64,000 bases of DNA from an uncultured Acidobacteriota bacterium (GTDB lineage Bacteria > Acidobacteriota > UBA6911), in the NCBI GenBank assembly GCA_963843575.1, contig CAWJKZ010000021.1, forward strand, positions 158,962 to 222,961, written 5' to 3'. Of the stretch, positions 1 to 64,000 are shown piece by piece. Numbering within the stretch: position 1 is the first letter of the stretch; each line of letters starts with the position of its first letter. Made by a program: the position numbers and the translations under genes. Under the pieces are notes generated by a model. The model worked only from the letters and a program-made list of their open reading frames with translations. It made no database searches and was not told the DNA's origin.

Positions 1-2
1 AA

Positions 3-2561
3 GCGACGCCGGTTCTCACGAAAGTGGGCATGATCCACGAGCTGAAAACCGCGGAGGCCGAACGACGCTGTCGCGTGCGCGTGCGGGCGGTGGTGACCTA
101 CACGGATGCGCCAAGCGACATGCTGTTTGTGCAGGACGAAACCGGGGGCGTTTACGTCGACATCACGCCGCCGCACCGCTACCAGCTCAAGTCGGGCCAG
201 GAGGTGGAAGTCGAAGGGGTGACGGCGCCCGGCTACTTCGCCCCGATGGTTGTCGAACCGCAGATCAGGGTGGTCGGCGACGGACGGCTTCCCCTCCCGG
301 AGCGGGCGCCTATCCAGGCGCTCTTTGCGGGCGGTGAGGACTGCCAGTGGGTCGAGACGCGCGGCGTTGTGCGGTCGGCGTTGGTTTCGGACGGCGTGTT
401 GCGGATGTCGCTCGCCGAGGGCAACGCCAGGATCGCCATCAACGTGTCGGGTTGCGCGACCGGTCTCTCCCTCGTCGACAGCGTGATCACCGTGCGGGGT
501 GTCAGCGGCGGCGTGTTCAACGACAAGGGGCAGTTGACCGGGGCCGAACTCTATGTGCCGGGACCAGAGCACATCCAGGTCGATGAGCCCGGTCCAGCGG
601 ATCCGTTCTCCATCGAAATCCGCCCGGTACAGCGCATCCTGCAGTTTGTTCCCATCCGCGGGTACGGGCATCGTGTGCGGATCCGCGGCACCGTCACGTT
701 TTGCAGAGCCGGCCTCTGCCTTTTCCTGCGCGACGACTCCGCCAGCATCTATATCACCATCGGGCCAGGGGATCCTCTGAAGGAGGGCGACGTGGTCGAG
801 GCGGTCGGGTTCCCGGAAGTCGGGGACTACACGCCCATCCTCAGGGACGTCGTGTATCGCCGCGTCGGCTCCAGCGTGGTGCCCGCCCCCAGGAAGGTGG
901 TTCCCGCCCTCGCGCTCAAGGGAGCCTATGACACGGAGCTCGTGGAGATCGAAGGCAGGCTGCTCGGCTCAGCGTTTATTATGGGGGAGCAGGTCCTGGC
1001 ATTGCAGTCGGGATACCTGACCTTCAACGCCCACCTCAACCAAGACGAGGGTGCCCGGACCATTTCTCTCGCCCCCGGAAGCCTGCTCCGACTCACCGGC
1101 ATCTGCTCGGTGCAAGCGGACGAATTGCGGCGCCCCAAGTCGTTTCGTGTCCTGCTGCGCGGCCCGTCCGACATCCTCGTCCTCGAAAGCCCGTCCTGGT
1201 GGACGCTGGGCCGCATCCTGACCGTCATCGGGGTCCTTGTCGCCGCGGTCATCGCCGTGCTCGCGTGGGTTTTTGTGCTGGACCGCCGCATCAAGGCGCA
1301 AACGGCGGACATTCGACAGAGACTCGAGCGCGAGGCGGCCCTGGAGCACGAGCTGCAGCGCGCGCAGAAACTGGAGGCTATCGGCCGGCTGGCTGGCGGA
1401 ATAGCTCACGATTTCAACAACCTGCTGACGGCCATCCTCGGCTACGCCGAGCTTATCGCGCTGCAGCTTCCGAAACACCATCCGATGCTCGACGATTTGC
1501 GCGAGATCAAGAAGGCCGGCGAGCGGGCCACCTCGCTGACCCGGCAGCTGCTCGCCTTCAGCCGCCGCCAGGTGCTGCAGACAAGGGTTCTCGACCTGAA
1601 TGCCGTGATACAGGAAATAAGCAAGATGCTCGACCGCCTCATAGGCGAAAACATCGAGCTCGTCAGCGTGCTCGACCGGCACCTCGGCCGAGTGAAGGCC
1701 GACCCTTCCCAGATCGAGCAGGTGCTGATGAACCTTGCGGTAAATGCCCGCGACGCCATGCCGGACGGGGGAAAGCTGACGATCGAAACCTGCAACGCGG
1801 ACCTTGGCGAACTCGACGTTCAGGGCAAAGTCGAACTGCAGCCCGGCGCCTACGTTCGTCTTACCGTGTCGGACACCGGGTGCGGCATAGACGAGGCGAC
1901 GCAAAAGAAGATATTCGAGCCGTTCTTCACCACCAAGGGGACCGGGCAAGGCACCGGGCTCGGGCTCGCGACGGTATACGGCATCGTTAAACAGAGCGGT
2001 GGCGACATCGTGGTGGAGAGCGATGTCGGGCGCGGCACCATTTTTGCCATCTATCTGCCCCAGGTAGCCGCCGCGGCGGAACAGGAACCTGTGCACGACG
2101 CTCCGGCAGCCGCTCGGGGCAGGGAGACCATCCTGGTCGTTGAGGACGAAGACGCCCTGCGGGACCTGGTCCGCGTCGTGCTCAACCGGCACGGCTATGC
2201 TGTCTTCGAAGCGCGCAACGGGGAAGAAGCGGTCGCCCTCGCGTCGCGCAGCAGCAGTCGCATAGACCTGCTGGTTTCCGATGTCGTCATGCCGAAAATG
2301 GGCGGCTTCGAGCTGGCGCAGCGCCTGTCGCCCCTCAGGCCCGAGATGAAGGTGCTGTTCGTCTCCGGGTATACCGACGACGATGTCGCGAGCCTGTGCT
2401 CCTTCAAAGAAGGTATGCCGTTCCTGCAGAAGCCCTTTACCCCCGACGCCCTGGCACTCAAGGTGCGCGAGGTACTGGACGGCAGCGCACAAGATCGGGA
2501 TCCGGCCCCGGCCCACCATGCCGGCGCCGGGACCAGGACGAGCATCGTCCCAGCCTCCTGA
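3..2561 (+). CDS. Hybrid sensor histidine kinase/response regulator with repeated OB-fold-like extracytoplasmic domains (5'-partial, frame open from window start)
   Basis: H-box AGGIAHDFNNLLT, HATPase N/G boxes (NLAVNARDAM, DTGCG, FFTTK, GTGLGL), C-terminal receiver (ILVVEDE...DVVMP...FLQKP), one TM segment WWTLGRILTVIGVLVAAVIAVLAWVFVL. Confidence 0.9.
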   Translation, partial: ATPVLTKVGMIHELKTAEAERRCRVRVRAVVTYTDAPSDMLFVQDETGGVYVDITPPHRYQLKSGQEVEVEGVTAPGYFAPMVVEPQIRVVGDGRLPLPERAPIQALFAGGEDCQWVETRGVVRSALVSDGVLRMSLAEGNARIAINVSGCATGLSLVDSVITVRGVSGGVFNDKGQLTGAELYVPGPEHIQVDEPGPADPFSIEIRPVQRILQFVPIRGYGHRVRIRGTVTFCRAGLCLFLRDDSASIYITIGPGDPLKEGDVVEAVGFPEVGDYTPILRDVVYRRVGSSVVPAPRKVVPALALKGAYDTELVEIEGRLLGSAFIMGEQVLALQSGYLTFNAHLNQDEGARTISLAPGSLLRLTGICSVQADELRRPKSFRVLLRGPSDILVLESPSWWTLGRILTVIGVLVAAVIAVLAWVFVLDRRIKAQTADIRQRLEREAALEHELQRAQKLEAIGRLAGGIAHDFNNLLTAILGYAELIALQLPKHHPMLDDLREIKKAGERATSLTRQLLAFSRRQVLQTRVLDLNAVIQEISKMLDRLIGENIELVSVLDRHLGRVKADPSQIEQVLMNLAVNARDAMPDGGKLTIETCNADLGELDVQGKVELQPGAYVRLTVSDTGCGIDEATQKKIFEPFFTTKGTGQGTGLGLATVYGIVKQSGGDIVVESDVGRGTIFAIYLPQVAAAAEQEPVHDAPAAARGRETILVVEDEDALRDLVRVVLNRHGYAVFEARNGEEAVALASRSSSRIDLLVSDVVMPKMGGFELAQRLSPLRPEMKVLFVSGYTDDDVASLCSFKEGMPFLQKPFTPDALALKVREVLDGSAQDRDPAPAHHAGAGTRTSIVPAS

Positions 2562-2863
2562 CCGCTGTCGCAGGCTATCCCGGAGGCGCTCACCCCTGCC
2601 TCCTGAGCGCGCGCCAAAGTAACCTCCCCCTCCCCGGGCTGATCTCGCAGAATCGCGCTCGGCCGCCTTCTCCCTGGAGTGCCACGCGGAATCCGTGCAT
2701 CATGTATGCACTTCCGGTGCGAGTTCCGCCATGCGACAGAAATCATCCGAATCAGCTCCTGGGCTTGACGGGACCTCCCCCATAACTCACATCTCACAGG
2801 CAGGCTCGACGGTGAAGGTGCTCCGGACACACGGCACCGCAACCCTGCCGGGAGCGGCGCAAC

Positions 2864-3457
2864 ATGCATCCCATGTGGCACGCGATGTTCACCCTGACGA
2901 TGCCCCTGCTGGAAAAGGTACTCCGGCCGTTGATCGTCTATGCCTTCCTCGTTGCCGGCCTCAGGCTCGCGGGAAAGCGTGAGCTGGCCCAGTTGAATCC
3001 GTTCGACCTCGTCGTCCTGCTCACGCTCTCCAACACGGTGCAGAATGCGATCATCGGGGACGACAGTTCTGTGACGGGCGGCCTGATCGGCGCCGCGACG
3101 CTGCTGACGGCCAACTATCTCGTGGCCCGTTTCCTGTTCAGCCACGACAAGCTCGACCGGATGGTCGAGGGTGAGCCCGACGCCCTCATCGAAAACGGCG
3201 TCGTCCGCGAGGATCGACTGAAACAGGAGCTTCTGACCCGCAAGGAACTCGAGATCGCGGCGCACCGGCAGGGTTTTGCCGGCCTGCAGGAGATCGAGCG
3301 CGCCACGATCGAGCCGGGAGGCACGATCTATTTCGTCGGCAAGAGGCCGAGCCCCAACGAGGCCCAGCAGAGGGAACTGCTCGAGCGTCTCGACGCCATC
3401 GCCCGTCGCCTGGACGAAATGAGGGCCCGGCTGCCCGGGAGGGGCGACGGCGCCTGA
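2864..3457 (+). CDS. DUF421/YetF-family membrane protein
   Basis: LRLAGKRELAQLNPFDLVVLLTLSN and IERATIEPGGTI match the YetF pattern. Confidence 0.85.
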   Translation: MHPMWHAMFTLTMPLLEKVLRPLIVYAFLVAGLRLAGKRELAQLNPFDLVVLLTLSNTVQNAIIGDDSSVTGGLIGAATLLTANYLVARFLFSHDKLDRMVEGEPDALIENGVVREDRLKQELLTRKELEIAAHRQGFAGLQEIERATIEPGGTIYFVGKRPSPNEAQQRELLERLDAIARRLDEMRARLPGRGDGA

Positions 3458-3467
3458 GGGAGGTGAG

Positions 3468-3496
3468 TTGCCCATATCCATAAATGCATGTATAAT
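3468..3496 (+). promoter_or_regulatory. Sigma70-type promoter of the RES-Xre operon
   Basis: TTGCCC 3468-3473, 17-nt spacer, TATAAT 3491-3496; GGAGG 3508-3512 precedes ATG 3520. Confidence 0.75.
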
Positions 3497-3519
3497 GCTC
3501 CATTAGTGGAGGCATGCGT

Positions 3520-3954
3520 ATGGCAACCGTTCAGCGTTTCATGTCCGGTTTTTCGGTGGATGCGCCTCTGGACCTGTCCCGCAGGGACGTGCAGAAGCGG
3601 CTCAGCGGGTCGGCGTTGGCGGCCTTTTTCAAGCTAACACAGGCTTGGGGAGTACGGGACGGTGATTCCCGTCGGCTGCTCGGCGGGGTTTCCAACGGCG
3701 TGTTCTACCAGATGAAACGCGGAAACAGCAAAACGCTCGACCAGGACAGGCTTACGAGGATCTCGCTGCTCTTGGGGATCTTCAAGGCGCTGCGCATCCT
3801 CTACAGTCCCGGGCTGGCCGACGCCTGGGTCACCCGGCCGAACGCGAACTCCATGTTCGCGGGGGAGCCGCCGCTCGGTTACATGCTCCGCAGCGGCGTG
3901 CCCGGTCTCATGCGTGTCCGCCAGCTGCTGGACGCGCGACGGGGCGGCCGGTGA
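3520..3954 (+). CDS. Antitoxin, Xre/MbcA/ParS type (N-terminal HTH plus DUF2384-like C-terminus)
   Basis: DRLTRISLLLGIFKAL...ADAWVTRPNANSMFAGEPPLGYM...RQLLDARRG; GTGA overlap with downstream RES gene; start set at ATG 3520 on RBS spacing. Confidence 0.85.
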   Translation: MATVQRFMSGFSVDAPLDLSRRDVQKRLSGSALAAFFKLTQAWGVRDGDSRRLLGGVSNGVFYQMKRGNSKTLDQDRLTRISLLLGIFKALRILYSPGLADAWVTRPNANSMFAGEPPLGYMLRSGVPGLMRVRQLLDARRGGR

Positions 3955-4829
3955 TCCCGGCCGTTGCGACTGTCCGCCGGGACGACACGCACCGGCTCAT
4001 CCCCGCGCGCTACGGCGACGCGAGCGTGCTGGCGCCTCTGGCTGACAGCGAGGGCGAGCTTGGGCAACTGTTCGAGCTGGAGGGGGCGACCAACGAGCGT
4101 CTGCACGCGGAGGCGAACCTCCTCCCGGGGATCGGCGTCCACGAGCTGCTGTTCGGCGTCCCTTACGCCAGGATCGTCAACGCGGCGTTCGTGCACGCGC
4201 AGCCGGCAGGAAGCCGCTTCAACGGACCGGACCGGGGCGCGTGGTACGCGGCTTTTGAGCTGGAGACGTCGGCGGCGGAGGTCGCGTTTCACAAAGGGCA
4301 GGAACTCCGGGAGATCGGGTGGCGCGAGCCGGAGACGTTCTCCTTCACGGACTTCACCGCCGATTTCCGGACCGAACTGCACGACCTGCGCGGCGACGCG
4401 GCATGGGCCGGGTACCTCGACCCGGACAGCTACGTCGAGTCGCAGCGACTGGCCAGGGAACTGCTGGCGTCGGGATCGGCTGGAATTGTCTATCCCTGCG
4501 TGCGCCGCGACGGGGGCACCTGCCTCGCCTGTTTCCGGCCCGCGCTCGTGACGAACGTCCGGCAGGGCCGCAACGTGACCGTCGCCTTCCGCGACGCGTT
4601 CTCTCCCCCGAGATACGACTGCGGGCGCGGCGCAAGTGGGGCCCGGATTCAGCCGGGCCCCATGCATGAGCGTCGGGTCGCTCTAGCCCCACGGCGCGCC
4701 GCGGGCGGACCGAAAGGGCGCCCGCACTTGAGGCTGCCGGTCAGAGCGCCGGTTTCCCGTCGACGACCATGTCCGCGAGTCGGAACCGCGCCCGGATACC
4801 CCTTTGGCCAACGACCGTGTGGAGCGTGA
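3951..4829 (+). CDS. RES-domain toxin (MbcT/ParT-like NAD+-depleting family); true stop may be near 4669 if one indel is present
   Basis: R (THRLIP), GSRFNGPDRGAWYAAFELETSAAE, Y..SQRLA, GIVYPCVR (usual Ser is Cys here); the tail after about 4610 is non-family-like and overlaps the opposite gene. Confidence 0.8.
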   Translation: MIPAVATVRRDDTHRLIPARYGDASVLAPLADSEGELGQLFELEGATNERLHAEANLLPGIGVHELLFGVPYARIVNAAFVHAQPAGSRFNGPDRGAWYAAFELETSAAEVAFHKGQELREIGWREPETFSFTDFTADFRTELHDLRGDAAWAGYLDPDSYVESQRLARELLASGSAGIVYPCVRRDGGTCLACFRPALVTNVRQGRNVTVAFRDAFSPPRYDCGRGASGARIQPGPMHERRVALAPRRAAGGPKGRPHLRLPVRAPVSRRRPCPRVGTAPGYPFGQRPCGA

Positions 4830-5502
4830 CCTCCTTGTCCTCCAGGGTCAGGCTGGGCTTGCCGTTGCACTCCTTCGGGAACAGCAGGACGAGCGGCTGC
4901 CCCGGTCCCGAGGGGAGGACGAGGTCGGCCAAGGCGATTCTCGCCTTGTCTTTCTTTTCGAGGAAGGTCTCCTTCCTGAGTTTCTGCGTCACCTCCTCCC
5001 TGTCGCCGCGCGCGCCGCCGGTCCCCCCGATCACGAGAATGTTGAAATAGGGGGCTTCGGGGTAGTTCAGCAGCTTCTCCAGTGCCTCCCTCGGCGGTTC
5101 GGTATACCGGAGGGCCAAGCTGCGGGCCATGGCCTGGCGTATGGGAAGCGAATACCAGGTGACGAGCACCTGCAACGTCCCCGGCCCGGAGGAGCCGTCG
5201 GGTGTTCCGCGGCGTCCGCGGCTCCCGCCGCCGCCTCCCCCGATGTCTTCGATCCCGCCGCCGCTTGGCATGGCCCCACCACCCCTCGCCCCCCCGCCGG
5301 ACCCGCGCGGCTCGCCGCCCAACATCCCGAAATCGAGGGTGATGGACCGGGACCAGGGAGAATTTTTGAGGAGCCGCCCGACCTCTTTTTCACTCCACTC
5401 GGCGTACGGCTTTGTCGTCCAGAAGTCCTTCTCGCCGGCGTGCACGACCAGGAAACACAGTGCGGGCGCCAATATGCTCAAACCAACACGGAGACGTCCC
5501 AT
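4741..5502 (-). CDS. Conserved exported hypothetical protein with Gly-rich linker
   Basis: Signal-peptide-like MGRLRVGLSILAPALCFLVVHA, then FWTTKPYAEWSEKEVGRLLKNSPWS, a motif I recall from Acidobacterial hypotheticals. Confidence 0.65.
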   Translation of the reverse strand: MGRLRVGLSILAPALCFLVVHAGEKDFWTTKPYAEWSEKEVGRLLKNSPWSRSITLDFGMLGGEPRGSGGGARGGGAMPSGGGIEDIGGGGGGSRGRRGTPDGSSGPGTLQVLVTWYSLPIRQAMARSLALRYTEPPREALEKLLNYPEAPYFNILVIGGTGGARGDREEVTQKLRKETFLEKKDKARIALADLVLPSGPGQPLVLLFPKECNGKPSLTLEDKEVTLHTVVGQRGIRARFRLADMVVDGKPAL

Positions 5503-5857
5503 TGCAGCCTCAATTTCTGATGACCCCGACAGTTGTTTGGAGAGCCCGATTGTCGCACCGGATCCCTGCCGGCTCAAAGGGGATTCCAGGGCACGATTAG
5601 CAATCTGCAATAAACATGGGGCAGGCGGCATCCCGGGGCTGGCGCCCCGGGCCGTACGGTTTTTGTTGCGGCGAACTGCCCCGGGGCGCTAGAATTGGAC
5701 TATTCTGGCTCTCGGAAATACGGCTTTGATCCAGCGGGCAAACTGCAGGCGCATACGGCGGCCAGATCCAAGTGGTTTGTCTCCTGCCGCTGGTGGTGGT
5801 TTTTCAAACTTCCCAGTCCGTCCGCTCCTGCGGAGCGGCAACACGAAAGGAAAAGCC

Positions 5858-7987
5858 ATGAAGCGATCCGTTCTCACCCTCACGATGTGCGTACTCACAC
5901 TTCTTTTGATGTCGGCCTGGCTGGCCGCGGAGGACACGGCGGCGAAGAACAAAGGCGATGTGAACTTGAACCGGCTAATCACCTTCAACGGAACGCTGAA
6001 GGACTCGGGTGGGATTCCGCGCTTCGGGATTTCCGGTGTCACGTTCAGCCTTTACGCCTCCCAGGAAGGTGGGGACCCGCTGTGGCGTGAGAGCCAGGTG
6101 GTGCAGAGCGACGAGCAGGGGCGCTACACGGTGCTGCTGGGGGCGACGGAGAAGGTGGGGATGCCCTTGGAGGTGTTCGGGACGGGCAAGGCGCAGTGGC
6201 TGGGGATACAGCCGGAGGGGCAGGAAGAGCAGGCGCGGGTGCTGCTGATGGCGGTGCCGTACGCGCTGAAGGCCGCGGATGCGGACACGGTCGGGGGGAA
6301 ACCGCTGTCGTCGTTTGTGCTTTACGAGGACCTGGCGAAGGCGGAGGAGAAGTCGCGCACGGCGTCGGTAATCATCGGGACGGGGACGGCAGCGGGGCAG
6401 GCGCGCCAGGCGGCGGCCGGGTCTTCGGCCACGGACGCGGCGGTCCAGGCCGTGACGGGGTCTACCGGGCGGGTGCTGTCCAGCGAAGTGGGCACCAACA
6501 GCTGGTTCGGTGAAGGCCGGCGAGGCATCACCGGCGGCGCGGTCGAGCAATTCGATGTTCGGGTACAACGCCGGGAACAGACCTCACGGACGGGGATTAC
6601 AACACTCTCTGGGTGGATTTGCCGGCTTCAAGACCACGACCGGCACTACAACACCATTGTTGGCCTGTCTTCGGGCCACGAAAACACGACCGGCAGCAAC
6701 AATACCTTCGTTGGGTTTTGGAGCGGCGGGGCGAACACGGCGGGATCGGACAATACCTTCGTCGGGATAAATTCGGGACTTGGCAACACCGCGAGCGGGA
6801 ATTCGTTCTTTGGGTCGAATGCAGGCCACAATAACACCACCGGAGCGAACAACGCCTTCTTTGGTTACCAGGCGGGCAACTCGAACCTCGTAGGCGGCTC
6901 AAACGCCTTCTTCGGCTATCAGGCTGGCTTCACCAATACCTCGTCGGGCAACAGTTTCTTCGGGGGAGGCTCCGGTTATTCCAATAACAGCGGTTCCAAC
7001 AATGTATTTGTCGGGACCGGAGCGGGGTTTGCCAACACCACGGGAAGCCAAAACTCGGGATTAGGAAGACAGGCGGGTGAGAAGAATACGTCGGGCGTGT
7101 ACAACACGTTTCTGGGCTACCTGTCCGGCAGGCTCAACACGACCGGGGATCACAACCTGTTCGCGGGTTACTATACGGGCGGCTCGAACACGATCGAAAA
7201 CAACAACAGCTTCATCGGCAACTACTCCAACGGCGTGGCGGGGATCACCAACGCGACGGCGGTGGGGTACCGGGCGAGCGTGGGGGCGAGCAACAGCCTG
7301 GTGCTGGGGAGCATCAGCGGGGTCAACGGGGCGGCCGCGGACACGTACGTCGGGATCGGAACGACGACGCCGACCCGGCTGCTGGAGGTGAGGAAGGACC
7401 AGGCCGCGTCGACGTACTTCCAGGTCACGAACTTGAACGATTCGATCGACGTCAGCCGGTCGAGGTTTGCGCTGGTGGCCGGGACCGTAACCCAGGAGAT
7501 GCAGTCGATCGCGAAGGACGGGGGGTACTTCGGGACGACGAGCAACCACCCGTTCCGGATCTACACGAACAAGAACACGCGGATGACGGTGGACGCCAAC
7601 GGCTACGTCGGGATCAACACGATTGCGCCGACCGAGCGGCTGCACGTGGTGGGGAACCTGCGGGTGCAGGGGACCATCATCAACAGCGCGCCGGAGGGGG
7701 ATCTGCCGGACTACGTGTTCGAGAAGGACTACCGCCTGATGCCTCTCGGAGAGCTGCAGGAGTACCTGGCGCGGGAGAAGCACCTGCCGAACGTGCCGTC
7801 GGCGGCGGAGATGAAAGAGAAGGGTGTGAACCTGAGCGCGTTCCAGATGCGGCTGCTGGAAAAGATCGAGGAACTGACCCTGTACGCGGTGCAGCAGGGG
7901 AACACGATTCGTGAAAAGGAGGCCGACATCGCCGCGCTGGCCGCCCGCCTTGCCGCCCTGGAGCAGGCGGAGGCGCAACGGCGCTGA
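5858..7987 (+). CDS. Secreted chimeric fibre/adhesin: N-terminal module, Asn/Gly/Thr-rich repeats, C-terminal S74-like intramolecular chaperone and coiled coil
   Basis: Signal peptide MKRSVLTLTMCVLTLLL; MAVPYALKAADADT; about 11-13 repeats NT(T)G.xN.F.G..(A/S)G; PDYVFEKDYRLMPL...KHLPNVPSAAEM...LLEKIEELTLY; compensating frameshifts about 6510-6640. Confidence 0.75.
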   Translation: MKRSVLTLTMCVLTLLLMSAWLAAEDTAAKNKGDVNLNRLITFNGTLKDSGGIPRFGISGVTFSLYASQEGGDPLWRESQVVQSDEQGRYTVLLGATEKVGMPLEVFGTGKAQWLGIQPEGQEEQARVLLMAVPYALKAADADTVGGKPLSSFVLYEDLAKAEEKSRTASVIIGTGTAAGQARQAAAGSSATDAAVQAVTGSTGRVLSSEVGTNSWFGEGRRGITGGAVEQFDVRVQRREQTSRTGITTLSGWICRLQDHDRHYNTIVGLSSGHENTTGSNNTFVGFWSGGANTAGSDNTFVGINSGLGNTASGNSFFGSNAGHNNTTGANNAFFGYQAGNSNLVGGSNAFFGYQAGFTNTSSGNSFFGGGSGYSNNSGSNNVFVGTGAGFANTTGSQNSGLGRQAGEKNTSGVYNTFLGYLSGRLNTTGDHNLFAGYYTGGSNTIENNNSFIGNYSNGVAGITNATAVGYRASVGASNSLVLGSISGVNGAAADTYVGIGTTTPTRLLEVRKDQAASTYFQVTNLNDSIDVSRSRFALVAGTVTQEMQSIAKDGGYFGTTSNHPFRIYTNKNTRMTVDANGYVGINTIAPTERLHVVGNLRVQGTIINSAPEGDLPDYVFEKDYRLMPLGELQEYLAREKHLPNVPSAAEMKEKGVNLSAFQMRLLEKIEELTLYAVQQGNTIREKEADIAALAARLAALEQAEAQRR

Positions 7988-8006
7988 CACGATTTCATAA
8001 CTTTCG

Positions 8007-8047
8007 ATCCGCGCGGATCCGCGAAAATCCGCGTCCGAAAATACGTC
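8007..8047. repeat. ATCCGCG 10-bp-period intergenic repeat, copy 1 (right arm only)
   Basis: ATCCGCG at 8007, 8017, 8027 followed by TCCGAAAATACGTC. Confidence 0.75.
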
Positions 8048-8074
8048 GTCGTACTTGTGTCAGGGTGCTCCGGA

Positions 8075-8107
8075 TCCCGGAGGTGAGCTGCCGGCTCACC
8101 TCCGGGA
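8075..8107. repeat. Perfect 14-bp hairpin (REP-like or terminator)
   Basis: TCCCGGAGGTGAGC-tgccg-GCTCACCTCCGGGA; no U-tract. Confidence 0.6.
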
Positions 8108-8195
8108 CTTCGGCCCATCCCGAGAATCGACCCGCTCGCTTGCCTGTTCTCGAACGTGCGGGGTGGCTTAGGCCGCGCGTGGGGTATAATCCCAG

Positions 8196-8659
8196 ATGAG
8201 AAACCTCTCTGTCGCACCGGTGCTGATCCGGGAGTACCGGCCGCAGGACCTGTCCACGCTGCACCGGATCGACCGGATCTGTTTCGCCCCGGAGATCGCC
8301 TTTTCCCGGCCCGAGCTCCTCTTTTACGTCAGGCATCCACACTCGATTTCAAGGGTGGCGGAGCGGGACGGCCGGATCGTCGGGTTCGCGGTCGGCCGGG
8401 TGGAGCACGGGACGCCGGTCACGTCCTTACCCTGGATGTCGTCCCGGACGAGCGCAGGGCCGGCACCGGCACCGTCCTGATGGATGCACTGCACAGGGAA
8501 TTCCGTACCCGTCGCGTTGTAGTCGCGGTGCTGGAGGTCAACGCCGAGGACGAGGGCGCCCGGCGTTTCTACGAGAAGCTCGAGTACGAGTACGTGGAGC
8601 GGGTGCGCGGTTACTACTGCGGCCGGATGGATGCGTACCGTATGATCTGTTTCCTTTAA
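8196..8659 (+). CDS. GNAT N-acetyltransferase, RimI-like (one frameshift near 8420)
   Basis: IREYRPQDL...CF; HVLTLDVVPDERRAGTGTVLM; LEVNAEDEGARRFYEKL across ORFs 8196..8480 and 8156..8659. Confidence 0.8.
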
Positions 8660-8690
8660 CCATCCCGAGTCCCGAAGCGCAACGGCAGAA

Positions 8691-8790
8691 CGCGGATCTT
8701 CGCGGATTTTACGGATTCACGCGGATCGGCCGCGCCCTGCCACCAGGTAGCAATCCGCGTGCATCCGCGTTGATCCGCGTCCTGGAAACG
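8691..8790. repeat. ATCCGCG-family element, copy 2 (both arms, inverted)
   Basis: CGCGGAT-like units at 8691, 8701, about 8710 and 8720, facing ATCCGCG at 8753, 8763, 8773; lies between convergent genes. Confidence 0.8.
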
Positions 8791-8815
8791 TCGGCGTATT
8801 TCTGAATACGAGTAC

Positions 8816-9920
8816 TTAGCTCTCCTTGGCCTGGTAGCCCTTCCTCGTCTGCACCTTCACCTTGTCCGGCTTTCCGTCGTTGTTGATAGTCGGCGGTGAC
8901 GTCGACCTTGATCTTGCGGAATTTACCGTCTTTCTTTGTGTTGGTCGAGGCGTACGCGATGCTGTACTGGTTGCGCAGCATCGCCGAGATGTTGCTGAAG
9001 ATGGAAGGGAATTCGGTGACGAAGCGCGGGAAGAACGCCTCGCCGCCGGTGAACTCGGCGAAGGAGCGCAGCCGGTTGTCGGACATGAGCAGTTCGAGGT
9101 TCTGCTCCGGGGAGATGTAGCCCGCGGCGTCGGCGCGGATACGGAAGTTCTGGCCGAGGCCGATGGCGTAGATCGATGGCGTTGGCGGCCTTGCATTTCT
9201 TGAGCGCCTCGTCGTAGGTGTGCCGGCTGAAGGTGTCGAGGCCGGTGCTGACCAGCAGGACGGCGACCTTTCCGTCGATCTCCTCGACCCGGTCGAGCGT
9301 GTCGATCAGCGCGTCGGACAGGTTGCTCTCGCTGAAGGCCGGGTACTGGAAGCGGCGCAGCGCCTCGTTCAGCTTGTTGCGGTCCTGCGTGAAGTCGGAG
9401 AGGATCGTCGGGCGCATGTCGTAGCCGATGACGGCGACCCAGTCCCCCGGCCGCAGGCTGTTCGCGAACCCGTAGATGGCGTTCCACACTTCGTAGATGA
9501 ACCAGCTGACCTGCTTGCTGTACTCGACCAGCATCACGGCGGTGATGTTGGCCTCGATCGGGGAGAAGTTGCTGATGTCCTGCTTGACGTTGTCTTCATA
9601 GATCGGTGAAATTCTCGGGGCGTCAGGCCGGTGATGATGTTCCCCTTCAGGTCGGTCACCAGCACCTGGAGCGACACGAGATCGACCGCGACCGAGATCG
9701 CCGTCTGGCCCTGGGGCTGGTCCTGGTCCTCCTGGGTGCGCCGGCTTCCTTCTTGTGCTTGCGCAACGGCGGCCTCTGCCCCTGCTGCGGACTTCTCCTC
9801 GGATTGCGCCTGCGCAAACGCGGGCGTGTGCCGGGCGACCAGGGCGACATCCGGAGGCTTTCCGGTGCGAGTAGCGCCACGCCGAGCATGACGAGCAGGA
9901 TCGATCCTCACTGACTTCAT
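8816..9920 (-). CDS. VWA-domain protein, Acidobacterial type (several frameshifts)
   Basis: ISVAVDLVSLQVLVTDLKGNIITGL; ESNLSDALIDTLDR; VLLVSTGLDTFS; LRNQYSIAYASTN; KVKVQTRKGY. Confidence 0.8.
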
Positions 9921-10104
9921 AGAAGGGACTCCAGGTCGGTCGGCGCGGGGCCGGTGATGCCGTCGCAAGGATACCGTAAATAATGGTAACACACAGTCTC
10001 CGGGACGCAAAGAAACGCGCGGGACAAATGATTTGACGCCAATATTCCCGGGTGCTAATAATTTGTCGTTCTATCTTCCCGTATGATTTTCTCGGAGGTA
10101 CACC

Positions 10105-10367
10105 GTGAGCTATTGTCCCGAATGCGAGGCCGCCATCGACGAGGAGTTCGAAGACCTCGGCGAAGTGATCTCCTGCCCCGAATGCGGCGTAGAACTCGAG
10201 GTGATTTCGATCGATCCCGTCGAGTTCGACCTCGCTCCCGTAGACGACGAGGATGAGGACAGGACGATGACTATCGGTTCGACGAAAGCGACGAGGACGA
10301 CGAGGACGACGAGGACTGGGACGACGAAGATGACGAGGAAGATGAAGACGACGAGCGTGAGTATTGA
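10105..10367 (+). CDS. LysW-like zinc-ribbon protein with long acidic tail (one frameshift near 10260)
   Basis: CPEC...ISCPECGVELEVISIDPVEFDLAP; the corrected frame reads a D/E-rich tail ending EDDEREY-stop at 10367. Confidence 0.65.
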
Positions 10368-10458
10368 GGATGCGTCCATCATGACATCCACCTCCGGTTC
10401 CTTGCCCCGGTGCCGCTCCGTGGCCCCTGCTGCGTGCGCCTCACATGGAGGCCTTCAT

Positions 10459-11157
10459 TTGCCGCAGCACATAAGACTTCTGGTTTTTGACCTGGATTAC
10501 CTGGTTTTCGACTGCTCGTTGCTCAAGGTGAGCGCTCTCAGGCAGAGCCTTATTTCGTTCGCCGAAGCCATACCCCAGAGCACTCGCCTGCCGGACGAGG
10601 TGGATGCCGAGGAGGGATTTCTCCAGCACGGGTTCCGGTGGCTGCAGTTCCTGGAGATCGGGCTCGACGAGGAGCGGCTCGAGGAAGTGCGGCAGGCATA
10701 CCGGGTCCACGAGGATCGCTTGATCGAGGCGGGCGCCGGAAAGATCTACCCCGGGCTCCCTGAGTTTCTGGCCGGGTGCCGCCTGGACGACGTGCGACTC
10801 GCCCTCGGGGCCGACGCCAGCCGGGACTACCTGCTCTCGGTCAGCGACCGTTACGGCCTGCACGGCGTGTTCGATGTGGCGCTGTGCACCGAGGAGTACG
10901 GCGTCGGCAGGGCGCAGGAGATGCTGGAGGATATCATGTACCAGGCGGAGGTCAATCCCAGCGAGACCCTGGTGCTCGGCACACGGCCGAGCATGTTCGA
11001 GGCGGCGCACAGCCTGGACGTCGGCGCCGTCGGGTGCGGTTGGGGAATCCACCAGCGGGACGGGCTTAGGGAAGCGGACCTGCAGGCGCTCAGCATCGGC
11101 CAGCTGCCGGCCGCCATCCGGGAAGCGGACGACAGGGCGGAGCAGTACCTCGGGTGA
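10459..11157 (+). CDS. HAD-superfamily hydrolase
   Basis: LLVFDLDYL motif I variant, IYPGLPEFL, ETLVLGTRPSMFEAA, GCGWG; TTG start with GGAGG 8 nt upstream. Confidence 0.75.
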   Translation: MPQHIRLLVFDLDYLVFDCSLLKVSALRQSLISFAEAIPQSTRLPDEVDAEEGFLQHGFRWLQFLEIGLDEERLEEVRQAYRVHEDRLIEAGAGKIYPGLPEFLAGCRLDDVRLALGADASRDYLLSVSDRYGLHGVFDVALCTEEYGVGRAQEMLEDIMYQAEVNPSETLVLGTRPSMFEAAHSLDVGAVGCGWGIHQRDGLREADLQALSIGQLPAAIREADDRAEQYLG

Positions 11158-11199
11158 TCCCCGAGGTGAGTTCAGATCCCCGTTTCATGGTACATTTTG

Positions 11200-12035
11200 A
11201 TGATGACTCTGCAAGAAAAAGAACTGAAGCTGGAAACCACTCTCGCCGGCATGGGACGCGTCCTTGTCGCTTACAGCGGCGGGGTTGATAGCTCCTATCT
11301 GGCCTACAAGGCTCACCGGGTCCTCGGGGCCGACGCTCTGGCCGTGACGGCCGAGAGCCCGTCGGTGCCATCCCACCAGCGCCGCATGGCCATGCAGGTC
11401 GCCGGGCAGTTCGGGTTCCCGCACGAGATTGTCAATACGCGGAAGTGGAGCGCGAGGAGTACCGGAACAACCCGCCGAACCGCTGTTTCTTCTGCAAGGA
11501 CGAGTTGTATGCCGTGCTCGCCGGCGTGGCCTCGGAGCCGGGGATTTACCGCGATTCTCGACGGGCTCAACACCGACGACCTGGGCGACTACCGGCCGGG
11601 GCGCGACGCGGCGCGCGCGCACAATGTCCGCAGCCCACTGGTGGAGGCCGGGCTCAACAAGGCCGAGATCCGCGAGCTCTCCCGAAGGGCCGGGTTGCCC
11701 ACCGCGGACCAGCCGGCGTCGGCTTGTCTGTCTTCGCGGTTTCCCTTACGGCGTCAAGATCACGGAGGAGAAGCTGCGCAGGGTCGACCGCGGCGAAGAG
11801 GCGCTGCGCGAGATGGGATTCCGGATTTTCCGGGTGCGCCACCACGACGAGATGGTGCGGCTGGAGTTCGGGTCGGAGGATCTCGCCCGCGCCCTGAACG
11901 TGGATGTCGCCGCAGATCCTCACGCGGCTCTTCAAGGGCCTCGGCTACAAGTATGTCGCGCTGGATCTCGAAGGCTACCGGACAGGGTCGGCGAACGAGG
12001 TGCTGGTTAGCGAGATCCGCCAGTTTCCCGCCTGA
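11200..12035 (+). CDS. larE: LarE-family ATP-dependent sacrificial sulfur transferase (PP-loop), frameshifted
   Basis: VAYSGGVDS PP-loop, NPPNRCFFCKDELY, DGLNTDDLGDYRPG, SPLVEAGLNKAEIR, ACLSSRFPYG, RVRHHD. Confidence 0.85.
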
Positions 12036-12063
12036 TAAATCCGCCGTATAATCCCGCACATCA

Positions 12064-12171
12064 AAGTGGGTCCGGGCTTCAGCCCGGACGTCTTTTGATC
12101 TGATCTATGTGGCGACGGGCGCACGTTATAGCGACCGCAAACAGCGTCCGGGCTGAAGCCCGGACCCACTT
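12064..12171. repeat. REP-like inverted doublet
   Basis: AAGTGGGTCCGGGCTTCAGCCCGGACG (12064-12090) and its exact reverse complement (12145-12171); each unit holds a 9-bp hairpin. Confidence 0.85.
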
Positions 12172-12221
12172 GGGTTGGGCTAGGCTGAGCTACAAACGTC
12201 CGAGCCGCGCGAGGTCTGCTC

Positions 12222-13921
12222 ATGAGATCGCTTCCCCTGCGAATCGCCGTGTGGTTGCTCCTGTTCGGATCACTCCCCCTATGTCACGGTGCCTCGAAAA
12301 GCCCCGTCCGCGGCGTTCACGGCATGGTGGTCTGCACCGAGCCCCGGGCGGCCCGGGTGGGCCTGGACGTGCTCAAACGGGGCGGAAACGCGGTGGACGC
12401 GGCCGTCGCGGTAGGTTTTGCGCTTGCGGTGACCCACCCGTCGGCCGGCAACCTGGGCGGCGGCGGCTTCATGATGATCCGGGACGGCATCCGGCACGGT
12501 CGTCGCGCTCGACTACCGCGAGATGGCGCCGTCGGCGGCCTCTCGCGACATGTACCTGGATGCCTCCGGAAAGCCCGATCCCGCTGCCTCGACCGTCGGG
12601 TGGCGCGCTTCCGGCGTGCCCGGCACCGTGGCGGGGCTGGCCCTGGCGCTGGAGTGGCACGGGACCCTCAAGCTCGCGGACGTCGTCGCGCCCGCGGTTG
12701 CACTGGCGCGCGACGGCGTCGAGCTGAGTTGGTTCGAAAGCGAGTCGTTGCGCGGCGCAAGCCGGTTGCTGGAACGTTTTCCGGAAAGCCGGAGGGTCTA
12801 TCTGCGGTACGGCCGGCCCTATGAGGCCGGCGAGCGGTTCTGCCAGCCCGATCTGGCCGCCACCCTGGAGGCAATCGCCCGGAACGGCCCGAGGGAGTTC
12901 TACGACGGCCCCGTCGCCCGTCGCATCGCCGAGGAGATGAAGGCGAATGGAGGGCTGATCACGCAGGACGATCTCCGGGGGTACCGGGCCCTGGTGCGCC
13001 AGCCGATCGAGGGGACATACCGCGGCTGCCGGGTTTACTCGGTGCCTCCGCCAAGCTCGGGCGGGATCGTGCTGGTGGAGATGCTCAACGTGGTGGAAGC
13101 ATTTCCGCTCGAGCGTTACGGCTCCGGCTCGAGCCGCACCCTGCACCTGCTCGCCGAGACCATGAAGCTGGCATTCGCGGACCGGGCGGAGTTCCTGGGC
13201 GACGGCGATTTCGTGGACGTGCCCGCGGCCGGCCTGACGTCGAAAAGCTACGCCGCGGAGCGGCGCTCCAGGATCGACCCGTTCCTGGCGGCGGAAGCCG
13301 CGCGCACGGCACACGGCGCGCCGGCCCGCCATGAGAGCGAGCAGACCACCCACTTCTCGGTCGTCGACGAAAAAGGGAACGCCGTGTCCAACACCTACAC
13401 GCTCAACGGTGGTTACGGTTCGGGCGTGACGGTGCGCGGCACCGGCATCCTGATGAACAACGAGATGGACGATTTCAGCGCCCGGCCGGGGACGCCCAAC
13501 GCCTACGGCCTGGTGCACGGTGAGGCCAACGCCATAGCGCCGGCGAAGCGCCCTCTGAGCGCCATGACCCCGACAATCGTGACCAGGGACGGGGAGCTTT
13601 TCATGGTTCTCGGGAGCCCCGGTGGGCCGACCATCATCAACACGGTCTTCCAGGTGCTGCTGAACGTGATCGATTTCGGGATGACGCGTGCAGGAGGCAG
13701 TGGACGCGCCGAGGATCCACCACCAGTGGCTGCCCGAATCGCTTGCCCTGGAGAGGTTCGGATTTGCGGAGGACGTGACGCAGGCGCTGCGGGCGCGCGG
13801 CCACACGCTGCAGGTGCGGAATGCCATCGGGGATTGTCATGCGATCGTCGTGGACCCCAAGACCAGGGTGAGACTCGGGGCGGCGGACCCTCGCATGGAC
13901 GGCGTCGCCCTGGGCTACTGA
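12222..13921 (+). CDS. ggt: Gamma-glutamyltransferase (frameshifted)
   Basis: [36 protein letters not shown] (nucleophile Thr), [26 protein letters not shown]. Confidence 0.92.
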
Positions 13922-16556
13922 CCGGCCCAGTCCTCGAGCGTCTGCTGGATCACCTCTTTCACGTCCTCGATCCTGAACGGCTTGGCGAGGTAGCGGTTGG
14001 ACGTCTGCTCGAAAAACGACCGCGTCTCCGTGCTCACGGTGTCGCCGGTGACGAAGATGATGCGGCTGGCGAGCGACGGGCGCTCGCGCGTGATCCAGTC
14101 GAAAAGATCCCGCCCGCTCATCTGCGGCATCTTGAAGTCGGTCACCACCAGGTCGTATTCGTGCGCCTCGATCTTCTCCCGCGCGATCCTGCCGTTGCTG
14201 GCGGTGTCGACGTGCATCGGGTACATCTGGAAGACCTCGACGAAGAAGTCTAGTATGTACCTCTCGTCGTCCACCACGAGGATCCGCTTGCCGCGCACGA
14301 GGTTTTCGAACTGCAGTGCGCGGGGCGCCAGGTCCGCGGCGACGGCCGGTTCGTCCTGCAGGACGGAGTTGACGGGCAGCTCGATGACGAACGTCGAGCC
14401 TTCGCCGACGCGGCTGCGCGCGTATATGTTGCCGCCGTGCTCCTTGATGATGCCGTAGGAGAGGCTCAGACCGAGTCCCGTCCCCTTGCCCACCTCTTTG
14501 GTCGTGAAAAAGGGATCGAAGATCTTGGTGATGATCGACTCCGGGATGCCGGGTCCGTCGTCGACGATCTCGACCACGATGCGCTGGTTGGCCTGATCGG
14601 TGCGGGTGCGGATGATCAGCCGGCCGTTGCCGTGGGCTTCGAGCATCGCCTGCTCGGCATTGGTGAGGACATTGAGGAACACCTGCTGCAGCTGGTGGGC
14701 GTCGGCAATGGTCTTCGGCAGCCCACGATCGAGCTCCCGGCATATCTCGATGTTGTTGACGGCCAGCTCGTAATTGCGCAGCTCGACGGTGCGGTCCAGT
14801 ATCTCGTTGATGTCCGAGAGCGTGCGTTCCGGTTTCTGCTTGCGGGCGAACGACAGCAGGTTCTGCACGATCTTCTGGCAGCGGAGCGCCAGGTTGTTGA
14901 TCTTCAGGAGGCTCTCGCGCGCCCGCTCGTCGAGGTCGCCCCGCAGCTGCAGGAGCTGCGAGTAGCCCATGACGCCCGTGAGCGGGTTATTGAGTTCGTG
15001 GGCGATCCCCGAAATCAGTTCGCCGATGGCGGAGAGTTTTTCGGACTGGATGAGCTGCTGCTGGAGGAGCTTTTCGTTGCTGATGTCCTTCGCGACGTGG
15101 ATCGACCCGGCGAGGCGGTTGTTCTTGTCGTACCAGGGGCCGACGGAGATCTGGTAGGTTCCGTCCATCACGGGTAGCTCGACCTCCTCGACGATCAGCC
15201 CCTCGGCCTGCATCGAGTGGAGGTGCCGGCACGGGCTCAGGCTGGAGCCCGCCGGGTTGTAAAGCTCGGCGCAGTACTTGCCGATGACCTTCGGCGGCGT
15301 CGTCTTCAGCCGTCGCGCCAGCGCCAGATTCGCCCTCACGATCTTGCCGGTCATGTCGTGCACCGAGACGCAGTCCTGCATGGCGTCGAAGGTGGTCTCC
15401 CACTCCTTCTGGCTGCGGGATACGACCTGGAACAACCGGGCGTTCTCCAGGGCGATGGCGGCCTGGTGTGCGAGCGTCTCGGCCCGGAAGATCTCCTCGT
15501 CGGTGAAACTCCGCTCGCGCGAGTTGTCGCTGCAGACGAGGACCCCGATCGGCTGGTCCTTGGCGATCAGGGGGGCGAATATCGCGGACCGCCAGCCCAG
15601 CCTGTCGCTGATCCGGCGCTCCATGCGGTGCCCCTGCGGGCATCTCCTCCACTGCGATCACGCGCTTTTCCACGAGGGCGGTTATCGCAACGGAGGACTC
15701 GTCAAGGCTGACTTCGACCTGCCGGATGTCGAGGTTATCGGTCTGCGTGGATGCGGCGCCGACCAGCCGGGGCTGCCGGTCGTCGACCAGGAAGAGGTGG
15801 CACTGGCTGGTCTTGACCAGGCGTTTCCCCTCCACCACGATCCTATGAATGATGTCTTCCAGGTCGAAGCTCTGGGAGATGATCTTGTTGACCTCCTGGA
15901 GGGCGATCAGGTCCTCGGAGAGCTTGTCCGGCCTGCTCCCGCAGCCGCACGTTGACGATCGCCACGCCGAGGATCTCGGTCAGGGTGAGGATCAGGTCCT
16001 GCTGTGACTCGCTGAGCGTCTTGGGCTTGCGGCTGGCCAGCCCGAGGGTGCCGAGCAGGCGGCTGCCTGACTCGGACGGGATACAGCGCAAAAAACTGCA
16101 GCCCCTCCTGGCGCAACGCTTCGGAGACGCGTTCGGGGCAGCCCGGGTTCGGCGACCCGTCGACGACGACGGCCCGGTTGTCCGCCAGTTGCCGGTGCAC
16201 CGGCCCTTCCTGCTCCTGGTCGAGTTCCAGCGCCGACACCGTGTCCTTGCGGAAACCGCGGTAGACGGCCGTCGGGGACAGGTTCTCGTCGCCGGAGACG
16301 ATCCGGAACGTGCCCGCCTCCATGCCCAGCAGGCTCATCAAGTCGTCCAGCGCGGTCCCAAGCACGGTCGTGAGGTCCAGCGACCGGTTGACCATCGATG
16401 AAATGTTGCGCAGCACCGAAAGCTCACGCTGTCTGAACCGCGGCCGGCTTGCGCACCGGCACGGTAGCCAGAAGGAAGAAGATGCTCGGCAGCAGCCACA
16501 GGGCGTGAAGATCGGAGCAGGGGAATGAGGGCGGTAACGCCAACCGCAACTAGCAT
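13915..16556 (-). CDS. Hybrid histidine kinase with GAF/GAF/PAS input and receiver domain (frameshifted 5' half)
   Basis: [56 protein letters not shown]...DFKM...KP; GAF-like [13 protein letters not shown]. Confidence 0.85.
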
Positions 16557-16684
16557 ATCGGCTGAACCCTGGGAAGACTCGGAAAAAGTCAGGTGCCTGA
16601 GACGAGGCCACATTATAGGAATGCCGGTTCCCATTTGCCAGGGAAAACGGAACACGCGGCGATGTGCCGGGCGGCCGGCAGAGG

Positions 16685-17068
16685 TTAAATCATCCCTTTC
16701 CCGCTGAAGATCTTACGAGCGATTCCCCTGAAGAATGAGTCGCTTCCCGCGGGCACGACCGGGGTGGGTGCGGCTGCTGGCCCGGAGGGTTCGGACGCAG
16801 GCGCCGCGAGGTGGGAGTCCATCCGGGAGAGCGCCTCGACAATGCTGTCGAGGTCATGCCTGAGCCTGATTTGCCGCTCCCGCAAGGCGTCGATTTTGTG
16901 ACTCAGCTCGAGGGCCTGCGCCGGCAGCATCCCCCACTGGTTGCTCGTCTCCACGGGCATGTGGTTCTCGCGGGTGACCAGCATCTCGAGCCATTGATCC
17001 GTGATTTGGGTGTTTTCGTCGGTGAGGACTTCATCCACAAGATCCGACCCCGCTTTCCGGCCACTCAT
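16685..17068 (-). CDS. Hypothetical protein with central coiled coil
   Basis: 127-aa ORF filling an intergenic gap; LSHKIDALRERQIRLRHDLDSIVEAL heptads; no family recognised. Confidence 0.45.
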   Translation of the reverse strand: MSGRKAGSDLVDEVLTDENTQITDQWLEMLVTRENHMPVETSNQWGMLPAQALELSHKIDALRERQIRLRHDLDSIVEALSRMDSHLAAPASEPSGPAAAPTPVVPAGSDSFFRGIARKIFSGKGMI

Positions 17069-17148
17069 GACAATACCCTGCGCATAGCATATCCATCGGC
17101 GGGCCTGCCTCCGGCTTTAGCCAAAACGAGGGCGGGATGGGGGCGGGA

Positions 17149-18216
17149 TTACTGGGTGACGGCTTTCGGGGCGAAATAGCCGCGGCGGTAGCGCGCGGTG
17201 TGACCCGGCGCGGTGGCGGTGTCCATGACTATCTTGATGCGCCGGTACGAGCCGTCCCGGGCGGCGTTGCTGGAGATGTACCCGATGCTGTACTGGTTGC
17301 GGAGTTCGTGCGCGATCTCCGAGACGATGCCGCCGATCTCGGAAACCTTCTGCGGGAAGAAGGACTTGGCTCCGGTTTCCTCGGAGATGCGCTTTAGCGC
17401 GTCGTGCGCCTTCTCGGGCACGGATTTCGACCACCGGCCGAACAGATCCCTTGTCGGGGATCTCGTTGAGGAATCCGACCGTGTACACCTGCACGTCGGA
17501 TTCCTGGACCTTGGCCACGAGTTCCTCGAGCTTGTAGTAGCTGTCTTTGTCCTCGCCGTCGGTGACGACGACGATGGCTTTCTTGGGCTTGACGCCGGAC
17601 TGGGCCTTCTGGACCCCGAGGTACACCGCGTCGTACAGCGCGGTCCCGCCGGTGACGACGATGTTGTCCAGCGAATCGGTGATCGCGTCGAGGTCGTTGG
17701 TGTAATCCTCGAGCAGTTCGGTCTGGTCGTTGAATCCGATCAGGAACACCTGGTCGTCCGGGTTGCTGGCCTTGATGAACGCCAGGGCGGCCTTGTTCAC
17801 CATGTCGATCTTGGACCGCATGCTGCCGCTGGTGTCCAGCACGATGCCGAGGCTGACCGGGACGTCTTCCTGCGAAAAGAACCTGACGGTCTGCTCGATT
17901 CCGTCTTCGTAGAGCTTGAAGTTCTGCTTCGTTCAGCCCGGAAACGAAGCGGCCGTTCTTGTCGAGGACGGTCGTGTGGATCACGACGAGGTCGACGTTG
18001 ACCCCGATGGTGTATCCCTTCTGATTCTCGGGGTTTTCCTGCGGTCCCTTCGAGTCGAGTTCGGGTTTCGGTCTCTTCCGCTCTTCGCTCTTGGGCGCCT
18101 GCTGCTCGATCCGCCCGGGCATCCGGTGTCGCGAGGATCGCCGCCGGGAGCAGGAGCGCGAGGGACAGGAGGGCGAGGAGCAGGCCGCGCGGCGGCTCAG
18201 AAGTTCTTCGGGGCAT
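17149..18216 (-). CDS. VWA-domain protein, Acidobacterial type (frameshifted)
   Basis: YTIGVNVDLVVIHTTVLDKNGRFVSGL; DTSGSMR MIDAS; GGTALYDAV; VVVTDGED; ELRNQYSIGY. Confidence 0.85.
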
Positions 18217-19136
18217 AGTATCCCTCCTTCGCGTGCACAATCAGCTTGGGAAGGCCTTCGGGAGGATCCAGCTTCACCCGGATCTTGCGCCACTTGCCAT
18301 CGTGTTTCTTGTTGGTCGGGACGTAGCCGATCACGTACTGGTTCCGGAGTTCGGCGTGCACCAGGTCGATGTAGTAATCCAGCTCGTTGAAATTGTTCGG
18401 GAAGAAGGCCCGTCCCCCCGGTCAGGGCCACGATGTTCTGGATCTCGGCCCGCCCATAGCCGAGCTTGCCTTCCTCGCCGATCCCGTAGATCTGGACGTC
18501 GGACTCCTTGGCGAACTCGCGCACCTCGGTCGCCGAGTACCGGCTGCTGTTGTCCTCGCCGTCGGTGATCAGGATGAGGGCTTTCTTCTCGTTCTTGCCC
18601 CCCTTGATCTGGTCGAGGCCCATGTACACGGCATCGTAGAGCGCCGTGCGGCCGCCCGGCTGGCGGAAGGCTATCTCGCTCTGAATGGTGGAGCTCTCGT
18701 GCGTGAAGTTGGTCACCATCGTCGTCTTCTGGTTGAACGTCACCAGAAAGAACTCGTCCTCGGGGTTGCCCGATTGAAGGAAGCGCACGATGGCGTTGCG
18801 CGCGGCGTTGATGTTGTTGTTGTCCTTCATGCTGCCGCTGACGTCGAACAGGATGCCGACGCTGATCGGGGCGGACTGCTGGGTGAAGTGAGAGATGGTC
18901 TGCTCGACCTTGTCCTCGAAGACCTGGAAGTGTTCCTGTTCGAGCCCAGTCACATACCGGTTGAGAGGGTCCGTCACCGAGACCTTCACGAAGACGGTCT
19001 CCACCCCGACGCGGAACAGGGGTTTTTCCTGCGGTTTCGCCCGGGGCACATCCGTCGCGGGACCGTCCTGACCCGACGCGGCCAACCCGGCGGCGATGAA
19101 CGCTGCCATGGCACAAAGCAGCAGTTTACGCGTCAC
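18197..19136 (-). CDS. VWA-domain protein, Acidobacterial type (one frameshift near 18420)
   Basis: FRVGVETVFVKVSVTD; FDVSGSM MIDAS; GRTALYDAV; LITDGEDNSSRY; EGYYAP. Confidence 0.85.
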
Positions 19137-19253
19137 ATTTGCCTCAATCGTCAAAAGCTAGTCTGCCTGATTTTCAGCGGATTGGTGCACCTCTGCCTGC
19201 AGTTTAACAAACACCTGCCTCATGTCAAGAAACAGCGCGCCGCGGCGGCTACA

Positions 19254-21504
19254 TCAACTGAGTCGGTCGAGGAAGTCGAGCCCGACGAGGACTTCGCGCG
19301 GCTTGGATCCGTCCGCCGGGCCGACCAGGCGGTTCTGATACATGTTGTCGATCAGTTTCGCGGCCCTGCCGTATCCGATGCTCAACCGGCGCTGAAGTAG
19401 CGAGGTCGATGCCTTTCCCTCGCTCACGACCACGCGGACGGCGTCGTTGTACAGGGCGTCCTGGGCGTCCGGACCGACGGGATTGCCCTCCTCGTCCAGT
19501 TCCTCGGTGCCGTAGGTCAGGACGGAGTGATCGTAGGAGGGCTTGCCCTGTCCCTTGAGGTGCTCGACGATCGCCTGCGCCTCCTTTTCGCTGACGTAGG
19601 CCCCGTGGATTCGGGTGAGGCGGGAGGAGCCGGGCGGTATGAAGAGCATGTCGCCGTTGCCCAGAAGCTGCTCGGCCCCGTTGGCGTCGATGATGGTGCG
19701 GGAATCGACCTTCGTGGCCACCTTGAAGGCGATCCGGCAGGGGAAGTTGGCCTTGATGATGCCCGTGATGACGTCGACGGACGGACGCTGGGTCGCCAGG
19801 ATCAGGTGAATCCCGACCGCGCGCGCCATGGCGGCGAGCCGCGAGATCGCTTCCTCGACCTCCCTGGAGGAGACCATCATGAGGTCGGCGAGCTCGTCGA
19901 TGACCAGCACCAGGTAAGGGAGGGGCTGTTCGAGCTCCCCGCCAGCGTCGTCCGCCTCCAGAAGCGAGAGCTGTCTGTCCGGTGGACCGGATCAGGGTGT
20001 TGTACTGGTCGATGCTCCGCACCCCGCGCAGGGCCAGCTTCTTGTAGCGGGTTTCCATCTCGCTCGTCGCCCAGCGCAGAGCGCTCGCCGCCTCCTTCGG
20101 ATCGGTGACGATCGGCGTCAGCAGGTGCGGGATGTCGGCGTAGATGCCGAGTTCGAGGCGTTTGGGATCGATGAAAATGAACTTCACCTCTTCCGGAGTC
20201 GCCTTGTACAGGATCGAGGTGATCATGCAGTTCAAGCGCGACGCTCTTGCCCGATCCGGTGGCGCCGGCGATGAGCAGGTGCGGCATTCTGGCCAGGTCG
20301 GTGGCATACGGCGTGCCGTTGATCAGCTTCCCCAGGCAGAGCGTGAGCTTGGACGTGTGCTTGCGGAACGCCTCCGACTCGATGATCTCGCGCAGCATGA
20401 TGGTTTCGCGCTGCGTGTTGGGAACTTCGATCCCCACGGTCGCCTTGCCGGGGATCCGGTCGATGCGGATCGACTCGGCTTTGATGCCCAGGCAGAGGTC
20501 GTCCACCAGGCCGGTGATCCTGGAGTACTTGACGCCGGCGTCCGGCTTGAACTCGAAGGTGGTGACGACCGGCCCGGGGTGTATGTGGGTGATGCTGCCG
20601 TGCACATCGAACTCGGCGCACTTTGTCCCCGAGCTGGCGGGCGCGCTCCATCAGTTCGGCCTCCTCGACGGCCACGTGGCCGTCCGGCGACGGGAGCAGG
20701 TCGATCGGCGGAAGCAGGAACCTGCGGGCGCGGGGCGTCTTGTCCGCGGCAGGCGCGGGCTTGCCGGCGTTTCGGCTCCGCGGGCTTGGGCGCCGGCTGG
20801 ATCTTCGGTTCGACCTTTGCCGGTGCGGCTGCACTGGCGCACCGGGAGCGGGCCGGGGGGTCAGCTCGATGACCTGTCCTGCGGCCGGCTTGATGTTCAC
20901 GACTGTGCGGACGGGCTTGTGACGCGCTCGCCATTCCTGGAAGCGGGCCCACAGCCCCGGCCTGGCATTCTCCTGATCCCGCGTGGCCCGTTCGAACAGC
21001 TGCTGGAGCGAGAGGGTCGTGGCCGCCAGCACCCCGAGGACCAGGACGCCGGCCACGACGATGATGGTCCCGGTGCGGTTCAGGTTGGCCAGGAGCGATT
21101 CGGACAGCAGGGCACCCGTCATGCCGCCCGGGGCGAAGTTGATGTCCCTCAGCTTCACCGGGAGCAACTGGAGCGCGGTGCTCCGACCCGGCGATCAGCA
21201 GCAGGAGCCCGAGGGCCCTGGCGTAGGGAGCGCCGATGCTGCGGCCCCGTACCAGCTTCCACCCGGCGACGACCATGGGAACCAGCAGTAGCAAGGCCGG
21301 GAAGCCGAAGAGCTGGTAAAGGATGTCGCTGACCCAGGCGCCGATCCGGCCGGCCTTGTTGGTCGCGTTGACCTTGTAGAAAAGCGCGTTGAAGCTCGAA
21401 TCGTGCGAGTCGTAGGAGACAAGGCAGAGCGCCAGCAGCACCGTGACAGCCAGCACGATCACGCCGATAAACTCGTGCCGTTTTCCGGGCACTTCCTTCG
21501 ACAT
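19254..21504 (-). CDS. ftsK: DNA translocase FtsK (frameshifted)
   Basis: N-terminal TM region NKAGRIGAW; GPVVTTFE; PHLLIAGATGSGKSV; IDPKRLEL; IDELADLM; ATQRPSVDVITG; gamma domain LQRRLSIGYGRAA. Confidence 0.92.
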
Positions 21505-21519
21505 ACCTGATCCGCTCCG

Positions 21520-23188
21520 TCAGATTTCGAGGATTACGGGGACGATCATCGGGCGCGTGGCGGTGCGTTTGCGGAAAAAGCGCTTCAAGTCCGCACGGAC
21601 GATCTCGGTCAGCACCAGGGCGTCGGCGCGTTCCTCGTCGCTGCATTCCTCGACGGTCTTCAGCACCACCTGCCTCGCTTCGGCGAGGATGGCGGCACCG
21701 CCGTCTTCCTGGATGTGCCCCCTGCTGACCAGTTCCGGCATCCCCTCCAGTGCGGCCGCTGGACTTGTTGATCGGCACGACGGCCAGCACGACTCCTTCC
21801 TCCGACAGATGCTGCCGATCCTTGACGACCAACTCGTCCAGCTCCGCGATTCCGCCCTCGTCGATGAACCGTCTGCCCACGGGGGCCTTGCCGCGGATCT
21901 CCACGGATTCCGGCGTCAGCACGAGGATGTCCCCGGATTCCGCCATGATGATCCGTTCCTTCGGGAAGCCGGTTTCGCGTGCGATCAGGGCGTGATGGTA
22001 CAGCTGCCGGTACTCCCCGTGGATCGGGGTGAAAAACCTCGGCCGCACCAGGTTGAGCATCAGCTTGAGTTCCTCCTGGCTGGCATGGCCGGACACGTGC
22101 ACCATCCAGTGGCTCTCGTCGTAGACCCGGGCGCCCCTGCGGCAGAAGTGGTTGATCAGGTGCGAAACCCGCTGTTCGTTGCCGGGAATGGCGCGGGCGC
22201 TGATGATGACGGAGTCCTCGGGTTCGACGCTGAAGTCCTTGTGTTTGCCGATGGCCAGCTTGGAGAGTGCCGCCATCGGTTCTCCCTGGCTGCCGGTGCT
22301 CAGGAGCACGATTTCGTCGGTCCGACAACCTGCCGGCTTCCTGCATGTCGGCCAGGACGCCTCGAGGCACGTCGAGATAGCCGAGGGATTGGGCGATCGC
22401 GATGTTTTCCTTCATGCTGCGCCCGACCGGCACGACGCGGCGGCCGAACTGGCCGGCGAGTTCGAGCACGATCTGGATCCGGTGGATGCTCGAGGCAAAG
22501 CAGGCGACGATGATCTTGCGCTTGCTGCTGTGAAACACCTGCTCCACGTGGTGCCTGACGACGCTTTCGGACGGCGTGTAGCCCGGCCGTTCGCTGTTGG
22601 TGCTGTCGGAGAAGAGCGCCAGCACCCCCTGCTCTCCCAGGAGACAGAACCGGGCGTAATCGCTCGTCTGCAGGTCCGGAGGCGACTGGTCGAATTTGAA
22701 GTCGCCGGTGTGGACGATGGTGCCGACGGGGGTCGTGACGGCCAGCCCGATGCTGTCGGCGATGCTGTGGGTGACCCGCAGGAACTCGATGTCCAGGTCC
22801 TCCACCTGCAGCCTCTCGCGCGGGTGGACTTCGTTGAGCTCGGCGCGGTCCAGCAGTCCGTGTTCCGCGAGGCGTCCCCGGGCAAATCCCAGGGTCAAGG
22901 GTGTGCCGTACACCGGCAGCCGGGATCTGCTCGAGCAGGTAGGGGAGGGCGCCGATGTGGTCCTCGTGACCGTGGGTCAGGACGACCGCGCGAACTTCTT
23001 CCTTGTGCTCGAGCAGGTAGCGAAAGTCGGGGACCACCAGGTCGACCCCGAGCAGGTCGTCCCGGGGAAACATCAGGCCTGCGTCGATGACGAGGATGGA
23101 GCCGCGGCAGCGGACTGCCATCATGTTCATGCCGAATTCCCCAAGGCCTCCAAGGGGTACTATTTCTACAACAGTTACCGTCGATCAC
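21520..23188 (-). CDS. rnj: Ribonuclease J (frameshifted)
   Basis: PLGGLGEFGMNM, THGHEDHIG, HSIAD, HTGDFKFD, DSTN, STGSQGEP, HVSGHA, PIHGEY. Confidence 0.92.
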
Positions 23189-23334
23189 ACTTTTTCCTGA
23201 GGAGAAAATTCAGTATAGCACGAGCCGCATTCCGCGGTTCGGCGAACTTCGAGATTCTTTGAGCTATTGGATCCCCGGCGGTGAGTTTCACTGCCTTGCC
23301 TCCAGACCAGGACCTCGGAGGACCTCAAGGGGTG

Positions 23335-24150
23335 TTAGAGGGATCTCATGTCAGCCAGAATCCGGCCAAGCGTTTCATACTCCTCGAGCGCGAGTTGCTC
23401 GGGCCGGCGCCCGCCGTCGATCCCCGCGCGGGCTAGGAGCTGCCGGGCGACCGGCGCGACGGCCGGGGCGTGCTTCAGCGAGTTGAGCCAGTGTCTTGCG
23501 TCGATGGCCGAATGCGGCCCGGGCCACTTCCAGGAACGCGGCCTCATGGGCGGGCGTCAGGGCTTTGACCCTGGGGCGAAACACGACTATGGCCGACACG
23601 ACTTTGGGCGGGGGTGAGAAGGAACCCGGGGAGACCTTGAACGCGATTCGGGCGTCGGCCCGATGGCGGCACTGGACCGACAACAGTCCGTAGTCTCTGG
23701 AACCGGGGCCGGCGACGATGCGCTCGGCGACCTCGAGCTGCAGCATGAAAGTCAGATCGTGGAAGGGAAGGTCCCCATAGAGGAACTTCTCTACAACTGC
23801 CGTCCCGATGTTGTACGGCAGGTTGCCGGCGACCCGCAGTCTGTCGCCCCGGGAGGGCGTCGCGGACCAGGCGCTGGACATCCAGCCCGAGGATGTCGTC
23901 GTCAACGACCGACGACCGACGGGTGCGCGGCGACGGTCTCGCGCAGGACGGGCAGGACATCCCGGTCGAACTCGACGGCAAACAGGCAGAAGACCGCCGG
24001 AGCCAGCCGGACCGTGAGGGCTCCCGTACCCGCTCCAACCTCGAGAAACACGTCGTCGGGCGACGGTCGCACTAGCCTGACGAGCCGCTCCAGAACGCCG
24101 CTATCCCTAAGAAAATGTTGCCCGAAGCGCTTCTTTGCGAGAACCTCCAT
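23335..24150 (-). CDS. rsmA: 16S rRNA adenine dimethyltransferase (frameshifted)
   Basis: KKRFGQHFL, LEVGAGTGALT, GNLPYNI, MLQLEVAERI, SFSPPPKVVS, AFGHRRKTL. Confidence 0.92.
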
Positions 24151-24155
24151 TTGAC

Positions 24156-24184
24156 TTGACTTCCCTGGGGTGCGTCACCATAAT
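24156..24184 (+). promoter_or_regulatory. Sigma70-type promoter of trxA (divergent from rsmA)
   Basis: TTGACT 24156-24161, 17 nt, CATAAT 24179-24184. Confidence 0.7.
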
Positions 24185-24246
24185 GACACGTTTGTTTTCG
24201 GGCCCGTGGGTCTCGGACGGGCAATCATAACCTTTGGAGGGTGAAG

Positions 24247-24573
24247 ATGAGCGCTAAAGTTTCAGAAGTTGGGGACCAGAACTTCGAGGTGGAAGTTCTG
24301 AATGCGGGCGTACCCGTTCTGGTCGACTTCTGGGCTGCCTGGTGTGCCCCGTGCCGCATGCTGGCACCCGTGGTCGAGGCGATTGCCGACAAGTACGCGG
24401 GCAAGGCGAAGGTCGTCAAGCTCAACGTCGACGAAAACACGATGACCTCGGGAAAGTACAACATCAAAGGCATCCCGACCCTCCTGCTGTTCAAAGACGG
24501 CATGATCAAAGAGCAGATCGTGGGCAACACGACGAAGGACACGATCTCGAAAATGATCGATAACCACCTGTGA
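24247..24573 (+). CDS. trxA: Thioredoxin
   Basis: VLVDFWAAWCAPCRML, IPTLLLFKDG. Confidence 0.93.
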   Translation: MSAKVSEVGDQNFEVEVLNAGVPVLVDFWAAWCAPCRMLAPVVEAIADKYAGKAKVVKLNVDENTMTSGKYNIKGIPTLLLFKDGMIKEQIVGNTTKDTISKMIDNHL

Positions 24574-24581
24574 TTCAATAG

Positions 24582-26092
<1,511 letters not shown>

Positions 26093-26149
26093 TTCGGCGT
26101 GCCCGACCCCCGGCCGCGTGCGGTACAATTAGCAGATCGAGGTTGCGTC

Positions 26150-27255
26150 ATGGTTTCGCTCAACGATCTGCTCCAGAAAAACACCGTCCCCGGGGAACTC
26201 TTCGAAAAGCTCGACGGCAACCGGGTCCGCTGCGTCGCGTGCGGACACCGTTGCCCCATACCCGATGGCGCCCTGGGCGTCTGCAAAGTGCGGTTCAACA
26301 GGGGCGGGGTCCTCAGGGTCCCGTTCGGCTACGTCGCCGGCACGCAATGCGACCCGATCGAGAAGAAGCCGTTTTTCCACGTCCGTCCGGGTGCGCTGGC
26401 CTTCAGTTTCGGGATGCTCGGGTGCGACCTGCATTGCGGCTATTGCCAGAACTGGGTGACATCGCAGGCATTGCGCGACCCGGAGGCGGTCTCGCCCGCC
26501 CTGCGCGCGACTCCCGAGCAGCTCGCCGGCCTGGCCGTTTCCCAGGGCGCCGAGGTCGTGGTCAGCACCTACAACGAGCCGCTGATCACCGCCGAATGGG
26601 GCGTGGCGGTCTTCAGAGGAAGCCAGGAAGGCCGGGCTGATGACCGGCTTCGTGTCCAACGGCAACGCGACCCCGTCGGTCCTCGAGTACCTCGCGGCCG
26701 TGGCTCGACATCTACAAAGTCGACCTGAAGAGCTTCGACGACCGCCGCTACCGGCAGCTCGGAGGCCGGCTGCAGCCGATACTCGAGACCATCCAGGCGC
26801 TTTGCCGGATGGGGATCTGGGTCGAGATCGTCACCCTCCTGGTCCCCGGGTTCAACGACTCGGAAGAAGAGCTGGCAAAGCTCACCGGGTTCATTGCCGG
26901 GGTCTCGCCCGACATTCCGTGGCATGTGACCGCCTTTCATGCGGACTACAAGATGACCGATCCGAGGGACACCACCACGCACGACCTCCTGCGGGCGGCC
27001 GAAATCGGCAAGCGGGCCGGGCTGCGGTATGTCTATGCGGGAAATCTCCCGGGGAGGGTCGGCGGACATGAGGACACTGTCTGCCCAAGTTGCGACAAAC
27101 TGCTGGTGCAGCGGAGGGGATACCGGATTCTCGGTTACCCGCTGACCGCCGCAGGGGATTGCCCGGATTGCGCGCGGCCGGTTCCGGGCCGCTGGGCACA
27201 CCAGTACCGCCCACAGCAGACCGATTACCCGGTCGCGCTGCGGCGAGCCCTGTAG
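26150..27255 (+). CDS. amrS: AmmeMemoRadiSam-system radical SAM enzyme (frameshifted)
   Basis: VRCVACGHRC, DPIEKKPFFH, GCDLHCGYCQNW, TYNEP, PWHVTAFH, YVYAGN. Confidence 0.85.
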
Positions 27256-27295
27256 ACGCCCCCCGGTCTCACCCCGCGCGAAGGCGGTCCGGGGC

Positions 27296-28756
27296 CTACT
27301 GCGACCCTGGCGGGCGCGCTTTTGCCTGCTTCAAGGCGGCGGCCTCGGGCCGGGTCCGATAAAAATCGTCCAGGGGGAAACAGCCCGACGGCAGGCCGTT
27401 GCGCGGTGCGGTCGTGCAGTCGCTGAAGGTGCGGCAGAGCTTCTCCCGGGCAACGGGCCGTCCCGCGAGCGTGTCGGCCGGCAGCTCCGGGTAGGAGAGC
27501 ATCATCCTGCCGAGCCCGGCAAAGTCCATTCGCCCTTCCCGAACGCACACCTGTGCGACGTGGGGCAGGTATTCCTGCAGGTAGGTAAAACCCGAGCCGA
27601 CAATCAAGATGCCGGGGTACGCGCGCTTCAGGTGGGCGGCGGCCGACAGCTGCATGGCTACTGCTACAAGGGGGTCTTCGGGTGGATCGTATCCGTCCGA
27701 AGGAGGGAACAGGGCCGGCCTCTGGATGTGCGGGTTGTAGTAAGGGCTGCCAGCAGTGACACACACAGAGCGAGATGCCCAGGTCCTTCAGCAACCCGAC
27801 AAACTCCACGGTCTCGCCGAGGTCCGGGCGTCGTCGGGCGCCGGGGATCGCAGCCGAAGGCGAACCGATAGGGGCCCTCCCATGGCTCGGGTTCCCCGTC
27901 CCCGTTCTGCGCCCGGCGGAACGGGATAGTGTCGAACGCGCTCAGCCGAACCGCCAGTCCCAGCCCCGGTTCCGCGGCCCGCACTCCTGCGACGATTTCC
28001 TTGAGGAAACGCGTGCGGTTTTCCAGCGGTCCACCGAACGGCGCCCGGACGCGAAACGGCGCTCAGAAACTCGTGGCCGAGATATCCGTGGCAGTGCTTA
28101 ATGTCGACGAAATCGAAACCGGCCCGCGCGGCCAGACGTGCGGCACGGACGAAGTCGTCGATGATCCCGCCGGATCTCGCCGTCGGAGAGCACCGGGGCA
28201 GGACGGATCGATCCGGAGACGCGCATCGAGAACGGGGTGGTGGTACAGGATGTGCGGCTCCAGGTCTGTCCTTGCGGTAAGGGCGGCAGTATCGGCCGGA
28301 ATGCGTGAGCTGCAGCCCGACCACGAGATCGTCGCGGCGGCCGGACGCCTCGACGTGGGCCCGGGCCAGTTTCTCGCGCAGGGATTCGAACCGCCCGTAC
28401 GTTGCCGTCGCAGATCCAGAGCTGATTCGGGTTTGCCCTACCCTCCGGCGAGACCGCGACCGCCTCTCCGCCCCACACCAGTTTGGCGCCGCTCCTGCCG
28501 AAGCGCGACCATCGTCGTTCGGTCAGCTCGCTCGGCGCCCCGTCGGCCCCGCCGTCCCAGCCTTCCATCGGCAGGACGCACCAGCGGTTTCCGATGGTGC
28601 GGTTTCCCCAGGAAACCGGCGCCGGCCAGGGCGAGGCGGGCGCCATTGGATTGACGGGCCGTCGACGGGCAGTTCGAGGGTGAGGGCGGCCAGGTGGGCC
28701 CGGAATTCGTCCACGGTCTTCAGCGAGGCGATGCGGGTGTAACGTCGTTGGGTCAC
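27296..28756 (-). CDS. NADH:flavin oxidoreductase, Old Yellow Enzyme family (frameshifted)
   Basis: [52 protein letters not shown]-terminal CRTFSDC..C. Confidence 0.82.
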
Positions 28757-29509
28757 GGGAGTGCGCCCTGGGCTCGAAGGATCGTCCGGATAGTGTCGCC
28801 GTACTCGGCGATCCGCGCGGTCATCGACTTGTGCATACGCCTGGGACGCGGGAGATCGACGACGAGTACGTGGCGCACGCGGGCGGGCGGTTCCGACAGC
28901 ACCGCCACGCGGTCGCCCAGCTGGACCGCTTCGACGATGTCGGTCGTCGCCAGGATGGCGGCGAAGCGCTCGTTCATCCACAGGCGCTGCACGTCCATCC
29001 AGAGATGTTCCCGGGCGAGCGGGTCCAGCCCGCGGAACGGGTCGTCGAGCAGCACCAGTCCGGGTTTGTGGATCAGGGCGCGGCACAGCGCCACCCGGCG
29101 CGCGATCTCCGGCGGCAGCGACGCGGGCATGGACGTCGGCGTAATCCGCCGCCCCCGAGCAAGCCCGAGCAGAAGGCGCGCGCGCTCCCTCGCGGGAACC
29201 GGCGCCAGTCGCCGCACTTCGGCGCCCAGCAGGATATTCCGCCGCACGCTGCGCCACGGCAACAGCGCCGGCTCGCCCCAGACGTATCCCGGGTCCGTCT
29301 CCCGGGTCTGGACACGGGACGGTTCCGCCGGAGAAGGGCCCGTGGACTGCAGTCCGGCGATCGTGCGCAGCAGCGCAGTCTTGCCGCAGCCGTGCGGCCC
29401 CATCAGAACCAGCAAGTTCGCCCCGGCCGACCTCGAGGACCGTGGCCGCGGGCGGCGCCGCCGCGTCTTCAAGGCGAACAACCCATTCCAGATCGGACTT
29501 GCCTGTCAC
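28753..29509 (-). CDS. ABC transporter ATP-binding-like protein (NitT/TauB type) with degenerate catalytic motifs
   Basis: Walker [43 protein letters not shown]; start approximate, one 5' frameshift. Confidence 0.75.
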
Positions 29510-29624
29510 GGTACCGGCCCTTAGTATGGGACGCGGTCCAGTATATAGCGTGTCCGTTCTGCGGCATAACACGTTCCCGCCCCCGCCCCCAGGGTGCGGG
29601 CCCATCGGCCCCTTGGAATCTGAC

Positions 29625-30852
29625 ATGATGGAATCCGAACCCTCCAGATCCCGGATCACGGCTCCCGCGGCGTCTCGCCTCACCCTGGCGCACGTCGCGG
29701 CCACGGCCTTCCTGGCGCTGTTTTCCATCGTCGGGTTCGCCCTTGTACGGACTGCCGTTCTTCTACGACTTCATGGTGCGCGATTTCGGCTGGACGCGGG
29801 CGCAGGTGACCTCGGGAAACGCCGTCAGCAAGCTGCTGGTCGGGCCCCTCTTCGGGTTCATCGCCGGCTGGATCGTGGACCGGTTCGGGCCGCGCCGCCT
29901 CATGCTCTCGGGGATTCTGATGGCGGGGGGCGCGCTCATTGGCCTCGGCTTCACCACCAGTCTCGGGTTTTTCTATTTCTTTTACCTGTTCAACGCGCTC
30001 GGGTACGTCTGCGGAGGGCCTCTGCCGAACCAGGTGCTGCTGTCGCGCTGGTTCGACAAGGCCCGCGGCAAGGCGATGGGGATCGCCTATCTCGGGATCG
30101 GGATCGGCGGCGCGATCGTGCCGCTGCTGGCCAACCGTCTGATCCACGGCATGCACTGGCAGTCCGCGCTGGTCACGCTCGGGATCCTGATGATCGCAAT
30201 CGCCTTCCCGGCAGCCTACTTCGTGAGGGAGGGGCCTCCCCGACCTCACGCCGCACCCGCGGAACCGCCCGCCAGAGCTGGGTTTGCCTTCAAGACGCCG
30301 GCTTTTTATCTCCTGGCCTTGGGGAGCATGTGCTCAATCGGCGCCGTGGGCGGCACGATGCAGAACCTGAAGCTCTTCCTCAGCCTCGATCAGCAACTGC
30401 CGCAGGACACGATTGCACGGGTGCTCTCGCTGGTTCTGGTCACCAGCATCGCCGGTCGGCTCCTGATGGGCTGGCTTGCCGACCGGTACGCGAAGAAATA
30501 TGTGATGCTGCTGATCTACACGATTGTCGCCGCCGCGATCCCCCTGCTGTTCAGCGCCTCCTCGGGCTGGGCCCTGCTCCTGTTCGCCTTGGTGTTCGGC
30601 ATCGGCCTCGGCGGCGACTACATGATCATCCCGCTCATGGCCGCCGACATCTTCGGCGTGCGGATCCTGGGCCGACTGATGGGGGTCATCCTGACCGCGG
30701 ACGGCGTGGCCGAAGCCCTGTCGCCGATGTTGGTTGCCACCATACGAGACCGGACAGGGAGCTATTCCGCCGGCTTCGCGATTCTGATCGGTCTGGCCGC
30801 GTGCGGCGCGCTCGCCGTCGCTTTCCTCCCCAAGGGGGGCGCAAAGGCGTAA
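29625..30852 (+). CDS. MFS transporter (one frameshift near 29745)
   Basis: About 12 hydrophobic segments; motif A GWIVDRFGPRR and GWLADRYAKK. Confidence 0.88.
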
Positions 30853-30959
30853 CGGAATCCCGAGAATCAATTGCCACGTTGCATCTGATTCCAGATGGAC
30901 CCGAGTGTCCATCCGTGGCGGTCTTGTTGTCGACAGGGCAGGATTTGTGGCGGCGCGGC

Positions 30960-31706
30960 CTATGCCCACGGGCTGAGCACGCGCTCCGCCGCTTTGATGC
31001 AGCCAATGAGGAGGGCTGCAAGTGCCGCGGCGCAAAGGAAGGAGGCAAACAGCAGCGGCGTGTTCATCCTGGTGATCGCCGAGAGCATCAGGTATCCCAG
31101 ACCGGCTTCCGCCTGGACGAACTCGGCCGTGACCGCTGCCGCGACACCTGCAGTAGCCGCCGTCTTCAGCGACCGGCAGAGTGGCGGCAAGACGTAGGGC
31201 ACCATTAGTTTCATGGTCACCTGGGCCGGCGTCGCCCGCAGGGTGTGCATCATCTCCGGCATCTCGGCTGGAATCCGCCGCAAGCCCCTCAGCACCGCCC
31301 CAGCGATGAGTGGGAAGGTAACCAGGGTGACCAGAAAGGCGCGGGGCACCTCGCCATAACCGAACCAGAGCACCAGGACCGGGGCCAGGGCGGCTACCGG
31401 AATCGCATGCCATGCCCCGGTGAATCCGAGCAGCATTCCACTCGCGCGCTGAAAAGAGGCACAGACGAGGCCCGCAGCCAAGGCCAGGGCCAGGGCTGCC
31501 CCGAGGCCGGACAGCCAGGCGGTCGCCGTCGAAAGAAGGTGCTGCAGCAGCTCGGGCGAACTGCGCCACGCCTCGAGGACTATGCGCGACGGGGTGGGGA
31601 GGGTGTCGGGCCTGAGACGCAGAAAACGCCCGGCGAGTTCCCAGGCGATAAACGCAACCGTCCACGAGAGCAGGGTATGGCCGGAATGCGCCTGCGTCCT
31701 GTGCAT
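30960..31706 (-). CDS. ABC transporter permease, SsuC/TauC type
   Basis: LPTPSRIV, IPVAALAPVLVLWFGYG, EAA-like region, AEFVQAEAGLGYLM. Confidence 0.8.
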   Translation of the reverse strand: MHRTQAHSGHTLLSWTVAFIAWELAGRFLRLRPDTLPTPSRIVLEAWRSSPELLQHLLSTATAWLSGLGAALALALAAGLVCASFQRASGMLLGFTGAWHAIPVAALAPVLVLWFGYGEVPRAFLVTLVTFPLIAGAVLRGLRRIPAEMPEMMHTLRATPAQVTMKLMVPYVLPPLCRSLKTAATAGVAAAVTAEFVQAEAGLGYLMLSAITRMNTPLLFASFLCAAALAALLIGCIKAAERVLSPWA

Positions 31707-31923
31707 GTTTTCACGTCCCGGTGTCGGTCGTCCGACCCGCGCCGGAGGCCGATTATCTGAATCCCGCGCAACCAATATACTACTGCCGCCGCGCCGTACA
31801 GGATAAGACTCTTGCCATCCTGCGGCGGGAAATCTTCCCGCCGCACCTGCGAGGCGCGTTTCTCGCGTCGGCCGCAGCACGCCCAACAAGGCAACCCGCA
31901 CCGAGACGAGGTACTTCCAGACC

Positions 31924-32325
31924 CTACCCCATCGTGTTGACGCGCTCCGCGGTGATCTTGTAGATGACCCGCACTTCGCCCGGTGCCCTGTTGGGATACC
32001 GGTCGAGGTTGAGGTACTTTTGGGCCATCCTGTCGATGTGCTGGTCCGCGCCGTCTTCCGTGATGTCCACCACACGCCCTCGGATGCCGAGATACCGATA
32101 CGGGTTGGCAGGATCCATGATCGCGAGGGCCACGTTCGGGTTGTTGCGCATGTTGCGGTCCTTCACGCGCCCCTTGGCCGTGTTGACGATGATGTGCCGG
32201 CCGTCGTAGTCGCACCAGACCGGGCTGACCTGCGGGCTGCCGTCCGGCATGATGGTCGCGAGGTTTGCGAATGCGGGTTTTTGCAGCAGGTCGAGAAAGT
32301 TCTGAGGAATGGTTGCCTGTGACAT
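31924..32325 (-). CDS. PPOX-class F420-dependent oxidoreductase (Rv1155-like)
   Basis: ANLATIMPDGSPQVSPVW, NTAKGRVKDRNMRNNPNVAL, DPANPYRYLGIRG, IDRMAQKYL. Confidence 0.88.
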   Translation of the reverse strand: MSQATIPQNFLDLLQKPAFANLATIMPDGSPQVSPVWCDYDGRHIIVNTAKGRVKDRNMRNNPNVALAIMDPANPYRYLGIRGRVVDITEDGADQHIDRMAQKYLNLDRYPNRAPGEVRVIYKITAERVNTMG

Positions 32326-32394
32326 GATCCCCTCCTCCGGGCGGAGTGCCCGGTGTTTCAACTGCTTCGTCCGTGCGACCCGGCAGCGACGCCG

Positions 32395-33171
32395 CTACCG
32401 AAACAGGTCATCGCCGGCGGGACGGATCAGCTGGCGGCCGGAGCCGTCCGCCGGGTTGTAGTGGAAACCGTCGACGATCGCGACCGGGATAGCCGGAGGC
32501 CTTGCCCATAACCAGTTCGGCCGCGCCGGCCAGTTCGTCGGCTACCGCCAGGAGGGTGGCCGCTGAGGGGGCGGCCGCACCAGTCTACCTGGCCGCGGTA
32601 GTCGATGAAAGGCGAGAGGCCCGCGACGCCGAGCGCCACGTTGGTCAACCCCTGGCGCCAGGGGCGGCCGAACGTGTCCGAGACGATGACCGCGACCTCT
32701 ATCCCCAAGGCGTCCGACGAGACCGCGCTGCAGCTGGCGGGCGGACTCGTCGGGGTCCGCGGGGAGAAGCGTCACGCAGCCTTCGGGCGCGTTGGACGCG
32801 TCCACGCCCGCGTTGGCGCAGATGAACCCGCCGTGAGTCTCGACGATCAGGACCCCGTGGCCCGCTCGCACGATCCGCCGGGATTCGCGCAGCACGATCT
32901 CGACCATACGCGGGTCTTTGCGCAGTTCCGCCGCGAGCGACTCGGCGCGCGCGGACGGCACCACCGAATCGAGCCGGACGATCCTCCCCTCGGCCTTGCT
33001 GACCGCCTTCTGGGCCACAATGAACACGGGACCGGGCCCGTCCGCGAGCGCCGCCCTGCCGGGACCGTTCCTGAAGCCGGAGGGCTGCGACGATCTTCCG
33101 CAGAGGTCGTCGCCGGGGACGATCTCCGGGATGCCGCCGAGCGCCCGAATTGAGATCCTGCCGTTAGGCAC
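32395..33171 (-). CDS. cofE: Coenzyme F420-0:L-glutamate ligase, short CofE without nitroreductase domain (frameshifted)
   Basis: GIPEIVPGDDL, AQKAVSKAEGR, ETHGGFICANAGVDASN, LLPADPD, SDTFGRPWRQG, ends DLFR-stop. Confidence 0.88.
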
Positions 33172-33826
33172 CGAGCGCGATCCTTTCTGCCAGCCCCAGG
33201 GTCGACAGCAGCGCGTAGGTGCGGGTGTCGGAAGGCCGCTGCAGGAATACGCGCACGTCGCCGGCATCGTCCAGGTCCAGGGCCAGTCGCGGGTTTTCGA
33301 CGATGACGGGGGACGAGCCGGCGCGCAGCGCCTCCTGGGTGTGGAGGACGAGGCTGCGGCGCGCCGAAACGCGAAGGGAAGAGGTCCGGCGGGGACCGGA
33401 GTATCGCGTTGGTGCCGGTGCCGTCGAGCGACGGGACCAGGACCGTGCAACCTGGGCCGCCTGCCACTCCTGCCAGGGCCGCGACGTCTTCGGGAAGCAC
33501 GAGCGGCACGTCGGCGGGGATCCGCAGGGAGCGGCAGGCACCCCTCGAGCGACAGCTGCCGGCATGCCGCATCCACCGACGCGCTCTCCGACACCTGCGT
33601 CCGCTCGCAGAAAACCCTCCACCCCAACCGCGCCGCGTGGGCCGACGCGCGTTCGGAATTCGTCACGACGATCGACGGCCATCCGCGTCTGCGCCAGCGC
33701 CGCGGAGACATCCTCGAACATCGCCCACCACAGCGCCTCCCGTTCTGGCGGCCGGAGTACGTGGGCGAGCCGGAGCTTGGCGGCGGCAGGTGCCTTGACG
33801 GGGAGGATCACGGCCTCGCGGTTCAC
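33164..33826 (-). CDS. cofC: Phospholactate/PEP guanylyltransferase CofC/FbiD (frameshifted)
   Basis: ILPVKAPAAAKLRLAHVL..EREAL..AMFEDV, ADVPL, PSLDGTGTNAIL, RFG, LALDLDDAGD. Confidence 0.85.
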   Translation of the reverse strand: MNREAVILPVKAPAAAKLRLAHVLRPPEREALWWAMFEDVSAALAQTRMAVDRRDEFRTRVGPRGAVGVEGFLRADAGVGERVGGCGMPAAVARGVPAAPCGSPPTCRSCFPKTSRPWQEWQAAQVARSWSRRSTAPAPTRYSGPRRTSSLRVSARRSLVLHTQEALRAGSSPVIVENPRLALDLDDAGDVRVFLQRPSDTRTYALLSTLGLAERIALGA

Positions 33827-34755
33827 GGGATCATCTCCAGCAGCCGGCGGGCGAGCGCGACCCGGGCCGGCGGGTCGTCCATCAGGAGCGGCGCCGGACG
33901 CGGGGAAATACCGAGGCTGGCAACCCGGGCGCACTGGTCGCCGTCGAGTGCGTCGAGCAGAAAGATGTCGACGAAATCCCGGTACAGCGCGGCCACGCCG
34001 GCGGCCGAGACGTCGTGGCCCAGTTGCCGGAGCATCTCGGCCGTGGGGCCTTTCACGGCCCGCCCCGCGATGACGGGGCTGACGGCAAGCACGGGATGTC
34101 GTGGCTTTCACTAGCGCCTCCCGGATCCCGGGCACGGCCAGGATGGGCCCGATGCTGACGAACGGGTTGCTCGGGCAGACGATCACGGCGTCGGCCTGCG
34201 CGATGGCGTCGAGGACGCCGCCGGCCGGCTGCGAGACGTCGGCGCCCAGGTAGGTGAAGCCGTACTACGCGCGGTGCGCAGCGTCTCGCGACGAAATATT
34301 CCTGGAAGGGAAGATCGCCCTCGGCGGTGTGGACGAGGGTGGGCACCGGGCTGTCCGTCATCGGCAGATACGCGGCTCCGGACCCCTCTCCGGCGGCACA
34401 GGGCGTCCGTCGCCCTCGAGAGGTTGGTGCCGCCAGACAGGAGGGAAGTCCGGTAGACGTGGGTAGCCAGGTCGCGGTCCCCGATCCGGAACCATCGCCG
34501 GCCCGCCCAGGCGCCCCATCTCGTCGAGCATGGCGAAAGTGTCGCCCTGGACTCCCCCAGCCGGTGTCCGCGTTGGCACGGCCCGCAAGCGTGTAGATGA
34601 TCGTGTCGATGTCCGGGCAGACCCGGAGGCCCATCCAGTCGAAGTCGTCTCCCGTGTTGACGATCACGGTCAGGTCTTCGGGCGGCAGCGACTTCGACCA
34701 GCCCCGACACAAGCCTGGCGGCGCCGACCCCGCCGGCGAGAGCTGTGATCTTCAT
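33823..34755 (-). CDS. cofD: 2-phospho-L-lactate transferase CofD/FbiA (frameshifted)
   Basis: ALAGGVGAAR, IVNTGDD, VCPDIDT, IGDRDLATH, FQEYFV, CPSNPFVSIGPIL, SPVIAGRAVKGPTA. Confidence 0.9.
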
Positions 34756-34809
34756 CCTCGGCTCCGCGCACCCCCCGCCGCAGGCGGGAAGCGCTTCTCA
34801 GCATGCAGG

Positions 34810-35469
34810 CTACAGGCCCTCGATCCGGAAGCGCGCTCCCCTGCGCTTGTAGCGGCGATTGAGGGAGATGGCCAGGAAACGTCATGCGCTCCAGGGCCCG
34901 TGCCATCGCCAGGGGCCCGGCGTCAAGCGGCCGCAGGTGCGGGATCAGGGCCGCCGTCTCCATGACGCTGTCGCGCGCCGTCTTCGTATCGCCGCATACA
35001 AACACGTCGCAGCGCAGTTCGGTCCCGAGCTCCGCGAGCGCGTGCGCCGGTATGGTCTTGAAGGCGCACACCAGGGCCACACCTTCGGGGACGTGCCGTG
35101 CGATCCAGTTCCGCGTTCGAGCCCGATTCCTGCTCGACGAAGACGGGCCCCCCTGCCGTGAAGTCGATCGGTACGGTCACGTCGACCACGATCTGACCCG
35201 GTCGGAAATCGGCGCGGCAGGATTCCAGGGCCTCGACCGCGCCCGCGTACGGAACGGTGAGAAAGACGAGGTCGCACCGCGCCAGCATTTCAGCGTTGCC
35301 GCAGCCCTCGACCGCCTTTGCGCCGAAGCGTCGAGTTGCAGCCGTCGGCAGCGAGGCGGGCGCGCTCCGCCAAGCGGGACCCCAACACGACCGGGACCCC
35401 CGCCGCGGCGAAACGCAGCGCCAGGCCCTTGCCTTCTACCCCGGTCCCACCCAGAAAACCGATTTCCAT
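34810..35469 (-). CDS. fno: NADPH-dependent F420 reductase (frameshifted)
   Basis: MEIGFLGGTGVEGKGLALRFA..G..V.LGSR, LTVPY, VVDVTVP, AFKTIPAH, DAGPLAMARALE; directly upstream of cofD. Confidence 0.8.
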
Positions 35470-35866
35470 CCCGACTCCCCCCGGCCACGGATAAAGGAAG
35501 TTCGAGTTGCCGTCCAGATGACGATAGCACGACCCGAATGACTGCGCGTCAAGAATGCAATCCTTCGCAATTCTTGGAGGCCTTCGAGAAGCCTTTGAGG
35601 TCAGTATTTACCAGATAACCCCAAGGCGCCAAGAGCTCGACTAATCGGCGAGACGGGTGCTCCCGGTTCAACCATTTGAGCATGAATATATGTCGCTGTG
35701 TATAGCATAACCCGAATGCGCAAACAGCCGTACCCGGCGATGACCCGTATTCCCGGGCCGAGCCATTTCCGGAGGCACAAGGCCCTGCGCGTGGTATAAG
35801 AGAACATTCTGTTGACATGATCCGACGAGGGCAGGTCCGGAACGGTGCGCTCCGGACTGACACGAC

Positions 35867-35895
35867 TTGCCGCACTCGCGCTGTTTTCTTATAAT
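35867..35895 (+). promoter_or_regulatory. Sigma70-type promoter of the methyltransferase gene
   Basis: TTGCCG 35867-35872, 17 nt, TATAAT 35890-35895. Confidence 0.7.
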
Positions 35896-35930
35896 GTCCG
35901 TCGATTTAGGGCTTGAACGGATTGAGACCG

Positions 35931-36581
35931 ATGCATCTGGCCACGAACCGAATTTTCCTGCAGAATGTCGCCCGCGACTTCAAGCGGACCGGGGCGGTCG
36001 CCCCGTCCTCCAAGGCCCTGGCCCTGTCGATTACCGGTGAACTGGCGCGGCACTACAGGTCTCCTGCGTCGGTTCTCGAGGTCGGGGCCGGGACCGGCAG
36101 CATCACCGAGGAAATCGTCCGGCACCTCTCCGCCGGCGACCGCCTGGACGTGTATGAGATCGACCGGCGCTTTTCCTCTCTGATCCGGCACCGCCTGAAG
36201 GAGGACCCAGCGTTCCGCGGGGTGAAGGCCGCCGTGAGGGTTTTCAACAAGCCGATCGAGGCGATCCAGCGCGAGCCGAACTACGACTTTGTCATATCAT
36301 GTCTCCCCTTCACGAACTTCGCCCCGGACGCAGTGCGGAACATCTTCGAGATCTACCGCGCCGTGCTGAAACCCGGCGGGATATGCAGCTTTTATGAGTA
36401 TTTATTCATGAGGCGGGCCGTGCGCATCATCAGCGGCAGGCCCGAAGAGCGCAGGAGGGTGGCCGGGGTATCGTTTGTGGTCCGCAGCTACGTTACCACG
36501 TACAGCTACAAGCACGCCGTCGTCGTCCGAAACCTGCCGCCGGCCATGATCCACCACATACGCTTCGCCGACGCGGCGTGA
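35931..36581 (+). CDS. Class I SAM methyltransferase, PmtA (phospholipid N-methyltransferase)-like
   Basis: TGAVAPSSKALA, VLEVGAGTGSIT, VYEID, VISCLPF, RNLPPA. Confidence 0.8.
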   Translation: MHLATNRIFLQNVARDFKRTGAVAPSSKALALSITGELARHYRSPASVLEVGAGTGSITEEIVRHLSAGDRLDVYEIDRRFSSLIRHRLKEDPAFRGVKAAVRVFNKPIEAIQREPNYDFVISCLPFTNFAPDAVRNIFEIYRAVLKPGGICSFYEYLFMRRAVRIISGRPEERRRVAGVSFVVRSYVTTYSYKHAVVVRNLPPAMIHHIRFADAA

Positions 36582-36629
36582 GTGGAGCAGGCCGTCCGCT
36601 CGCGCCGACACGGCACCGGAGGTCCCCCC

Positions 36630-37028
36630 ATGCGTTGCCGAGACGCCCGACGGGTCACCATGGCAGCCGTGGGGCTGTGGCTCCTGCTTTATGCGCCGAC
36701 GGTGGGCTCGGGAGGGGTGGCCGAAGACGCAGACGTCGCCGGGACCTGGGACATGACGGTCGAGTCGCCTCAGGGCAGCGGGCATTCGACCGTGGTACTG
36801 CGTCAGGACGGTAGCCGGCTCACCGGTACCTACCGGGGCCGTATCGGCGAGAGTGCTCTCGAGGGCATCATCCACGAGGACCAGATCCGGTTTTCAGTCA
36901 CCCTCAAGTTCAAAGACCAGCCAATCACCGTCACCTACACGGGCAGTGTTGACAGGCAGACGATGCGCGGCACTGCGCAGTTCGGCGACTACGCTTCGGC
37001 CGACTGGTCCGCCAGGCGCAAGCCCTGA
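36630..37028 (+). CDS. Exported small beta-rich hypothetical protein
   Basis: GGAGG RBS, signal peptide, DVAGTWDMTVESPQG...LRQDGSRLTGTY. Confidence 0.65.
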   Translation: MRCRDARRVTMAAVGLWLLLYAPTVGSGGVAEDADVAGTWDMTVESPQGSGHSTVVLRQDGSRLTGTYRGRIGESALEGIIHEDQIRFSVTLKFKDQPITVTYTGSVDRQTMRGTAQFGDYASADWSARRKP

Positions 37029-37217
37029 AGGTCCCCCGAGAAACTTGCCCATCCGTGGATTTTGCCTGAATTCACTGATCCAGGTCCGCTCAGCGCCGTG
37101 CCGTGCCCGTCCACTTTCCGTGGTGGTATTCTTCTGATCATAAGCGTCCACGGGGCTCTCCCCCGGCGCGTGTCGCGTCCGGGACCCGGTGGCGCACAGG
37201 GTGGCGGAGGCAGGGCT

Positions 37218-37613
37218 ATGGCCGATAAGGGTAGAAAGACGGCAGCCGAGTGGAAGGAGCAACTTACGGCGGAGCAGTTCGACGTGACTCGGAACAAGGG
37301 CACCGAGCGTCCCTTCACGGGAAAGTACTGGGATCACCACGAGGCCGGGACCTACCGGTGTGTCTGCTGCGGAAACGAACTCTTTCGTTCGGCCACCAAA
37401 TACGATTCCGGTACCGGTTGGCCGAGTTTTTTCGCGCCGGCCTCGGAGCAGGCGGTGCGCGCCGTGCGGGATGACACTCACGGGATGATCCGAACGGAGG
37501 TGGTCTGCAGCCAGTGCGACGCCCACCTGGGGCACGTCTTCGATGACGGCCCCGCGCCCACGCGGCTCCGGTACTGTCTGAACTCGGCGGCGCTCGATTT
37601 CGAAGGCGGGTAG
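37218..37613 (+). CDS. msrB: Peptide-methionine (R)-S-oxide reductase
   Basis: [51 protein letters not shown]. Confidence 0.95.
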
Positions 37614-37774
37614 GCCGGATGCGAAATCCCCGCCTGGGGCGGGGTACACGTCCCTCGGACCCTCGATCCACGCTTGCATTTGCGCCTCCGATCGGGCAGC
37701 ATTTTCTCAGGATTTCGGGTGCGGGCGGGTGTCTCACCATCTGATTCGCCCTAGTTTAAAAATCCGGGGTTAGG

Positions 37775-38980
37775 GTGATGGGGCGGTTTCTGAGGGGCCT
37801 CGCGGGGCGGAGCTTTGTCACCTCGCAGTTGCTGGCTGTCTTCGGGTTTTCGCTGCTGCTCGGGGTCGGCCCGGCAACCCAGGCGTGGCAGGACACGCAG
37901 TCCACGCAGCGCCGCTCGGAAGCCATCACGCGGGAGGAGTTCGCTCACTTCGTCAACGACTACTCCGAAGACGACGGGTTCTTCAGGTCGGACAATTTCG
38001 TCTCCAACGAGACCTCGTACCTGCACATCCTCGACAAGCTGCACTCCCTCCAGGCGCATGGCGGCGCCTACATCGGGGTCGGGCCGGAGCAGAATTTCAC
38101 CTACATCGCCAAAATCCGGCCCCGCATCGCCTTCATTGTCGACATCCGCCGGCAGGCCGTGATCCAGCACCTGATGTTCAAGGCCCTCTTCGCCCTGTCG
38201 GACACCCGGGCCGAGTTTCTCTCCTACCTGTTCAGCAAGCCGCTAAACGGGTCGACTGCCTCTTCGGGCGCCGCCGGCATCCGGGACACCCTTGAGTACT
38301 TCGCCAACACGCCGACGGATCCGGCGGCTTTTGCGCGCAACTTGGCCCTCATCCGCCGGACCATACGGGACCAATTCGGAGTTCCACTCTCGGACCGGGA
38401 CCAGACTTCCCTCGAGTACGTGTATTCCGCCTTTCGCGACGAGAACCTCGGAATCCAGTACCGGTCGGGCGGCCCGAACTGGTCGGGTAGCCCCTGGGGC
38501 GACTTCCCGACGCTCCGGGAACTGATCCTGGAACCGGATCTGACGGGGCGTCTGGGAAACTTTCTCGCCACCCAGGACGACTTCGATTTCGTGCGCCAGA
38601 TGCAGCAGCAAAACCGGATCGTCCCAATCGTCGGCGATTTTGCCGGGACCAAGGCGCTCGCGTCGGTCGCCGACTACCTGAAGCGCAGCGGTTACTCCGT
38701 CACAGCCTTCTACACCTCCAACGTCGAGCAATACCTCTTTGCCAACGGCGTGTTTGGGGCCTTCGAACAGAACGTCAAGAGGCTGCCGATCACCGAGCAC
38801 AGTGTCTTCATCCGCGCCTTCCCCAACATGCGCGACCCTCACCCGGCCCGGATCGGGAACCACCGGCTGACGACCCTGCTCCAGAAGATCGACGTTTTTG
38901 TCGACGACTACGAGCGGGGCGTCTACCAGGATTACTGGACGCTCGTCACCACCCACTTCATCGCCGCCGAGGCCCGCTAG
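37775..38980 (+). CDS. Conserved exported hypothetical protein, possible SAM-binding-like fold
   Basis: Intact 401-aa ORF with signal peptide; DNFVSNETSY, GGAYIGVGPEQNFTYIA, FYTSNVEQYLF. Confidence 0.7.
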   Translation: MMGRFLRGLAGRSFVTSQLLAVFGFSLLLGVGPATQAWQDTQSTQRRSEAITREEFAHFVNDYSEDDGFFRSDNFVSNETSYLHILDKLHSLQAHGGAYIGVGPEQNFTYIAKIRPRIAFIVDIRRQAVIQHLMFKALFALSDTRAEFLSYLFSKPLNGSTASSGAAGIRDTLEYFANTPTDPAAFARNLALIRRTIRDQFGVPLSDRDQTSLEYVYSAFRDENLGIQYRSGGPNWSGSPWGDFPTLRELILEPDLTGRLGNFLATQDDFDFVRQMQQQNRIVPIVGDFAGTKALASVADYLKRSGYSVTAFYTSNVEQYLFANGVFGAFEQNVKRLPITEHSVFIRAFPNMRDPHPARIGNHRLTTLLQKIDVFVDDYERGVYQDYWTLVTTHFIAAEAR

Positions 38981-39127
38981 CCCGGGTTTCGAACCGAGGA
39001 CATTTTCATGCCGGACGACGGGAAAGGCTGAAACTCATCCCCACGCCGGGCTGCGGGCCCCGGGCGCCACATAGCTCTAATGCTCCGCACGGTGTGAACC
39101 GATCTGCACAATGGCGGCGATTTCCAT

Positions 39128-40609
39128 ATGAGCGAGCTTCCCTTGGCCCTGCAGCAGCGGCTCAGATCATGCCGGACACTGCCGAGCATCCCGGCGGTTG
39201 TCTTGGAGGTGCTGGACCTCTGCCAGCGCGACGATGTGGCCATACAGGAGGTGGCCAGAGTGCTGGCGCGCGACCCGGCGCTCGCCGCGAAGGTGCTGAC
39301 GGTGGCGAATTCCGCCTGGTACGGGTTGCGTTCGCAGGTCACGACGCTGGACCGGGCGCTCGCCTTGCTCGGCATAAACGCGACGCTCAGCCTGGCGCTG
39401 AGCTTCTCGTTCGTGCGCGGACTGCGCGGGTCAGGGTGGGTGAGGTTTGATCATCAGGCCTACTGGCGCAGGTCGGCCATCGCAGCCACCGCCGCCAGGG
39501 TGATCGGCCGATACGAGTGCGACGCTACCCCGGATGAGCTCTTCCTTGCCGGTCTGCTGCAGGACATCGGCATGCTGGCGCTGAACGAAGCCATCCCGGA
39601 ACTCTATGACCCGATCGTTGCCGAGGCGAAGGGCGACCATCAAAAGCTGATGGTGCTCGAACGCGAGAAACTCGGGGCCGACCACGCAGCGAGCGGCGAG
39701 TGGCTGCTTCGGAACTGGAACCTGCCCGAGAAGCTGCAAAGGGCCGTTGCCGGCAGCCATCAGGCGGAGCCGGGTGCCGAGGCGGACTACTTCGCCCTCA
39801 GCGTCGCGCTGGCGGGCAGGGTGGCGGAGATCTGGACCCACCCCGACAACACCGCGGCCGCCGACGCGCGCGAGGCTTCCATACGCCTGCTCGACATCCC
39901 AGCCGGGCGGTTCGACGAGATGCTGGGCGAGATCGCCCGGGCCCTGCCGGAGGTCACCGCAAACCTCGACATCGACATCGGGGGCGAGGAAGAGATCACC
40001 CGGCTGCTGGATCGGGCGCGCGAGGCGCTTGTGTCCCTGGTCATGCAGGCACAGCAGCAGGTACGCGAAATCCGCGAGCAGTCGCAGAACGACGGGCTCA
40101 CCGGCCTGTGCAACCGCGCCCACCTCGATGAGGTCATGGCGGCCCGGTTTCTGGAGGCGCAGCGGATGGCCCAGCCGTTGAGCGTCGTCTTCATTGACCT
40201 CGACCACTTCAAGAGCATCAACGACGCCTACGGACACCAGGCGGGAGACCAGGTGCTGATCTCCGTCGCCGATGTCCTCCGGAATTGTCTTCGGTCCCGC
40301 GACGTGGTCGGCCGCTACGGCGGCGAGGAGTTCGTCGGCGTGCTCCCGAACACCCCGGCCGCGGCGGCCACGCTCGTGGCCGAACGCCTGCGTGCAGCGG
40401 TGGCGGCGCGGCGCCATCGGATCGGGGAAGGGCTGGACGTGGAGGTGACGATATCCGTGGGCTGCGCGACCGGCTCGCCCGAGAAGCCATTTCCCTCCAG
40501 CAAAGAATTGCTCGAGGCCGCAGATCGCTGCCTTTACGCCGCCAAGGGGCTTGGGCGCAACCGCGTGGTGGTGCTCAAAGATCTCTCCACGGCCGTGAAC
40601 CAGGACTGA
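39128..40609 (+). CDS. HDOD-GGDEF diguanylate cyclase
   Basis: LPSIP, DPALAAKVLTVANSA, AGLLQDIG, WNLP; DGLTGLCNR, DLDHFKSINDAYGH, RSRD I-site, GGEEF. Confidence 0.92.
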   Translation: MSELPLALQQRLRSCRTLPSIPAVVLEVLDLCQRDDVAIQEVARVLARDPALAAKVLTVANSAWYGLRSQVTTLDRALALLGINATLSLALSFSFVRGLRGSGWVRFDHQAYWRRSAIAATAARVIGRYECDATPDELFLAGLLQDIGMLALNEAIPELYDPIVAEAKGDHQKLMVLEREKLGADHAASGEWLLRNWNLPEKLQRAVAGSHQAEPGAEADYFALSVALAGRVAEIWTHPDNTAAADAREASIRLLDIPAGRFDEMLGEIARALPEVTANLDIDIGGEEEITRLLDRAREALVSLVMQAQQQVREIREQSQNDGLTGLCNRAHLDEVMAARFLEAQRMAQPLSVVFIDLDHFKSINDAYGHQAGDQVLISVADVLRNCLRSRDVVGRYGGEEFVGVLPNTPAAAATLVAERLRAAVAARRHRIGEGLDVEVTISVGCATGSPEKPFPSSKELLEAADRCLYAAKGLGRNRVVVLKDLSTAVNQD

Positions 40610-40618
40610 CCCGCCGAA

Positions 40619-41401
40619 TCAGTCCCTCCGCCTTTCGGGCACCTTCAGAAGGCGTCGCAACTCGGACTCCAGTCCCGGTGCGCAGATGACGCAGTTCCCG
40701 GCGTCGATCCGTCCGGAACCGTCTCGTGCGAAAAAGGCGGCGCCGCATTCGCGCGAGATCACCCGGGCGGGCGCGTAGTCCCATTCCATGCCGCTGCCGC
40801 TCAGCCAGATGTCGGCCCTGCCCCGGGCCAGGGTCGCCACGTCGTAGCATCCGCCGTAGCAGCGGACCGTCCAGCAGTTCCGGGTCAGGTGCCGGATCGC
40901 CTCCTCCGGCCATTGCCCCCAGGCCGAACTGAACCCGCTCACCATCAGGACCGCCTTGTCCAGTCTGGCGACCGTGGAGGCGGAGCAGGGCACCCCATTG
41001 CAGTAAGCGCCGCCCCCTGCGACGGCGTGATACAACTCGCCGAGGCAGGGGAAGTAGATGAGACCCAGCACGACCTCGCCCCCCTGCTGCAATGCGATCT
41101 GGACCGACCAGAAGGCGTTCCGCCGGACGAAATCCCGGGTACCGTCGATCGGATCCACCAGCCACCGCCGGTCCGACGAGGCCTTCCTGAAGGTGCCCTC
41201 CTCCCCGACGATGCCGTCGGCCGGGAAGGCGGCCGCCAGCGCGCCGCCGATCAGGGCCTCGCACTCCCTGTCGGCCTCCGTCACGGGGGAGCGGTCCGAT
41301 TTCTCCTCGGCGGGGGTTTCACGGGCGAAATAGCTCAACGCCAGCGCCCCGGCGTTGCGGGCGATGTCCTGTGCACGATCGAGTTCTGTCTGATACGGCA
41401 T
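40619..41401 (-). CDS. Inositol monophosphatase family (HisN-like)
   Basis: SPVTEADRECE, GEE, WLVDPIDGTRDF, WDYAP. Confidence 0.88.
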   Translation of the reverse strand: MPYQTELDRAQDIARNAGALALSYFARETPAEEKSDRSPVTEADRECEALIGGALAAAFPADGIVGEEGTFRKASSDRRWLVDPIDGTRDFVRRNAFWSVQIALQQGGEVVLGLIYFPCLGELYHAVAGGGAYCNGVPCSASTVARLDKAVLMVSGFSSAWGQWPEEAIRHLTRNCWTVRCYGGCYDVATLARGRADIWLSGSGMEWDYAPARVISRECGAAFFARDGSGRIDAGNCVICAPGLESELRRLLKVPERRRD

Positions 41402-41584
41402 AGTCTCCCGGGATTCCCGCCCGATCCATGGTTTTTACCTCATTCGCCGGCTTTAGTCCACCCGAGTGGGCCGCGACGGCTCGACGCGGCTCCGGATTCG
41501 ACTCGACCCGCTTTCGGGAAACAGCGTGCGGCACGCCCCCGTCATCTGCTATTCTCGCCGCACACAACAGATCGAGGGGGAATT

Positions 41585-42364
41585 ATGCGACGCCGAAGAT
41601 TTCTCAAAGCCAGCCTGGCCGCCGGTGTGGCGGCGGGTATCCCCGCTGCGGCCGCCGAGGTAGGGCCGAAGTATCTTGCTCTGGAATGGTATCGCTGCCG
41701 CCGCGACCAGGACGTGCAACGCCTGCGCGAGTTTTTCGGCGCATCGATGCTGCCTGCGTACGGCCGGGCGGGTCTCAGGACGGTCGGGCTCTTCCAGGTC
41801 TCGGTGGGTCCCGACAGCCCGTCGTTTCTCGTCCTGACGGAGTACGCGTCCATCGGGGCCGTTCAGGAGACCGCCGCCAGGCTGCTCCGGGACGAGAAGT
41901 GGTCGGCCGACCTGGTCGCCCTGGACGAGAAGTGGGACCTGGCGTACGACCGCCGGGAAGCGTGGCTCCTCCGCGGATTCAAATCTTTTCCGGGTATCGA
42001 GCTCCCCAAGACGCTCGAGCCTGGACGCGCCAACCTCTTCGAGCTGAGAATCTACGAATCGCGCAACCTGCAGGGACACCTGCGCAAGGTGTCGATGTTC
42101 GACAACGGCGAGATCGATGTCTTCCGCAAGGTGGGGATCGCGCCGGTGTTCTTCGGTTCCACCGTGTACGGGCCGAACCTGCCGAACCTGGCGTACATGA
42201 TCTGTTTTCCGTCGATCGAGGCCCGCAGCGAGGCCTGGACGAAGTTCGGCCAGGACCCGGACTGGAAGAGGATGTCCACCGCTCCCGGCAGCGCAGACCG
42301 GGAGCTCGTATCCCGCATTTCGAACCAGCTGCTCACGGCGCTGCCGGGGTCGCAGGTGAAATAG
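41585..42364 (+). CDS. Tat-exported NIPSNAP-family protein
   Basis: MRRRRFLK twin-arginine signal; LFELRIYES, KVSMFDNGEI, PNLAYM, F..DPDWK. Confidence 0.85.
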   Translation: MRRRRFLKASLAAGVAAGIPAAAAEVGPKYLALEWYRCRRDQDVQRLREFFGASMLPAYGRAGLRTVGLFQVSVGPDSPSFLVLTEYASIGAVQETAARLLRDEKWSADLVALDEKWDLAYDRREAWLLRGFKSFPGIELPKTLEPGRANLFELRIYESRNLQGHLRKVSMFDNGEIDVFRKVGIAPVFFGSTVYGPNLPNLAYMICFPSIEARSEAWTKFGQDPDWKRMSTAPGSADRELVSRISNQLLTALPGSQVK

Positions 42365-42454
42365 GAATACGGTTTTCACGGCCGCTCCCCAGCCCGCGAA
42401 TGTCGGCGAAGCTTGTCGCTGTGAAACGCCGCCCCGGTATGGTTAAATTTCTGT

Positions 42455-45049
42455 GTGAGGCTCACTTTTCGGAAGAAGGATCCTGAACCCGTTCACGCGC
42501 ACCCCGAGCCTCCTTCGCGCCGCTTCTTCCGCTTCCGCGTCCCCGGCGGGCGCGAGATCCGCCTCTCCGGCACCGCGCTGGCCGCGTTTTTGATCGCGCT
42601 GCTGGCCGTGTTGTCCGTGTTGGGTGCGGGCACGTACCTCTACGTCCGCTTCGACAGGCTCATCGACGAGCTCCTTGCGGGCAACATCTACCAGAACACG
42701 TCGCGCGTCTTTGCCGCTCCCGGGAGAATTGCCGCGGGCGAGGTGCTCACGGCGGCTGAACTGGTTCACTATCTCCAGGGTGCCGGGTACGCAGACTCGC
42801 GGGATGGCGGCCCGCTCGGGCGCTACGCGTATGTCGGGGGTGCGCTGGAGATTCGACCGGGGAGCGGCTCGTGGTTCGCGGGGAAGAACGGCATCCGGGT
42901 CGAGTTCGCCGGCCGCCGTATCTCGCGCATCTCCAGCCTCGTTAATGGCGCCCGGCTCAACGCCGCCGAAATCGAGCCCGAGATGATCACGAGCCTTTTC
43001 GACGTGGCGCGCGAGAAGCGGCGACTCGTCCGGTTCGAAGATCTCCCGGCGGCGCTGGTCGACGCGGTCCTGTCGACGGAAGACCGCCGCTTCTTCAATC
43101 ACCCCGGCCTGGACTTCTTCCGGGTGCTCGGGGCCGCCTGGGTGGATCTGCGCCGCGGCGAGAAAGCGCAGGGCGCCAGCACGATCACGATGCAGGTCGC
43201 GCGCAGCTTCTTTTTCACTTCGCGCCGGGAATGGGGCCGCAAGCTGCGCGAGACCGTCATGGCCCTGCTGCTGGAGCAACGCTTCAACAAGAAGCAGATC
43301 TTCGAGCTGTACGCCAACCAGATCTACCTGGGGAACCGCGCCAGCTTCGCAATCCGCGGTTTCGGCGAGGCGGCGATGGCCTATTTCGGAAAGGACGTCC
43401 AGCGGCTGGATTTGGCAGAATGCGCCTTCCTGGCCGGTATCATCAGGGCGCCCAACCGATACTCGTCGGCCGAACGCAGGCCGGAACGGGCCGCCGAGGC
43501 TCGCGACCGGGTGCTCGCCCGGATGGAGGAGAACGGCAAGCTGCGGCCCGGAGACGCCAAGGTGGCTCGCAGGGCTCCGCTGCGCATTGTCACGAGCGCC
43601 ACGGTCGGCAACTCGGCCGGGTATTTCGTGGATTTGGTGAAAGACGACCTCCTGGACCGCTATTCGGAGAACGAACTCATCTCCGAAAGCTACCGGATCT
43701 ACACGACCTTCGACTACGACCTTCAGCGCGTGGCGGCGCAAGCCGTGGAGTGGGGGATGAAAAACGTCGATGCGCAGCTCGCGCGCAAGTACGACGCGTG
43801 GCGCCGGCAAGGGGCGGACGTTCCCGCGGCTCAGGTGGCGCTGGTCGTGATCGACCCGTCGACCGGGGAAGTCCGAGCCCTGGTCGGGGGCCGCGACTAC
43901 GCCCGCAGCCAGCTCGACCGCGCCCTCGCGAAACGTCAGCCGGGCTCCGTGTTCAAGCCGTTTGTCTATGCTGCGGCCTTCGAGAGCGCCATCGACGGCC
44001 TTACCCCGCTGTTCACGCCGGCGAGCACCGTGGTAGACGAGCCGACGACCTTCGACTTCAAAGGGACCCCGTATGCGCCCGACAACTTCGGGGAGGAGTT
44101 CCGCGGGACGGTCAGCCTCCGCGACGCGCTGACGTATTCCCTCAACGTCGCCACGGTCAAGGTTGCGGAGGCGGTCGGGTACAGGCGCGTGGTCGGTGTG
44201 GCGAGGCGGCTCGGGCTTCCCCCGGACCTGCAGCCCACCCCCGCCGTAGCGCTCGGCGCCTATGAGATGACGCCGCTCGAGGTCGCGGCGGGCTACACCG
44301 TGTTCGCCAACGAGGGGACGCGCTGCGAACCGGTCTTCATCCGCACGGTGCTCGGACGGGACGGCGTCGCGCTCGAACAGGAGGGGTTGCACCGCAAGGC
44401 GGTGCTCGACGGCCGGGTGGCCTACCTGGTCACCAGCATCCTGGAGGACGTTGTCGACCGGGGCACGGGGGCCGGGGTCCGGGCCCGGGGCTTCCGGGCT
44501 CCAGCCGCCGGCAAAACCGGGACGTCTCGCGATGGCTGGTTTGCCGGGTACACCTCCAACCTCCTGTGCGTCGTCTGGGTCGGTTTCGACGACAACCGGG
44601 AGCTCGGTCTTACCGGGTCGGTTTCCGCTGCGCCCATCTGGGCCGAGTTCATGCGCCGCGCGACGGCGCTCCCGCGCTACCGCAACACCCAGCCATTCAC
44701 CCGGCCGGACGGCGTCGTGTTCGAAACCATCGACCCTGAGTCGCAGGAACTCGCGACCGCGGCCTGCCCCTCCGTCCGCCAGGAAGTTTTCATCGCCGGC
44801 ACCGAGCCGACCGAAACGTGCCCGCTGCACCCGGAGGAGTCGCCGGAAAACATCCCCCCGATCTCGTGGTTGTCTAAAATCCTGGGGCGCGGCCACGAGG
44901 ATGCTGCGCGGGAGCAGGCCGCGCAACCCGAGAAGCCCAAGGCCGAAAAAAGAAAGAGAGGATTCTTCAAGCGACTCTTCGGCATCGGCAACGACCGCGA
45001 GGAGGGCCCTCCCGCAGAAAAGGGCGGGGCGCAAGCGGGGCCCGGATGA
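42455..45049 (+). CDS. Class A penicillin-binding protein (PBP1B-like, UB2H-type insert)
   Basis: EDRRFF, GASTITMQ, RKLRE, LYANQIY, RDRVL; SVFK, SLN, KTG. Confidence 0.92.
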   Translation: MRLTFRKKDPEPVHAHPEPPSRRFFRFRVPGGREIRLSGTALAAFLIALLAVLSVLGAGTYLYVRFDRLIDELLAGNIYQNTSRVFAAPGRIAAGEVLTAAELVHYLQGAGYADSRDGGPLGRYAYVGGALEIRPGSGSWFAGKNGIRVEFAGRRISRISSLVNGARLNAAEIEPEMITSLFDVAREKRRLVRFEDLPAALVDAVLSTEDRRFFNHPGLDFFRVLGAAWVDLRRGEKAQGASTITMQVARSFFFTSRREWGRKLRETVMALLLEQRFNKKQIFELYANQIYLGNRASFAIRGFGEAAMAYFGKDVQRLDLAECAFLAGIIRAPNRYSSAERRPERAAEARDRVLARMEENGKLRPGDAKVARRAPLRIVTSATVGNSAGYFVDLVKDDLLDRYSENELISESYRIYTTFDYDLQRVAAQAVEWGMKNVDAQLARKYDAWRRQGADVPAAQVALVVIDPSTGEVRALVGGRDYARSQLDRALAKRQPGSVFKPFVYAAAFESAIDGLTPLFTPASTVVDEPTTFDFKGTPYAPDNFGEEFRGTVSLRDALTYSLNVATVKVAEAVGYRRVVGVARRLGLPPDLQPTPAVALGAYEMTPLEVAAGYTVFANEGTRCEPVFIRTVLGRDGVALEQEGLHRKAVLDGRVAYLVTSILEDVVDRGTGAGVRARGFRAPAAGKTGTSRDGWFAGYTSNLLCVVWVGFDDNRELGLTGSVSAAPIWAEFMRRATALPRYRNTQPFTRPDGVVFETIDPESQELATAACPSVRQEVFIAGTEPTETCPLHPEESPENIPPISWLSKILGRGHEDAAREQAAQPEKPKAEKRKRGFFKRLFGIGNDREEGPPAEKGGAQAGPG

Positions 45050-45084
45050 ACTCAAATCCACACGTGTCGCGTGGTGGACCCGTT

Positions 45085-45167
45085 TGGAGTGCGACGCCTC
45101 GGCGGCCTCGGCGCCGCTTTCCTCATGGTTCCACGGCCGGAATGCCCGGCGCCTCGGCGCCGCACCC
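45085..45167. repeat. GGAGTGC-family REP-like element, downstream of mutS2
   Basis: TGGAGTGCGACGCCTCGGCGGCCTCGGCGCCGCTTT...CCCGGCGCCTCGGCGCCGCACCC. Confidence 0.75.
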
Positions 45168-45184
45168 CAGACTGTGGGTGGCTG

Positions 45185-47569
45185 CTACTTGCGCATTTCG
45201 ACCACCGTGGCGCCGCCGCCCCCTTTTTCGGGTGCGGCAAGGGCGAAACGCTCGACCTGGGGATGGCCTTTGAGCAGCTGCGCGATCGCTCGGCGCAGGA
45301 TCCCCTTGCCATGGCCGTGGATGATGCGGACAGTGTCCGCCCCGGCGACAAACGCCTCGTCGAGAAACTTGTCGACCCGGTCGGTCGCCTCGTCGGCCGT
45401 CATGCCGATGACGTTGGCCTCGCGCTCAAACTCCTCGTCGATGTTGACGTCGGGCCCCGAGGCGTGAAATCCGGGGCGCGGCGCTGCGGTGCCGGCCGCC
45501 GGTTGAAGCGGGACGATTTCTTCCGGCCTGAGGCGGAATTTCAACGAACCCACCAGTACGGTGCAGGTGTCGTCCTGCGTCGAATCGACCACCCCTTCCT
45601 TGCCGAGCGACGGAATCCGCACCCGGGTCCCCTCGCGGAGGTCCGCGACGTGAAAGGTGGGCGCCGCGGGCACGCCCGCGCCGGTGTCGGCGCCGGGCCC
45701 CTGTTTCAGCCGCTCTGCGGTGCGGCGCAGTTCGGCTGAGCGGCTGGCTGCGGCCTTGCTGAGGCGCTGGGCTTCGACCCGGTCCTTCAGGTCGCGGACG
45801 AGACGCTCGCTTTGCGCGGTGAAGCCGGCGATCACGCGGGCGAGTTCCTGCTCGAATTCGCGGTGCCTTTCGGCCTCGCGGCGGGCGAACTCCAGATCGA
45901 GCCGGGCGTATTCCCGCGCCGCCGCCTCACGCTCCTGCTCCAGGGCGGCGCGCAACTGTTCCTGGTCGTCGACGGAGGCCTTCAGCTTCCTGAGGTAGGC
46001 GCCGGCCTCGGTGTGCGCGGGATCGATACGGGCCTTGGCCTCGTCGAGGATGACCGGCGGGATGTTCATGCGGCGGGCGATCTCGAGCCCTGCCGATGCG
46101 CCGGCCACCCCGACCATCAGCCTGTAGGTCGGCCGCAGCGTGCGCTCGTCGAACTCCACCGACGCGTTCAGCACGCCCTCGGCCTGCGCCGCCCAGATTT
46201 TGAGACCCGAGTAGTGGGTGGTGGCGACCGTGGTGGCCCCGGCACGGCGGAAGAAATCGACGATGGCCACGGCCAGCGCCGCCCCCTCGTCCGGGTCGGT
46301 CCCGGTCCCGACCTCGTCCAGCAGCAGCAGCGCCGGCGGGGCGACGCGCTCGGCCATGTCGGCGATGTTGCGCATGTGCGCCGTGAAGGTCGACAGGTTG
46401 GCCGCGATCGACTGCTGGTCGCCGATGTCGGCAAACACCTGGTCGAAAACCGGGAGCACCGCCTCGCAGGCGGGCACGTGCAGACCCATTTGCGCCATCA
46501 GGACGGCAAGCCCCACCGTCTTGAGCACCACGGTCTTTCCCCCGGCATTCGGCCCGCTGATGACGACGACCTGGTGTGACTCGTCGAGGTCCAGCGTGAT
46601 GGGGACCGCGGTCGCCCCGGAGACCCGCAGGGCGCGCTCGAGCAGAACATGGCGGACATCGGCGAGGCGCAGCGCCGTGCCTTGGGCCAGCCGCGGCCGC
46701 ACGCAGCGGAACTCGGCGGAAAGTCTCCCTTTTGCCTGGGAGAAGTCCACCAGCGCGACGGCGTCCCGGACAGCGGCAATCTCGGCGGCGTGCAGCCGGA
46801 GGGCCTCGCTGATGGAGAAGAGAATGCGGGCAATCTCCGCCTCCTCCTGCTCGCGCAGCCGCACGAGCTCGTTGTTCTGCTCGATGGCCGCAAGGGGTTC
46901 GACGAAAGTCGTCTGCCCGCTGGAAGACAGGCCGTGCACCACACCCGGGACCTGGTGGCGCGCGTCGGTGCGGATCGGGATGACGAAGCGGCCGTTACGA
47001 AACGTGACGAGATCGTCCTGGACTGCCCGCGTCTGCGCCTTGAGGATGGAGTCCAGGCTTCGAAAGATGCGCGTGCGGGCTTCCCCGAGCTCGCGCCGTA
47101 TCGCCCTGAGCTCGGGGCTCGCGTTCTCGTCGATCTCTCCCCCGGGAAGGATCTTTCCCCGGATCGAGCCGAGCAGCCGCCGCAGATCGGGGATGCTGCC
47201 GGAGAGACGGGACAGCTCGGGGTAGAGTTCGAGCGCCTCGGCGCCCCGGAACTGCTCGCGCAGGCCGAGCCCGACCGAGACCAGCCGCTCCAGCTGGAGT
47301 ATCTGCAGCGGTTCGAGGCTCGTGCCTTCGATCTGCAGCTTGGCCAGGGCCGCTTCCGGGTCCTCGATGCCGGCGAACCCGAATCGTTCGCCGGAGTTCA
47401 GGTAGCGCGCGCACTCGGTGGTGAGCTCCTGCCCCAGCTCGATTTCAGCCCGATCGGACGACGGCCGCTGCGCCGCGACGAGCCGGCGGCCGAGCGGCGT
47501 CTGGGCGTGCCCGGCCAGCAAATCGAGGAGAGAGTGCAGCTCGAGCGTGGAAAAGGTGCGTTGGTCCAT
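45185..47569 (-). CDS. mutS2: Endonuclease MutS2
   Basis: GPNAGGKTVVLK, DIGDQQSI, LSTF, LDEVGTGTDP.EG, TTHY, Smr domain IIHGHGKG.LR. Confidence 0.95.
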   Translation of the reverse strand: MDQRTFSTLELHSLLDLLAGHAQTPLGRRLVAAQRPSSDRAEIELGQELTTECARYLNSGERFGFAGIEDPEAALAKLQIEGTSLEPLQILQLERLVSVGLGLREQFRGAEALELYPELSRLSGSIPDLRRLLGSIRGKILPGGEIDENASPELRAIRRELGEARTRIFRSLDSILKAQTRAVQDDLVTFRNGRFVIPIRTDARHQVPGVVHGLSSSGQTTFVEPLAAIEQNNELVRLREQEEAEIARILFSISEALRLHAAEIAAVRDAVALVDFSQAKGRLSAEFRCVRPRLAQGTALRLADVRHVLLERALRVSGATAVPITLDLDESHQVVVISGPNAGGKTVVLKTVGLAVLMAQMGLHVPACEAVLPVFDQVFADIGDQQSIAANLSTFTAHMRNIADMAERVAPPALLLLDEVGTGTDPDEGAALAVAIVDFFRRAGATTVATTHYSGLKIWAAQAEGVLNASVEFDERTLRPTYRLMVGVAGASAGLEIARRMNIPPVILDEAKARIDPAHTEAGAYLRKLKASVDDQEQLRAALEQEREAAAREYARLDLEFARREAERHREFEQELARVIAGFTAQSERLVRDLKDRVEAQRLSKAAASRSAELRRTAERLKQGPGADTGAGVPAAPTFHVADLREGTRVRIPSLGKEGVVDSTQDDTCTVLVGSLKFRLRPEEIVPLQPAAGTAAPRPGFHASGPDVNIDEEFEREANVIGMTADEATDRVDKFLDEAFVAGADTVRIIHGHGKGILRRAIAQLLKGHPQVERFALAAPEKGGGGATVVEMRK

Positions 47570-47609
47570 GCGGAACCTTACTTAGAAACGGGGCGGGCGG
47601 TCAAGTGTG

Positions 47610-47692
47610 TGGAGTGCAGCGCCTCGGCGGCCTCGGCGCCGCTTTCTCGGTGCGTCCTACGGCCGAATTACCCGGCGCCTCGGCGCCACACC
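47610..47692. repeat. GGAGTGC-family REP-like element, upstream of mutS2
   Basis: TGGAGTGCAGCGCCTCGGCGGCCTCGGCGCCGCTTT...CCCGGCGCCTCGGCGCCACACC; a further inverted unit at 47724-47748. Confidence 0.75.
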
Positions 47693-47813
47693 GAACCTCG
47701 CCGTGCCCTTACTGCTCGACGCGCGGCGCCGTCGAGCCGCCGCGCTCCTGGCCTGCCTTGCTCCTTGTGCAAGAAAGCGTTAGTCTGTGACAACAAAGTG
47801 TGGAGCCGCCGAT

Positions 47814-49187
47814 ATGCCTGCGAGCAGGAAAATCGTGATCATGGGGGCCGCGGGGAGGGATTTTCACAACTTCAACCTCTGTTTCCGCAATAACCCGGCG
47901 TACCGTGTCGAAGCATTCACCGCTTTTCAGATCCCGAACATCTCGGGCCGCACCTATCCGCCGGGACTCGCCGGCGAGGGGTATCCGGAGGGGATCCCGA
48001 TCTATCCCGAAGCCGATCTCCCGGGGCTGATCCGGGACAAGGGGATCCAGGAGGTGGTCTTCGCCTACAGCGACGTCTCGTACGCCGACCTCATGCACAA
48101 GGCGTCGCTGGTCAACGCCGCCGGCGCGGATTTCCGGCTCTTGGGCGCGGCGGGCACGATGCTCCGGGCGGGGAAGCCGGTGGTGGCGGTCTGCGCCGTC
48201 CGGACGGGATGCGGGAAGAGCCAGACGTCGCGGCGCGTTGCGGAGCTGCTGCGTGGACGCGGCAAATCGGTGGTGGTCGTGCGCCACCCCATGCCGTACG
48301 GCGACCTGAACGCGCAACGCTGCCAGCGTTACGAGGCGCTCGCGGACCTGGACCGGCACCGCTGCACGATCGAGGAGCGCGAAGAATACGAGTCCCACAT
48401 CCTGCAGGGAAACATCCTCTACGCGGGGGTGGACTACGAGGAAATCCTGCGCAGCGCCGAAAAGGAGGCCGACATCATTCTCTGGGACGGCGGCAACAAC
48501 GACCTGCCGTTCTTCCGCCCGGACCTGCACATCGTGCTGGTGGACCCGCACCGACCCGGTCACGAGCTGCGCTACTACCCGGGGGAGACCAACCTGCGGA
48601 TGGCGGATGTGGTGATCGTGAGCAAGTCGGGGAGCGCGACGGCGGCGGGTGTGGAGGAGGTGACCGCGAACGCTAGAGGCGCGAACCCGCGGGCCCTGTT
48701 GATCCGCGCCGACTCGATCCTGCACGTCCAGGACGAGACGGCTATTCGCGGCAGGCGAGTGCTGGTGGTCGAGGACGGCCCGACCCTGACGCACGGCGAG
48801 ATGACTTACGGCGCGGCGCACCTGGCGGCGCGGCAGTTCGGAGCGGCCGAGATCGTTGACCCGCGGCCCTACGCGGTGCGCTCGATGCGTGAGACCTTCG
48901 CTCGGTATCCCCACCTGGTCGACGTGCTCCCGGCCATGGGATATGGCGACGAGCAGGTCCGGGACCTCCAGGAGTCCATCGACGCCGTCCCGTGCGACCT
49001 CGTGCTGGTCGGCACCCCGCTCGACCTGGGGCGGCTGATCGAGACCCGACATCCGATGCTGCGCGTGACCTACAGCCTCGACGCGGTTGCGTCGGAAGCG
49101 CTGGACCGGGTGCTGGGACAGTTCCTATCCAGTCCGTTGGAGACAAGAGGCGACCATGCGGAAAAAGGACTTTCTCTCCATCCGTGA
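47814..49187 (+). CDS. P-loop ATP-dependent ligase of the cPGS-like/COG2403 family; probable arginine synthetase (ArcE)
   Basis: IMGAAGRDFHNFN, AFQIPNI.GR.YP..LAG..YP.GIPI, AVRTGCGKS, RHPMPYG, TIEEREEYE, WDGGNND, EDGPT.THG, PAMGY; first gene of an OTC/carbamate kinase operon. Confidence 0.8.
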   Translation: MPASRKIVIMGAAGRDFHNFNLCFRNNPAYRVEAFTAFQIPNISGRTYPPGLAGEGYPEGIPIYPEADLPGLIRDKGIQEVVFAYSDVSYADLMHKASLVNAAGADFRLLGAAGTMLRAGKPVVAVCAVRTGCGKSQTSRRVAELLRGRGKSVVVVRHPMPYGDLNAQRCQRYEALADLDRHRCTIEEREEYESHILQGNILYAGVDYEEILRSAEKEADIILWDGGNNDLPFFRPDLHIVLVDPHRPGHELRYYPGETNLRMADVVIVSKSGSATAAGVEEVTANARGANPRALLIRADSILHVQDETAIRGRRVLVVEDGPTLTHGEMTYGAAHLAARQFGAAEIVDPRPYAVRSMRETFARYPHLVDVLPAMGYGDEQVRDLQESIDAVPCDLVLVGTPLDLGRLIETRHPMLRVTYSLDAVASEALDRVLGQFLSSPLETRGDHAEKGLSLHP

Positions 49188-50073
49188 TCAGTCCACGGAC
49201 GAGCTGCGCGACACGCTCATCAACGCCTTTGCGGTCAAATCGGATCCGCTGAAGTACTCGGATGCGCTCAGGGGGAAGGCTCTGGCCATGATTTTCGAGA
49301 AGCCTTCCCTGCGGACTCGGGTGACCTTCGATGTCGGCATACACCAGTTGGGCGGCTTTTCCGTCTACCTCTCGCCCGGCGAGATCAACCTGGGCAAGCG
49401 CGAACCGGTGGGCGACGTGGCCCGCAACCTCGAGCGCATGGTGCAGGGGATCATGATCCGCACGTTCAGCCACCGGATCGTGGAGGAAATGGCGGCGTGC
49501 GCGTCGGTCCCTGTGATCAACGGCCTCACCGACTTCAGCCACCCCTGCCAGGCGGTGGCCGACTACATGACCATGATCGAGTGCAAGGGGGAACTGAGCG
49601 GCCTGAAGCTGGCCTATCTCGGGGACGGCAACAACGTGGCCAACTCGCTGATGTTCGGCGCTGCCCTGCTGGGTGTGCACATCGTCGTCGCCGCCCCGCG
49701 CGGCTACGAGCCGAGGACAGAGGTGCTCGAGTGGGCGCGCGCGCACGCACCGGCCTCGGGGAGCAGGATCGAGGTCACGGACGATCCCGAACAAGCCGCC
49801 GCCGGCGCCGACGTGCTCTACACGGACGTCTGGGCGAGCATGGGCCAGGAGGACGAGGCGGCGGAGCGGCGGCGGAGCTTTCAGCCATACCAGGTCTCCG
49901 AGCGCCTGTTCGAGCTGGCCAGGCCCGACGCGATCTTCATGCACTGCCTCCCCGCTCATCGGGACGAAGAAGTCAGCGCGGGGGTGATCGACTCGCCCCG
50001 ATCCGTCGTCTTCCAGCAGGCGGAAAACCGGCTCCACGCGCAGAAGGCGATCATGCTGGGCGTCATGGGTTGA
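49156..50073 (+). CDS. argF: Ornithine carbamoyltransferase
   Basis: FEKPSLRTR, IRT, NGLTDFSHPCQ, GDGNNV, DVWASMGQE, MHCLP, QAENRLH. Confidence 0.93.
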   Translation: MRKKDFLSIRDQSTDELRDTLINAFAVKSDPLKYSDALRGKALAMIFEKPSLRTRVTFDVGIHQLGGFSVYLSPGEINLGKREPVGDVARNLERMVQGIMIRTFSHRIVEEMAACASVPVINGLTDFSHPCQAVADYMTMIECKGELSGLKLAYLGDGNNVANSLMFGAALLGVHIVVAAPRGYEPRTEVLEWARAHAPASGSRIEVTDDPEQAAAGADVLYTDVWASMGQEDEAAERRRSFQPYQVSERLFELARPDAIFMHCLPAHRDEEVSAGVIDSPRSVVFQQAENRLHAQKAIMLGVMG

Positions 50074-50082
50074 GGTGAATCC

Positions 50083-51045
50083 GTGGCTAGATCCGCGCTG
50101 GTCGCAGTAGGCGGAAATTCGCTCGTCCGTGCGGGAGAGCAGGGGGCGGTCCGTGAGCAGGTTGCCAACGCGCGCCGCATCAGCCGTGCGATCGCCGCGC
50201 TCCTGCGGGAAGGGCTCGACGTGGTCGTCACGCACGGCAACGGGCCGCAGGTGGGGGCCGCACTGCTCCGCTCGGAAAGAGCCTCCGGCCAGGTGTACGA
50301 ACAGGGCCTCGACGTGTGCGTCGCCGCCACCCAGGGCGAGATAGGCTACATCCTTCAGCAGGCGCTCGGGTACGAAATCCGCCGCCAGGGGATCGACAGG
50401 CCGGTGACCACCATCCTGACCCAGGTCGTGGTGGGCGTGGACGACCCCGCCTTCCTGCACCCCACGAAACCCGTCGGGCCCTTTTACTCGCGCACCGCGG
50501 CCGAGGAAAAGGCGCGCCGGCTGGGGTGGATCATGGTCGAGGACGCCGCCCGGGGCTACCGGCGCGTGGTCCCCTCGCCGCGCCCCCTGGAGATCGTCGA
50601 AGAGGACGTGATCCGCAGGATGCTCTCAATGGGGATGCTGGTGATCGCGCTGGGCGGGGGAGGTATCCCGGTGGTGCGCGAAGAGGGCGCGCTCCGCGGG
50701 GTCGACGCCGTGATCGACAAGGACCGTGCCTCCCTGCTGCTCGGCTCGCGCCTGCCGGTCGATCTCCTCGTCTTCGCCACCGACGCCGACCGCGTCTACC
50801 TCGACTACCGGAAGCCCGGCCAGCGGCCGCTGACCCGCGTGTTTGCGCGGCAGATGCGCGCCTACCTGGCCGCCGGCCAGTTCCCGCCCGGGAACATGGG
50901 GCCCAAGATCGAAGCGGCGCTCGAATTCCTGGCGCTCGGGGGGAAGGAAGCCATCGTCGCCTCCCACGAGCACCTCGTGGCCGCCGTCCACGGCGAGGCC
51001 GGCACCCGGATCCTGCCCGACAACTCCGAGGAGCGCAATCCATGA
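50083..51045 (+). CDS. arcC: Carbamate kinase
   Basis: VAVGGNSL, THGNGPQVG, ATQGEIGY, DPAF..PTKPVGPFY, RRVVPSP, GGGGIPV, VIDKD, MGPKIEAA. Confidence 0.95.
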   Translation: MARSALVAVGGNSLVRAGEQGAVREQVANARRISRAIAALLREGLDVVVTHGNGPQVGAALLRSERASGQVYEQGLDVCVAATQGEIGYILQQALGYEIRRQGIDRPVTTILTQVVVGVDDPAFLHPTKPVGPFYSRTAAEEKARRLGWIMVEDAARGYRRVVPSPRPLEIVEEDVIRRMLSMGMLVIALGGGGIPVVREEGALRGVDAVIDKDRASLLLGSRLPVDLLVFATDADRVYLDYRKPGQRPLTRVFARQMRAYLAAGQFPPGNMGPKIEAALEFLALGGKEAIVASHEHLVAAVHGEAGTRILPDNSEERNP

Positions 51046-51956
51046 AGCTCCGTCACGTCATTCAGTCTCAACAGTTCACCGTACCCCTCCTGATGGAGCT
51101 CTTCGACCGCACCCGCGCCATGGAGCGCGTCGTGCGCCGGGGCGGGACGCAGGATTACCAGAACAAAATCATGGCGACCCTGTTCTACCAACCCTCGACG
51201 CGCACGCGCTTCTCGTTCGAAGCCGCGATGTACCGCCTGGGGGGAAAAGTGTTTTCCACCGAGCAGGCCCGCTACTTCTCCTCGGAGGTCGAGGGAGAGC
51301 AGCTGGAAGACACGATCCGCACGATCTCCGGCTACTCCGATGTCATCGTGATCCGCCACTCTGAGGTGGGGGGAGCGGCGCGCGCGGCGGCTGTGTCACG
51401 GGTGCCGGTGATCAACGCCGGCGACGCCAACGGCGGGCAGCACCCCACGCAGGCCCTGCTGGACCTTTACACGATATTCCGCGAACGCCGCACGCTCGAC
51501 GGACTCAGCATCGCCATCATCGGGGACCTCGAACGCGGCCGCACCGCCCGCTCCCTGGCCTACCTGTTGAGCAAATTCGACCGAGTGAAGATCTGGTTCG
51601 TAAGCCCGCCCGAGCTTCAGATGGCGCGCGACATCCTGGACTACCTCGAGGAAAACGACGTGTGGTACGGGCTCGAACCCGACATGGACCGCGTGCTCGG
51701 GCACGTCGACGTCGTCTACCTGACCCAGATCCGCCCGGCCCGCCTCAAGGAGCAGCAGGGGGCGCTCAAGTACACGATCGATGCCTCGGTACTTCGTTGT
51801 CTGCGGCCCGACGCCCTGATCCTGCACCCCCTCCCGCGGACCGCGGAACTGGACAAGGCTGTCGACGAAGACCCCCGCGCGTGCTACTTCCGGCAGGCGG
51901 CCAACGGCCTGTTCGTGCGGATGGCGCTGCTGACAATGGTGCTCGAGGACGCCTGA
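51042..51956 (+). CDS. Aspartate carbamoyltransferase-like transcarbamylase with altered amino-acid-binding residues
   Basis: [40 protein letters not shown]...RMALL; SSEVEGE and TQIRPAR where ATCases have SS..KGE and TRIQ.ER. Confidence 0.85.
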
Positions 51957-52011
51957 GGCTTCCGGCCAACGGCCCCCTCCCAGCGCACCCGGTGTTGGAG
52001 AGGAGAATGCC

Positions 52012-53232
52012 ATGGAAGAGGAACTCAAGGCTGCAAAGCCTGCGACCACTGCGGACGCCCTCATCGACCTCGAAAACGAGTACGGCGCACATAATTACAA
52101 CCCGCTGGACGTCGTCGTGCACCGGGCGTCGGGTGTCTGGGTGTACGACGTCGAGGGGAAGCGTTACCTCGACTGCCTGGCCGCCTATTCCGCCGTGAAC
52201 CAGGGACACTGCCATCCGGCCATCCTGCACGCGGCCGAGGAGCAGATGCGCCTCGTGACCCTGACCTCGCGCGCCTTCCGCAACGACCAGCTTCCGCTGC
52301 TGTGCCGGGACCTGCACGAACTCACCGGCATGGAGATGGCGTTGCCCATGAACTCCGGGGCGGAGGCGGTCGAAACGGCGCTGAAGGCGGCGCGCAAGTG
52401 GGGCTATACGTGCAAAGGGATCCCTCCGGGGAAGGCGGAGATCGTCGTCTGCGCCAACAACTTTCACGGCCGCACGATTTCGCTCGTGAGTTTTTCCACC
52501 GACGAACAGTACCGGCGCGGCTTCGAACCGTTCACCCCCGGTTTCAGGACGGTGCCGTACGGAGACAGCGACGCACTCCGCCGCGCACTGACTCCCAACA
52601 CCTGTGCCTTCCTGGTGGAGCCCATCCAGGGGGAGGCGGGAGTCGTCATCCCGCCGGACGGTTACCTCGAGGCGTGCTCCAGGCTGTGCAGGGAAAACGA
52701 CGTGCTGTTCGTGGCCGACGAGATCCAATCGGGGCTGGGGCGCGCCGGAAAGCTCTTCGCCTATTTGTACGAGGACGTCGAGCCCGACGTCCTGATCATA
52801 GGGAAAGCGCTCGCCGGCGGGTTCTACCCCGTCTCGGCCGTGCTGGCCTCCAAGGAGGTGCTCGGCGTCTTCGGGCCCGGCGACCACGGCAGCACGTTCG
52901 GCGGCAACCCCCTCGCCTGCGCCATCGCCCGGGCCGCGCTCCGCGTACTGCAGGAGGAGAAGCTCGTCGAGCGCTCCGCCGAACACGGCCGGTACTTCCT
53001 CGGGCTCCTGCGGACGCTGCGCTCCGCCGACATCGTCGAGGTAAGGGGCCGCGGCCTCTGGATCGGCCTCGAGCTCAAGCGTGGAGCACGCGGCTGCTGC
53101 GAGATCCTGAAGGAGCGGGGGATCCTCTGCAAGGAAACCCACGAACGCGTGATCCGGGTCGCGCCCCCCCTCGTGATCACGCGTGAGGAGATCGACTGGG
53201 CCTTCGAAAGGTTCCGCTCCGTCCTCGAATAG
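52012..53232 (+). CDS. rocD: Ornithine--oxo-acid transaminase
   Basis: [76 protein letters not shown]. Confidence 0.95.
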
Positions 53233-53252
53233 CCCCGCGGACCTCACCATTT

Positions 53253-53274
53253 GGAGTGCGGCGGCTCGACGCCG
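53253..53274. repeat. GGAGTGC-family REP-like unit
   Basis: GGAGTGCGGCGGCTCGACGCCG just after rocD. Confidence 0.6.
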
Positions 53275-53310
53275 ACACTAGCCCATGTCTGCGGGCTTTC
53301 GCGCTATTCG

Positions 53311-53437
53311 CGTGCGTATGTGTTCGTGGCGTCGCTCGCGTTTCTGCTGGATCGAGCGTTGGAGAAAAAACTGCAATCGGCCGGCTCGGACATCTCATCG
53401 CGGGAGGGAGGCTTGGCAGTCGCTGCGGACAGTCCGG
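53311..53437 (+). mobile_element. Remnant of IS1634-family transposase C-terminus
   Basis: RAYVFVASLAFLLDRALEKKLQSAGSDISS then, after a frameshift, EAWQSLRTVR; resembles the IS1634 AHVFVAALAFLL.RALEKKL motif from memory; no start or DDE core. Confidence 0.6.
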
Positions 53438-53466
53438 ACACAGGCTACGCCTGTCACCAGGTCCAG

Positions 53467-53500
53467 ATCCGCGCGCAACCGCGAAAATCCGCGTCCGGGA
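53467..53500. repeat. ATCCGCG-family element, copy 3 (right arm)
   Basis: ATCCGCG 53467, AACCGCG 53477, ATCCGCG 53487 then TCCGGGAACGTC. Confidence 0.7.
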
Positions 53501-53593
53501 ACGTCTGTCAGCGCACTTCCGAACACCTGACCTGTACCAGGCCAACCTGCACTGGGCCGCTTACGCTCCACGTCCAGCGGTGGACCGACGAGC

Positions 53594-53602
53594 TGATATA
53601 AT
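53594..53602 (+). promoter_or_regulatory. Extended -10 promoter of qor
   Basis: TG-A-TATAAT, 28 nt upstream of the start codon. Confidence 0.65.
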
Positions 53603-53629
53603 GTTCCCGGTTATCTCGATGGGAGCCAC

Positions 53630-54601
53630 ATGATGAAAGCGATACGCGTGCATGAAACGGGCGGTCCCGAGGCACTCCAACTCGAAGAGATTGCCGTGCC
53701 GGCACCGGGCCCCGGCCAGGTACGGGTGCAAGTCAAGGCGATCGGTGTGAACTTCATCGACATCTACCACCGCAGCGGGCTCTACAAGCTCCAGCTTCCG
53801 TTCATCCCGGGTTCCGAGGCGGCCGGGATCGTTGATGCCGTCGGCGAAGGCGTCAAGACAGTGGCGGCGGGGGAGCGGGTGGCCTACGCCATGAATCCGG
53901 GCGCCTACGCCGAGTACGCGCTCGTCAACGACTGGCAGCTCGTGAAGCTCCCGGACGACGTCGATTTCCGCACGGCGGCCGCGCTGATGCTGCAAGGCAT
54001 GACCTCGCACTACCTCATGTACTCCACGTTTCCACTCCGCAGCGGGGAAGTCGCCCTGGTTCACGCCGCGGCCGGCGGGGTGGGGCTGCTGCTGCTGCAG
54101 ATCGGCAAGATGCTCGGAGCCACCCTGATCGGCACGGTTTCGACGCAGGGGAAACGGGAGCTGGCCCTGGAGGCGGGGGCCGACCACGTCGTCCTGTACG
54201 AAGAGAACGACTTCGAGGCGGAAGTGAAGAAGCTGACCGACGGCCACGGTGTCCACGTCGTGTACGATTCGGTCGGGCGGACCACGTTCGACCGCAGCCT
54301 GCGTTGTCTGCGGCCGCGCGGCATGCTGGTCCTTTTCGGACAATCCAGCGGGCCCGTGCCCCCCATCGATCCCGGCGTGCTGGCGGCGCGCGGCTCGGTC
54401 TACCTGACCCGGCCGAGCCTGGCCCATTACACGGCCAGCCCGGAGGAGATCGGCTGGCGCGCCGGCGACGTGCTGCGGTGGGTCGCCGAAGGACGGCTCA
54501 AGGTGCGCATCGACTCCAACTATCCGCTGGGCGAGGCGGCGGCGGCTCACCGCGCCCTCGCGGGCCGGAAGACCAGCGGCAAGATTATCCTCCAGCCCTG
54601 A
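53630..54601 (+). CDS. qor: NADPH:quinone oxidoreductase (zeta-crystallin/MDR)
   Basis: GVNFIDIYHRSGLY, HAAAGGVG, YDSVG, FGQSSG, GSVYLTRPSL, RKTSGK. Confidence 0.92.
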   Translation: MMKAIRVHETGGPEALQLEEIAVPAPGPGQVRVQVKAIGVNFIDIYHRSGLYKLQLPFIPGSEAAGIVDAVGEGVKTVAAGERVAYAMNPGAYAEYALVNDWQLVKLPDDVDFRTAAALMLQGMTSHYLMYSTFPLRSGEVALVHAAAGGVGLLLLQIGKMLGATLIGTVSTQGKRELALEAGADHVVLYEENDFEAEVKKLTDGHGVHVVYDSVGRTTFDRSLRCLRPRGMLVLFGQSSGPVPPIDPGVLAARGSVYLTRPSLAHYTASPEEIGWRAGDVLRWVAEGRLKVRIDSNYPLGEAAAAHRALAGRKTSGKIILQP

Positions 54602-54637
54602 GTCAGCCGCCTTACTACTGATGTTCACAGATGCGCT

Positions 54638-54727
54638 TTTTTCAGGACCCAAACTTGCGCGGATCCACACGGATCGGCCTAGCGAGCGTGAATCCGTTGA
54701 ATCCGCGCAAATCTGCGTCCTGAAAAA
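54638..54727. repeat. ATCCGCG-family element, copy 4, complete with 11-bp terminal inverted repeats (MITE-like)
   Basis: TTTTTCAGGAC 54638-54648 and GTCCTGAAAAA 54717-54727 enclose CGCGGAT/CACGGAT units facing ATCCG/ATCTG units at 10-nt period. Confidence 0.75.
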
Positions 54728-54754
54728 TACGTCAGCGTAATTATGAGACTGTAC

Positions 54755-55501
54755 TCAGTGCAGCCTGAAGATCACGGTCACGATCGCGAGCACCGGGACC
54801 GGCTCGCCGTTGAGCAGCGTAGGAGAATATTTCCACTGGCGTACTGCCTCGACCGCCGCGTCGCTCAGCAGCGGGTGGCCGCCCACTACCCGGACGGCCA
54901 CGACGTTTCCGTCGTCGTCCACCGCGACTTCGAGTGTCACTTCACCTGAAACCCGCGCCCTGCGGGCCAGTTCGGGGTATGCCGGCTCGACCCTGCGGAG
55001 CAGGCGGGACTCGAGCACTTTCCCGCCGATGCGCATCGCCTCCGTCGTCCGGTGCACCGGGGGTGGAGGCGGCGGCCGCAGCGGAGCAGCCGGCCGGCCG
55101 CCGGGCAGCAGCTCCGCCGGAATGCCCGGGAATCCGCCCGGGCCGAACGGTTGCCCCGGCACGCCGAATTCCGCCGCGGGCAGTTCCTCCGGCGGGAGTG
55201 GATCGAGGACGATGCCGTCCGGTATGATCGTCGGGGTTAAGAGCCCCAGCCTGATGGTGGCTGCGCCACCGCGGACCTGAGCCGTCCCAACCGGAGGGCG
55301 AGGCGGCTCGCGCGCGGGCGGCGTGGCTGGGGTGGCAATAAGGAACGTGAGCAGGCCTGCGCCCGGGATGACGTTCAGCCAGAACAGCGGCACCAGCACC
55401 AGCGCGCCGATCCCGACGATGTGAAGCACCAGCGAGACAAGAAGACTCGAGGCGCGGCGCAAGAAGCTGCGCTGTTCGCCGAACTCGGCCGATTCGAACA
55501 T
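54755..55501 (-). CDS. Energy transducer TonB-family protein
   Basis: TM SLVLHIVG, Pro-rich spacer, RVEPAYPELARRARVSG.V.L, AVEAVRQWKY.P.LLNG. Confidence 0.88.
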   Translation of the reverse strand: MFESAEFGEQRSFLRRASSLLVSLVLHIVGIGALVLVPLFWLNVIPGAGLLTFLIATPATPPAREPPRPPVGTAQVRGGAATIRLGLLTPTIIPDGIVLDPLPPEELPAAEFGVPGQPFGPGGFPGIPAELLPGGRPAAPLRPPPPPPVHRTTEAMRIGGKVLESRLLRRVEPAYPELARRARVSGEVTLEVAVDDDGNVVAVRVVGGHPLLSDAAVEAVRQWKYSPTLLNGEPVPVLAIVTVIFRLH

Positions 55502-55784
55502 GGTTCCCCCTTTCCGGCGCCCGGCGGCGCCCGGATCATCGAAGCCTGCGCTTTCCGTGATTTTTCACTGCTACTGGATTTGACCCTGCACGCCCGCCGA
55601 AGTTCCGGAGCGGGGATCATCGGGATTCATGGAGCATTTAACGACCGCACGAGCACGTCAGCCGAGACGAAGTCGATCGTGGGGCGGCCTCTTCACCCGG
55701 GCAGGGGTTGCCGCAGCCTTTCCCGCGCCGGTGTGCGATGATAAGCTTGAATGGGGTCCCCCTAAGCCAAACCGGAGAACAGTG

Positions 55785-56531
55785 ATGAGCAACCATGACG
55801 GAACGCAGGGCGAGATTCTCGCGCGTTTGCGCAAGCTCGAGGCACAGAACCGGCTCATCAAGAGGATCGGCCTCCTGGCGTTCCTCTCGGCCGGGGCGTT
55901 GTTCTGGATGGGGCAGGCCAGGACAGCGCGCAACGTCGAAGCGAGGAGGTTTACCCTGAAAGATGTCAAGGGGAAGCGGAGGGCGGAACTGGCGATAGAG
56001 CTCGGCCGCCCGGTACTGCTCTTCTACGACGAGATGGAGAGGGCGTCCGTGTCGATTGGGGTGGAGGAGGACGGTCCCGGCCTGACCCTGTACGACCCGG
56101 CCGGCCGCCAGTCGATGGTGCTGAGCGCGGCCGCAAACGGCCCCGTGTTGAGCATGTTCTCCCGCTCGGGGGTGAAACGGCTGAACATGAGCGTGGCGGC
56201 GCAGGGCCCTGTCATCGGACTGCTCGGGACCGCAGGGGAGGCCAGGGCGGCGTTCGGCGCCTCGGGTTCCGACAATACCTTTCTGCACCTGTTTTCCGAC
56301 AAGGAGCACGGCGGCGTGCAGCTTTCGGCCGGCGCGGACCGCGCGGTCGTGCGCATCTTCGACGGCGCCGACAAGCCCAGGGCCGTTTTGGGAATGCTGG
56401 AGAAGGAAAACACCCCGGGGCTGGTTCTCAACGACGGCGCGGGGGCCGCGCGGGTGATGCTGCTGTTGTTTCCCCGTGGTCCCGGGCTCGAGTTCCGCAG
56501 CGACAAAGACGTCGTCTGGCGGGCCCCCTGA
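55785..56531 (+). CDS. Membrane-anchored hypothetical protein with about 22-aa beta repeats
   Basis: Coiled coil ILARLRKLEAQNR, one TM segment, then repeats L.L(Y/F)D..G..R..L.....GP. Confidence 0.65.
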   Translation: MSNHDGTQGEILARLRKLEAQNRLIKRIGLLAFLSAGALFWMGQARTARNVEARRFTLKDVKGKRRAELAIELGRPVLLFYDEMERASVSIGVEEDGPGLTLYDPAGRQSMVLSAAANGPVLSMFSRSGVKRLNMSVAAQGPVIGLLGTAGEARAAFGASGSDNTFLHLFSDKEHGGVQLSAGADRAVVRIFDGADKPRAVLGMLEKENTPGLVLNDGAGAARVMLLLFPRGPGLEFRSDKDVVWRAP

Positions 56532-56533
56532 CG

Positions 56534-56929
56534 TCAGATGCCCTTGTGCGGTGTCAGCGACCGTGCGATCAGCCCAAGACCCCCGGCCAGCAGCGCCAGC
56601 ATGAAGAGCGTGTTGTAGAGCGACGTCGGGCGGAAATAGATGTCCATGTTCATCAGCACCCCCGCCAGGATGATCCCGAAACCCAGGACCGTCAGGATCC
56701 AGCCGGCCGGGGACTTTCCGTTGAAAAAGAGCATGCCGACGCCCACGAGCATCGGGACCAGGCTCAGGCCGAAGGCATTGACACCCCAGAGTCGTCCCCA
56801 CGACGTGGTCACCTCCACCTGGTTGAGGAACAGGTAGGCTCCGATCCCGGCCATGATCAGGCCTGCGAAAAACTGACCGATTCCCCCGGGCGTCCCACCG
56901 GCTCCGACATTCTTCGTCTCTTCCCCCAT
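56534..56929 (-). CDS. Small four-TM membrane protein
   Basis: GAGGTPGGIGQFFAGL..., four hydrophobic segments. Confidence 0.7.
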   Translation of the reverse strand: MGEETKNVGAGGTPGGIGQFFAGLIMAGIGAYLFLNQVEVTTSWGRLWGVNAFGLSLVPMLVGVGMLFFNGKSPAGWILTVLGFGIILAGVLMNMDIYFRPTSLYNTLFMLALLAGGLGLIARSLTPHKGI

Positions 56930-57148
56930 GCCCCGCCCCTCCATCGTTGTGAGTCGTCTTCAAAGGTCTCAGAAAGCCGCCCGGCCCCGTTGCCCCGCGG
57001 CCGCGCGGCGGGTCCGATTATAGGGCGACCGTCGCATCTGGCAACGGCCACCACGGGCCCCAACGCGAACTCCGTGCCCCGGCTCGCGTGGCTGTTGCTC
57101 TGAAGCGGCGAGACCATTATAGTCAGGTTCGCGGAAGGATATTCGAAG

Positions 57149-57940
57149 ATGCACCCACGACTGCTGACGACCCCCTATTTCACCCTTCACACGTTCGGCG
57201 TTTTGCTGGCCGCGGCTTACCTCGCGGCGCTGTGGTGGATCACCCGCAGCGCCAAGCGGGAGGGGCTCGACCCGGAGCGGATGATGTCGCTCGGGCTGTG
57301 GGCGATCGTCGGGGCGGTGATCGGGGCCAAGCTGCTGATGGTCTTGCGGACGCTGCCGGAGTATCTGGCCGACCCGTCGCAGTTGTGGGCGCTGTCGACG
57401 CTGCAGAGCGCGGGCGATTTCTACGGGGGCTTCCTGGGCGCCCTGGCCGCCGTGGCGGTGTATTTCGCGCGCACGCCGCAGCTGCGCGTCTGGCGGACCG
57501 CCGACATATGCGCGCCAGCGATCGCGCTGGGGCAGGCGATCGGGCGCGTGGGCTGCTTCATGGCGGGTGACGACTACGGAAGCCCCGCGACGGTGCCGTG
57601 GGCCGTGAGGTTCACCGACCCGGACGCCTACAGCATCGGGGGTGCGCCGCTCGGGGTACCGCTGCACCCCGTGCAGCTCTACGAATCCGCCGTGTGCCTG
57701 GCGCTCTTCCTGTTTCTGGTGCGGCTCTCGCGCCGCAGGCGTTTCGACGGGCAGGTCATCCTGTCCTACACGCTGCTGTATGCGGCCGCACGCTTCCTGC
57801 TGGAATTCGTCCGCGGCGACGAGGATCGGGGCTTCCTGCTGCAGGGGCTCCTGTCCACATCCCAGTTCATCGCGTTGCTCCTCGCCGCCGCGAGTGTGGT
57901 GCTTTGGTGGAAGAGACGTGCCTCTCGGAGGGGAATATGA
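57149..57940 (+). CDS. lgt: Prolipoprotein diacylglyceryl transferase
   Basis: FYGGFLG, LGQAIGRVGCFMAG..YG, LHPVQLYES, RFLLEFVRGD. Confidence 0.9.
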   Translation: MHPRLLTTPYFTLHTFGVLLAAAYLAALWWITRSAKREGLDPERMMSLGLWAIVGAVIGAKLLMVLRTLPEYLADPSQLWALSTLQSAGDFYGGFLGALAAVAVYFARTPQLRVWRTADICAPAIALGQAIGRVGCFMAGDDYGSPATVPWAVRFTDPDAYSIGGAPLGVPLHPVQLYESAVCLALFLFLVRLSRRRRFDGQVILSYTLLYAAARFLLEFVRGDEDRGFLLQGLLSTSQFIALLLAAASVVLWWKRRASRRGI

Positions 57941-58620
57941 AACCCAGGATCGGGGTGGTGCTTTCCGGTTGTGGCGTGCTGGACGGTTCGGAGATCCACG
58001 AGGCAACCCTGACGCTTTACTTTCTTGACAAGCACGGCGCCGAGGCCGTCTGCCTGGCGCCCGACAAGGACCAGGCAGAGGTCGTGGATCACGTCCGAGG
58101 AGAATCGGCGGCGGAGAAACGCAACGTCCTGCGCGAGTCCGCGCGGATCGCGCGGGGAGCGATCTCGGACGTGGCTGCCGGCAGGGCCGCCGACCTCGAC
58201 GGCGCGATCCTCCCGGGCGGGTACGGTGCGGCGAAGAACCTGTCCAACTTTGCGTCCGACGGGGCGCGCTGCCAGGTGGACCCGGGTGTTCGCCGCCTGC
58301 TGCTCGACCTGCACGCCGCGGGAAAGCCGATAGGCGCGCTGTGCATCGCGCCGGCGCTGATCGCGGCCCTGTTCGGTTCCGAGCACGTTCGTTTGACGAT
58401 CGGCACGGATGCGGGGACCGCGTCGGTCCTGGAACAGACGGGCGCGCGGCACGTCGTTGCCCGCACCGGCGACGTCGTGGTCGACGAGGAGCTCCGGATC
58501 GTCACCACACCGTGCTATATGACCGCGCGCACGATCGGCGAGGTGGGGGACGGCATCGAGAAGGCGGTCCTGAAAGTGCTTGAGCTCGTCCGCACCAGCA
58601 AGGCCTCGGGCCGCGCGTAA
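57937..58620 (+). CDS. elbB: DJ-1/PfpI-family glyoxalase ElbB
   Basis: VLSGCGVLDGSEIHEA, RNVLRESARIARG, PGGYGAAKNL, CIAP, TPCYM. Confidence 0.92.
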   Translation: MKPRIGVVLSGCGVLDGSEIHEATLTLYFLDKHGAEAVCLAPDKDQAEVVDHVRGESAAEKRNVLRESARIARGAISDVAAGRAADLDGAILPGGYGAAKNLSNFASDGARCQVDPGVRRLLLDLHAAGKPIGALCIAPALIAALFGSEHVRLTIGTDAGTASVLEQTGARHVVARTGDVVVDEELRIVTTPCYMTARTIGEVGDGIEKAVLKVLELVRTSKASGRA

Positions 58621-58841
58621 GCCGCGGCGATCTGCTTCACGGCGGCAGCGGGCCCCCCGGCGCACCAGCCAGCCACGATCGCTCCGGGCGGCCTCGCCTG
58701 CCATGAGCCCCCCGCCCTTTGATCCCCGTCCCGGCACCGCATCGAACGGTCAGGGAGGGGCTGGCGGCACGGCCTTTACCGCGAAGGCGCGAACGTTCAT
58801 ACTGTCTGTCGGCCCGTGGGCCGGGGAAAGGGGGTGCGGCA

Positions 58842-60194
58842 GTGAACTCGAGACCTGATGAGCCATTGAATCGACTGGTGGCAGACGCCATTCTTGGCAT
58901 CGACACGCTCTGGGGCGGGGACGTCATGAACCCGTCCGGTACCGGGCGCTTCATCGCCGACTCCTGGTTTTCCGACGAGCCGCTGCCGCCCGCCTACACG
59001 CATCCCCTGGCGGCCCGGGTGCGGGAGAGCGGTGGTGTCTCGGCTGCGCAACCCGACCGGACGGCGATCGAGGAATACCTTGGGGCCATCGACATCGCCG
59101 GAGCCATCAAGGGGATGGCTGAGGAGGCGAAAAGGGTGGGGCGGCGCCGTCGCGCCTACATCAAGGGGCTGGCCGTCTGTTTCGAGGCGATGTGGGACCT
59201 TGCCATGGAGATCCTCGGCAAGGGGGAAGCGGTACCCTACGACCGCTGCGTGCTCGCCTCCACGGGCCGCTGCCCGGAGCCGTCGCAGCCCGATGCAAAG
59301 CGGCAGCGCGCCGGGGAAATCCTGGCGCGGGCGGGGTACCCGACCGGCTCGAACGAAGAGTTGCTCTTGGCCGTCGACGCGTGGCGCGCCGAGCGGCTCG
59401 TCCCGGCAAGATCGATCGCGGCCCTGGGGGCGGCGTTCATCGCGAAATACGACGCGCTCTCGACCCGCCACCTCCTGCCCTTCCTGCCGCAGGCGCTCCG
59501 GCCCGTGCCGCGCGCCAACATCCGCTTCCTGCCCATCAAAGACGCGTGGTTCTCCGGGTCGATGAACTACCTCGGCCGCGCCCGTAAGCCGGACGGCAGC
59601 CCCGAGTATGAGGCCTCCTACGAAATCAACGCGTCGCTCGAGATCTCCGTGCCGGAATTCGAGCAGCTGGTCAGCCACGAGGTGGTGCCCGGCCACGTGA
59701 CCAGCTTCGCCTACCTGCAGAACCTCTTCTGGCGCGGCAAGGTCGGCTTCGAAGCCTCCGTCCTGACCATGAACACGCGGGCTGCCGCCCTCTGCGAGGG
59801 GATCGCCAACAACGCACTCCTCATCGCCTGCGGGGTGACCGAGGTGGAACAGCTTGCCGACGAAGATCTCCAGCTGGGCCTGCTGCTTGCCCTGCTCCAG
59901 GACGACGCCAAGAACCAGGCGTCGTACCTCACCTGGCACGAGCGCCTGCCGCAACCCGAAGTCGCTGCGACGCTGCGCCGGGATTTCCTGGTCACCGAGG
60001 AACGCGCGCAAAAGCTCTCAGGGGCATGGGGTCGCCATCCCCTGCTCGGCCGCATGTACCTGCCCGCCTACCGCGCGGGCACCGAGCTGGTGGCTGGACT
60101 GCGCCGCAGGTATCCTGCCGAAAAGGTGTTGCCGGTCCTGTACGGCTGCAACGGGCTGGTGGACGTGACTACCGTCGAGGCGGCCATCCGCTAG
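58842..60194 (+). CDS. Conserved hypothetical protein, DUF885-like metallopeptidase motifs
   Basis: Intact ORF; HEVVPGH plus downstream EGIA; GTG start inferred. Confidence 0.65.
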   Translation: MNSRPDEPLNRLVADAILGIDTLWGGDVMNPSGTGRFIADSWFSDEPLPPAYTHPLAARVRESGGVSAAQPDRTAIEEYLGAIDIAGAIKGMAEEAKRVGRRRRAYIKGLAVCFEAMWDLAMEILGKGEAVPYDRCVLASTGRCPEPSQPDAKRQRAGEILARAGYPTGSNEELLLAVDAWRAERLVPARSIAALGAAFIAKYDALSTRHLLPFLPQALRPVPRANIRFLPIKDAWFSGSMNYLGRARKPDGSPEYEASYEINASLEISVPEFEQLVSHEVVPGHVTSFAYLQNLFWRGKVGFEASVLTMNTRAAALCEGIANNALLIACGVTEVEQLADEDLQLGLLLALLQDDAKNQASYLTWHERLPQPEVAATLRRDFLVTEERAQKLSGAWGRHPLLGRMYLPAYRAGTELVAGLRRRYPAEKVLPVLYGCNGLVDVTTVEAAIR

Positions 60195-60223
60195 TTCGAC
60201 GTCGCCGTCCGGGAGACGCGGAG

Positions 60224-60862
60224 ATGTCGGGAAACGGCAGGATCTCAACCGTGCTTTTCGACTGGGACGGCACCCTGCTGGACTCGGCGCGCCTCGGCCT
60301 GCTCGCCTTCCGCGCCACCTTCGCCGAACTCGGCATCGCGTTCCCGGAGGAGCTGTACAGGTCCGCGTACTCGCCCAACTGGTATGCGATGTACGAGGCG
60401 ATGCGCGTCCCAAGGGAGTCGTGGGCGGCCGCAGACCGCCTGTGGCTTCAGCACTACGGCGAGGAAACCCCCGCACTGGTCCCCGGAGCGCGGCAAACCC
60501 TGCTGGACCTGTCCGGAAAGGGCTACCGCCTGGGGATCGTCAGCAGCGGCTCGGAGTGCCGTGTGCGCCGGGAAATCGCGCAGCTGGACCTGGACCGGTT
60601 GTTCCAGGTCGTGGTCTGCAACGAAAACACCACCCACAAGAAACCCCACCCGGAGGGGCTGGAAACCGCCATCTTCGCCCTTGGCTGTCCAAAAGACGCG
60701 TGCTGCTACGTGGGCGACAGCCCGGAAGACATCCTGATGGGCAGGCGGGCCGGCATCTTGACCATCGGAGTGCGCAGCGCCTATCCCGGCAGCGACCGCC
60801 TCCCGGCTGCCTGCCCCGACCTCCTGCTGGAGAATGTGCACGAGGTGCTTCTGCACCTTTGA
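60224..60862 (+). CDS. HAD-IA hydrolase (phosphoglycolate phosphatase-like)
   Basis: FDWDGTLLDS, GIVSS, KKPHPEGL, YVGDS..D. Confidence 0.9.
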   Translation: MSGNGRISTVLFDWDGTLLDSARLGLLAFRATFAELGIAFPEELYRSAYSPNWYAMYEAMRVPRESWAAADRLWLQHYGEETPALVPGARQTLLDLSGKGYRLGIVSSGSECRVRREIAQLDLDRLFQVVVCNENTTHKKPHPEGLETAIFALGCPKDACCYVGDSPEDILMGRRAGILTIGVRSAYPGSDRLPAACPDLLLENVHEVLLHL

Positions 60863-61022
60863 GGGCCGGCTGGCCGCCCCATGAAACCCCGGGGCTGCGT
60901 CGGGCCGCCGCGCCCGCCCGCACCACTTTGGCGCTCCGGATCCGCCTGTAAAGGTGTACAATTCTCCGGGTTACGGGAATTCTCGAGCATCGACACACAC
61001 TCACCGATCGGACTGACAAGCC

Positions 61023-64000
61023 ATGATTACCGAAGACCCCGAACGCAAAACGCAAGTTTATGCACAGGTCGAAGAACTGCTCCGGCGCAAGGCTCCGCAG
61101 GACGACCTGGAGCTTCTGTCGGCCTTCGCGCCGGTCATGTTTGCGGAGATGCCGGACAGCATCGCCCTGAGGCTCCCGCCCGAAGCCGTCGCCGAGAGGA
61201 TCTCGGCCCACTTTCGCTTTGTCGCGCGGGAGATGCCGCCGGCGATCCAGCTGTATCGGGGCCTGCCGGGCATCCACGTCTCCGCCCTGAATCCCACCGA
61301 GGAGGAGGCCCGCGCGACCGGGGGCGGGGCGGGGCTTCCCATCGAGACCACCGTCGTCCGGACCCACACGCTCGACGCCCCGTTCATATTCGAGAGCCTC
61401 AAGAACTACTTCAGCAAGGCGGGTCTGCGGGTTTTTTCGGCGGTGCACCCGATCTTTACCGTGCGGCGCCAGTGGGAGCGGGTGGTCGGCATCGCCGGGC
61501 CGCACGAGGAAGGCACGAGGGAGGTCTACTGTCAGTTCCAGATCGAACGGGTCGAGTCGAAGGAACGGCTGCGCCGGATCGAGCACGAGATTTTCTCCGT
61601 TTTGAAATCCGTGTTTCTGGCCGTCGAGGATTTCGCGGCGATGGTCCGCACCCTGGAAGGCATCGGGCCGAGGCTGCAGAGCCGGGCCGGGGATCCCGAG
61701 GAGGCCAAGTCCTCCCGCGAGTTCCTCTGCTGGCTCGCCGACGAGAACTATATATTCATGGGAACGGCTCGTTATGAGGCGGGGAGCAACGGCGACCCGG
61801 TCAGGGTGGAAGACAGCGTGCACGGGGTTTTCAAGGACCCGACCCTCCTCCCGGTCGTTTTCCCCGGGTTGCTCGAGGAAATCGAGTCGCGGATTCCCCC
61901 CGCCCCGGGCGACGATCACATCGTGGGGTTGGATTACTGCAAGAACGCCGCCGCGCTGCACCACCTCGATCCGATCGACTACGTCGTGATCCGCGAGTGG
62001 GACGCCGCCGGGAACTTCAGCGGCGCGACCCTCCTGCTGGGACGGTTCGCGCGCGGGACGTTCGTGCAGCGGGCCGACAGGATCCCCGTGCTCAAGGAGA
62101 AGGTCGACTCCATCCTCGAAGCCAGTGGGGCACTGCCGAATTCGCACATCCACCGCGAAATCCGCGCGACGTTCAACCGCCTGCCGCTGCGCGAGCTGTT
62201 TTATTCGGACCCGGCCTCACTCAAGTCCATCATCGACCAGGTCGTGTACATGATGGGGGACAACGAGCTGGCCGTGCACATCCGCAACGGCCGGGGGTAC
62301 ATCGCCCTGCTGATCGCCATCTCGCGCCTCCGCTACTCCTACGGGGCCGAAGAGAGCCTCACGCAGGCGTTCACCCGGTCGTTCGGCCCGATCCACTTCC
62401 ACACCTCGGCGGATTGCGGCGCGGTCAGCCTGATCATGTTCTATTTCGACGCGACACAGCTCGATCATCCCGTCGACGCGGAAGTCGTGCGCCGCATCAC
62501 CGAGCCCCTCGTCATGGACTGGGAAGGTCGCGTCGCTTCCGTGCTGGAACAGGCGTTCGGCGAACGGGAAGGGCGGCGCCTGTTCAACCGGTGGGTGCGC
62601 CAGGAGAGCCGCAGCGGACTCTACCGCGAGGTGACTCCGCCCGAACTGGTGCCCGACGACATCCGGCACCTGGAGAACCTGGAGAGCCGGCTCGAGGTCC
62701 GGGCCGTGCCGCGCACGGCCGAGAGCGCGATGCTGCACTTGTACTCGATGCGGTCGCTCGGCCTCACCGGGATCCTCTCGACCCTGAAAAACTTCGGGCT
62801 CACCGTCGTCGATGAGATACGGGTCCCCCTGACTCTCCCGGAAGGCCGGAAGTGCTACCTGTACCGTCTGGAAATACAGGCTCCCCCGGCGCGCATCGCA
62901 CACCTGCAGGCCGGCGGGGAGCGATTCATCGACGCCCTCCGCGCCGTCGACGAGGAACGCACGACCGAAGACGTCCTTAACGGTCTGATTTTGGACGCGG
63001 GGCTGGCCTGGCGCGAGATCGAGGTGCTCCGCACGCTGCGCAACCACCTCCTGCAGATCCGCCCGCACTACAACGCGGAGACGATCAACAGCGTGCTCCT
63101 GCGCAACAGTGCCGCGGCAGCGGCCCTGTTCCGGTCCTTCGCCTCCCGTTTCGACCCGGCCCTGGCCGGCGACCGGCAGGCTGCCATGCAGGAAGGGGCC
63201 CGCGGCATCCAGGCGGCGCTGGAGTCGGTACGGCTGCTCGCCGACGACGAAATTCTCCGGGCCCTGGACAACCTCAAGAGCGCTTCGTTGCGCACTAACT
63301 TCTTCCAGCGCCCGCAGCGCCCCGTCTTCGCCATCAAGATCGACAGCCGCAAGGTCGAGGGGATGCCCTCGCCGAGGCCGATGTTCGAAATCTACGTTCA
63401 CTCCCGGCTCCTCGAGGGGATTCACCTGCGCGGCGGCAAGGTGGCCCGGGGCGGCATCCGCTGGAGCGACCGGCACGACGATTTCCGGACCGAAATCCTC
63501 GGCCTGATGAAAACGCAGATGGTGAAAAACTCGATCATCGTCCCTGTCGGGTCCAAGGGAGGGTTCGTCCTGAAAGGGAACGTCCCCTCGCAACCCGCCC
63601 TGGATGCCTACGTCGTCGATCGCTACCGCGAGTTCGTTTCCGGGCTGCTCGACGTCACCGACAACATCGTCGACGGCCAGGTCGTCCATCCGCCCGAGGT
63701 GGTCCGTCTCGACGAAGACGATCCCTACCTGGTCGTGGCCGCCGACAAGGGGACCGCCCACCTTTCCAACACCGCCAACAGCGTCTCCAACCAGTACGGT
63801 TACTGGCTGGGCGACGCGTTCGCGTCGGGCGGCAGCCATGGCTACGACCACAAGAAGGTCGGCATCACCGCCCGCGGGGCCTGGGAGTGCGTCAAGCACC
63901 ACTTCCGCAACCTCGCGATGGACATCCAAAAGGAGCCCTTCACCGTCTGTGCCATCGGGGACATGGCCGGCGACGTTTTCGGCAACGGCATGCTCATGAG
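61023..64000 (+). CDS. gdhB: Large NAD-specific glutamate dehydrogenase (3'-partial)
   Basis: SPRPMFEIYV, EGIHLRGGKVARGGIRWSDR.DDFRTEILGLMKTQMVKN, PVGSKGGF, YLVVAADKGTA, GDAFASGGS.GYDHK, GDMAGDVFGNGML; the last motif is in frame with ATG 61023. Confidence 0.92.
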   Translation, partial: MITEDPERKTQVYAQVEELLRRKAPQDDLELLSAFAPVMFAEMPDSIALRLPPEAVAERISAHFRFVAREMPPAIQLYRGLPGIHVSALNPTEEEARATGGGAGLPIETTVVRTHTLDAPFIFESLKNYFSKAGLRVFSAVHPIFTVRRQWERVVGIAGPHEEGTREVYCQFQIERVESKERLRRIEHEIFSVLKSVFLAVEDFAAMVRTLEGIGPRLQSRAGDPEEAKSSREFLCWLADENYIFMGTARYEAGSNGDPVRVEDSVHGVFKDPTLLPVVFPGLLEEIESRIPPAPGDDHIVGLDYCKNAAALHHLDPIDYVVIREWDAAGNFSGATLLLGRFARGTFVQRADRIPVLKEKVDSILEASGALPNSHIHREIRATFNRLPLRELFYSDPASLKSIIDQVVYMMGDNELAVHIRNGRGYIALLIAISRLRYSYGAEESLTQAFTRSFGPIHFHTSADCGAVSLIMFYFDATQLDHPVDAEVVRRITEPLVMDWEGRVASVLEQAFGEREGRRLFNRWVRQESRSGLYREVTPPELVPDDIRHLENLESRLEVRAVPRTAESAMLHLYSMRSLGLTGILSTLKNFGLTVVDEIRVPLTLPEGRKCYLYRLEIQAPPARIAHLQAGGERFIDALRAVDEERTTEDVLNGLILDAGLAWREIEVLRTLRNHLLQIRPHYNAETINSVLLRNSAAAAALFRSFASRFDPALAGDRQAAMQEGARGIQAALESVRLLADDEILRALDNLKSASLRTNFFQRPQRPVFAIKIDSRKVEGMPSPRPMFEIYVHSRLLEGIHLRGGKVARGGIRWSDRHDDFRTEILGLMKTQMVKNSIIVPVGSKGGFVLKGNVPSQPALDAYVVDRYREFVSGLLDVTDNIVDGQVVHPPEVVRLDEDDPYLVVAADKGTAHLSNTANSVSNQYGYWLGDAFASGGSHGYDHKKVGITARGAWECVKHHFRNLAMDIQKEPFTVCAIGDMAGDVFGNGMLM

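What the first reader, a model, noticed from the sequence alone, without database searches (positions are those of the whole stretch)
31924..35469. Coenzyme F420 maturation and use cluster in a probable Acidobacterium, without FO synthase in view
Seen: same-strand fno-cofD-cofC-cofE with overlapping or abutting ends, followed by a PPOX-class F420 enzyme; cofG/cofH/fbiC are absent from the window. Known: CofC, CofD and CofE convert FO to F420-n; F420 is best studied in archaea and Actinobacteria. Inference: this lineage makes F420 using an unlinked FO synthase or salvages FO from the community.
Basis: partly seen in the sequence, partly recalled or inferred. Interest (0 to 1): 0.6.

Follow-up and report, generated by a model that had tools for sequence, protein, structure and literature searches.

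The report
F420 operon shredded by assembly errors
This soil Acidobacteriota genome carries an ordinary operon for finishing, recharging and using the redox cofactor F420; the genes for the cofactor's core lie on another contig, and the fifteen frameshifts that break the operon in the deposited sequence are almost certainly long-read assembly errors.

Summary
The gene order fno-cofD-cofC-cofE-PPOX is real and lies on the minus strand at 35469-31924. As deposited, the four biosynthesis genes are not open frames.

The breaks look technical.
- The same +1 signature occurs about 1650 times across the genome, in patches, and it also breaks rpoB and rpoC.
- With the extra bases removed, all four genes read through with no stop codon. 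They are 80-82% identical to intact same-genus orthologues, with dN/dS of 0.15-0.25.
- The nearest relative is a Nanopore-only Microflora Danica MAG. It differs from a second MAG that is 99.8% identical to it by such indels.

FO synthase is not missing. Intact cofG and cofH, both above the curated cut-offs, sit together on contig C10, in a stretch syntenic with the sister genome. The organism therefore encodes F420 synthesis from FO onward, and FO salvage is not needed here.

Record titles of the nearest relatives say Acidobacteriota. F420 genes in that phylum are already in the literature, so this is an ordinary new member.

One side lead: eight cofD-bearing relatives lack FO synthase, and three of them carry an ABC permease/ATPase pair right after the operon. 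Other follow-ups in this scan have noted FO-salvage candidates in other phyla.

The parts
34810..35469 (-). fno (npdG), the NADPH-dependent F420 reductase. It is broken by three +1 insertions near 35329, 35104 and 34875.
   Evidence: Three-frame translation, blastn against G001 and Viterbi frames. The G001 orthologue scores 195.1 bits on TIGR01915 (cut-off 149.8). After correction it shows 81.7% protein identity, dN/dS 0.149 and no stop codon.
33823..34755 (-). cofD (2-phospho-L-lactate transferase family, FbiA-like). It is broken by six +1 shifts near 34689, 34553, 34495, 34368, 34263 and about 34100.
   Evidence: Pfam CofD fragments appear in three frames. The G001 orthologue scores 310 bits on TIGR01819 (cut-off 257.45). 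After correction it shows 80.0% protein identity, dN/dS 0.249 and no stop codon.
33164..33826 (-). cofC (guanylyltransferase, FbiD-like). Its GTG start overlaps the cofD stop as GTGA. It is broken by three +1 shifts near 33672, 33533 and 33360.
   Evidence: The G001 orthologue scores 126.2 bits on TIGR03552 (cut-off 105). It shows dN/dS 0.224 and no stop codon. It has Gly at the diagnostic 3-PG site (RFG motif).
32395..33267 (-). cofE, a single-domain F420-0:gamma-glutamyl ligase with no FbiB nitroreductase domain. The start codon is uncertain. It is broken by three +1 shifts near 32717, 32562 and 32491.
   Evidence: Partial Pfam F420_ligase hit. The G001 orthologue scores 270.6 bits on TIGR01916 (cut-off 180.65). 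It shows dN/dS 0.227 and no stop codon.
31924..32361 (-). PPOX-class (FDOR-B) F420-dependent oxidoreductase. The ORF is intact at 145 aa.
   Evidence: TIGR03618 at 118.3 bits (cut-off 79.05) and Pfam PNPOx_N at 69.1 bits. There is no indel against G001, and dN/dS is 0.115.
30960..31691 (-). ABC transporter permease (BPD_transp_1, SaoP/SsuC-like) directly downstream of PPOX. It may be co-transcribed with the operon. Its substrate is unknown.
   Evidence: Pfam PF00528 at 75.2 bits. The best NCBIfam matches are SaoP and SsuC, both below their cut-offs. A homologous permease plus ATPase follows PPOX in G004, G010 and G017.

Best explanation
This is a functional F420 'tail and recycling' operon of an uncultured soil Acidobacteriota bacterium.
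- CofC activates a three-carbon acid with GTP. Its diagnostic residue marks it as the 2-phospholactate or PEP type, not the 3-phosphoglycerate type.
- CofD joins that product to the deazaflavin FO.
- The single-domain CofE adds the glutamate tail.
- Fno recharges F420 with NADPH.
- The PPOX-class enzyme uses F420H2.
- FO itself is made by a separate cofG-cofH pair on another contig.

The organism therefore encodes F420 synthesis from FO onward. Only the source of the three-carbon side chain is unresolved.

The 15 frameshifts in the deposited sequence are consensus errors of a long-read metagenome assembly, not gene decay.

Shown: gene identities, gene order, presence of cofG and cofH, and the genome-wide error signature.

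Inferred: that the real genes are intact, that they are co-transcribed, and that F420 is actually made.
For: Gene identity and order:
- The orthologous locus in same-genus G001 and same-family G004 is intact, in the same order.
- The G001 proteins pass the curated cut-offs for npdG, cofD, cofC, cofE and TIGR03618.

The frameshifts are technical:
- All 15 are +1 insertions.
- About 2100 frameshift-like events occur genome-wide and 1650 of them are +1. They cluster in 55 patches of at least 6 events.
- The essential genes rpoB and rpoC carry about 15 such events; rpoB is found in 7 pieces.
- After the extra bases are removed, the four genes have no in-frame stop, 80-82% protein identity to G001 and dN/dS of 0.15-0.25.
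- G001 is a Microflora Danica MAG. That project's MAGs are Nanopore-only, assembled with Flye and polished with one round of Medaka (PMC12313526).
- G001 and a second Microflora Danica MAG that is 99.8% identical to it differ by 1-2-base indels, one of which breaks the fno frame.
- The window's genome is only 88% complete by marker genes, although it has just 27 contigs.

FO synthase:
- cofG scores 427 bits (cut-off 213.35) and cofH 474.5 bits (cut-off 374.1). They are adjacent on C10 with no frameshift.
- That region aligns to G001 at 84.3% identity without gaps, with syntenic flanks.

F420 users: one LLM of the F420 class (TIGR03559, 432.7 bits, cut-off 335), in addition to the PPOX enzyme.
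Against: - No reads and no independent assembly of the same species were available. The best PPOX match in the metagenome collection is 76% identical, so the intact state of the genes is inferred and not seen.
- This operon is among the denser error patches: 15 shifts in about 3 kb (9-10 per 3-kb window by the Viterbi scan), where 62% of 3-kb windows across the genome have none.
- No clear dehydro-F420-0 reductase was found. The best FbiE/FbiB C-terminal-domain match scores 58.9 bits against a cut-off of 249.55. If CofC uses PEP, one step is unassigned.
- The set of F420 users is small: no FDOR-A and only one LLM.
- F420 production has not been measured in any acidobacterium that I could find.
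Confidence: 0.85

Rival explanations
1. The frameshifts are real. The lineage is losing F420 biosynthesis, and the four genes are fresh pseudogenes, while the PPOX gene and cofG/cofH are still intact.
For: The operon is one of the densest frameshift patches in the genome. The patch borders nearly coincide with the four genes, and both PPOX and the upstream neighbours are clean. Half of the cofD-bearing near relatives lack FO synthase, so the pathway is evolutionarily labile in this family.
Against: Fifteen insertions occur with no deletion and no nonsense mutation. dN/dS is 0.15-0.25, similar to the intact PPOX gene at 0.115. The same +1 signature breaks rpoB and rpoC and forms 54 other patches. 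Bacterial gene decay is usually biased towards deletions (general knowledge).
Confidence: 0.06
2. This organism salvages FO from its community. The cofG-cofH contig would then be mis-binned, or would serve only a photolyase antenna.
For: The operon is unlinked to FO synthase, and a permease gene follows it. Relatives that lack cofG and cofH keep the same operon. MAG contamination is estimated at 3.3%.
Against: cofG-cofH lies on a 646-kb contig with the same GC content. It is syntenic with the sister genome at the divergence seen across the window, 84% against 80-86%. G001, G003, G009 and G011 of the same family also have cofG on contigs other than the one with cofD.
Confidence: 0.04
3. The +1 sites are read through in vivo by programmed frameshifting, quadruplet decoding or transcript editing.
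For: All shifts go in the same direction, and the corrected reading is under purifying selection.
Against: The 44 precisely placed insertion sites in the window share no sequence motif, and 31 of them are not next to an identical base. Two MAGs that are 99.8% identical differ at such sites. The sites are patchy, and 71% of 2-kb windows have none.
Confidence: 0.01

Closest known systems
Cof-type bacterial F420 pathway: separate CofG and CofH, CofC, CofD, single-domain CofE and Fno. It is described for Proteobacteria and Chloroflexi and predicted for Acidobacteria (Ney et al. 2017, as summarised in Grinter & Greening 2021, PMC8498797).
   Same: The enzyme set is the same. cofG and cofH are split, not fused as FbiC. 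CofE lacks the nitroreductase domain. Fno is the only recognised F420-reducing dehydrogenase. The user enzymes belong to the FDOR-B and LLM classes.
   Different: The FO synthase is on another contig, whereas in most of the cofD-bearing Acidobacteriota sampled cofG lies within a few kb of cofD. A PPOX gene and an ABC permease are appended to the operon.
Mycobacterial FbiC/FbiD/FbiA/FbiB pathway, which starts from PEP, passes through dehydro-F420-0 and reduces it with the FbiB C-terminal domain. Thermomicrobium roseum uses a stand-alone FbiE for that reduction (Bashiri 2019; Braga 2020, via PMC8498797).
   Same: CofC and CofD are homologous. CofC has Gly and Thr at the positions that mark 2-PL/PEP-type enzymes.
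   Different: There are no fused FbiC or FbiB proteins. No FbiE reaches the cut-off; the best match is 58.9 bits against 249.55, from a generic 190-aa nitroreductase about 32 kb away.
3PG-F420 pathway of Mycetohabitans (CofC structure 7P97; Hasan et al. 2022, PMC8764529).
   Same: 7P97 is the closest solved CofC by sequence (59.9 bits). A single-domain CofE is used there as well.
   Different: The diagnostic Ser162 is Gly here, and His145 is Thr. 3PG-F420 is therefore not predicted.
Residual indel errors in Nanopore-only metagenome assemblies, such as the Flye plus one-round Medaka pipeline of Microflora Danica (PMC12313526). Indel-driven gene fragmentation is also discussed in PMC9262707.
   Same: Single-base indels break conserved genes, including essential ones. 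Marker-gene completeness is low despite few contigs. The nearest relative comes from that project.
   Different: Here the errors are mostly insertions outside homopolymers and are strongly patchy. The classic homopolymer-deletion picture does not explain this. The cause of the patches could not be tested without reads.

Membership tests
CofD / FbiA (TIGR01819, PF01933) | Full-length match above the curated cut-off | tested here: inconclusive
   The window's own sequence gives only fragments in three frames and no match at E<=1e-20. The orthologue in G001 is 80% identical after frame correction and scores 310 bits against a cut-off of 257.45.
CofC / FbiD (TIGR03552) | Full-length match above the cut-off, and the type of substrate-site residues | tested here: inconclusive
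   The window copy is frameshifted. The G001 orthologue scores 126.2 bits against a cut-off of 105. Gly sits at the S162/G163 site and Thr at the H145/T148 site. This indicates the 2-PL/PEP type; the choice between 2-PL and PEP cannot be read from sequence.
CofE (TIGR01916), single-domain | Match above the cut-off and no FbiB C-terminal nitroreductase domain | tested here: met
   The G001 orthologue scores 270.6 bits against 180.65. It matches only positions 8-243 of the 449-position FbiB model. In the window, cofE ends at 32395 and the PPOX gene starts at 32361, which leaves no room for a second domain.
Fno / NpdG (TIGR01915) | Equivalog match above the cut-off | tested here: inconclusive
   The window copy lies in four frame segments. 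The G001 orthologue scores 195.1 bits against 149.8.
PPOX-class F420-dependent oxidoreductase (TIGR03618, FDOR-B) | Match above the curated cut-off on an intact ORF | tested here: met
   The window ORF 31924-32361 scores 118.3 bits against 79.05. F420 binding itself was not tested.
FO synthase CofG + CofH (TIGR03550, TIGR03551) | Both subunits above the cut-off in the same genome | tested here: met
   They lie at G000:C10:178230-180456. cofG scores 427 bits against 213.35 and cofH 474.5 bits against 374.1. Both frames are intact. The region is syntenic with G001.
Dehydro-F420-0 reductase FbiE / FbiB C-terminal domain (TIGR03553) | Match above the cut-off | tested here: not met
   The best match is 58.9 bits against a cut-off of 249.55, at C21:226476-227048. 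The genome is 88% complete, so absence is not proven.
F420-0 ABC transporter cassette (TIGR03868, TIGR03869, TIGR03873) | The permease or ATPase next to the operon matches these models | tested here: not met
   The best NCBIfam matches of the permease and the ATPase are SaoP/SsuC and SaoA/SsuB-like, all below their cut-offs. No TIGR03868 or TIGR03869 appears in the lists.

The most novel reading that the evidence does not exclude
This reading concerns sister lineages, not this genome. Eight cofD-bearing Acidobacteriota genomes have no CofG and, where it was tested, no CofH above the cut-off. They are G004, G007, G008, G010, G017, G023, G045 and G076, and they are 85-100% complete. These lineages would be FO auxotrophs that scavenge the deazaflavin core from neighbours.

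The SaoP-like ABC permease/ATPase pair could be the uptake system. It follows the operon directly in G004, G010 and G017, and it survives beside the operon in this genome. No FO importer has been characterised, as far as I know.
Probability: 0.15. Interest if true: 0.55.

Novelty: new member of a known kind. Interest (0 to 1): 0.18.

Why it matters
For this genome the result is mainly a correction. The F420 pathway from FO onward is encoded, so no salvage story is needed. The apparent gene damage is a data-quality problem. It would make automatic annotation call four pseudogenes and miss F420 metabolism in this and in similar long-read MAGs.

The result adds one more uncultured Acidobacteriota lineage to the predicted F420 producers. 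No member of that phylum has been tested for the cofactor in anything I found (review PMC8498797).

The only forward-looking value is the side observation. Within the same family, the operon persists in genomes without FO synthase, next to an ABC transporter. That makes deazaflavin cross-feeding in soil testable.

Tried and rejected
- A fixed-window codon-score scan for frameshifts was too insensitive. A 7-state codon-usage Viterbi replaced it and reproduced the blastn-placed shifts.
- I looked for a shared motif at 44 precisely placed insertion sites and found none.
- I tested whether methylation-type GATC sites are enriched at insertion sites. The count was 5 of 44 against 3.7 expected, P = 0.32, so this was rejected.
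- I asked whether GC content explains the patches. The effect is weak: mean GC is 0.661 in dense windows against 0.638 in clean ones, and Spearman rho is 0.14.
- I searched for an independent assembly of the same species, to see the intact genes directly. The best PPOX match in metagenome contigs is 76% identical. In genome contigs only the sister species appears.
- I considered whether the PPOX enzyme is a fixed part of F420 biosynthesis, for example a substitute dehydro-F420 reductase. Only 20 of 80 PPOX loci from other genomes have cof genes within 5 kb. It looks like an ordinary F420 user, and I did not pursue the idea.
- I looked for an FbiE candidate and found only a generic nitroreductase, far below the cut-off.
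- Ney et al. 2017 is not in the searchable library, so I cite its content through the 2021 review.
Full report
**What is in the sequence**

The finding spans 31924-35469. On the minus strand this runs exactly from the ATG of an fno-like gene (35469) to the stop of a PPOX-like gene (31924).

Pfam on the longest ORFs gave one clean hit, the PPOX ORF (31924-32361, PNPOx_N, 69 bits). Otherwise it gave only fragments: pieces of CofD in three different ORFs, 45 residues of CofC, and 140 residues of F420_ligase.

A three-frame translation shows why. Each of the four biosynthesis genes hops between frames. For example, MKITALAGGVGAARL (cofD) begins in one frame, continues as TVIVNTGDDFDW in the next, and so on.

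From that translation the gene limits are:
- fno 34810-35469
- cofD 33823-34755
- cofC 33164-33826, whose GTG start overlaps the cofD TGA stop
- cofE 32395 to about 33267
- PPOX 31924-32361

Yes. The window is G000:C21:158962-222961. The same-genus genome G001 has the same locus at 81% DNA identity, with five intact ORFs. The same-family genome G004 also has it intact.

The G001 proteins pass the curated NCBIfam cut-offs:

| Gene | Model | Bits | Cut-off |
|---|---|---|---|
| npdG/Fno | TIGR01915 | 195.1 | 149.8 |
| cofD | TIGR01819 | 310 | 257.45 |
| cofC | TIGR03552 | 126.2 | 105 |
| cofE | TIGR01916 | 270.6 | 180.65 |
| PPOX | TIGR03618 | 110.2 | 79.05 |

The window's own PPOX scores 118.3 bits.

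CofE is single-domain. It matches only the N-terminal half of the FbiB model, and in the window the PPOX gene starts 34 nt after the cofE stop.

**The frameshifts**

A blastn alignment of the window against G001 shows isolated one-base insertions in the window between 35329 and 32491. There are none in the PPOX gene, and none across 1.3 kb of the upstream flank.

I trained a 7-state codon-usage Viterbi on this genome's long ORFs. It found the same switch points independently, and every switch goes in the +1 direction.

Net count of uncompensated +1 shifts:

| Gene | Shifts | Approximate positions |
|---|---|---|
| fno | 3 | 35329, 35104, 34875 |
| cofD | 6 | 34689, 34553, 34495, 34368, 34263, about 34100 |
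| cofC | 3 | 33672, 33533, 33360 |
| cofE | 3 | 32717, 32562, 32491 |

That is 15 in about 3 kb. Two or three nearby +1/-1 pairs are compensated and may be alignment noise.

**Decay or artefact?**

Four lines of evidence point to artefact.

1. The signature is genome-wide.
   - The Viterbi finds about 2100 frameshift-like switches, meaning a frame change on the same strand with no stop codon of the upstream frame nearby.
   - 1650 of them are +1.
   - They are strongly clumped. 62% of 3-kb windows have none, and 55 patches hold 6 or more.
   - The F420 operon is one such patch, and so is 27.3-28.8 kb in this window.

2. Essential genes are hit.
   - rpoB comes back in seven pieces in different frames.
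   - The rpoB-rpoC stretch carries about 15 events.

3. Nothing else about the four genes looks decayed.
   - With the extra bases skipped there is no in-frame stop.
   - Protein identity to G001 is 80-82%.
   - dN/dS is 0.15-0.25, against 0.115 for the intact PPOX gene.

4. The provenance fits.
   - G001 is 'uncultured Acidobacteriota bacterium isolate MFD00905.bin.2.153'.
   - MFD stands for Microflora Danica. [quoted passage not shown]
   - Where the window and G001 differ by isolated single bases, 44 are extra bases in the window and 21 are extra bases in G001. Both sets occur in runs.
   - G001 and a second Microflora Danica MAG that is 99.8% identical to it differ by four small indels in 7.5 kb, one of which breaks the fno frame.
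   - The window's own genome scores only 88% complete although it has just 27 contigs.

I could not see reads, and I found no second assembly of this species; the best match is 76% identical. The intact state of the genes is therefore an inference, which I hold at about 0.9.

The insertion sites share no motif, and 31 of 44 are not next to an identical base. GATC is not enriched at them. The patches are only slightly richer in GC. The cause of the patchiness is unexplained; low local coverage or strain mixing are guesses.

Other follow-ups in this scan have described the same kind of insertion patches in long-read MAGs. That is agreement among AI notes, not independent evidence.

**FO synthase**

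No cofG or cofH match lies on the 405-kb contig with the window. Contig C10 carries an adjacent pair. cofG (390 aa) scores 427 bits against a cut-off of 213.35, and cofH (422 aa) scores 474.5 bits against 374.1. Neither has a frameshift.

A third, weaker cofH-like gene on C19 scores 244.5 bits. Its family was not checked; the real CofH itself scores 342 bits on the MqnC model, so cross-matching between these radical-SAM families is strong.

The cofG-cofH stretch aligns to G001 at 84.3% identity without a gap, and the flanks are syntenic. It therefore belongs to this lineage and is not a binning stray.

**The rest of the pathway**

At the site that decides 3-phosphoglycerate use (Ser162 in the Mycetohabitans enzyme, Gly163 in M. 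tuberculosis FbiD; PMC8764529), this CofC has Gly within an RFG motif. It has Thr at the His145/Thr148 site. Classical F420 is therefore predicted, not 3PG-F420.

Sequence cannot tell whether the side chain comes from 2-phospholactate or from PEP. If it comes from PEP, a dehydro-F420-0 reductase is needed. No FbiE reaches the cut-off. The best candidate is a generic 190-aa nitroreductase at C21:226476-227048, with 58.9 bits against 249.55.

Recognisable F420 users are few:
- the operon's PPOX enzyme
- one LLM of the F420 class on C13 (TIGR03559, 432.7 bits against 335)
- three weak PPOX-like hits
- no FDOR-A (that search also found nothing in any control genome, so it is weak evidence)

**Neighbours**

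Downstream of PPOX on the same strand lies an ABC permease (30960-31691). An MFS transporter gene follows on the other strand, and then an ABC ATPase (28753-29481). Upstream, and divergent, are a methyltransferase, MsrB, a DUF7790 protein and an HDOD-GGDEF protein. None of these is F420-specific.

**Taxonomy and novelty**

Record titles of the relatives read as follows:
- same genus (G001): Acidobacteriota
- same family (G003): Acidobacteriota
- other close PPOX hits: Acidobacteriota/Acidobacteria, Vicinamibacterales, Blastocatellia and Terriglobia

One MAG that is 99.8% identical to G001 is labelled Alphaproteobacteria, which looks like a labelling error.

The 2021 review states that F420 biosynthesis genes are encoded in multiple genomes of Acidobacteria, and that no experimental work exists outside Actinobacteria (PMC8498797).

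In my own sample of 200 Acidobacteriota genomes at least 90% complete, 20 have cofD above the cut-off. Sixteen of those also have cofG, often within a few kb of cofD. This locus is a new member of a known kind.

**Side lead**

Among 30 near relatives, 12 have cofD and 6 of those have no cofG: G004, G007, G008, G010, G017 and G023. Their best cofG scores are 38-49 bits against 213. For the five tested for cofH, the best scores are 256-344 bits against 374, probably from menaquinone-pathway (MqnC/MqnE) paralogues.

Two more such genomes appear in the phylum sample, G045 and G076. G045 has withheld bases.

In G004, G010 and G017 the operon is followed at once by a permease/ATPase pair homologous to the one in this window. 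The operon-bearing, cofG-positive genomes G001 and G003 have no such pair next to the operon. The pair is SaoP/SsuC-like and does not match the proposed F420-0 transporter cassette. No binding-protein gene is adjacent in G017.

The sample is tiny and the genomes are related. This is a lead for FO cross-feeding and nothing more. The scan has noted FO-salvage candidates in other phyla.

**Verdict**

The locus is a real but ordinary F420 operon. Its damage is technical, the organism has its own FO synthase, and interest is low.

Noticed in passing
whole genome G000; for example C24:252860-261400 (rpoB-rpoC), C23:66804-73083, C13:35004-37431; in the window 27325-28758 and scattered across 8-30 kb: About 2100 frameshift-like events, 1650 of them +1, clumped in 55 patches of 6 or more. 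Essential genes are broken too. Any gene call or pseudogene call in this assembly needs frame-aware checking.
   Followed up: yes
relatives G004, G007, G008, G010, G017, G023, G045, G076 (loci L013, L015, L017): These Acidobacteriota genomes have cofD above the cut-off (the operon order was verified in G004, G010 and G017) but have no cofG, and where tested no cofH, above the cut-off. In G004, G010 and G017 an ABC permease/ATPase pair follows PPOX directly. They are candidate FO auxotrophs with a candidate importer.
   Followed up: partly
L032 (CAVONR010000017.1) versus L031 (CAVZBT010000012.1): Two Microflora Danica MAGs are 99.8% identical over 7.5 kb, but one is titled Alphaproteobacteria and the other Acidobacteriota. 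One taxonomic label is probably wrong. They differ by four 1-2-base indels.
   Followed up: partly
G000:C21:226476-227048 (L111:1486-2058), about 3.5 kb beyond the window's end: A 190-aa nitroreductase-family protein aligns along the whole FbiB C-terminal model but scores only 58.9 bits (cut-off 249.55). It is the only, and weak, candidate for a dehydro-F420-0 reductase.
   Followed up: partly
G071, G131, G177 (phylum sample) and G020: These Acidobacteriota genomes have cofG above the cut-off but no cofD. G071 and G131 carry it in long open frames of 868 and 847 aa, like a fused FbiC. They are FO-only producers, perhaps making FO for a photolyase antenna.
   Followed up: no
G000:C12:42306-43417: The YvcK-like member of the CofD superfamily is split between two frames. 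This is another example of the assembly's frameshifts.
   Followed up: no
window 31726-31924 versus G001: In G001 about 8.5 kb is inserted between PPOX and the ABC permease; the window has the two adjacent. The link between the permease and the operon is therefore not fixed within the genus.
   Followed up: no

Follow-up and report, generated by a model that had tools for sequence, protein, structure and literature searches.

The window, a stretch of 64,000 nucleotides from a contig of an uncultured Acidobacteriota bacterium, contains five packed, co-oriented genes on the forward strand (47814-53232). The first (gene 1, 47814-49187) is arcE-like and encodes a P-loop protein of 457 aa that we assign to the arginine synthetase family. 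It is followed by genes for an OTC (argF/arcB, 49156-50073), a carbamate kinase (CK, arcC, 50083-51045), an ATCase-like transcarbamylase that we call ATC2 (51042-51956), and an ornithine--oxo-acid aminotransferase of the rocD type (OAT, 52012-53232). The spacing reported in the initial annotation, consisting of a 32-bp overlap, a 9-bp gap, a 4-bp overlap, and a 55-bp gap, was reproduced throughout. In an ORF screen, GC3 was 0.85-0.89 for the arcE-like, OTC, CK, and OAT genes; ATC2 is absent from this list as the ORF finder fused it into a longer in-frame ORF (50316-51956), and its gene call is based on Pfam and NCBIfam matches. A GGAG motif is found ~9 nt 5′ of the arcE ATG at 47814, and the nearest homologue of gene 1, 88% identical, is likewise 457 aa long.

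The leader and promoter region of the operon (47570-47813, forward strand) is the 244-nt intergenic sequence between arcE and the divergent mutS2. Searches of this region for a sigma-70 consensus and against Rfam gave no match. Its conservation extends to the 88%-identical relative alone, and the other arcE-first loci have no leader in common. On the same strand 3′ of rocD, weak hairpins (53300-53340) with terminator-like matches at 53300-53316 and 53325-53340 possibly mark the operon end, the excess of such matches (six, against 3.4 ± 1.8 in shuffled sequences) not being clear. The gene after rocD encodes a quinone oxidoreductase and begins at 53630. Within and beside the operon we found no arginine transporter or regulator, and the operon contains no ornithine antiporter gene. 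We conclude that the five co-oriented genes are one real operon for the ArcE route.

Gene 1 is present in one copy in the genome and matched no Pfam or NCBIfam model. Its homologues form >8000 clusters, labeled "predicted GTPase" or "cDPG synthase," and their hosts include Desulfurococcales, Thermoproteota, Chloroflexota, Nitrospirota, Planctomycetota, Caldisericia, and Acidobacteriota; identity is 47% to a Thermoproteota member and 45-57% to members from Desulfurococcales. The Walker A motif reads TGCGKS, and all 77 columns invariant over 36 diverse members are kept in gene 1, itself the first row of that alignment. Using Foldseek, the AF2 model (pLDDT 91.9) matched LpxK 4EHY (E = 1.3e-7, TMt 0.59) and four further LpxK entries. 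The model of the Thermococcus kodakarensis enzyme TK2200 is reported to be LpxK-like (4EHY) too, and the carriers of arcE are given as including Desulfurococcales and Thermoproteales (PMC11032458). From these matching published traits we infer that gene 1 is orthologous to TK2200 and a member of the ArcE family.

The database labels suggest a different explanation, in which gene 1 is a cDPG synthetase or GTPase and its OTC and CK neighborhood is coincidental. Some homologues do carry the names "cyclic 2,3-diphosphoglycerate synthase" or "GTPase" from their sources, and the Methanothermus fervidus cDPGS 8ORU heads the structural matches of the gene 1 model, but that fold match has 13% identity and a TM of 0.44. 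Compared as a single sequence with 8ORU, gene 1 scored 19.7 bits (E = 0.004) over 183 residues, short of a close full-length similarity to the M. fervidus enzyme, and the gene 1 family profile reached 56-77 bits against cDPGS, in comparison with 400-930 bits within the family. The genomic context differs as well, and the linkage with CK and OTC recurs across phyla. Furthermore, it is hyperthermophilic methanogens that use cDPG as a solute. We consider the explanation highly improbable: judged by sequence, gene 1 and true cDPG synthetase (8ORU/8ORK) are no more than remote relatives, with a similar multi-domain P-loop architecture at 13-14% identity.

Three of the other gene products were assigned by family models. 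The OTC scored 397 bits with TIGR00658 (cut-off 281) and 423 bits, also over the cut-off, with NF001986; the CK scored 332 bits with NF009007 (cut-off 266) and 351.5 bits with TIGR00746, slightly below the cut-off of 358; and the OAT scored 519 bits with TIGR01885 (cut-off 378) and 414 bits with PF00202. The genome has one CK. Searches with tblastn and HMMs identified the cassette OTC as the only OTC of the genome, and it is likewise the sole OTC in related genomes. Its position, PBP1|MutS2|argF, is the same as in arcE-less relatives; the cassette OTC occupies the ancestral argF locus. The OAT has a 39% identical paralogue on another contig, C14, within an argC-argB-argD-argJ cluster, which is likely ArgD. 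As argCBDJ, argG, argH, and two copies of carB are located outside the cassette, the argument made for ArcE elsewhere (PMC11032458) would give it a degradative role. On the other hand, an OTC that is the only one in the genome must also serve biosynthesis, and the operon is thus not purely catabolic.

The initial annotation had noted the lack of arcA and arginase in the window, and this holds for the whole 6.68-Mb assembly. The arginase family PF00491 had no match in the assembly (88% complete), and a check for arcA elsewhere found no full-length arginine deiminase in the ~88%-complete genome, where, given the incompleteness and the indel-type frame breaks, arcA or a second argF could have been missed. 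PF02274 had one match in the assembly, a short, frame-broken, DDAH-like gene of ~290 aa on contig C13 that scored 57 bits with the arcA model (cut-off 489). We counted this short guanidino-modifying gene against the ArcE-route explanation.

The fourth gene product, ATC2, scored 284 bits with TIGR00670 (cut-off 237) and 25 bits with the YgeW model; its best PDB match was Arabidopsis PYRB (6YPO, 314 bits), with 53% identity to the plant ATCase. The carbamoyl-phosphate (CP) residues STRTR, Arg105, HPTQ, and HPLP are invariant in 119 ATC2 homologues, and Arg167 is invariant among the homologues as well. In place of the aspartate-binding residues Lys84, Arg229, and Gln231 (E. coli numbering), the ATC2 of the window has Glu84, Gln229, and Arg231. 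Lys84 and Gln231 are each found in 0 of the 119 homologues and Arg229 in 37, Lys84 being replaced by Glu, Gln, or Ala, Gln231 by Arg, Leu, or His, and Arg229 often by Gln; all three are kept in 14 of 14 canonical ATCases examined, nine of them from the same phylum. The ATC2 family has gained Glu82 (120/121), Asp164 (116/121; Glu164 in the window protein), and Arg165, and nearly all members have an Arg at 229 or 231. ATC2 is an ATCase look-alike with a remodeled second-substrate site and the aspartate-binding residues lost. The two acidic gains, Glu82 and Asp164, may indicate that the side chain of its substrate is positively charged or neutral.

On C14, pyrR, a canonical pyrB (318 bits), and pyrC form a cluster, next to which pyrK-pyrD-pyrF run divergently; the housekeeping PyrB is 32% identical to ATC2. 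Canonical pyrB is also present in five of five ATC2-bearing genomes of the phylum, and neither pyrI nor pyrC is found beside ATC2. ATC2 is thus probably not the pyrimidine enzyme of the cell.

The arrangement of the genes recurs elsewhere. A search with ATC2 yielded 80 metagenome loci; in these, CK is upstream of it in 57 of 57 cases and OAT downstream in 51 of 54, and ArcE is adjacent in 30 of the 34 decidable loci, in the order OTC-CK-ATC2-OAT-ArcE or ArcE-OTC-CK-ATC2-OAT. The cassette is also found in an Ignavibacteriaceae MAG. From the side of arcE, CK and/or OTC adjoin the gene in 14 of the 80 diverse named loci listed, and within the same family ArcE is present in 14 of 21 genomes, with identical gene order; in a related family, canonical pyrB-pyrI is clustered with arcC-argF (pyrB-pyrI-arcC-argF). 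Across phyla, the five genes are conserved as a cassette, with ATC2 constant between CK and OAT. The initial annotation had regarded ATC2 as a fifth enzyme added to the route. The extra enzyme is present, but its constant position and its remodeled second-substrate site show that it is not incidental.

We propose, with a probability of roughly 0.7, that the operon is a bacterial arginine synthetase pathway with ArcE, OTC, CK, and OAT as its steps and ATC2 as a further CP-using enzyme. Judging from family membership and context, ArcE would convert arginine, ADP, and Pi to citrulline, NH3, and ATP, OTC would split citrulline by phosphorolysis into ornithine and CP, and CK would use CP and ADP to form ATP and carbamate. 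OAT would drain ornithine as glutamate semialdehyde/P5C and, in doing so, also pull the thermodynamically unfavorable OTC step; when arginine is scarce, the OTC would also have to run anabolically. ATC2, which we take to be a transferase that uses CP and descends from a type-II ATCase, would act alongside CK; its acceptor, or its ureido donor, is probably a compound other than aspartate. At slightly less than even odds, we put forward the arc-linked ATC2 clade as a new carbamoyltransferase specificity class and a regular member of the five-gene ArcE cassette. Together with CK, it would either obtain a second carbamoyl group for ATP formation from a ureido compound that is neither citrulline nor carbamoyl-aspartate, by an additional phosphorolysis that supplies CK with CP, or form a branch that consumes arginine-derived CP in the carbamoylation of a non-aspartate acceptor.

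The route most likely breaks arginine down with a gain of ATP. The same enzymes could also form a mainly anabolic or bidirectional cassette, a low-cost, ammonia-dependent route in which CK makes CP from NH3, CO2, and one ATP, OAT provides ornithine from glutamate semialdehyde, OTC forms citrulline, ArcE makes arginine from citrulline, NH3, and ATP, and ATC2 takes CP for a second product. Such a role would fit the sole OTC at the ancestral argF site, the two CP-using transferases flanking CK, and the canonical pyrB-pyrI-arcC-argF cluster of the related family. The ArcE reaction, moreover, is near equilibrium and reversible, and T. kodakarensis can make arginine with it in vivo (PMC11032458). 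Nevertheless, a synthetic route would be redundant, as argG, argH, carB, and argCBDJ already exist in the genome. The CK equilibrium favors ATP formation and OAT of the rocD type is typically catabolic, both of which argue against synthesis as the main direction. The distributions of ArcE and ADI are also reported to be complementary, and disruption of arcC barely changed the CP supply in T. kodakarensis (PMC13260591). Although we find a mainly anabolic or bidirectional cassette unlikely, the sole OTC and the reversibility of ArcE leave part of the original reading insecure: the ArcE-type replacement of the deiminase, acting with OTC and CK and passing ornithine to RocD, stands, whereas the term "catabolic" is not assured.

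A related question is whether ATC2 is still an aspartate carbamoyltransferase, its site rearranged, that channels arginine-derived CP to pyrimidines as in T. kodakarensis. Its score over the TIGR00670 cut-off and similarity to the plant ATCase are consistent with this, as are the intact CP site and Arg167, the Arg mostly kept at 229 or 231, and the gained Arg165. Canonical pyrBI adjoins arcC-argF in the related family, and a supply of CP for pyrimidines derived from ArcE and OTC has been demonstrated (PMC13260591). The loss of Lys84 and Gln231 in 119 of 119 homologues, both invariant in the canonical ATCases examined, nevertheless speaks against such a role, and so do the acidic gains at 82 and 164. 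The lack of an adjoining pyrI or pyrC and the co-occurrence of canonical pyrB in every ATC2 genome of the phylum, here together with pyrR and pyrC, similarly count against it, and we regard retained aspartate specificity as rather unlikely.

The arginine synthetase pathway of T. kodakarensis consists of ArcE (TK2200, RHEA:79573), ArcB (TK0871), and ArcC (TK2158) (Michimori et al. 2024, PMC11032458; 2026, PMC13260591). Common to the two systems are a P-loop protein labeled as hypothetical or GTPase, with low cDPGS similarity and an LpxK-like core, the linkage with OTC and CK, the lack of an arginine deiminase, and an expected yield of two ATP per arginine. The T. kodakarensis genes are scattered, however, whereas here they form one operon, in a high-GC bacterium of mesophilic type whose genome contains CPS, argG, and argH as well; the cassette has two extra constant members, the rocD-type OAT and ATC2, and its OTC doubles as the only biosynthetic one. 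The arginine deiminase pathway, arcABC(D), present for example in Pseudomonas aeruginosa and Halobacterium salinarum, is similarly encoded by an operon, and there too citrulline is turned by OTC and CK into ornithine, ATP, CO2, and NH3. In contrast to it, the cassette lacks ArcA and the ArcD antiporter, the first step is presumably ATP forming rather than hydrolytic, and ornithine would be metabolized by OAT instead of being exchanged.

In fold and length, ATC2 resembles the ATC II catalytic chains (E. coli PyrB, Arabidopsis PYRB 6YPO, M. jannaschii 2RGW), but it has no PyrI or PyrC partner, is located between CK and OAT, and co-exists with a canonical pyrB. Another parallel is YgeW, a catabolic carbamoyltransferase of the reductive uric-acid pathway that is paired with the CK YqeA (bioRxiv 10.1101/2025.05.19.654654). 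In that pathway a transcarbamylase and a CK together break down an N-carbamoyl amino acid by phosphorolysis, as ATC2 and its CK may do. In another genome (G211), a relative with 54% identity to ATC2 is found in a YgeX/YgeY/CK/HyuA-like cluster, at the place expected for YgeW. YgeW is, however, knotted and OTC-like, whereas ATC2 is an ATCase derivative and uric-acid genes are missing from the arc cassette.

The pathway itself is not new, as Michimori et al. (2024) had already reported that arcE is spread among bacteria and linked to arcB and arcC; what we describe is a five-gene form of this known pathway that is both new and conserved. The ArcE reaction was first described in 2024, in archaea, and its curation (RHEA:79573) covers one archaeal protein. 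With the bacterial homologues labeled as "GTPase" or "cDPG synthase" in public databases, the capacity of bacteria from soil, sediment, and digesters for arginine fermentation is under-called. A compact and widespread bacterial cassette adds ornithine removal by OAT and a further CP enzyme to the ArcE route. If the substrate of ATC2 is new, the short list of transcarbamylase specificities would grow, as would the energy yield or the outputs of the pathway. Finally, the sole OTC raises the testable question of how one enzyme is split between the synthesis and the breakdown of arginine.

Given the 64–69% G+C content of the window, we screened its open reading frames by third-position GC. Five genes on the forward strand form an operon at 47814–53232: an ArcE-like gene (47814–49187, 457 aa), ornithine carbamoyltransferase (OTC; 49156–50073, 305 aa; TIGR00658, 397 bits), carbamate kinase (CK; 50083–51045, 320 aa; NF009007, 332 bits), an aspartate carbamoyltransferase (ATCase)-like gene that we call ATC2 (51042–51956, 304 aa; TIGR00670, 284 bits against a cut-off of 237), and a rocD-type ornithine aminotransferase (OAT; 52012–53232, 406 aa; TIGR01885, 519 bits). 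The spacings reported in the initial annotation, a 32-bp overlap, a 9-bp gap, a 4-bp overlap, and a 55-bp gap, were reproduced exactly by the gene calls. The ArcE-like gene matched no Pfam or NCBIfam model, and its ATG at 47814 is preceded by GGAG ~9 nt upstream. The operon is flanked upstream by mutS2 on the opposite strand (45185–47569) and, ~400 bp past its end, by a quinone oxidoreductase gene. We found no sigma-70 consensus in the leader upstream of arcE, and a conserved leader peptide or RNA was dropped as a candidate, as the leader had no Rfam match and no sequence kept beyond the nearest relative. Two metagenome loci (L113 and L147) have in common a palindrome, TTATTCAATCGAATA, located ~200 nt upstream of arcE, which may be an ArgR-type operator; the leader of the window (47570–47813) contains nothing comparable. 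Elsewhere in the window, a 401-aa DUF7790 protein (37775–38980) and a 300-aa open reading frame with coding-type GC3 and no Pfam or NCBIfam match (55629–56531) bear no relation to the operon.

The characterized arginine synthetase, TK2200 of Thermococcus kodakarensis, is annotated as a hypothetical protein or putative GTPase, is only weakly similar to cyclic 2,3-diphosphoglycerate synthase, and has an AlphaFold model resembling LpxK (4EHY); arcE is frequently close to arcB/arcC, and its distribution is complementary to that of arginine deiminase, with carriers in Thermococcales, Desulfurococcales, Thermoproteales, and bacteria of many phyla, Acidobacteria among them (Michimori et al. 2024, PMC11032458). 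The first gene of the operon fits every one of these published traits. A protein search placed its homologs in more than 8,000 clusters that carry the name "predicted GTPase" or "cyclic 2,3-diphosphoglycerate synthase". As a single sequence, it scored only 19.7 bits against the cyclic 2,3-diphosphoglycerate synthetase (cDPGS) of M. fervidus, and its family profile reached 56–77 bits against cDPGS, while scores inside the family were 400–930 bits. Identity was 47% with a Thermoproteota member and 45–63% with 80 named homologs spanning Desulfurococcales, Thermoplasmata, Bathyarchaeota, Chloroflexota, Nitrospirota, Brocadia, Caldisericia, Holophagae, and others, and a quick maximum likelihood tree resolved the homologs as a single family with archaea and bacteria interleaved. 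The top structural match of the AlphaFold2 model (pLDDT 91.9) was cDPGS 8ORU (E = 1e-16, 13% identity), followed by LpxK entries including 4EHY. CK and/or OTC adjoin the homolog in 14 of the 80 diverse named loci. We consider orthology with TK2200 to be well supported, though indirectly.

The initial annotation had noted that arcA and arginase are lacking in the window, and this absence extends to the genome assembly (6.68 Mb in 27 contigs, 88% complete), in which we found no gene of the arginase family. The sole match to PF02274 was a DDAH-like gene of ~290 aa on another contig (C13:819744–820600), the N-terminal ~75 residues of which lie in a different frame. Its product is of the guanidino-group-modifying type, with the catalytic-Cys motif GGGGPTC, and scored 72 against a cut-off of 340 for dimethylargininase, 57 against 489 for arcA, and 27 against 450 for arginine dihydrolase. 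The protein does not qualify as a canonical arginine deiminase; arginine or citrulline could be its substrate. Like this gene, argH (C14:690059–691374), a second carB (C27:64828–67952), and pyrC (C14:825095–826672) are broken across two or three frames; that several conserved genes are affected suggests that the breaks are assembly indel errors of the long-read type and not true pseudogenes. The five-gene operon is free of frame breaks.

We then considered the conservation of the cassette. Beside mutS2, the closest relative (88% identity) carries arcE-OTC-CK-ATC2 and another relative (72%) arcE-OTC-OAT. A metagenome scan with ATC2 as the query returned 80 loci with 71–76% identity. CK lies directly upstream of ATC2 in all 57 loci with enough sequence and OAT directly downstream in 51 of 54; the commonest gene order is OTC-CK-ATC2-OAT-ArcE, and the order of the window, ArcE-OTC-CK-ATC2-OAT, was found in seven loci. 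Among the 34 loci with a complete four-gene core and sufficiently long flanks on both sides, ArcE adjoins the cassette in 30, and the four others have unrelated neighbors with no arginine deiminase among them. All five genes are also found in an Ignavibacteriaceae MAG. The named homologs, on which the taxonomy of the window rests here, are mostly Acidobacteriota. Within the phylum of the window, the distribution of the cassette is patchy, with ATC2 orthologs (at least 72% identity) in 5 of 301 sampled genomes; ArcE is present in 14 of the 21 genomes of the same family. Outside the operon, a diguanylate cyclase that also carries an HDOD domain (HDOD-GGDEF; window positions 39128–40609) retains its synteny in the 88% relative.

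ATC2 shares only 32% identity with the housekeeping PyrB encoded on contig C14, and its best match in the PDB is Arabidopsis PYRB (53% identity, 314 bits). We aligned 119 homologs of at least 73% identity with the PyrB sequences of E. coli, Arabidopsis, M. jannaschii, and the window's own genome, leaving out one fusion sequence (P0306). In E. coli PyrB numbering, the carbamoyl phosphate (CP) site residues Ser52, Arg54, Thr55, Arg56, Ser80, Arg105, His134, Gln137, Pro266, and Leu267 are invariant in the family, as is Arg167, and Thr53 is kept in 116 of 119. Lys84 is found in none of the 119 sequences (E in 82, Q in 17, A in 12, D in 3, S in 2, and three others once each), and neither is Gln231 (R in 100, L in 13, H in 5, Y in 1). 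Position 229 is Gln in 80 and Arg in 37, such that nearly all members retain an arginine at 229 or 231, and 95 have gained Arg165. Glu82, Asp164, Tyr39, Gly111, and Arg114 are specific to the family and nearly invariant, position 164 being Glu in the window's own copy. Lys84, Arg229, and Gln231 are all retained in nine canonical type-II ATCases of the same phylum, and a canonical pyrB is co-present in all five phylum genomes with ATC2. On this sequence evidence, the intact CP site, the loss of Lys84 and Gln231, and the accompanying canonical pyrB, ATC2 is an extra paralog that binds CP and probably does not bind aspartate. The excluded P0306, a protein encoded on a 2,253-bp ENA contig, fuses the first ~221 residues of CK in frame to a full ATC2 homolog and is the only family member seen with Lys84. 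As the last ~100 CK residues are missing and the contig spans 2.2 kb, the fusion is probably a deletion or an assembly chimera, and we rejected it as Rosetta-stone evidence.

A relative of ATC2 with 54% identity occurs in a different context (L194, G211:C8:56000–71500, genes at 3626–10922), where a PALP enzyme, an M20 peptidase, CK, the ATCase-like gene, and an amidohydrolase are followed by an Fe-S protein. The cluster resembles the ygeX-ygeY-yqeA-hyuA uric-acid cluster, with the ATCase-like protein in the place of YgeW, the enzyme of reductive uric-acid breakdown that phosphorolyses a 2-ureido amino acid (bioRxiv 10.1101/2025.05.19.654654). This ATCase-like protein has SSLTR for STRTR (Arg54 to Leu), Phe80, Pro84, and Glu231, and may be inactive or perform different chemistry. 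In another family of the phylum, a canonical pyrB-pyrI-arcC-argF cluster (L210, G017:C2:2350000–2369900, 10719–14181, minus strand) contains the only ATCase there, and arcE lies 16–18 kb from such a cluster in three genomes. This arrangement suggests that ATC2 derived from a PyrB already beside CK, and clusters of this type are a possible evolutionary precursor of the CK–ATC2 pairing. Since most genomes of that family have carB and all have arcE, CK cannot be inferred to be their sole source of CP, and that idea was dropped.

The cassette OTC is the only OTC in the assembly (88% complete), a state shared by eight further genomes in its family that carry the cassette or arcE, and must therefore run in both directions. 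This favors a cassette that is mainly anabolic or ammonia-assimilating; we consider such a role unlikely, however, as the conventional genes are present elsewhere in the genome: argG, argH, an argC-argB-argD-argJ cluster, carB (one intact and one fragmented copy), and pyrR-pyrB-pyrC with adjoining, divergently transcribed pyrK-pyrD-pyrF. Under the reasoning of Michimori et al., carriage of argG and argH suggests that ArcE is degradative (PMC11032458). We assign a probability of about 0.7 to arginine breakdown with ATP gain as the main function. The OTC equilibrium makes citrulline phosphorolysis unfavorable, and the operon has no arcD gene; from these two points, OAT would drain ornithine and thereby pull the reaction. 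Two arcE-less relatives (L189, G312:C42, and L190, G300:C35) have argF alone at the same site, in the order PBP1, mutS2, argF. Compared with these, the window has arcE placed before that argF and CK-ATC2-OAT after it, and the cassette thus appears to have been assembled around a resident argF; alternatively, the two relatives have lost arcE and CK-ATC2-OAT.

Earlier work has already described the ArcE pathway, along with its spread in bacteria and its linkage to arcB/arcC (PMC11032458), and in T. kodakarensis the route also feeds CP to pyrimidines (PMC13260591). Within the library searched, the literature since 2024 on this arginine synthetase consists of two papers from the Atomi laboratory, a third from the same laboratory that mentions the enzyme, and a modeling paper; in this literature, covered mostly at the level of titles and abstracts, we found neither the five-gene cassette in bacteria nor its altered ATCase-like enzyme described. 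Most of the interest of the finding rests on the transcarbamylase ATC2.

Follow-up and report, generated by a model that had tools for sequence, protein, structure and literature searches.

An ATCase-like protein encoded beside carbamate kinase in a putative ArcE-type arginine operon has lost canonical aspartate contacts and probably does an undescribed job

Introduction

What does a protein related to aspartate transcarbamylase (ATCase) do when it is encoded directly after carbamate kinase (CK) in an arginine operon? Transcarbamylases are well known for having their choice of substrate set by a handful of loop residues, and new members of the family are mislabelled in databases. The one non-aspartate enzyme described so far from the ATCase branch is ureidoglycine transcarbamylase (UGTCase) of Rubrobacter xylanophilus, and catabolic members of that branch with a link to CK have been anticipated but not proven (Shi et al. 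2015, PMC4581275). Here we analyze one gene in a 64,000-nucleotide stretch of DNA from an uncultured Acidobacteriota bacterium (the window) and call its product ATCL, for ATCase-like transcarbamylase-fold protein. A sequence-only reading of the window had proposed that ATCL has a rewired substrate pocket and acts on an amino acid other than aspartate, perhaps in reverse to feed CK. A literature search found no paper on the clade to which ATCL belongs.

Results

An ATCase-like gene in an arginine operon

The ATCL gene lies downstream of genes for an ArcE-like P-loop protein, ornithine carbamoyltransferase (OTC) and CK, and upstream of a gene for ornithine--oxo-acid aminotransferase (OAT) (Table 1). 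The start codon of ATCL falls within the CK stop region (ccATGAag) to give a 4-nt overlap, and no pyr gene was found within about 7 kb on either flank, both in agreement with the sequence-only reading. The OTC gene of the operon is the sole OTC-type gene found in the genome. An alternative GTG start for the P-loop gene is present at 47787. An Rfam scan of positions 44500-55000 returned no family, and a promoter and terminator scan of 47000-54000 returned nothing that exceeded the shuffled background.

Table 1. Genes of the operon and active-site motifs of ATCL, in window coordinates
Feature	Coordinates	Strand	Remarks
ArcE-like P-loop protein (arginine synthetase family)	47814..49187	+	457 aa counted from ATG
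Ornithine carbamoyltransferase (OTC, argF/arcB)	49156..50073	+	NF001986 422.9 bits (cut-off 306); TIGR00658 396.9
Carbamate kinase (CK, arcC)	50083..51045	+	NF009007 331.8 bits (cut-off 266); TIGR00746 351.5
ATCL (name coined here)	51042..51956	+	304 aa, stop-free translation
STRTR (S52-R56), CP phosphate-binding motif	51195..51209	+	S52, R54, T55 invariant in 197/197
80s/CP-loop F79-S-S-E82-V-E84-G-E86	51276..51299	+	F79, S80, S81 invariant in clade
HPTQ (H134-Q137)	51441..51452	+	one-residue clade-specific insertion ahead (DANGGQ)
D162-L-E164-R-G-R167-T	51525..51545	+	R167 invariant in 197/197; acidic residue fixed at 164
240s-loop entry T228-Q229-I-R231-P-A-R234	51723..51743	+	canonical T-R-x-Q-x-E-R
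HPLPR (H262-R266 here; E. coli P266-L267-P268)	51825..51839	+	invariant in 197/197
Ornithine--oxo-acid aminotransferase (OAT, rocD type)	52012..53232	+	TIGR01885 519 bits (cut-off 378)

The P-loop protein gave no Pfam or NCBIfam match above threshold, but it carries a Walker A motif (RTGCGKS). Its orthologues give weak CobW/CbiA P-loop matches, and the names given to its homologues are "predicted GTPase" or "cyclic 2,3-diphosphoglycerate synthase"; no literature match was found for COG2403. Homologues of TK2200/ArcE have been reported near arcB and arcC and are present in Acidobacteria (Michimori et al. 2024, PMC11032458). In names, size, context and taxa, the P-loop protein fits what has been published on ArcE homologues, which makes it a putative member of that family by description. 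The ArcE (arginine synthetase) type of operon, indicated by this upstream gene, had been missed in the sequence-only reading. No arginine deiminase gene (arcA) scored above the cut-off in 13 carrier genomes.

The gene order is conserved. CK is directly upstream of ATCL in 77 of 80 genome loci, with the 4-nt overlap in 11 of the 77, such that the coupling to CK that was proposed from the window alone is seen here and the CK link holds across the clade. The dominant arrangement is OTC-CK-ATCL-OAT-ArcE and permutations of it, found in Acidobacteriota, Gemmatimonadota, Bacteroidota/Ignavibacteriota and some Pseudomonadota. Among the 80 loci, none was seen to come from a cultured organism. When all flanking open reading frames of the 80 loci were clustered, no sixth conserved neighbour such as a transporter or hydrolase emerged. 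The next commonest flanking families were antisense shadow reading frames or lineage-specific neighbours, for example DNA polymerase I. At one locus where ATCL stands apart from CK, the neighbours (RsmB, a WD40 protein and a glycosyltransferase) were uninformative. An apparent CK-ATCL fusion (P0021) was rejected as evidence of physical coupling: its CK part is missing the last ~95 residues and is joined exactly at Met1 of ATCL, and the fusion is thus a deletion or an assembly artefact. Of 201 genomes sampled from the phylum, 126 have ArcE and only 3 have ATCL, and ArcE-CK-OTC operons exist that have no ATCL. ATCL is therefore dispensable for the pathway.

A separate pyrB and a plant-type origin

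ATCL belongs to the ATCase branch by family models and fold. It scored 284.1 bits against TIGR00670, which exceeds the cut-off of 236.95, and 256.5 bits against NF002032, which is under the cut-off of 263. Both transcarbamylase domains were detected (OTCace_N, PF02729, 140.9 bits; OTCace, PF00185, 86.5 bits). An AF2 model was predicted with confidence (pLDDT 90.3, pTM 0.91), and Foldseek matched the model to Arabidopsis ATC (6yw9/6ys6) with a TM score of 0.93. HMMER aligned ATCL to Arabidopsis PYRB (6ypo) without gaps (E 5e-93, ~52% identity). Other branches of the superfamily were rejected. ATCL has no SMG loop, which in OTC is part of DxxxSMG, and carries HPLP and R167 instead of the HCLP and Asn at position 167 of OTC/PTC proteins, and OTC models gave at most 149 bits, far under their cut-offs. 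UGTCase membership was likewise rejected, as HPLP is invariant and Lys84 is absent in the clade, versus H(T/S)LP with a Lys84 equivalent in UGTCase. The motifs FxExSTR and RxQxER have been taken to define ATCase (Shi et al. 2015, PMC4581275), and ATCL matches neither, having FYQPSTR and TQIRPAR.

ATCL is not the only ATCase homologue in its genome. A canonical pyrB, with SKGET and RVQHER, was found on another contig in a pyrR-pyrB-pyrC/pyrK-pyrD-pyrF cluster; it scored 318.5 bits on TIGR00670 versus 284.1 for ATCL. The genome also contains carB and argG. Moreover, a separate ATCase was found besides ATCL in 12 of 12 other carrier genomes tested. The sequence-only reading had named ATCL being the sole pyrB as evidence that would count against it, and the second copies in this genome and in the other carriers remove that objection. 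We conclude that ATCL is not the PyrB of the cell's pyrimidine pathway.

ATCL did not arise by recent duplication of the native pyrB, as the native PyrB is of the HPGP type, a remote class on a long branch, and ATCL falls among plant-type ATCases. The ATCL clade is monophyletic (SH-aLRT 100), with a stem of 0.45 and very short internal branches, and is nested among plant-type ATCases that have K84 and RxQ. At 50% identity, clustering left roughly one full-length sequence to represent the clade among the 150 nearest. The gene is under purifying selection, with a dN/dS of 0.03-0.10; in each informative pair, the other four operon genes gave higher values. Its reading frame is intact in 80 of 80 loci. 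We conclude from the tree that ATCL is a distinct clade derived from plant-type (ATC II) ATCases. The paralogy, the conservation pattern, the synteny and the purifying selection of ATCL are direct observations.

The carbamoyl phosphate site is kept and aspartate contacts are lost

To compare active sites, 197 unique sequences of the clade, from several phyla and all from metagenome-assembled genomes, were set against 95 canonical relatives. Residues are numbered by the E. coli PyrB sequence, with the register cross-checked against PDB alignments. Aligned to 6ypo, ATCL has STRTR at 52-56, R105 (within IRH), HPTQ at 134-137, G-R167-T and, in its own numbering, HPLPR at 262-266, and the earlier claims of an intact carbamoyl phosphate (CP) site and a retained Arg167 equivalent were thus borne out. 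Conservation is 100% across the 197 sequences at S52, R54, T55, R105, H134, R167, P266-L267-P268, R269 and R296, and Q137 is present in 196; R234 is also retained. At least 98% invariance was seen in 34% of columns. There are 40 sites that are at least 95% invariant in the canonical relatives; the clade keeps 33 of them, and the real losses among the 40 are K84, D162, R229 and Q231.

The substitutions in the two substrate loops were confirmed. FSSEVEGEQ of ATCL aligns with FSSAAKGET of 6ypo, which places Glu at Lys84, and TQIRPAR aligns with TRIQRER, which exchanges Arg229 for Gln and Gln231 for Arg. Chance was ruled out, as 95 of 95 canonical relatives carry K84 and Q231, both of which are lost in >95% of the clade. 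Position 84 in the 197 clade sequences is E in 135, A in 21, Q in 19, D in 10 and K in 5. Q231 is retained in 8 of 197. R229 is retained in 57%, with Gln there in 41%. The swap covaries: Q229 is paired with R231 in 77 of 81 sequences, and Arg occupies 229 or 231 in 191 of 197 (97%). The E84/Q229/R231 combination, by which homologues were to be collected, is therefore real in ATCL but marks only a sub-lineage, since position 84 is variable and R229 is kept by more than half of the clade.

The remaining changes bear on whether the pocket has been rewired. Positions 84 and 231 are among the clade's more variable sites (79-81st entropy percentile), and positions 84, 231, 233 and 50 vary between orthologues that share one operon context. 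Constraint is relaxed at E50, D162 and E233, which serve domain closure and positioning: position 162 is D in 99% of canonical relatives, and the clade has E there in 165 sequences, A in 21 and D in 10. In ATCL itself FYQP precedes STRTR, a Glu50-to-Gln change that the sequence-only reading did not mention. Newly fixed in the clade are F79, E82 (191 of 197), an acidic residue at 164 (D in 191 and E in 4 of 197) and the insertion before QHPTQ, which is found in ~97% of the clade and missing from 98% of canonical relatives. A pocket rewired to E84/Q229/R231 is thus not supported in that form, as positions 84 and 231 are variable, unlike newly fixed specificity residues, and the fixed novelties are E82, D164 and the insertion. 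Glu82 and Asp/Glu164 are at or beside known pocket-forming positions. We conclude from the alignments that the clade has lost Lys84, Gln231 and Asp162, residues that canonical ATCases need to bind and position aspartate.

Discussion

ATCL probably does an undescribed job, as it is a second copy that keeps the CP site, its clade has lost aspartate contacts, and it adjoins CK in an arginine operon. The reading that we favor, at a probability of roughly 40%, is that ATCL may be a CP-dependent transcarbamylase with a partner other than aspartate. ATCL would then be an accessory to the particular OTC-CK pair of an ArcE-type operon, in which ArcE would convert arginine to citrulline, OTC would convert citrulline and Pi to ornithine and CP, and CK would use CP and ADP to make ATP. 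Having kept Arg167, the complete CP site and an arginine at the 240s-loop mouth, ATCL would still transfer carbamoyl between CP and some non-aspartate amino compound. It might free CP from an N-carbamoyl compound for use by CK, or it might divert arginine-derived CP into a stable carbamoyl product; we infer CP binding, catalysis, the second substrate and the direction of reaction. Another amino acid as substrate, or a reverse reaction that feeds CK, is plausible as first proposed, and a noncatalytic sensor fits about equally. Against an enzyme with a new substrate, variation at 84, 231, 233 and 50 within one operon context is unusual for the lining of a newly specialized pocket, there is no sixth conserved gene to suggest a ureido compound as second substrate, and most genomes that carry ArcE do without ATCL. 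Moreover, the conserved residues are the UMP-contact set of plant ATC, which a ligand-sensing pseudoenzyme would explain equally well.

One way in which ATCL could be retained without transferring carbamoyl is as a noncatalytic, CP- or nucleotide-binding partner of CK, a possible though tentative alternative in which a trimer of ATCL, with CK and/or OTC, would gate or channel CP, for example between ATP production and pyrimidine synthesis. ATCL would have kept the phosphate/CP site of its plant-type ancestor and perhaps also that ancestor's way of binding UMP. In a more specific and more doubtful form, ATCL, being derived from UMP-inhibited ATCases, would bind CP or a pyrimidine nucleotide and, with CK, decide whether arginine-derived CP is used for ATP or for biosynthesis. 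In Arabidopsis ATC, UMP is contacted by R54, T55, R105, H134, R167, R229, the PLP loop, S80, A82 and A83; F79 locks the loop; and K84 and Q231, which face outward in the UMP state, make contact with PALA/aspartate only (PMC7878868). In the ATCL clade the UMP-contact set is invariant, residues 79 to 83 are fixed, and exactly 84 and 231 are freed, together with the relaxed closure and positioning residues. Judged as a pseudoenzyme, the clade has lost K84 and D162 and kept R54, T55, R105, H134 and Q137 at a dN/dS of 0.03-0.10. That no gene of the operon is under tighter constraint than ATCL is consistent with additional protein-protein surfaces, and its place beside CK is in keeping with a partnership. 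Precedents for noncatalytic or channelling roles are the inactive DHOase PyrC' in Pseudomonas ATCase and CK-OTCase/ATCase channelling in Pyrococcus. There, a transcarbamylase-family or partner protein is kept beside CK for assembly, regulation or CP hand-over, as proposed for ATCL; unlike PyrC', ATCL keeps a whole ligand (CP) site. Arguing against a sensor, the whole catalytic constellation is intact, including Q137, a carbamoyl contact that is not listed for UMP. Furthermore, Glu82 may clash with UMP, since it stands where an Ala otherwise packs against the nucleotide, and R229, which contacts uracil O4, is Gln in 41% of members. With the apparent fusion rejected, physical partnership with CK remains putative.

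ATCL might instead be a residual, perhaps slow, ATCase dedicated to arginine-derived CP, which would make carbamoyl-aspartate or act catabolically on it. Consistent with this, ATCL exceeds the TIGR00670 equivalog cut-off, the clade keeps R167, R234, L267 and an Arg at 229 or 231, and a few members retain Q231 (8 of 197) or K84 (5 of 197). Nonetheless, we consider it unlikely, as K84 and Q231, invariant in canonical relatives, are lost in >95% of the clade, D162 is lost too, and acidic residues at 82 and 164 would disfavor a dicarboxylate. In E. coli ATCase, the K84Q and D162A mutations reduce activity more than 1,000-fold. Every carrier genome tested also has a canonical PyrB, and this genome has CarB. 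In favor of residual activity, the arginine synthetase pathway of Thermococcus kodakarensis supplies CP for pyrimidines (Michimori et al. 2026, PMC13260591), and a catabolic ATCase has been suggested before (Shi et al. 2015, PMC4581275). Finally, loss of the canonical aspartate-site residues and absence from most ArcE-bearing genomes would be expected of a duplicate that is decaying or has no function and hitchhikes with the operon. That is very improbable and already contradicted by the dN/dS values; more than a third of columns are nearly invariant over 197 sequences from several phyla, all 80 frames are intact and the fold is confidently predicted.

The nearest known systems each share part of the pattern. 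ATCL shares the fold, the CP-site residues, R167 and HPLP with plant-type ATC II (Arabidopsis PYRB, 6ypo, 6ys6), and like it has a trimer-type catalytic chain without PyrI. The F79-S-S start of the CP loop is also common to both and mediates UMP inhibition in plants (PMC7878868). Bacterial relatives of plant-type ATC II have the loop FSSAAKGET. ATCL differs from the plant type in that the clade has lost K84, Q231 and D162, has fixed E82, D164 and the insertion, and is relaxed at E50 and E233; its context is CK and an arginine operon rather than pyr genes, and a canonical PyrB co-exists in the genomes tested. UGTCase, like ATCL, is an ATCase-branch protein annotated as a (pseudo-)ATCase, and has been proposed to be catabolic with its CP feeding CK (PMC4581275). 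It has H(T/S)LP, keeps a Lys84 equivalent (K106) and carries S258/K261 in the 240s loop (PMC4581275), whereas ATCL has HPLP and no Lys84; the context of UGTCase is purine and that of ATCL is arginine. The ATCL operon shares a putative ArcE-family P-loop protein, OTC, CK and an associated OAT with the ArcE-ArcB-ArcC system of T. kodakarensis (PMC11032458, PMC13260591). As published, that pathway consists of three enzymes, and neither paper mentions an ATCase-like member in any arc cluster (PMC11032458, PMC13260591), whereas the ATCL operon has a fourth, ATCase-derived gene fixed between CK and OAT.

To the arginine synthetase pathway, itself discovered only in 2024, the ATCL clade brings a fourth gene as yet unexplained, and it is a concrete, testable candidate for the predicted catabolic ATCase-branch enzymes that feed CK. 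If ATCL is catalytic, its carbamoyl transfer would be a new reaction, linked in soil bacteria to a gain of ATP. If a sensor, it would show a possible reuse of the plant ATCase allosteric site as a regulator, and as a pseudo-ATCase it would be an enzyme turned regulatory subunit, fixed as the fourth component in one bacterial form of the arginine synthetase pathway. Either way, annotation and metabolic models are corrected for many metagenome-assembled genomes of Acidobacteriota, Gemmatimonadota and Bacteroidota. All public names found for members of the clade are "aspartate carbamoyltransferase".

An ATCase-like protein with altered substrate loops

The ATCase-like gene (ATCL; protein P0001) belongs to an operon of five tightly packed genes in one orientation, flanked 5′ by mutS2, which is encoded on the opposite strand, and by a PBP1A gene, and 3′ by a quinone oxidoreductase gene; the surroundings contain no pyr gene. 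Its ATG lies within ccATGAag, in which TGA is the stop codon of the upstream carbamate kinase (CK) gene, and the two genes therefore overlap by 4 nt. The top solved-structure match of P0001 was Arabidopsis PYRB (6ypo; E 5e-93), with both loops free of gaps in the HMMER alignment. Residue numbers follow the E. coli PyrB sequence, used for numbering only, in a register that matches the structure alignment. P0001 carries STRTR (52-56), R105, HPTQ (134-137), G-R167-T and HPLPR. K84 is replaced by Glu (FSSEVEGEQ versus FSSAAKGET in Arabidopsis PYRB), R229 by Gln and Q231 by Arg (TQIRPAR versus TRIQRER), and Glu50 by Gln (FYQPSTR). An AlphaFold2 model built from a 51-sequence alignment (pLDDT 90.3, pTM 0.91) had lower confidence solely at the 80s and 240s loops, and its top Foldseek matches were Arabidopsis ATC structures (TM 0.93). 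The sequence-only reading had described intact carbamoyl phosphate (CP) residues, a kept Arg167, both loop changes and no adjacent pyr gene; as alignment and open reading frames agree with it, each element of that observation is correct.

Genes of the operon in the window
Gene	Coordinates	Strand	Remarks
P-loop protein, 457 aa	47814-49187	+	without Pfam or NCBIfam family
Ornithine carbamoyltransferase (OTC)	49156-50073	+	NF001986, 423 bits
Carbamate kinase (CK)	50083-51045	+	directly 5′ of ATCL
ATCL (P0001), 304 aa	51042-51956	+	ORF translation
rocD-type ornithine aminotransferase (OAT)	52012-53232	+	TIGR01885, 519 bits

ATCL is not the cell's PyrB

The window's genome (6.68 Mb, 88% complete) contains three OTCace-family genes: ATCL, the operon OTC and an ATCase gene on contig C14 (C14:826719-827609). 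The last is the stronger ATCase match (318.5 bits versus 283.6 for ATCL), reads SKGET (K84) and RVQHER, and sits between pyrR and pyrC, opposite pyrK-pyrD-pyrF; carB (1510 bits) and argG were also found. Each of the 12 other ATCL-carrying genomes tested likewise had, at another locus, a further ATCase scoring above the TIGR00670 cut-off. The search for a second canonical pyrB that the sequence-only reading had proposed thus found one, within a pyr cluster, and with a separate ATCase in every carrier genome tested ATCL is therefore not a sole pyrB. We conclude that ATCL is not the cell's PyrB.

The pyrC reading frame adjoining the canonical pyrB on C14 (L004:7096-8673, minus strand) encodes about 280 dihydroorotase-like residues and then an Arg/Pro-rich nonsense tail. 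This looks like a frameshift, whether through an indel in the assembly or because the gene is a pseudogene. Besides the intact carB (C25:324065-327199), a second carB-like copy (C27:64828-67952, minus strand; L038) is broken into three successive parts (profile positions 1-57, 58-505 and 534-1049) and may reflect frameshifts or a naturally split or duplicated CPSase.

ATCL travels with an OTC-CK module

A Walker A motif is found in orthologues of the P-loop protein, which match CobW/CbiA only weakly, and public labels of its homologues include "predicted GTPase" and "cyclic 2,3-diphosphoglycerate synthase." Homologues of TK2200, the arginine synthetase ArcE of Thermococcus kodakarensis, are described in the same terms, with locations near arcB/arcC and an occurrence in Acidobacteria (Michimori et al. 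2024, PMC11032458). No arginine deiminase scored above cut-off in the window's genome or 12 other carrier genomes. By description, names and context, the P-loop protein is probably ArcE. Its motif VVIVSKSGSAT (window ~48650-48670) reads SKSG, SKVG or SKSD in the window and most close relatives, which fits an enzyme acting on adenine nucleotides better than a GTPase; at this position two orthologues (P0122 and P0123) have NK[VI]D, which resembles a guanine-specificity motif. The operon OTC is the sole OTC-type gene detected in the window's genome, as is its counterpart in another genome (G063, 99% complete); argC is present in both, and argG in the former. The same OTC probably serves arginine synthesis too, so the operon may run both ways.

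Synteny was counted at 80 genome loci, the best 80 of 122 relatives. CK lies directly upstream of ATCL at 77 of them, with a 4-nt overlap at 11 of the 77 and a median gap of 60 nt. Adjacency is therefore universal and translational coupling, which the sequence-only reading had claimed and which holds in the window, is lineage specific. The commonest order was OTC-CK-ATCL-OAT-ArcE (26 intact cases), followed by the window's ArcE-OTC-CK-ATCL-OAT; OAT was absent from about a dozen loci, ATCL stood alone at one (L107), and no sixth conserved neighbour was found across the 80. One Terriglobia metagenome-assembled genome (L085:1-5053) carries the module twice in tandem, first as OTC-CK-partial ATCL and next as OTC-CK-ATCL-OAT, through local duplication or as a repeat created in assembly.

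Among 201 sampled genomes of the phylum, 126 had ArcE homologues and 3 had ATCL, making the ATCL-bearing module a rare variant. Genomes lacking ATCL had ArcE-CK-OTC, CK-OAT-ArcE or ArcE alone, and their CK was just 41-49% identical to that of the window. Many ArcE homologues of the phylum are solitary or arranged as ArcE-CK-OTC with another type of CK. From the synteny and distribution, we conclude that ATCL is an accessory restricted to a single OTC-CK lineage, itself mobile as a module, and not a general pathway component.

An undescribed clade under strong selection

The 120 closest database proteins were 73-88% identical to ATCL, and all named ones are called aspartate carbamoyltransferase. 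Relatives numbered 122 in species-representative genomes; the best 80 (61-91% identity) all came from metagenome-assembled genomes of Acidobacteriota (Terriglobia, Vicinamibacterales, Korobacteraceae), Gemmatimonadota, Bacteroidota/Ignavibacteriota/Kapaibacteria and a few Pseudomonadota and Myxococcota, and the absence of cultured isolates will hamper genetics. The clade amounts to about one full-length representative among 1.8 billion 50%-identity representatives, and nearly every other one of the 150 nearest carries K84 and RxQ. A maximum-likelihood tree indicated that the clade is monophyletic (SH-aLRT 100, stem 0.45) and nests among plant-type ATCases, its internal branches being very short; the PyrB of the window's genome fell in a remote class. 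In the literature searched, no paper was found on the clade or on any ATCase-like member of arc/ArcE clusters, and both ArcE papers (PMC11032458, PMC13260591) leave such a member unmentioned. We conclude that ATCL is an undescribed, mis-annotated transcarbamylase-family clade with a defined genomic partnership.

Pairwise dN/dS of ATCL was 0.03-0.10, and the other four operon genes had higher values in all computable pairs. Across 197 unique clade sequences, 34% of columns were at least 98% invariant; S52, R54, T55, R105, H134, R167, T168, P266-L267-P268, R269 and R296 were 100% conserved, and Q137 was kept in 196. Among 95 canonical relatives, 40 sites were at least 95% invariant; the clade kept 33 of them, with mild changes at S58, G85 and G130 and losses at K84, D162, R229 and Q231. 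These four, with E50 and E233, fell in the 59th-87th entropy percentile of the clade, and most look released rather than re-fixed. E84/Q229/R231, the state named by the sequence-only reading, is that of a sub-lineage. An important exception to this release is that 191 of 197 sequences have Arg at either 229 or 231, R231 accompanying Q229 in 77 of 81, and the Q/R swap therefore retains one guanidinium where the loop begins. The features newly fixed in the clade were F79 (197/197), an acidic residue at 164 (195/197), E82 (191/197) and a one-residue insertion before QHPTQ (~97%).

States of four lost sites in the clade (n = 197)
Site	States
K84	E 135, A 21, Q 19, D 10, K 5
D162	E 165, A 21, D 10
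R229	R 112, Q 81
Q231	R 139, L 16, D 16, H 9, Q 8

Candidate functions of ATCL

ATCases are defined by FxExSTR and RxQxER, and the choice of second substrate lies with the 80s and 240s loops (Shi et al. 2015, PMC4581275). The only non-aspartate enzyme known in the ATCase branch, UGTCase, carries H(T/S)LP and retains the Lys (PMC4581275); ATCL has HPLP and lacks Lys84, which rules out that identity. In plant ATC, UMP occupies the active site via R54, T55, R105, H134, R167, R229 and the PLP loop (Bellin et al. 2021, PMC7878868). It also touches S80, A82 and A83 of the neighbouring chain, and F79 locks the loop. K84 and Q231 turn outward when UMP is bound, and their contacts are with the transition-state analogue alone (PMC7878868). 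By comparison, the ATCL clade keeps or fixes the UMP-contact set and frees K84 and Q231.

We tentatively favour, at a probability of about 0.4, a CP-dependent transcarbamylase that would use a partner other than aspartate, in one direction or the other, and be coupled to CK. The whole catalytic constellation including Q137, R167 with one loop Arg, the new fixed acidic residues and strong selection are consistent with such an enzyme, but pocket positions are variable and no second-substrate gene was found. Catabolic ATCase-branch enzymes feeding CK have been considered conceivable, if unproven (Shi et al. 2015, PMC4581275). The UMP-contact pattern, the relaxation of closure residues, a constraint stronger than in any other operon gene and the neighbouring CK could instead point to a non-catalytic CP- or nucleotide-sensing partner of CK/OTC. 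We rate that role as somewhat less likely, as the clade retains Q137 along with the rest of the catalytic set, a clash between E82 and UMP is possible and the partnership itself is putative. A residual or specialised ATCase has a precedent in T. kodakarensis, where arginine-derived CP is used for pyrimidines (PMC13260591), but is improbable given the loss of K84, Q231 and D162 and the canonical PyrB in each carrier genome tested. A functionless duplicate is contradicted by the selection data and hardly credible, and roles beyond these four take the remaining probability.

Two other ATCase-branch representatives (P0138 and P0142) also lack Lys84, with a loop opening FSSE, altered CP motifs (SMRT and SIRT) and altered 240s loops (TRLHKEL and TQLSKDH), and may be further unexplored deviant lineages.
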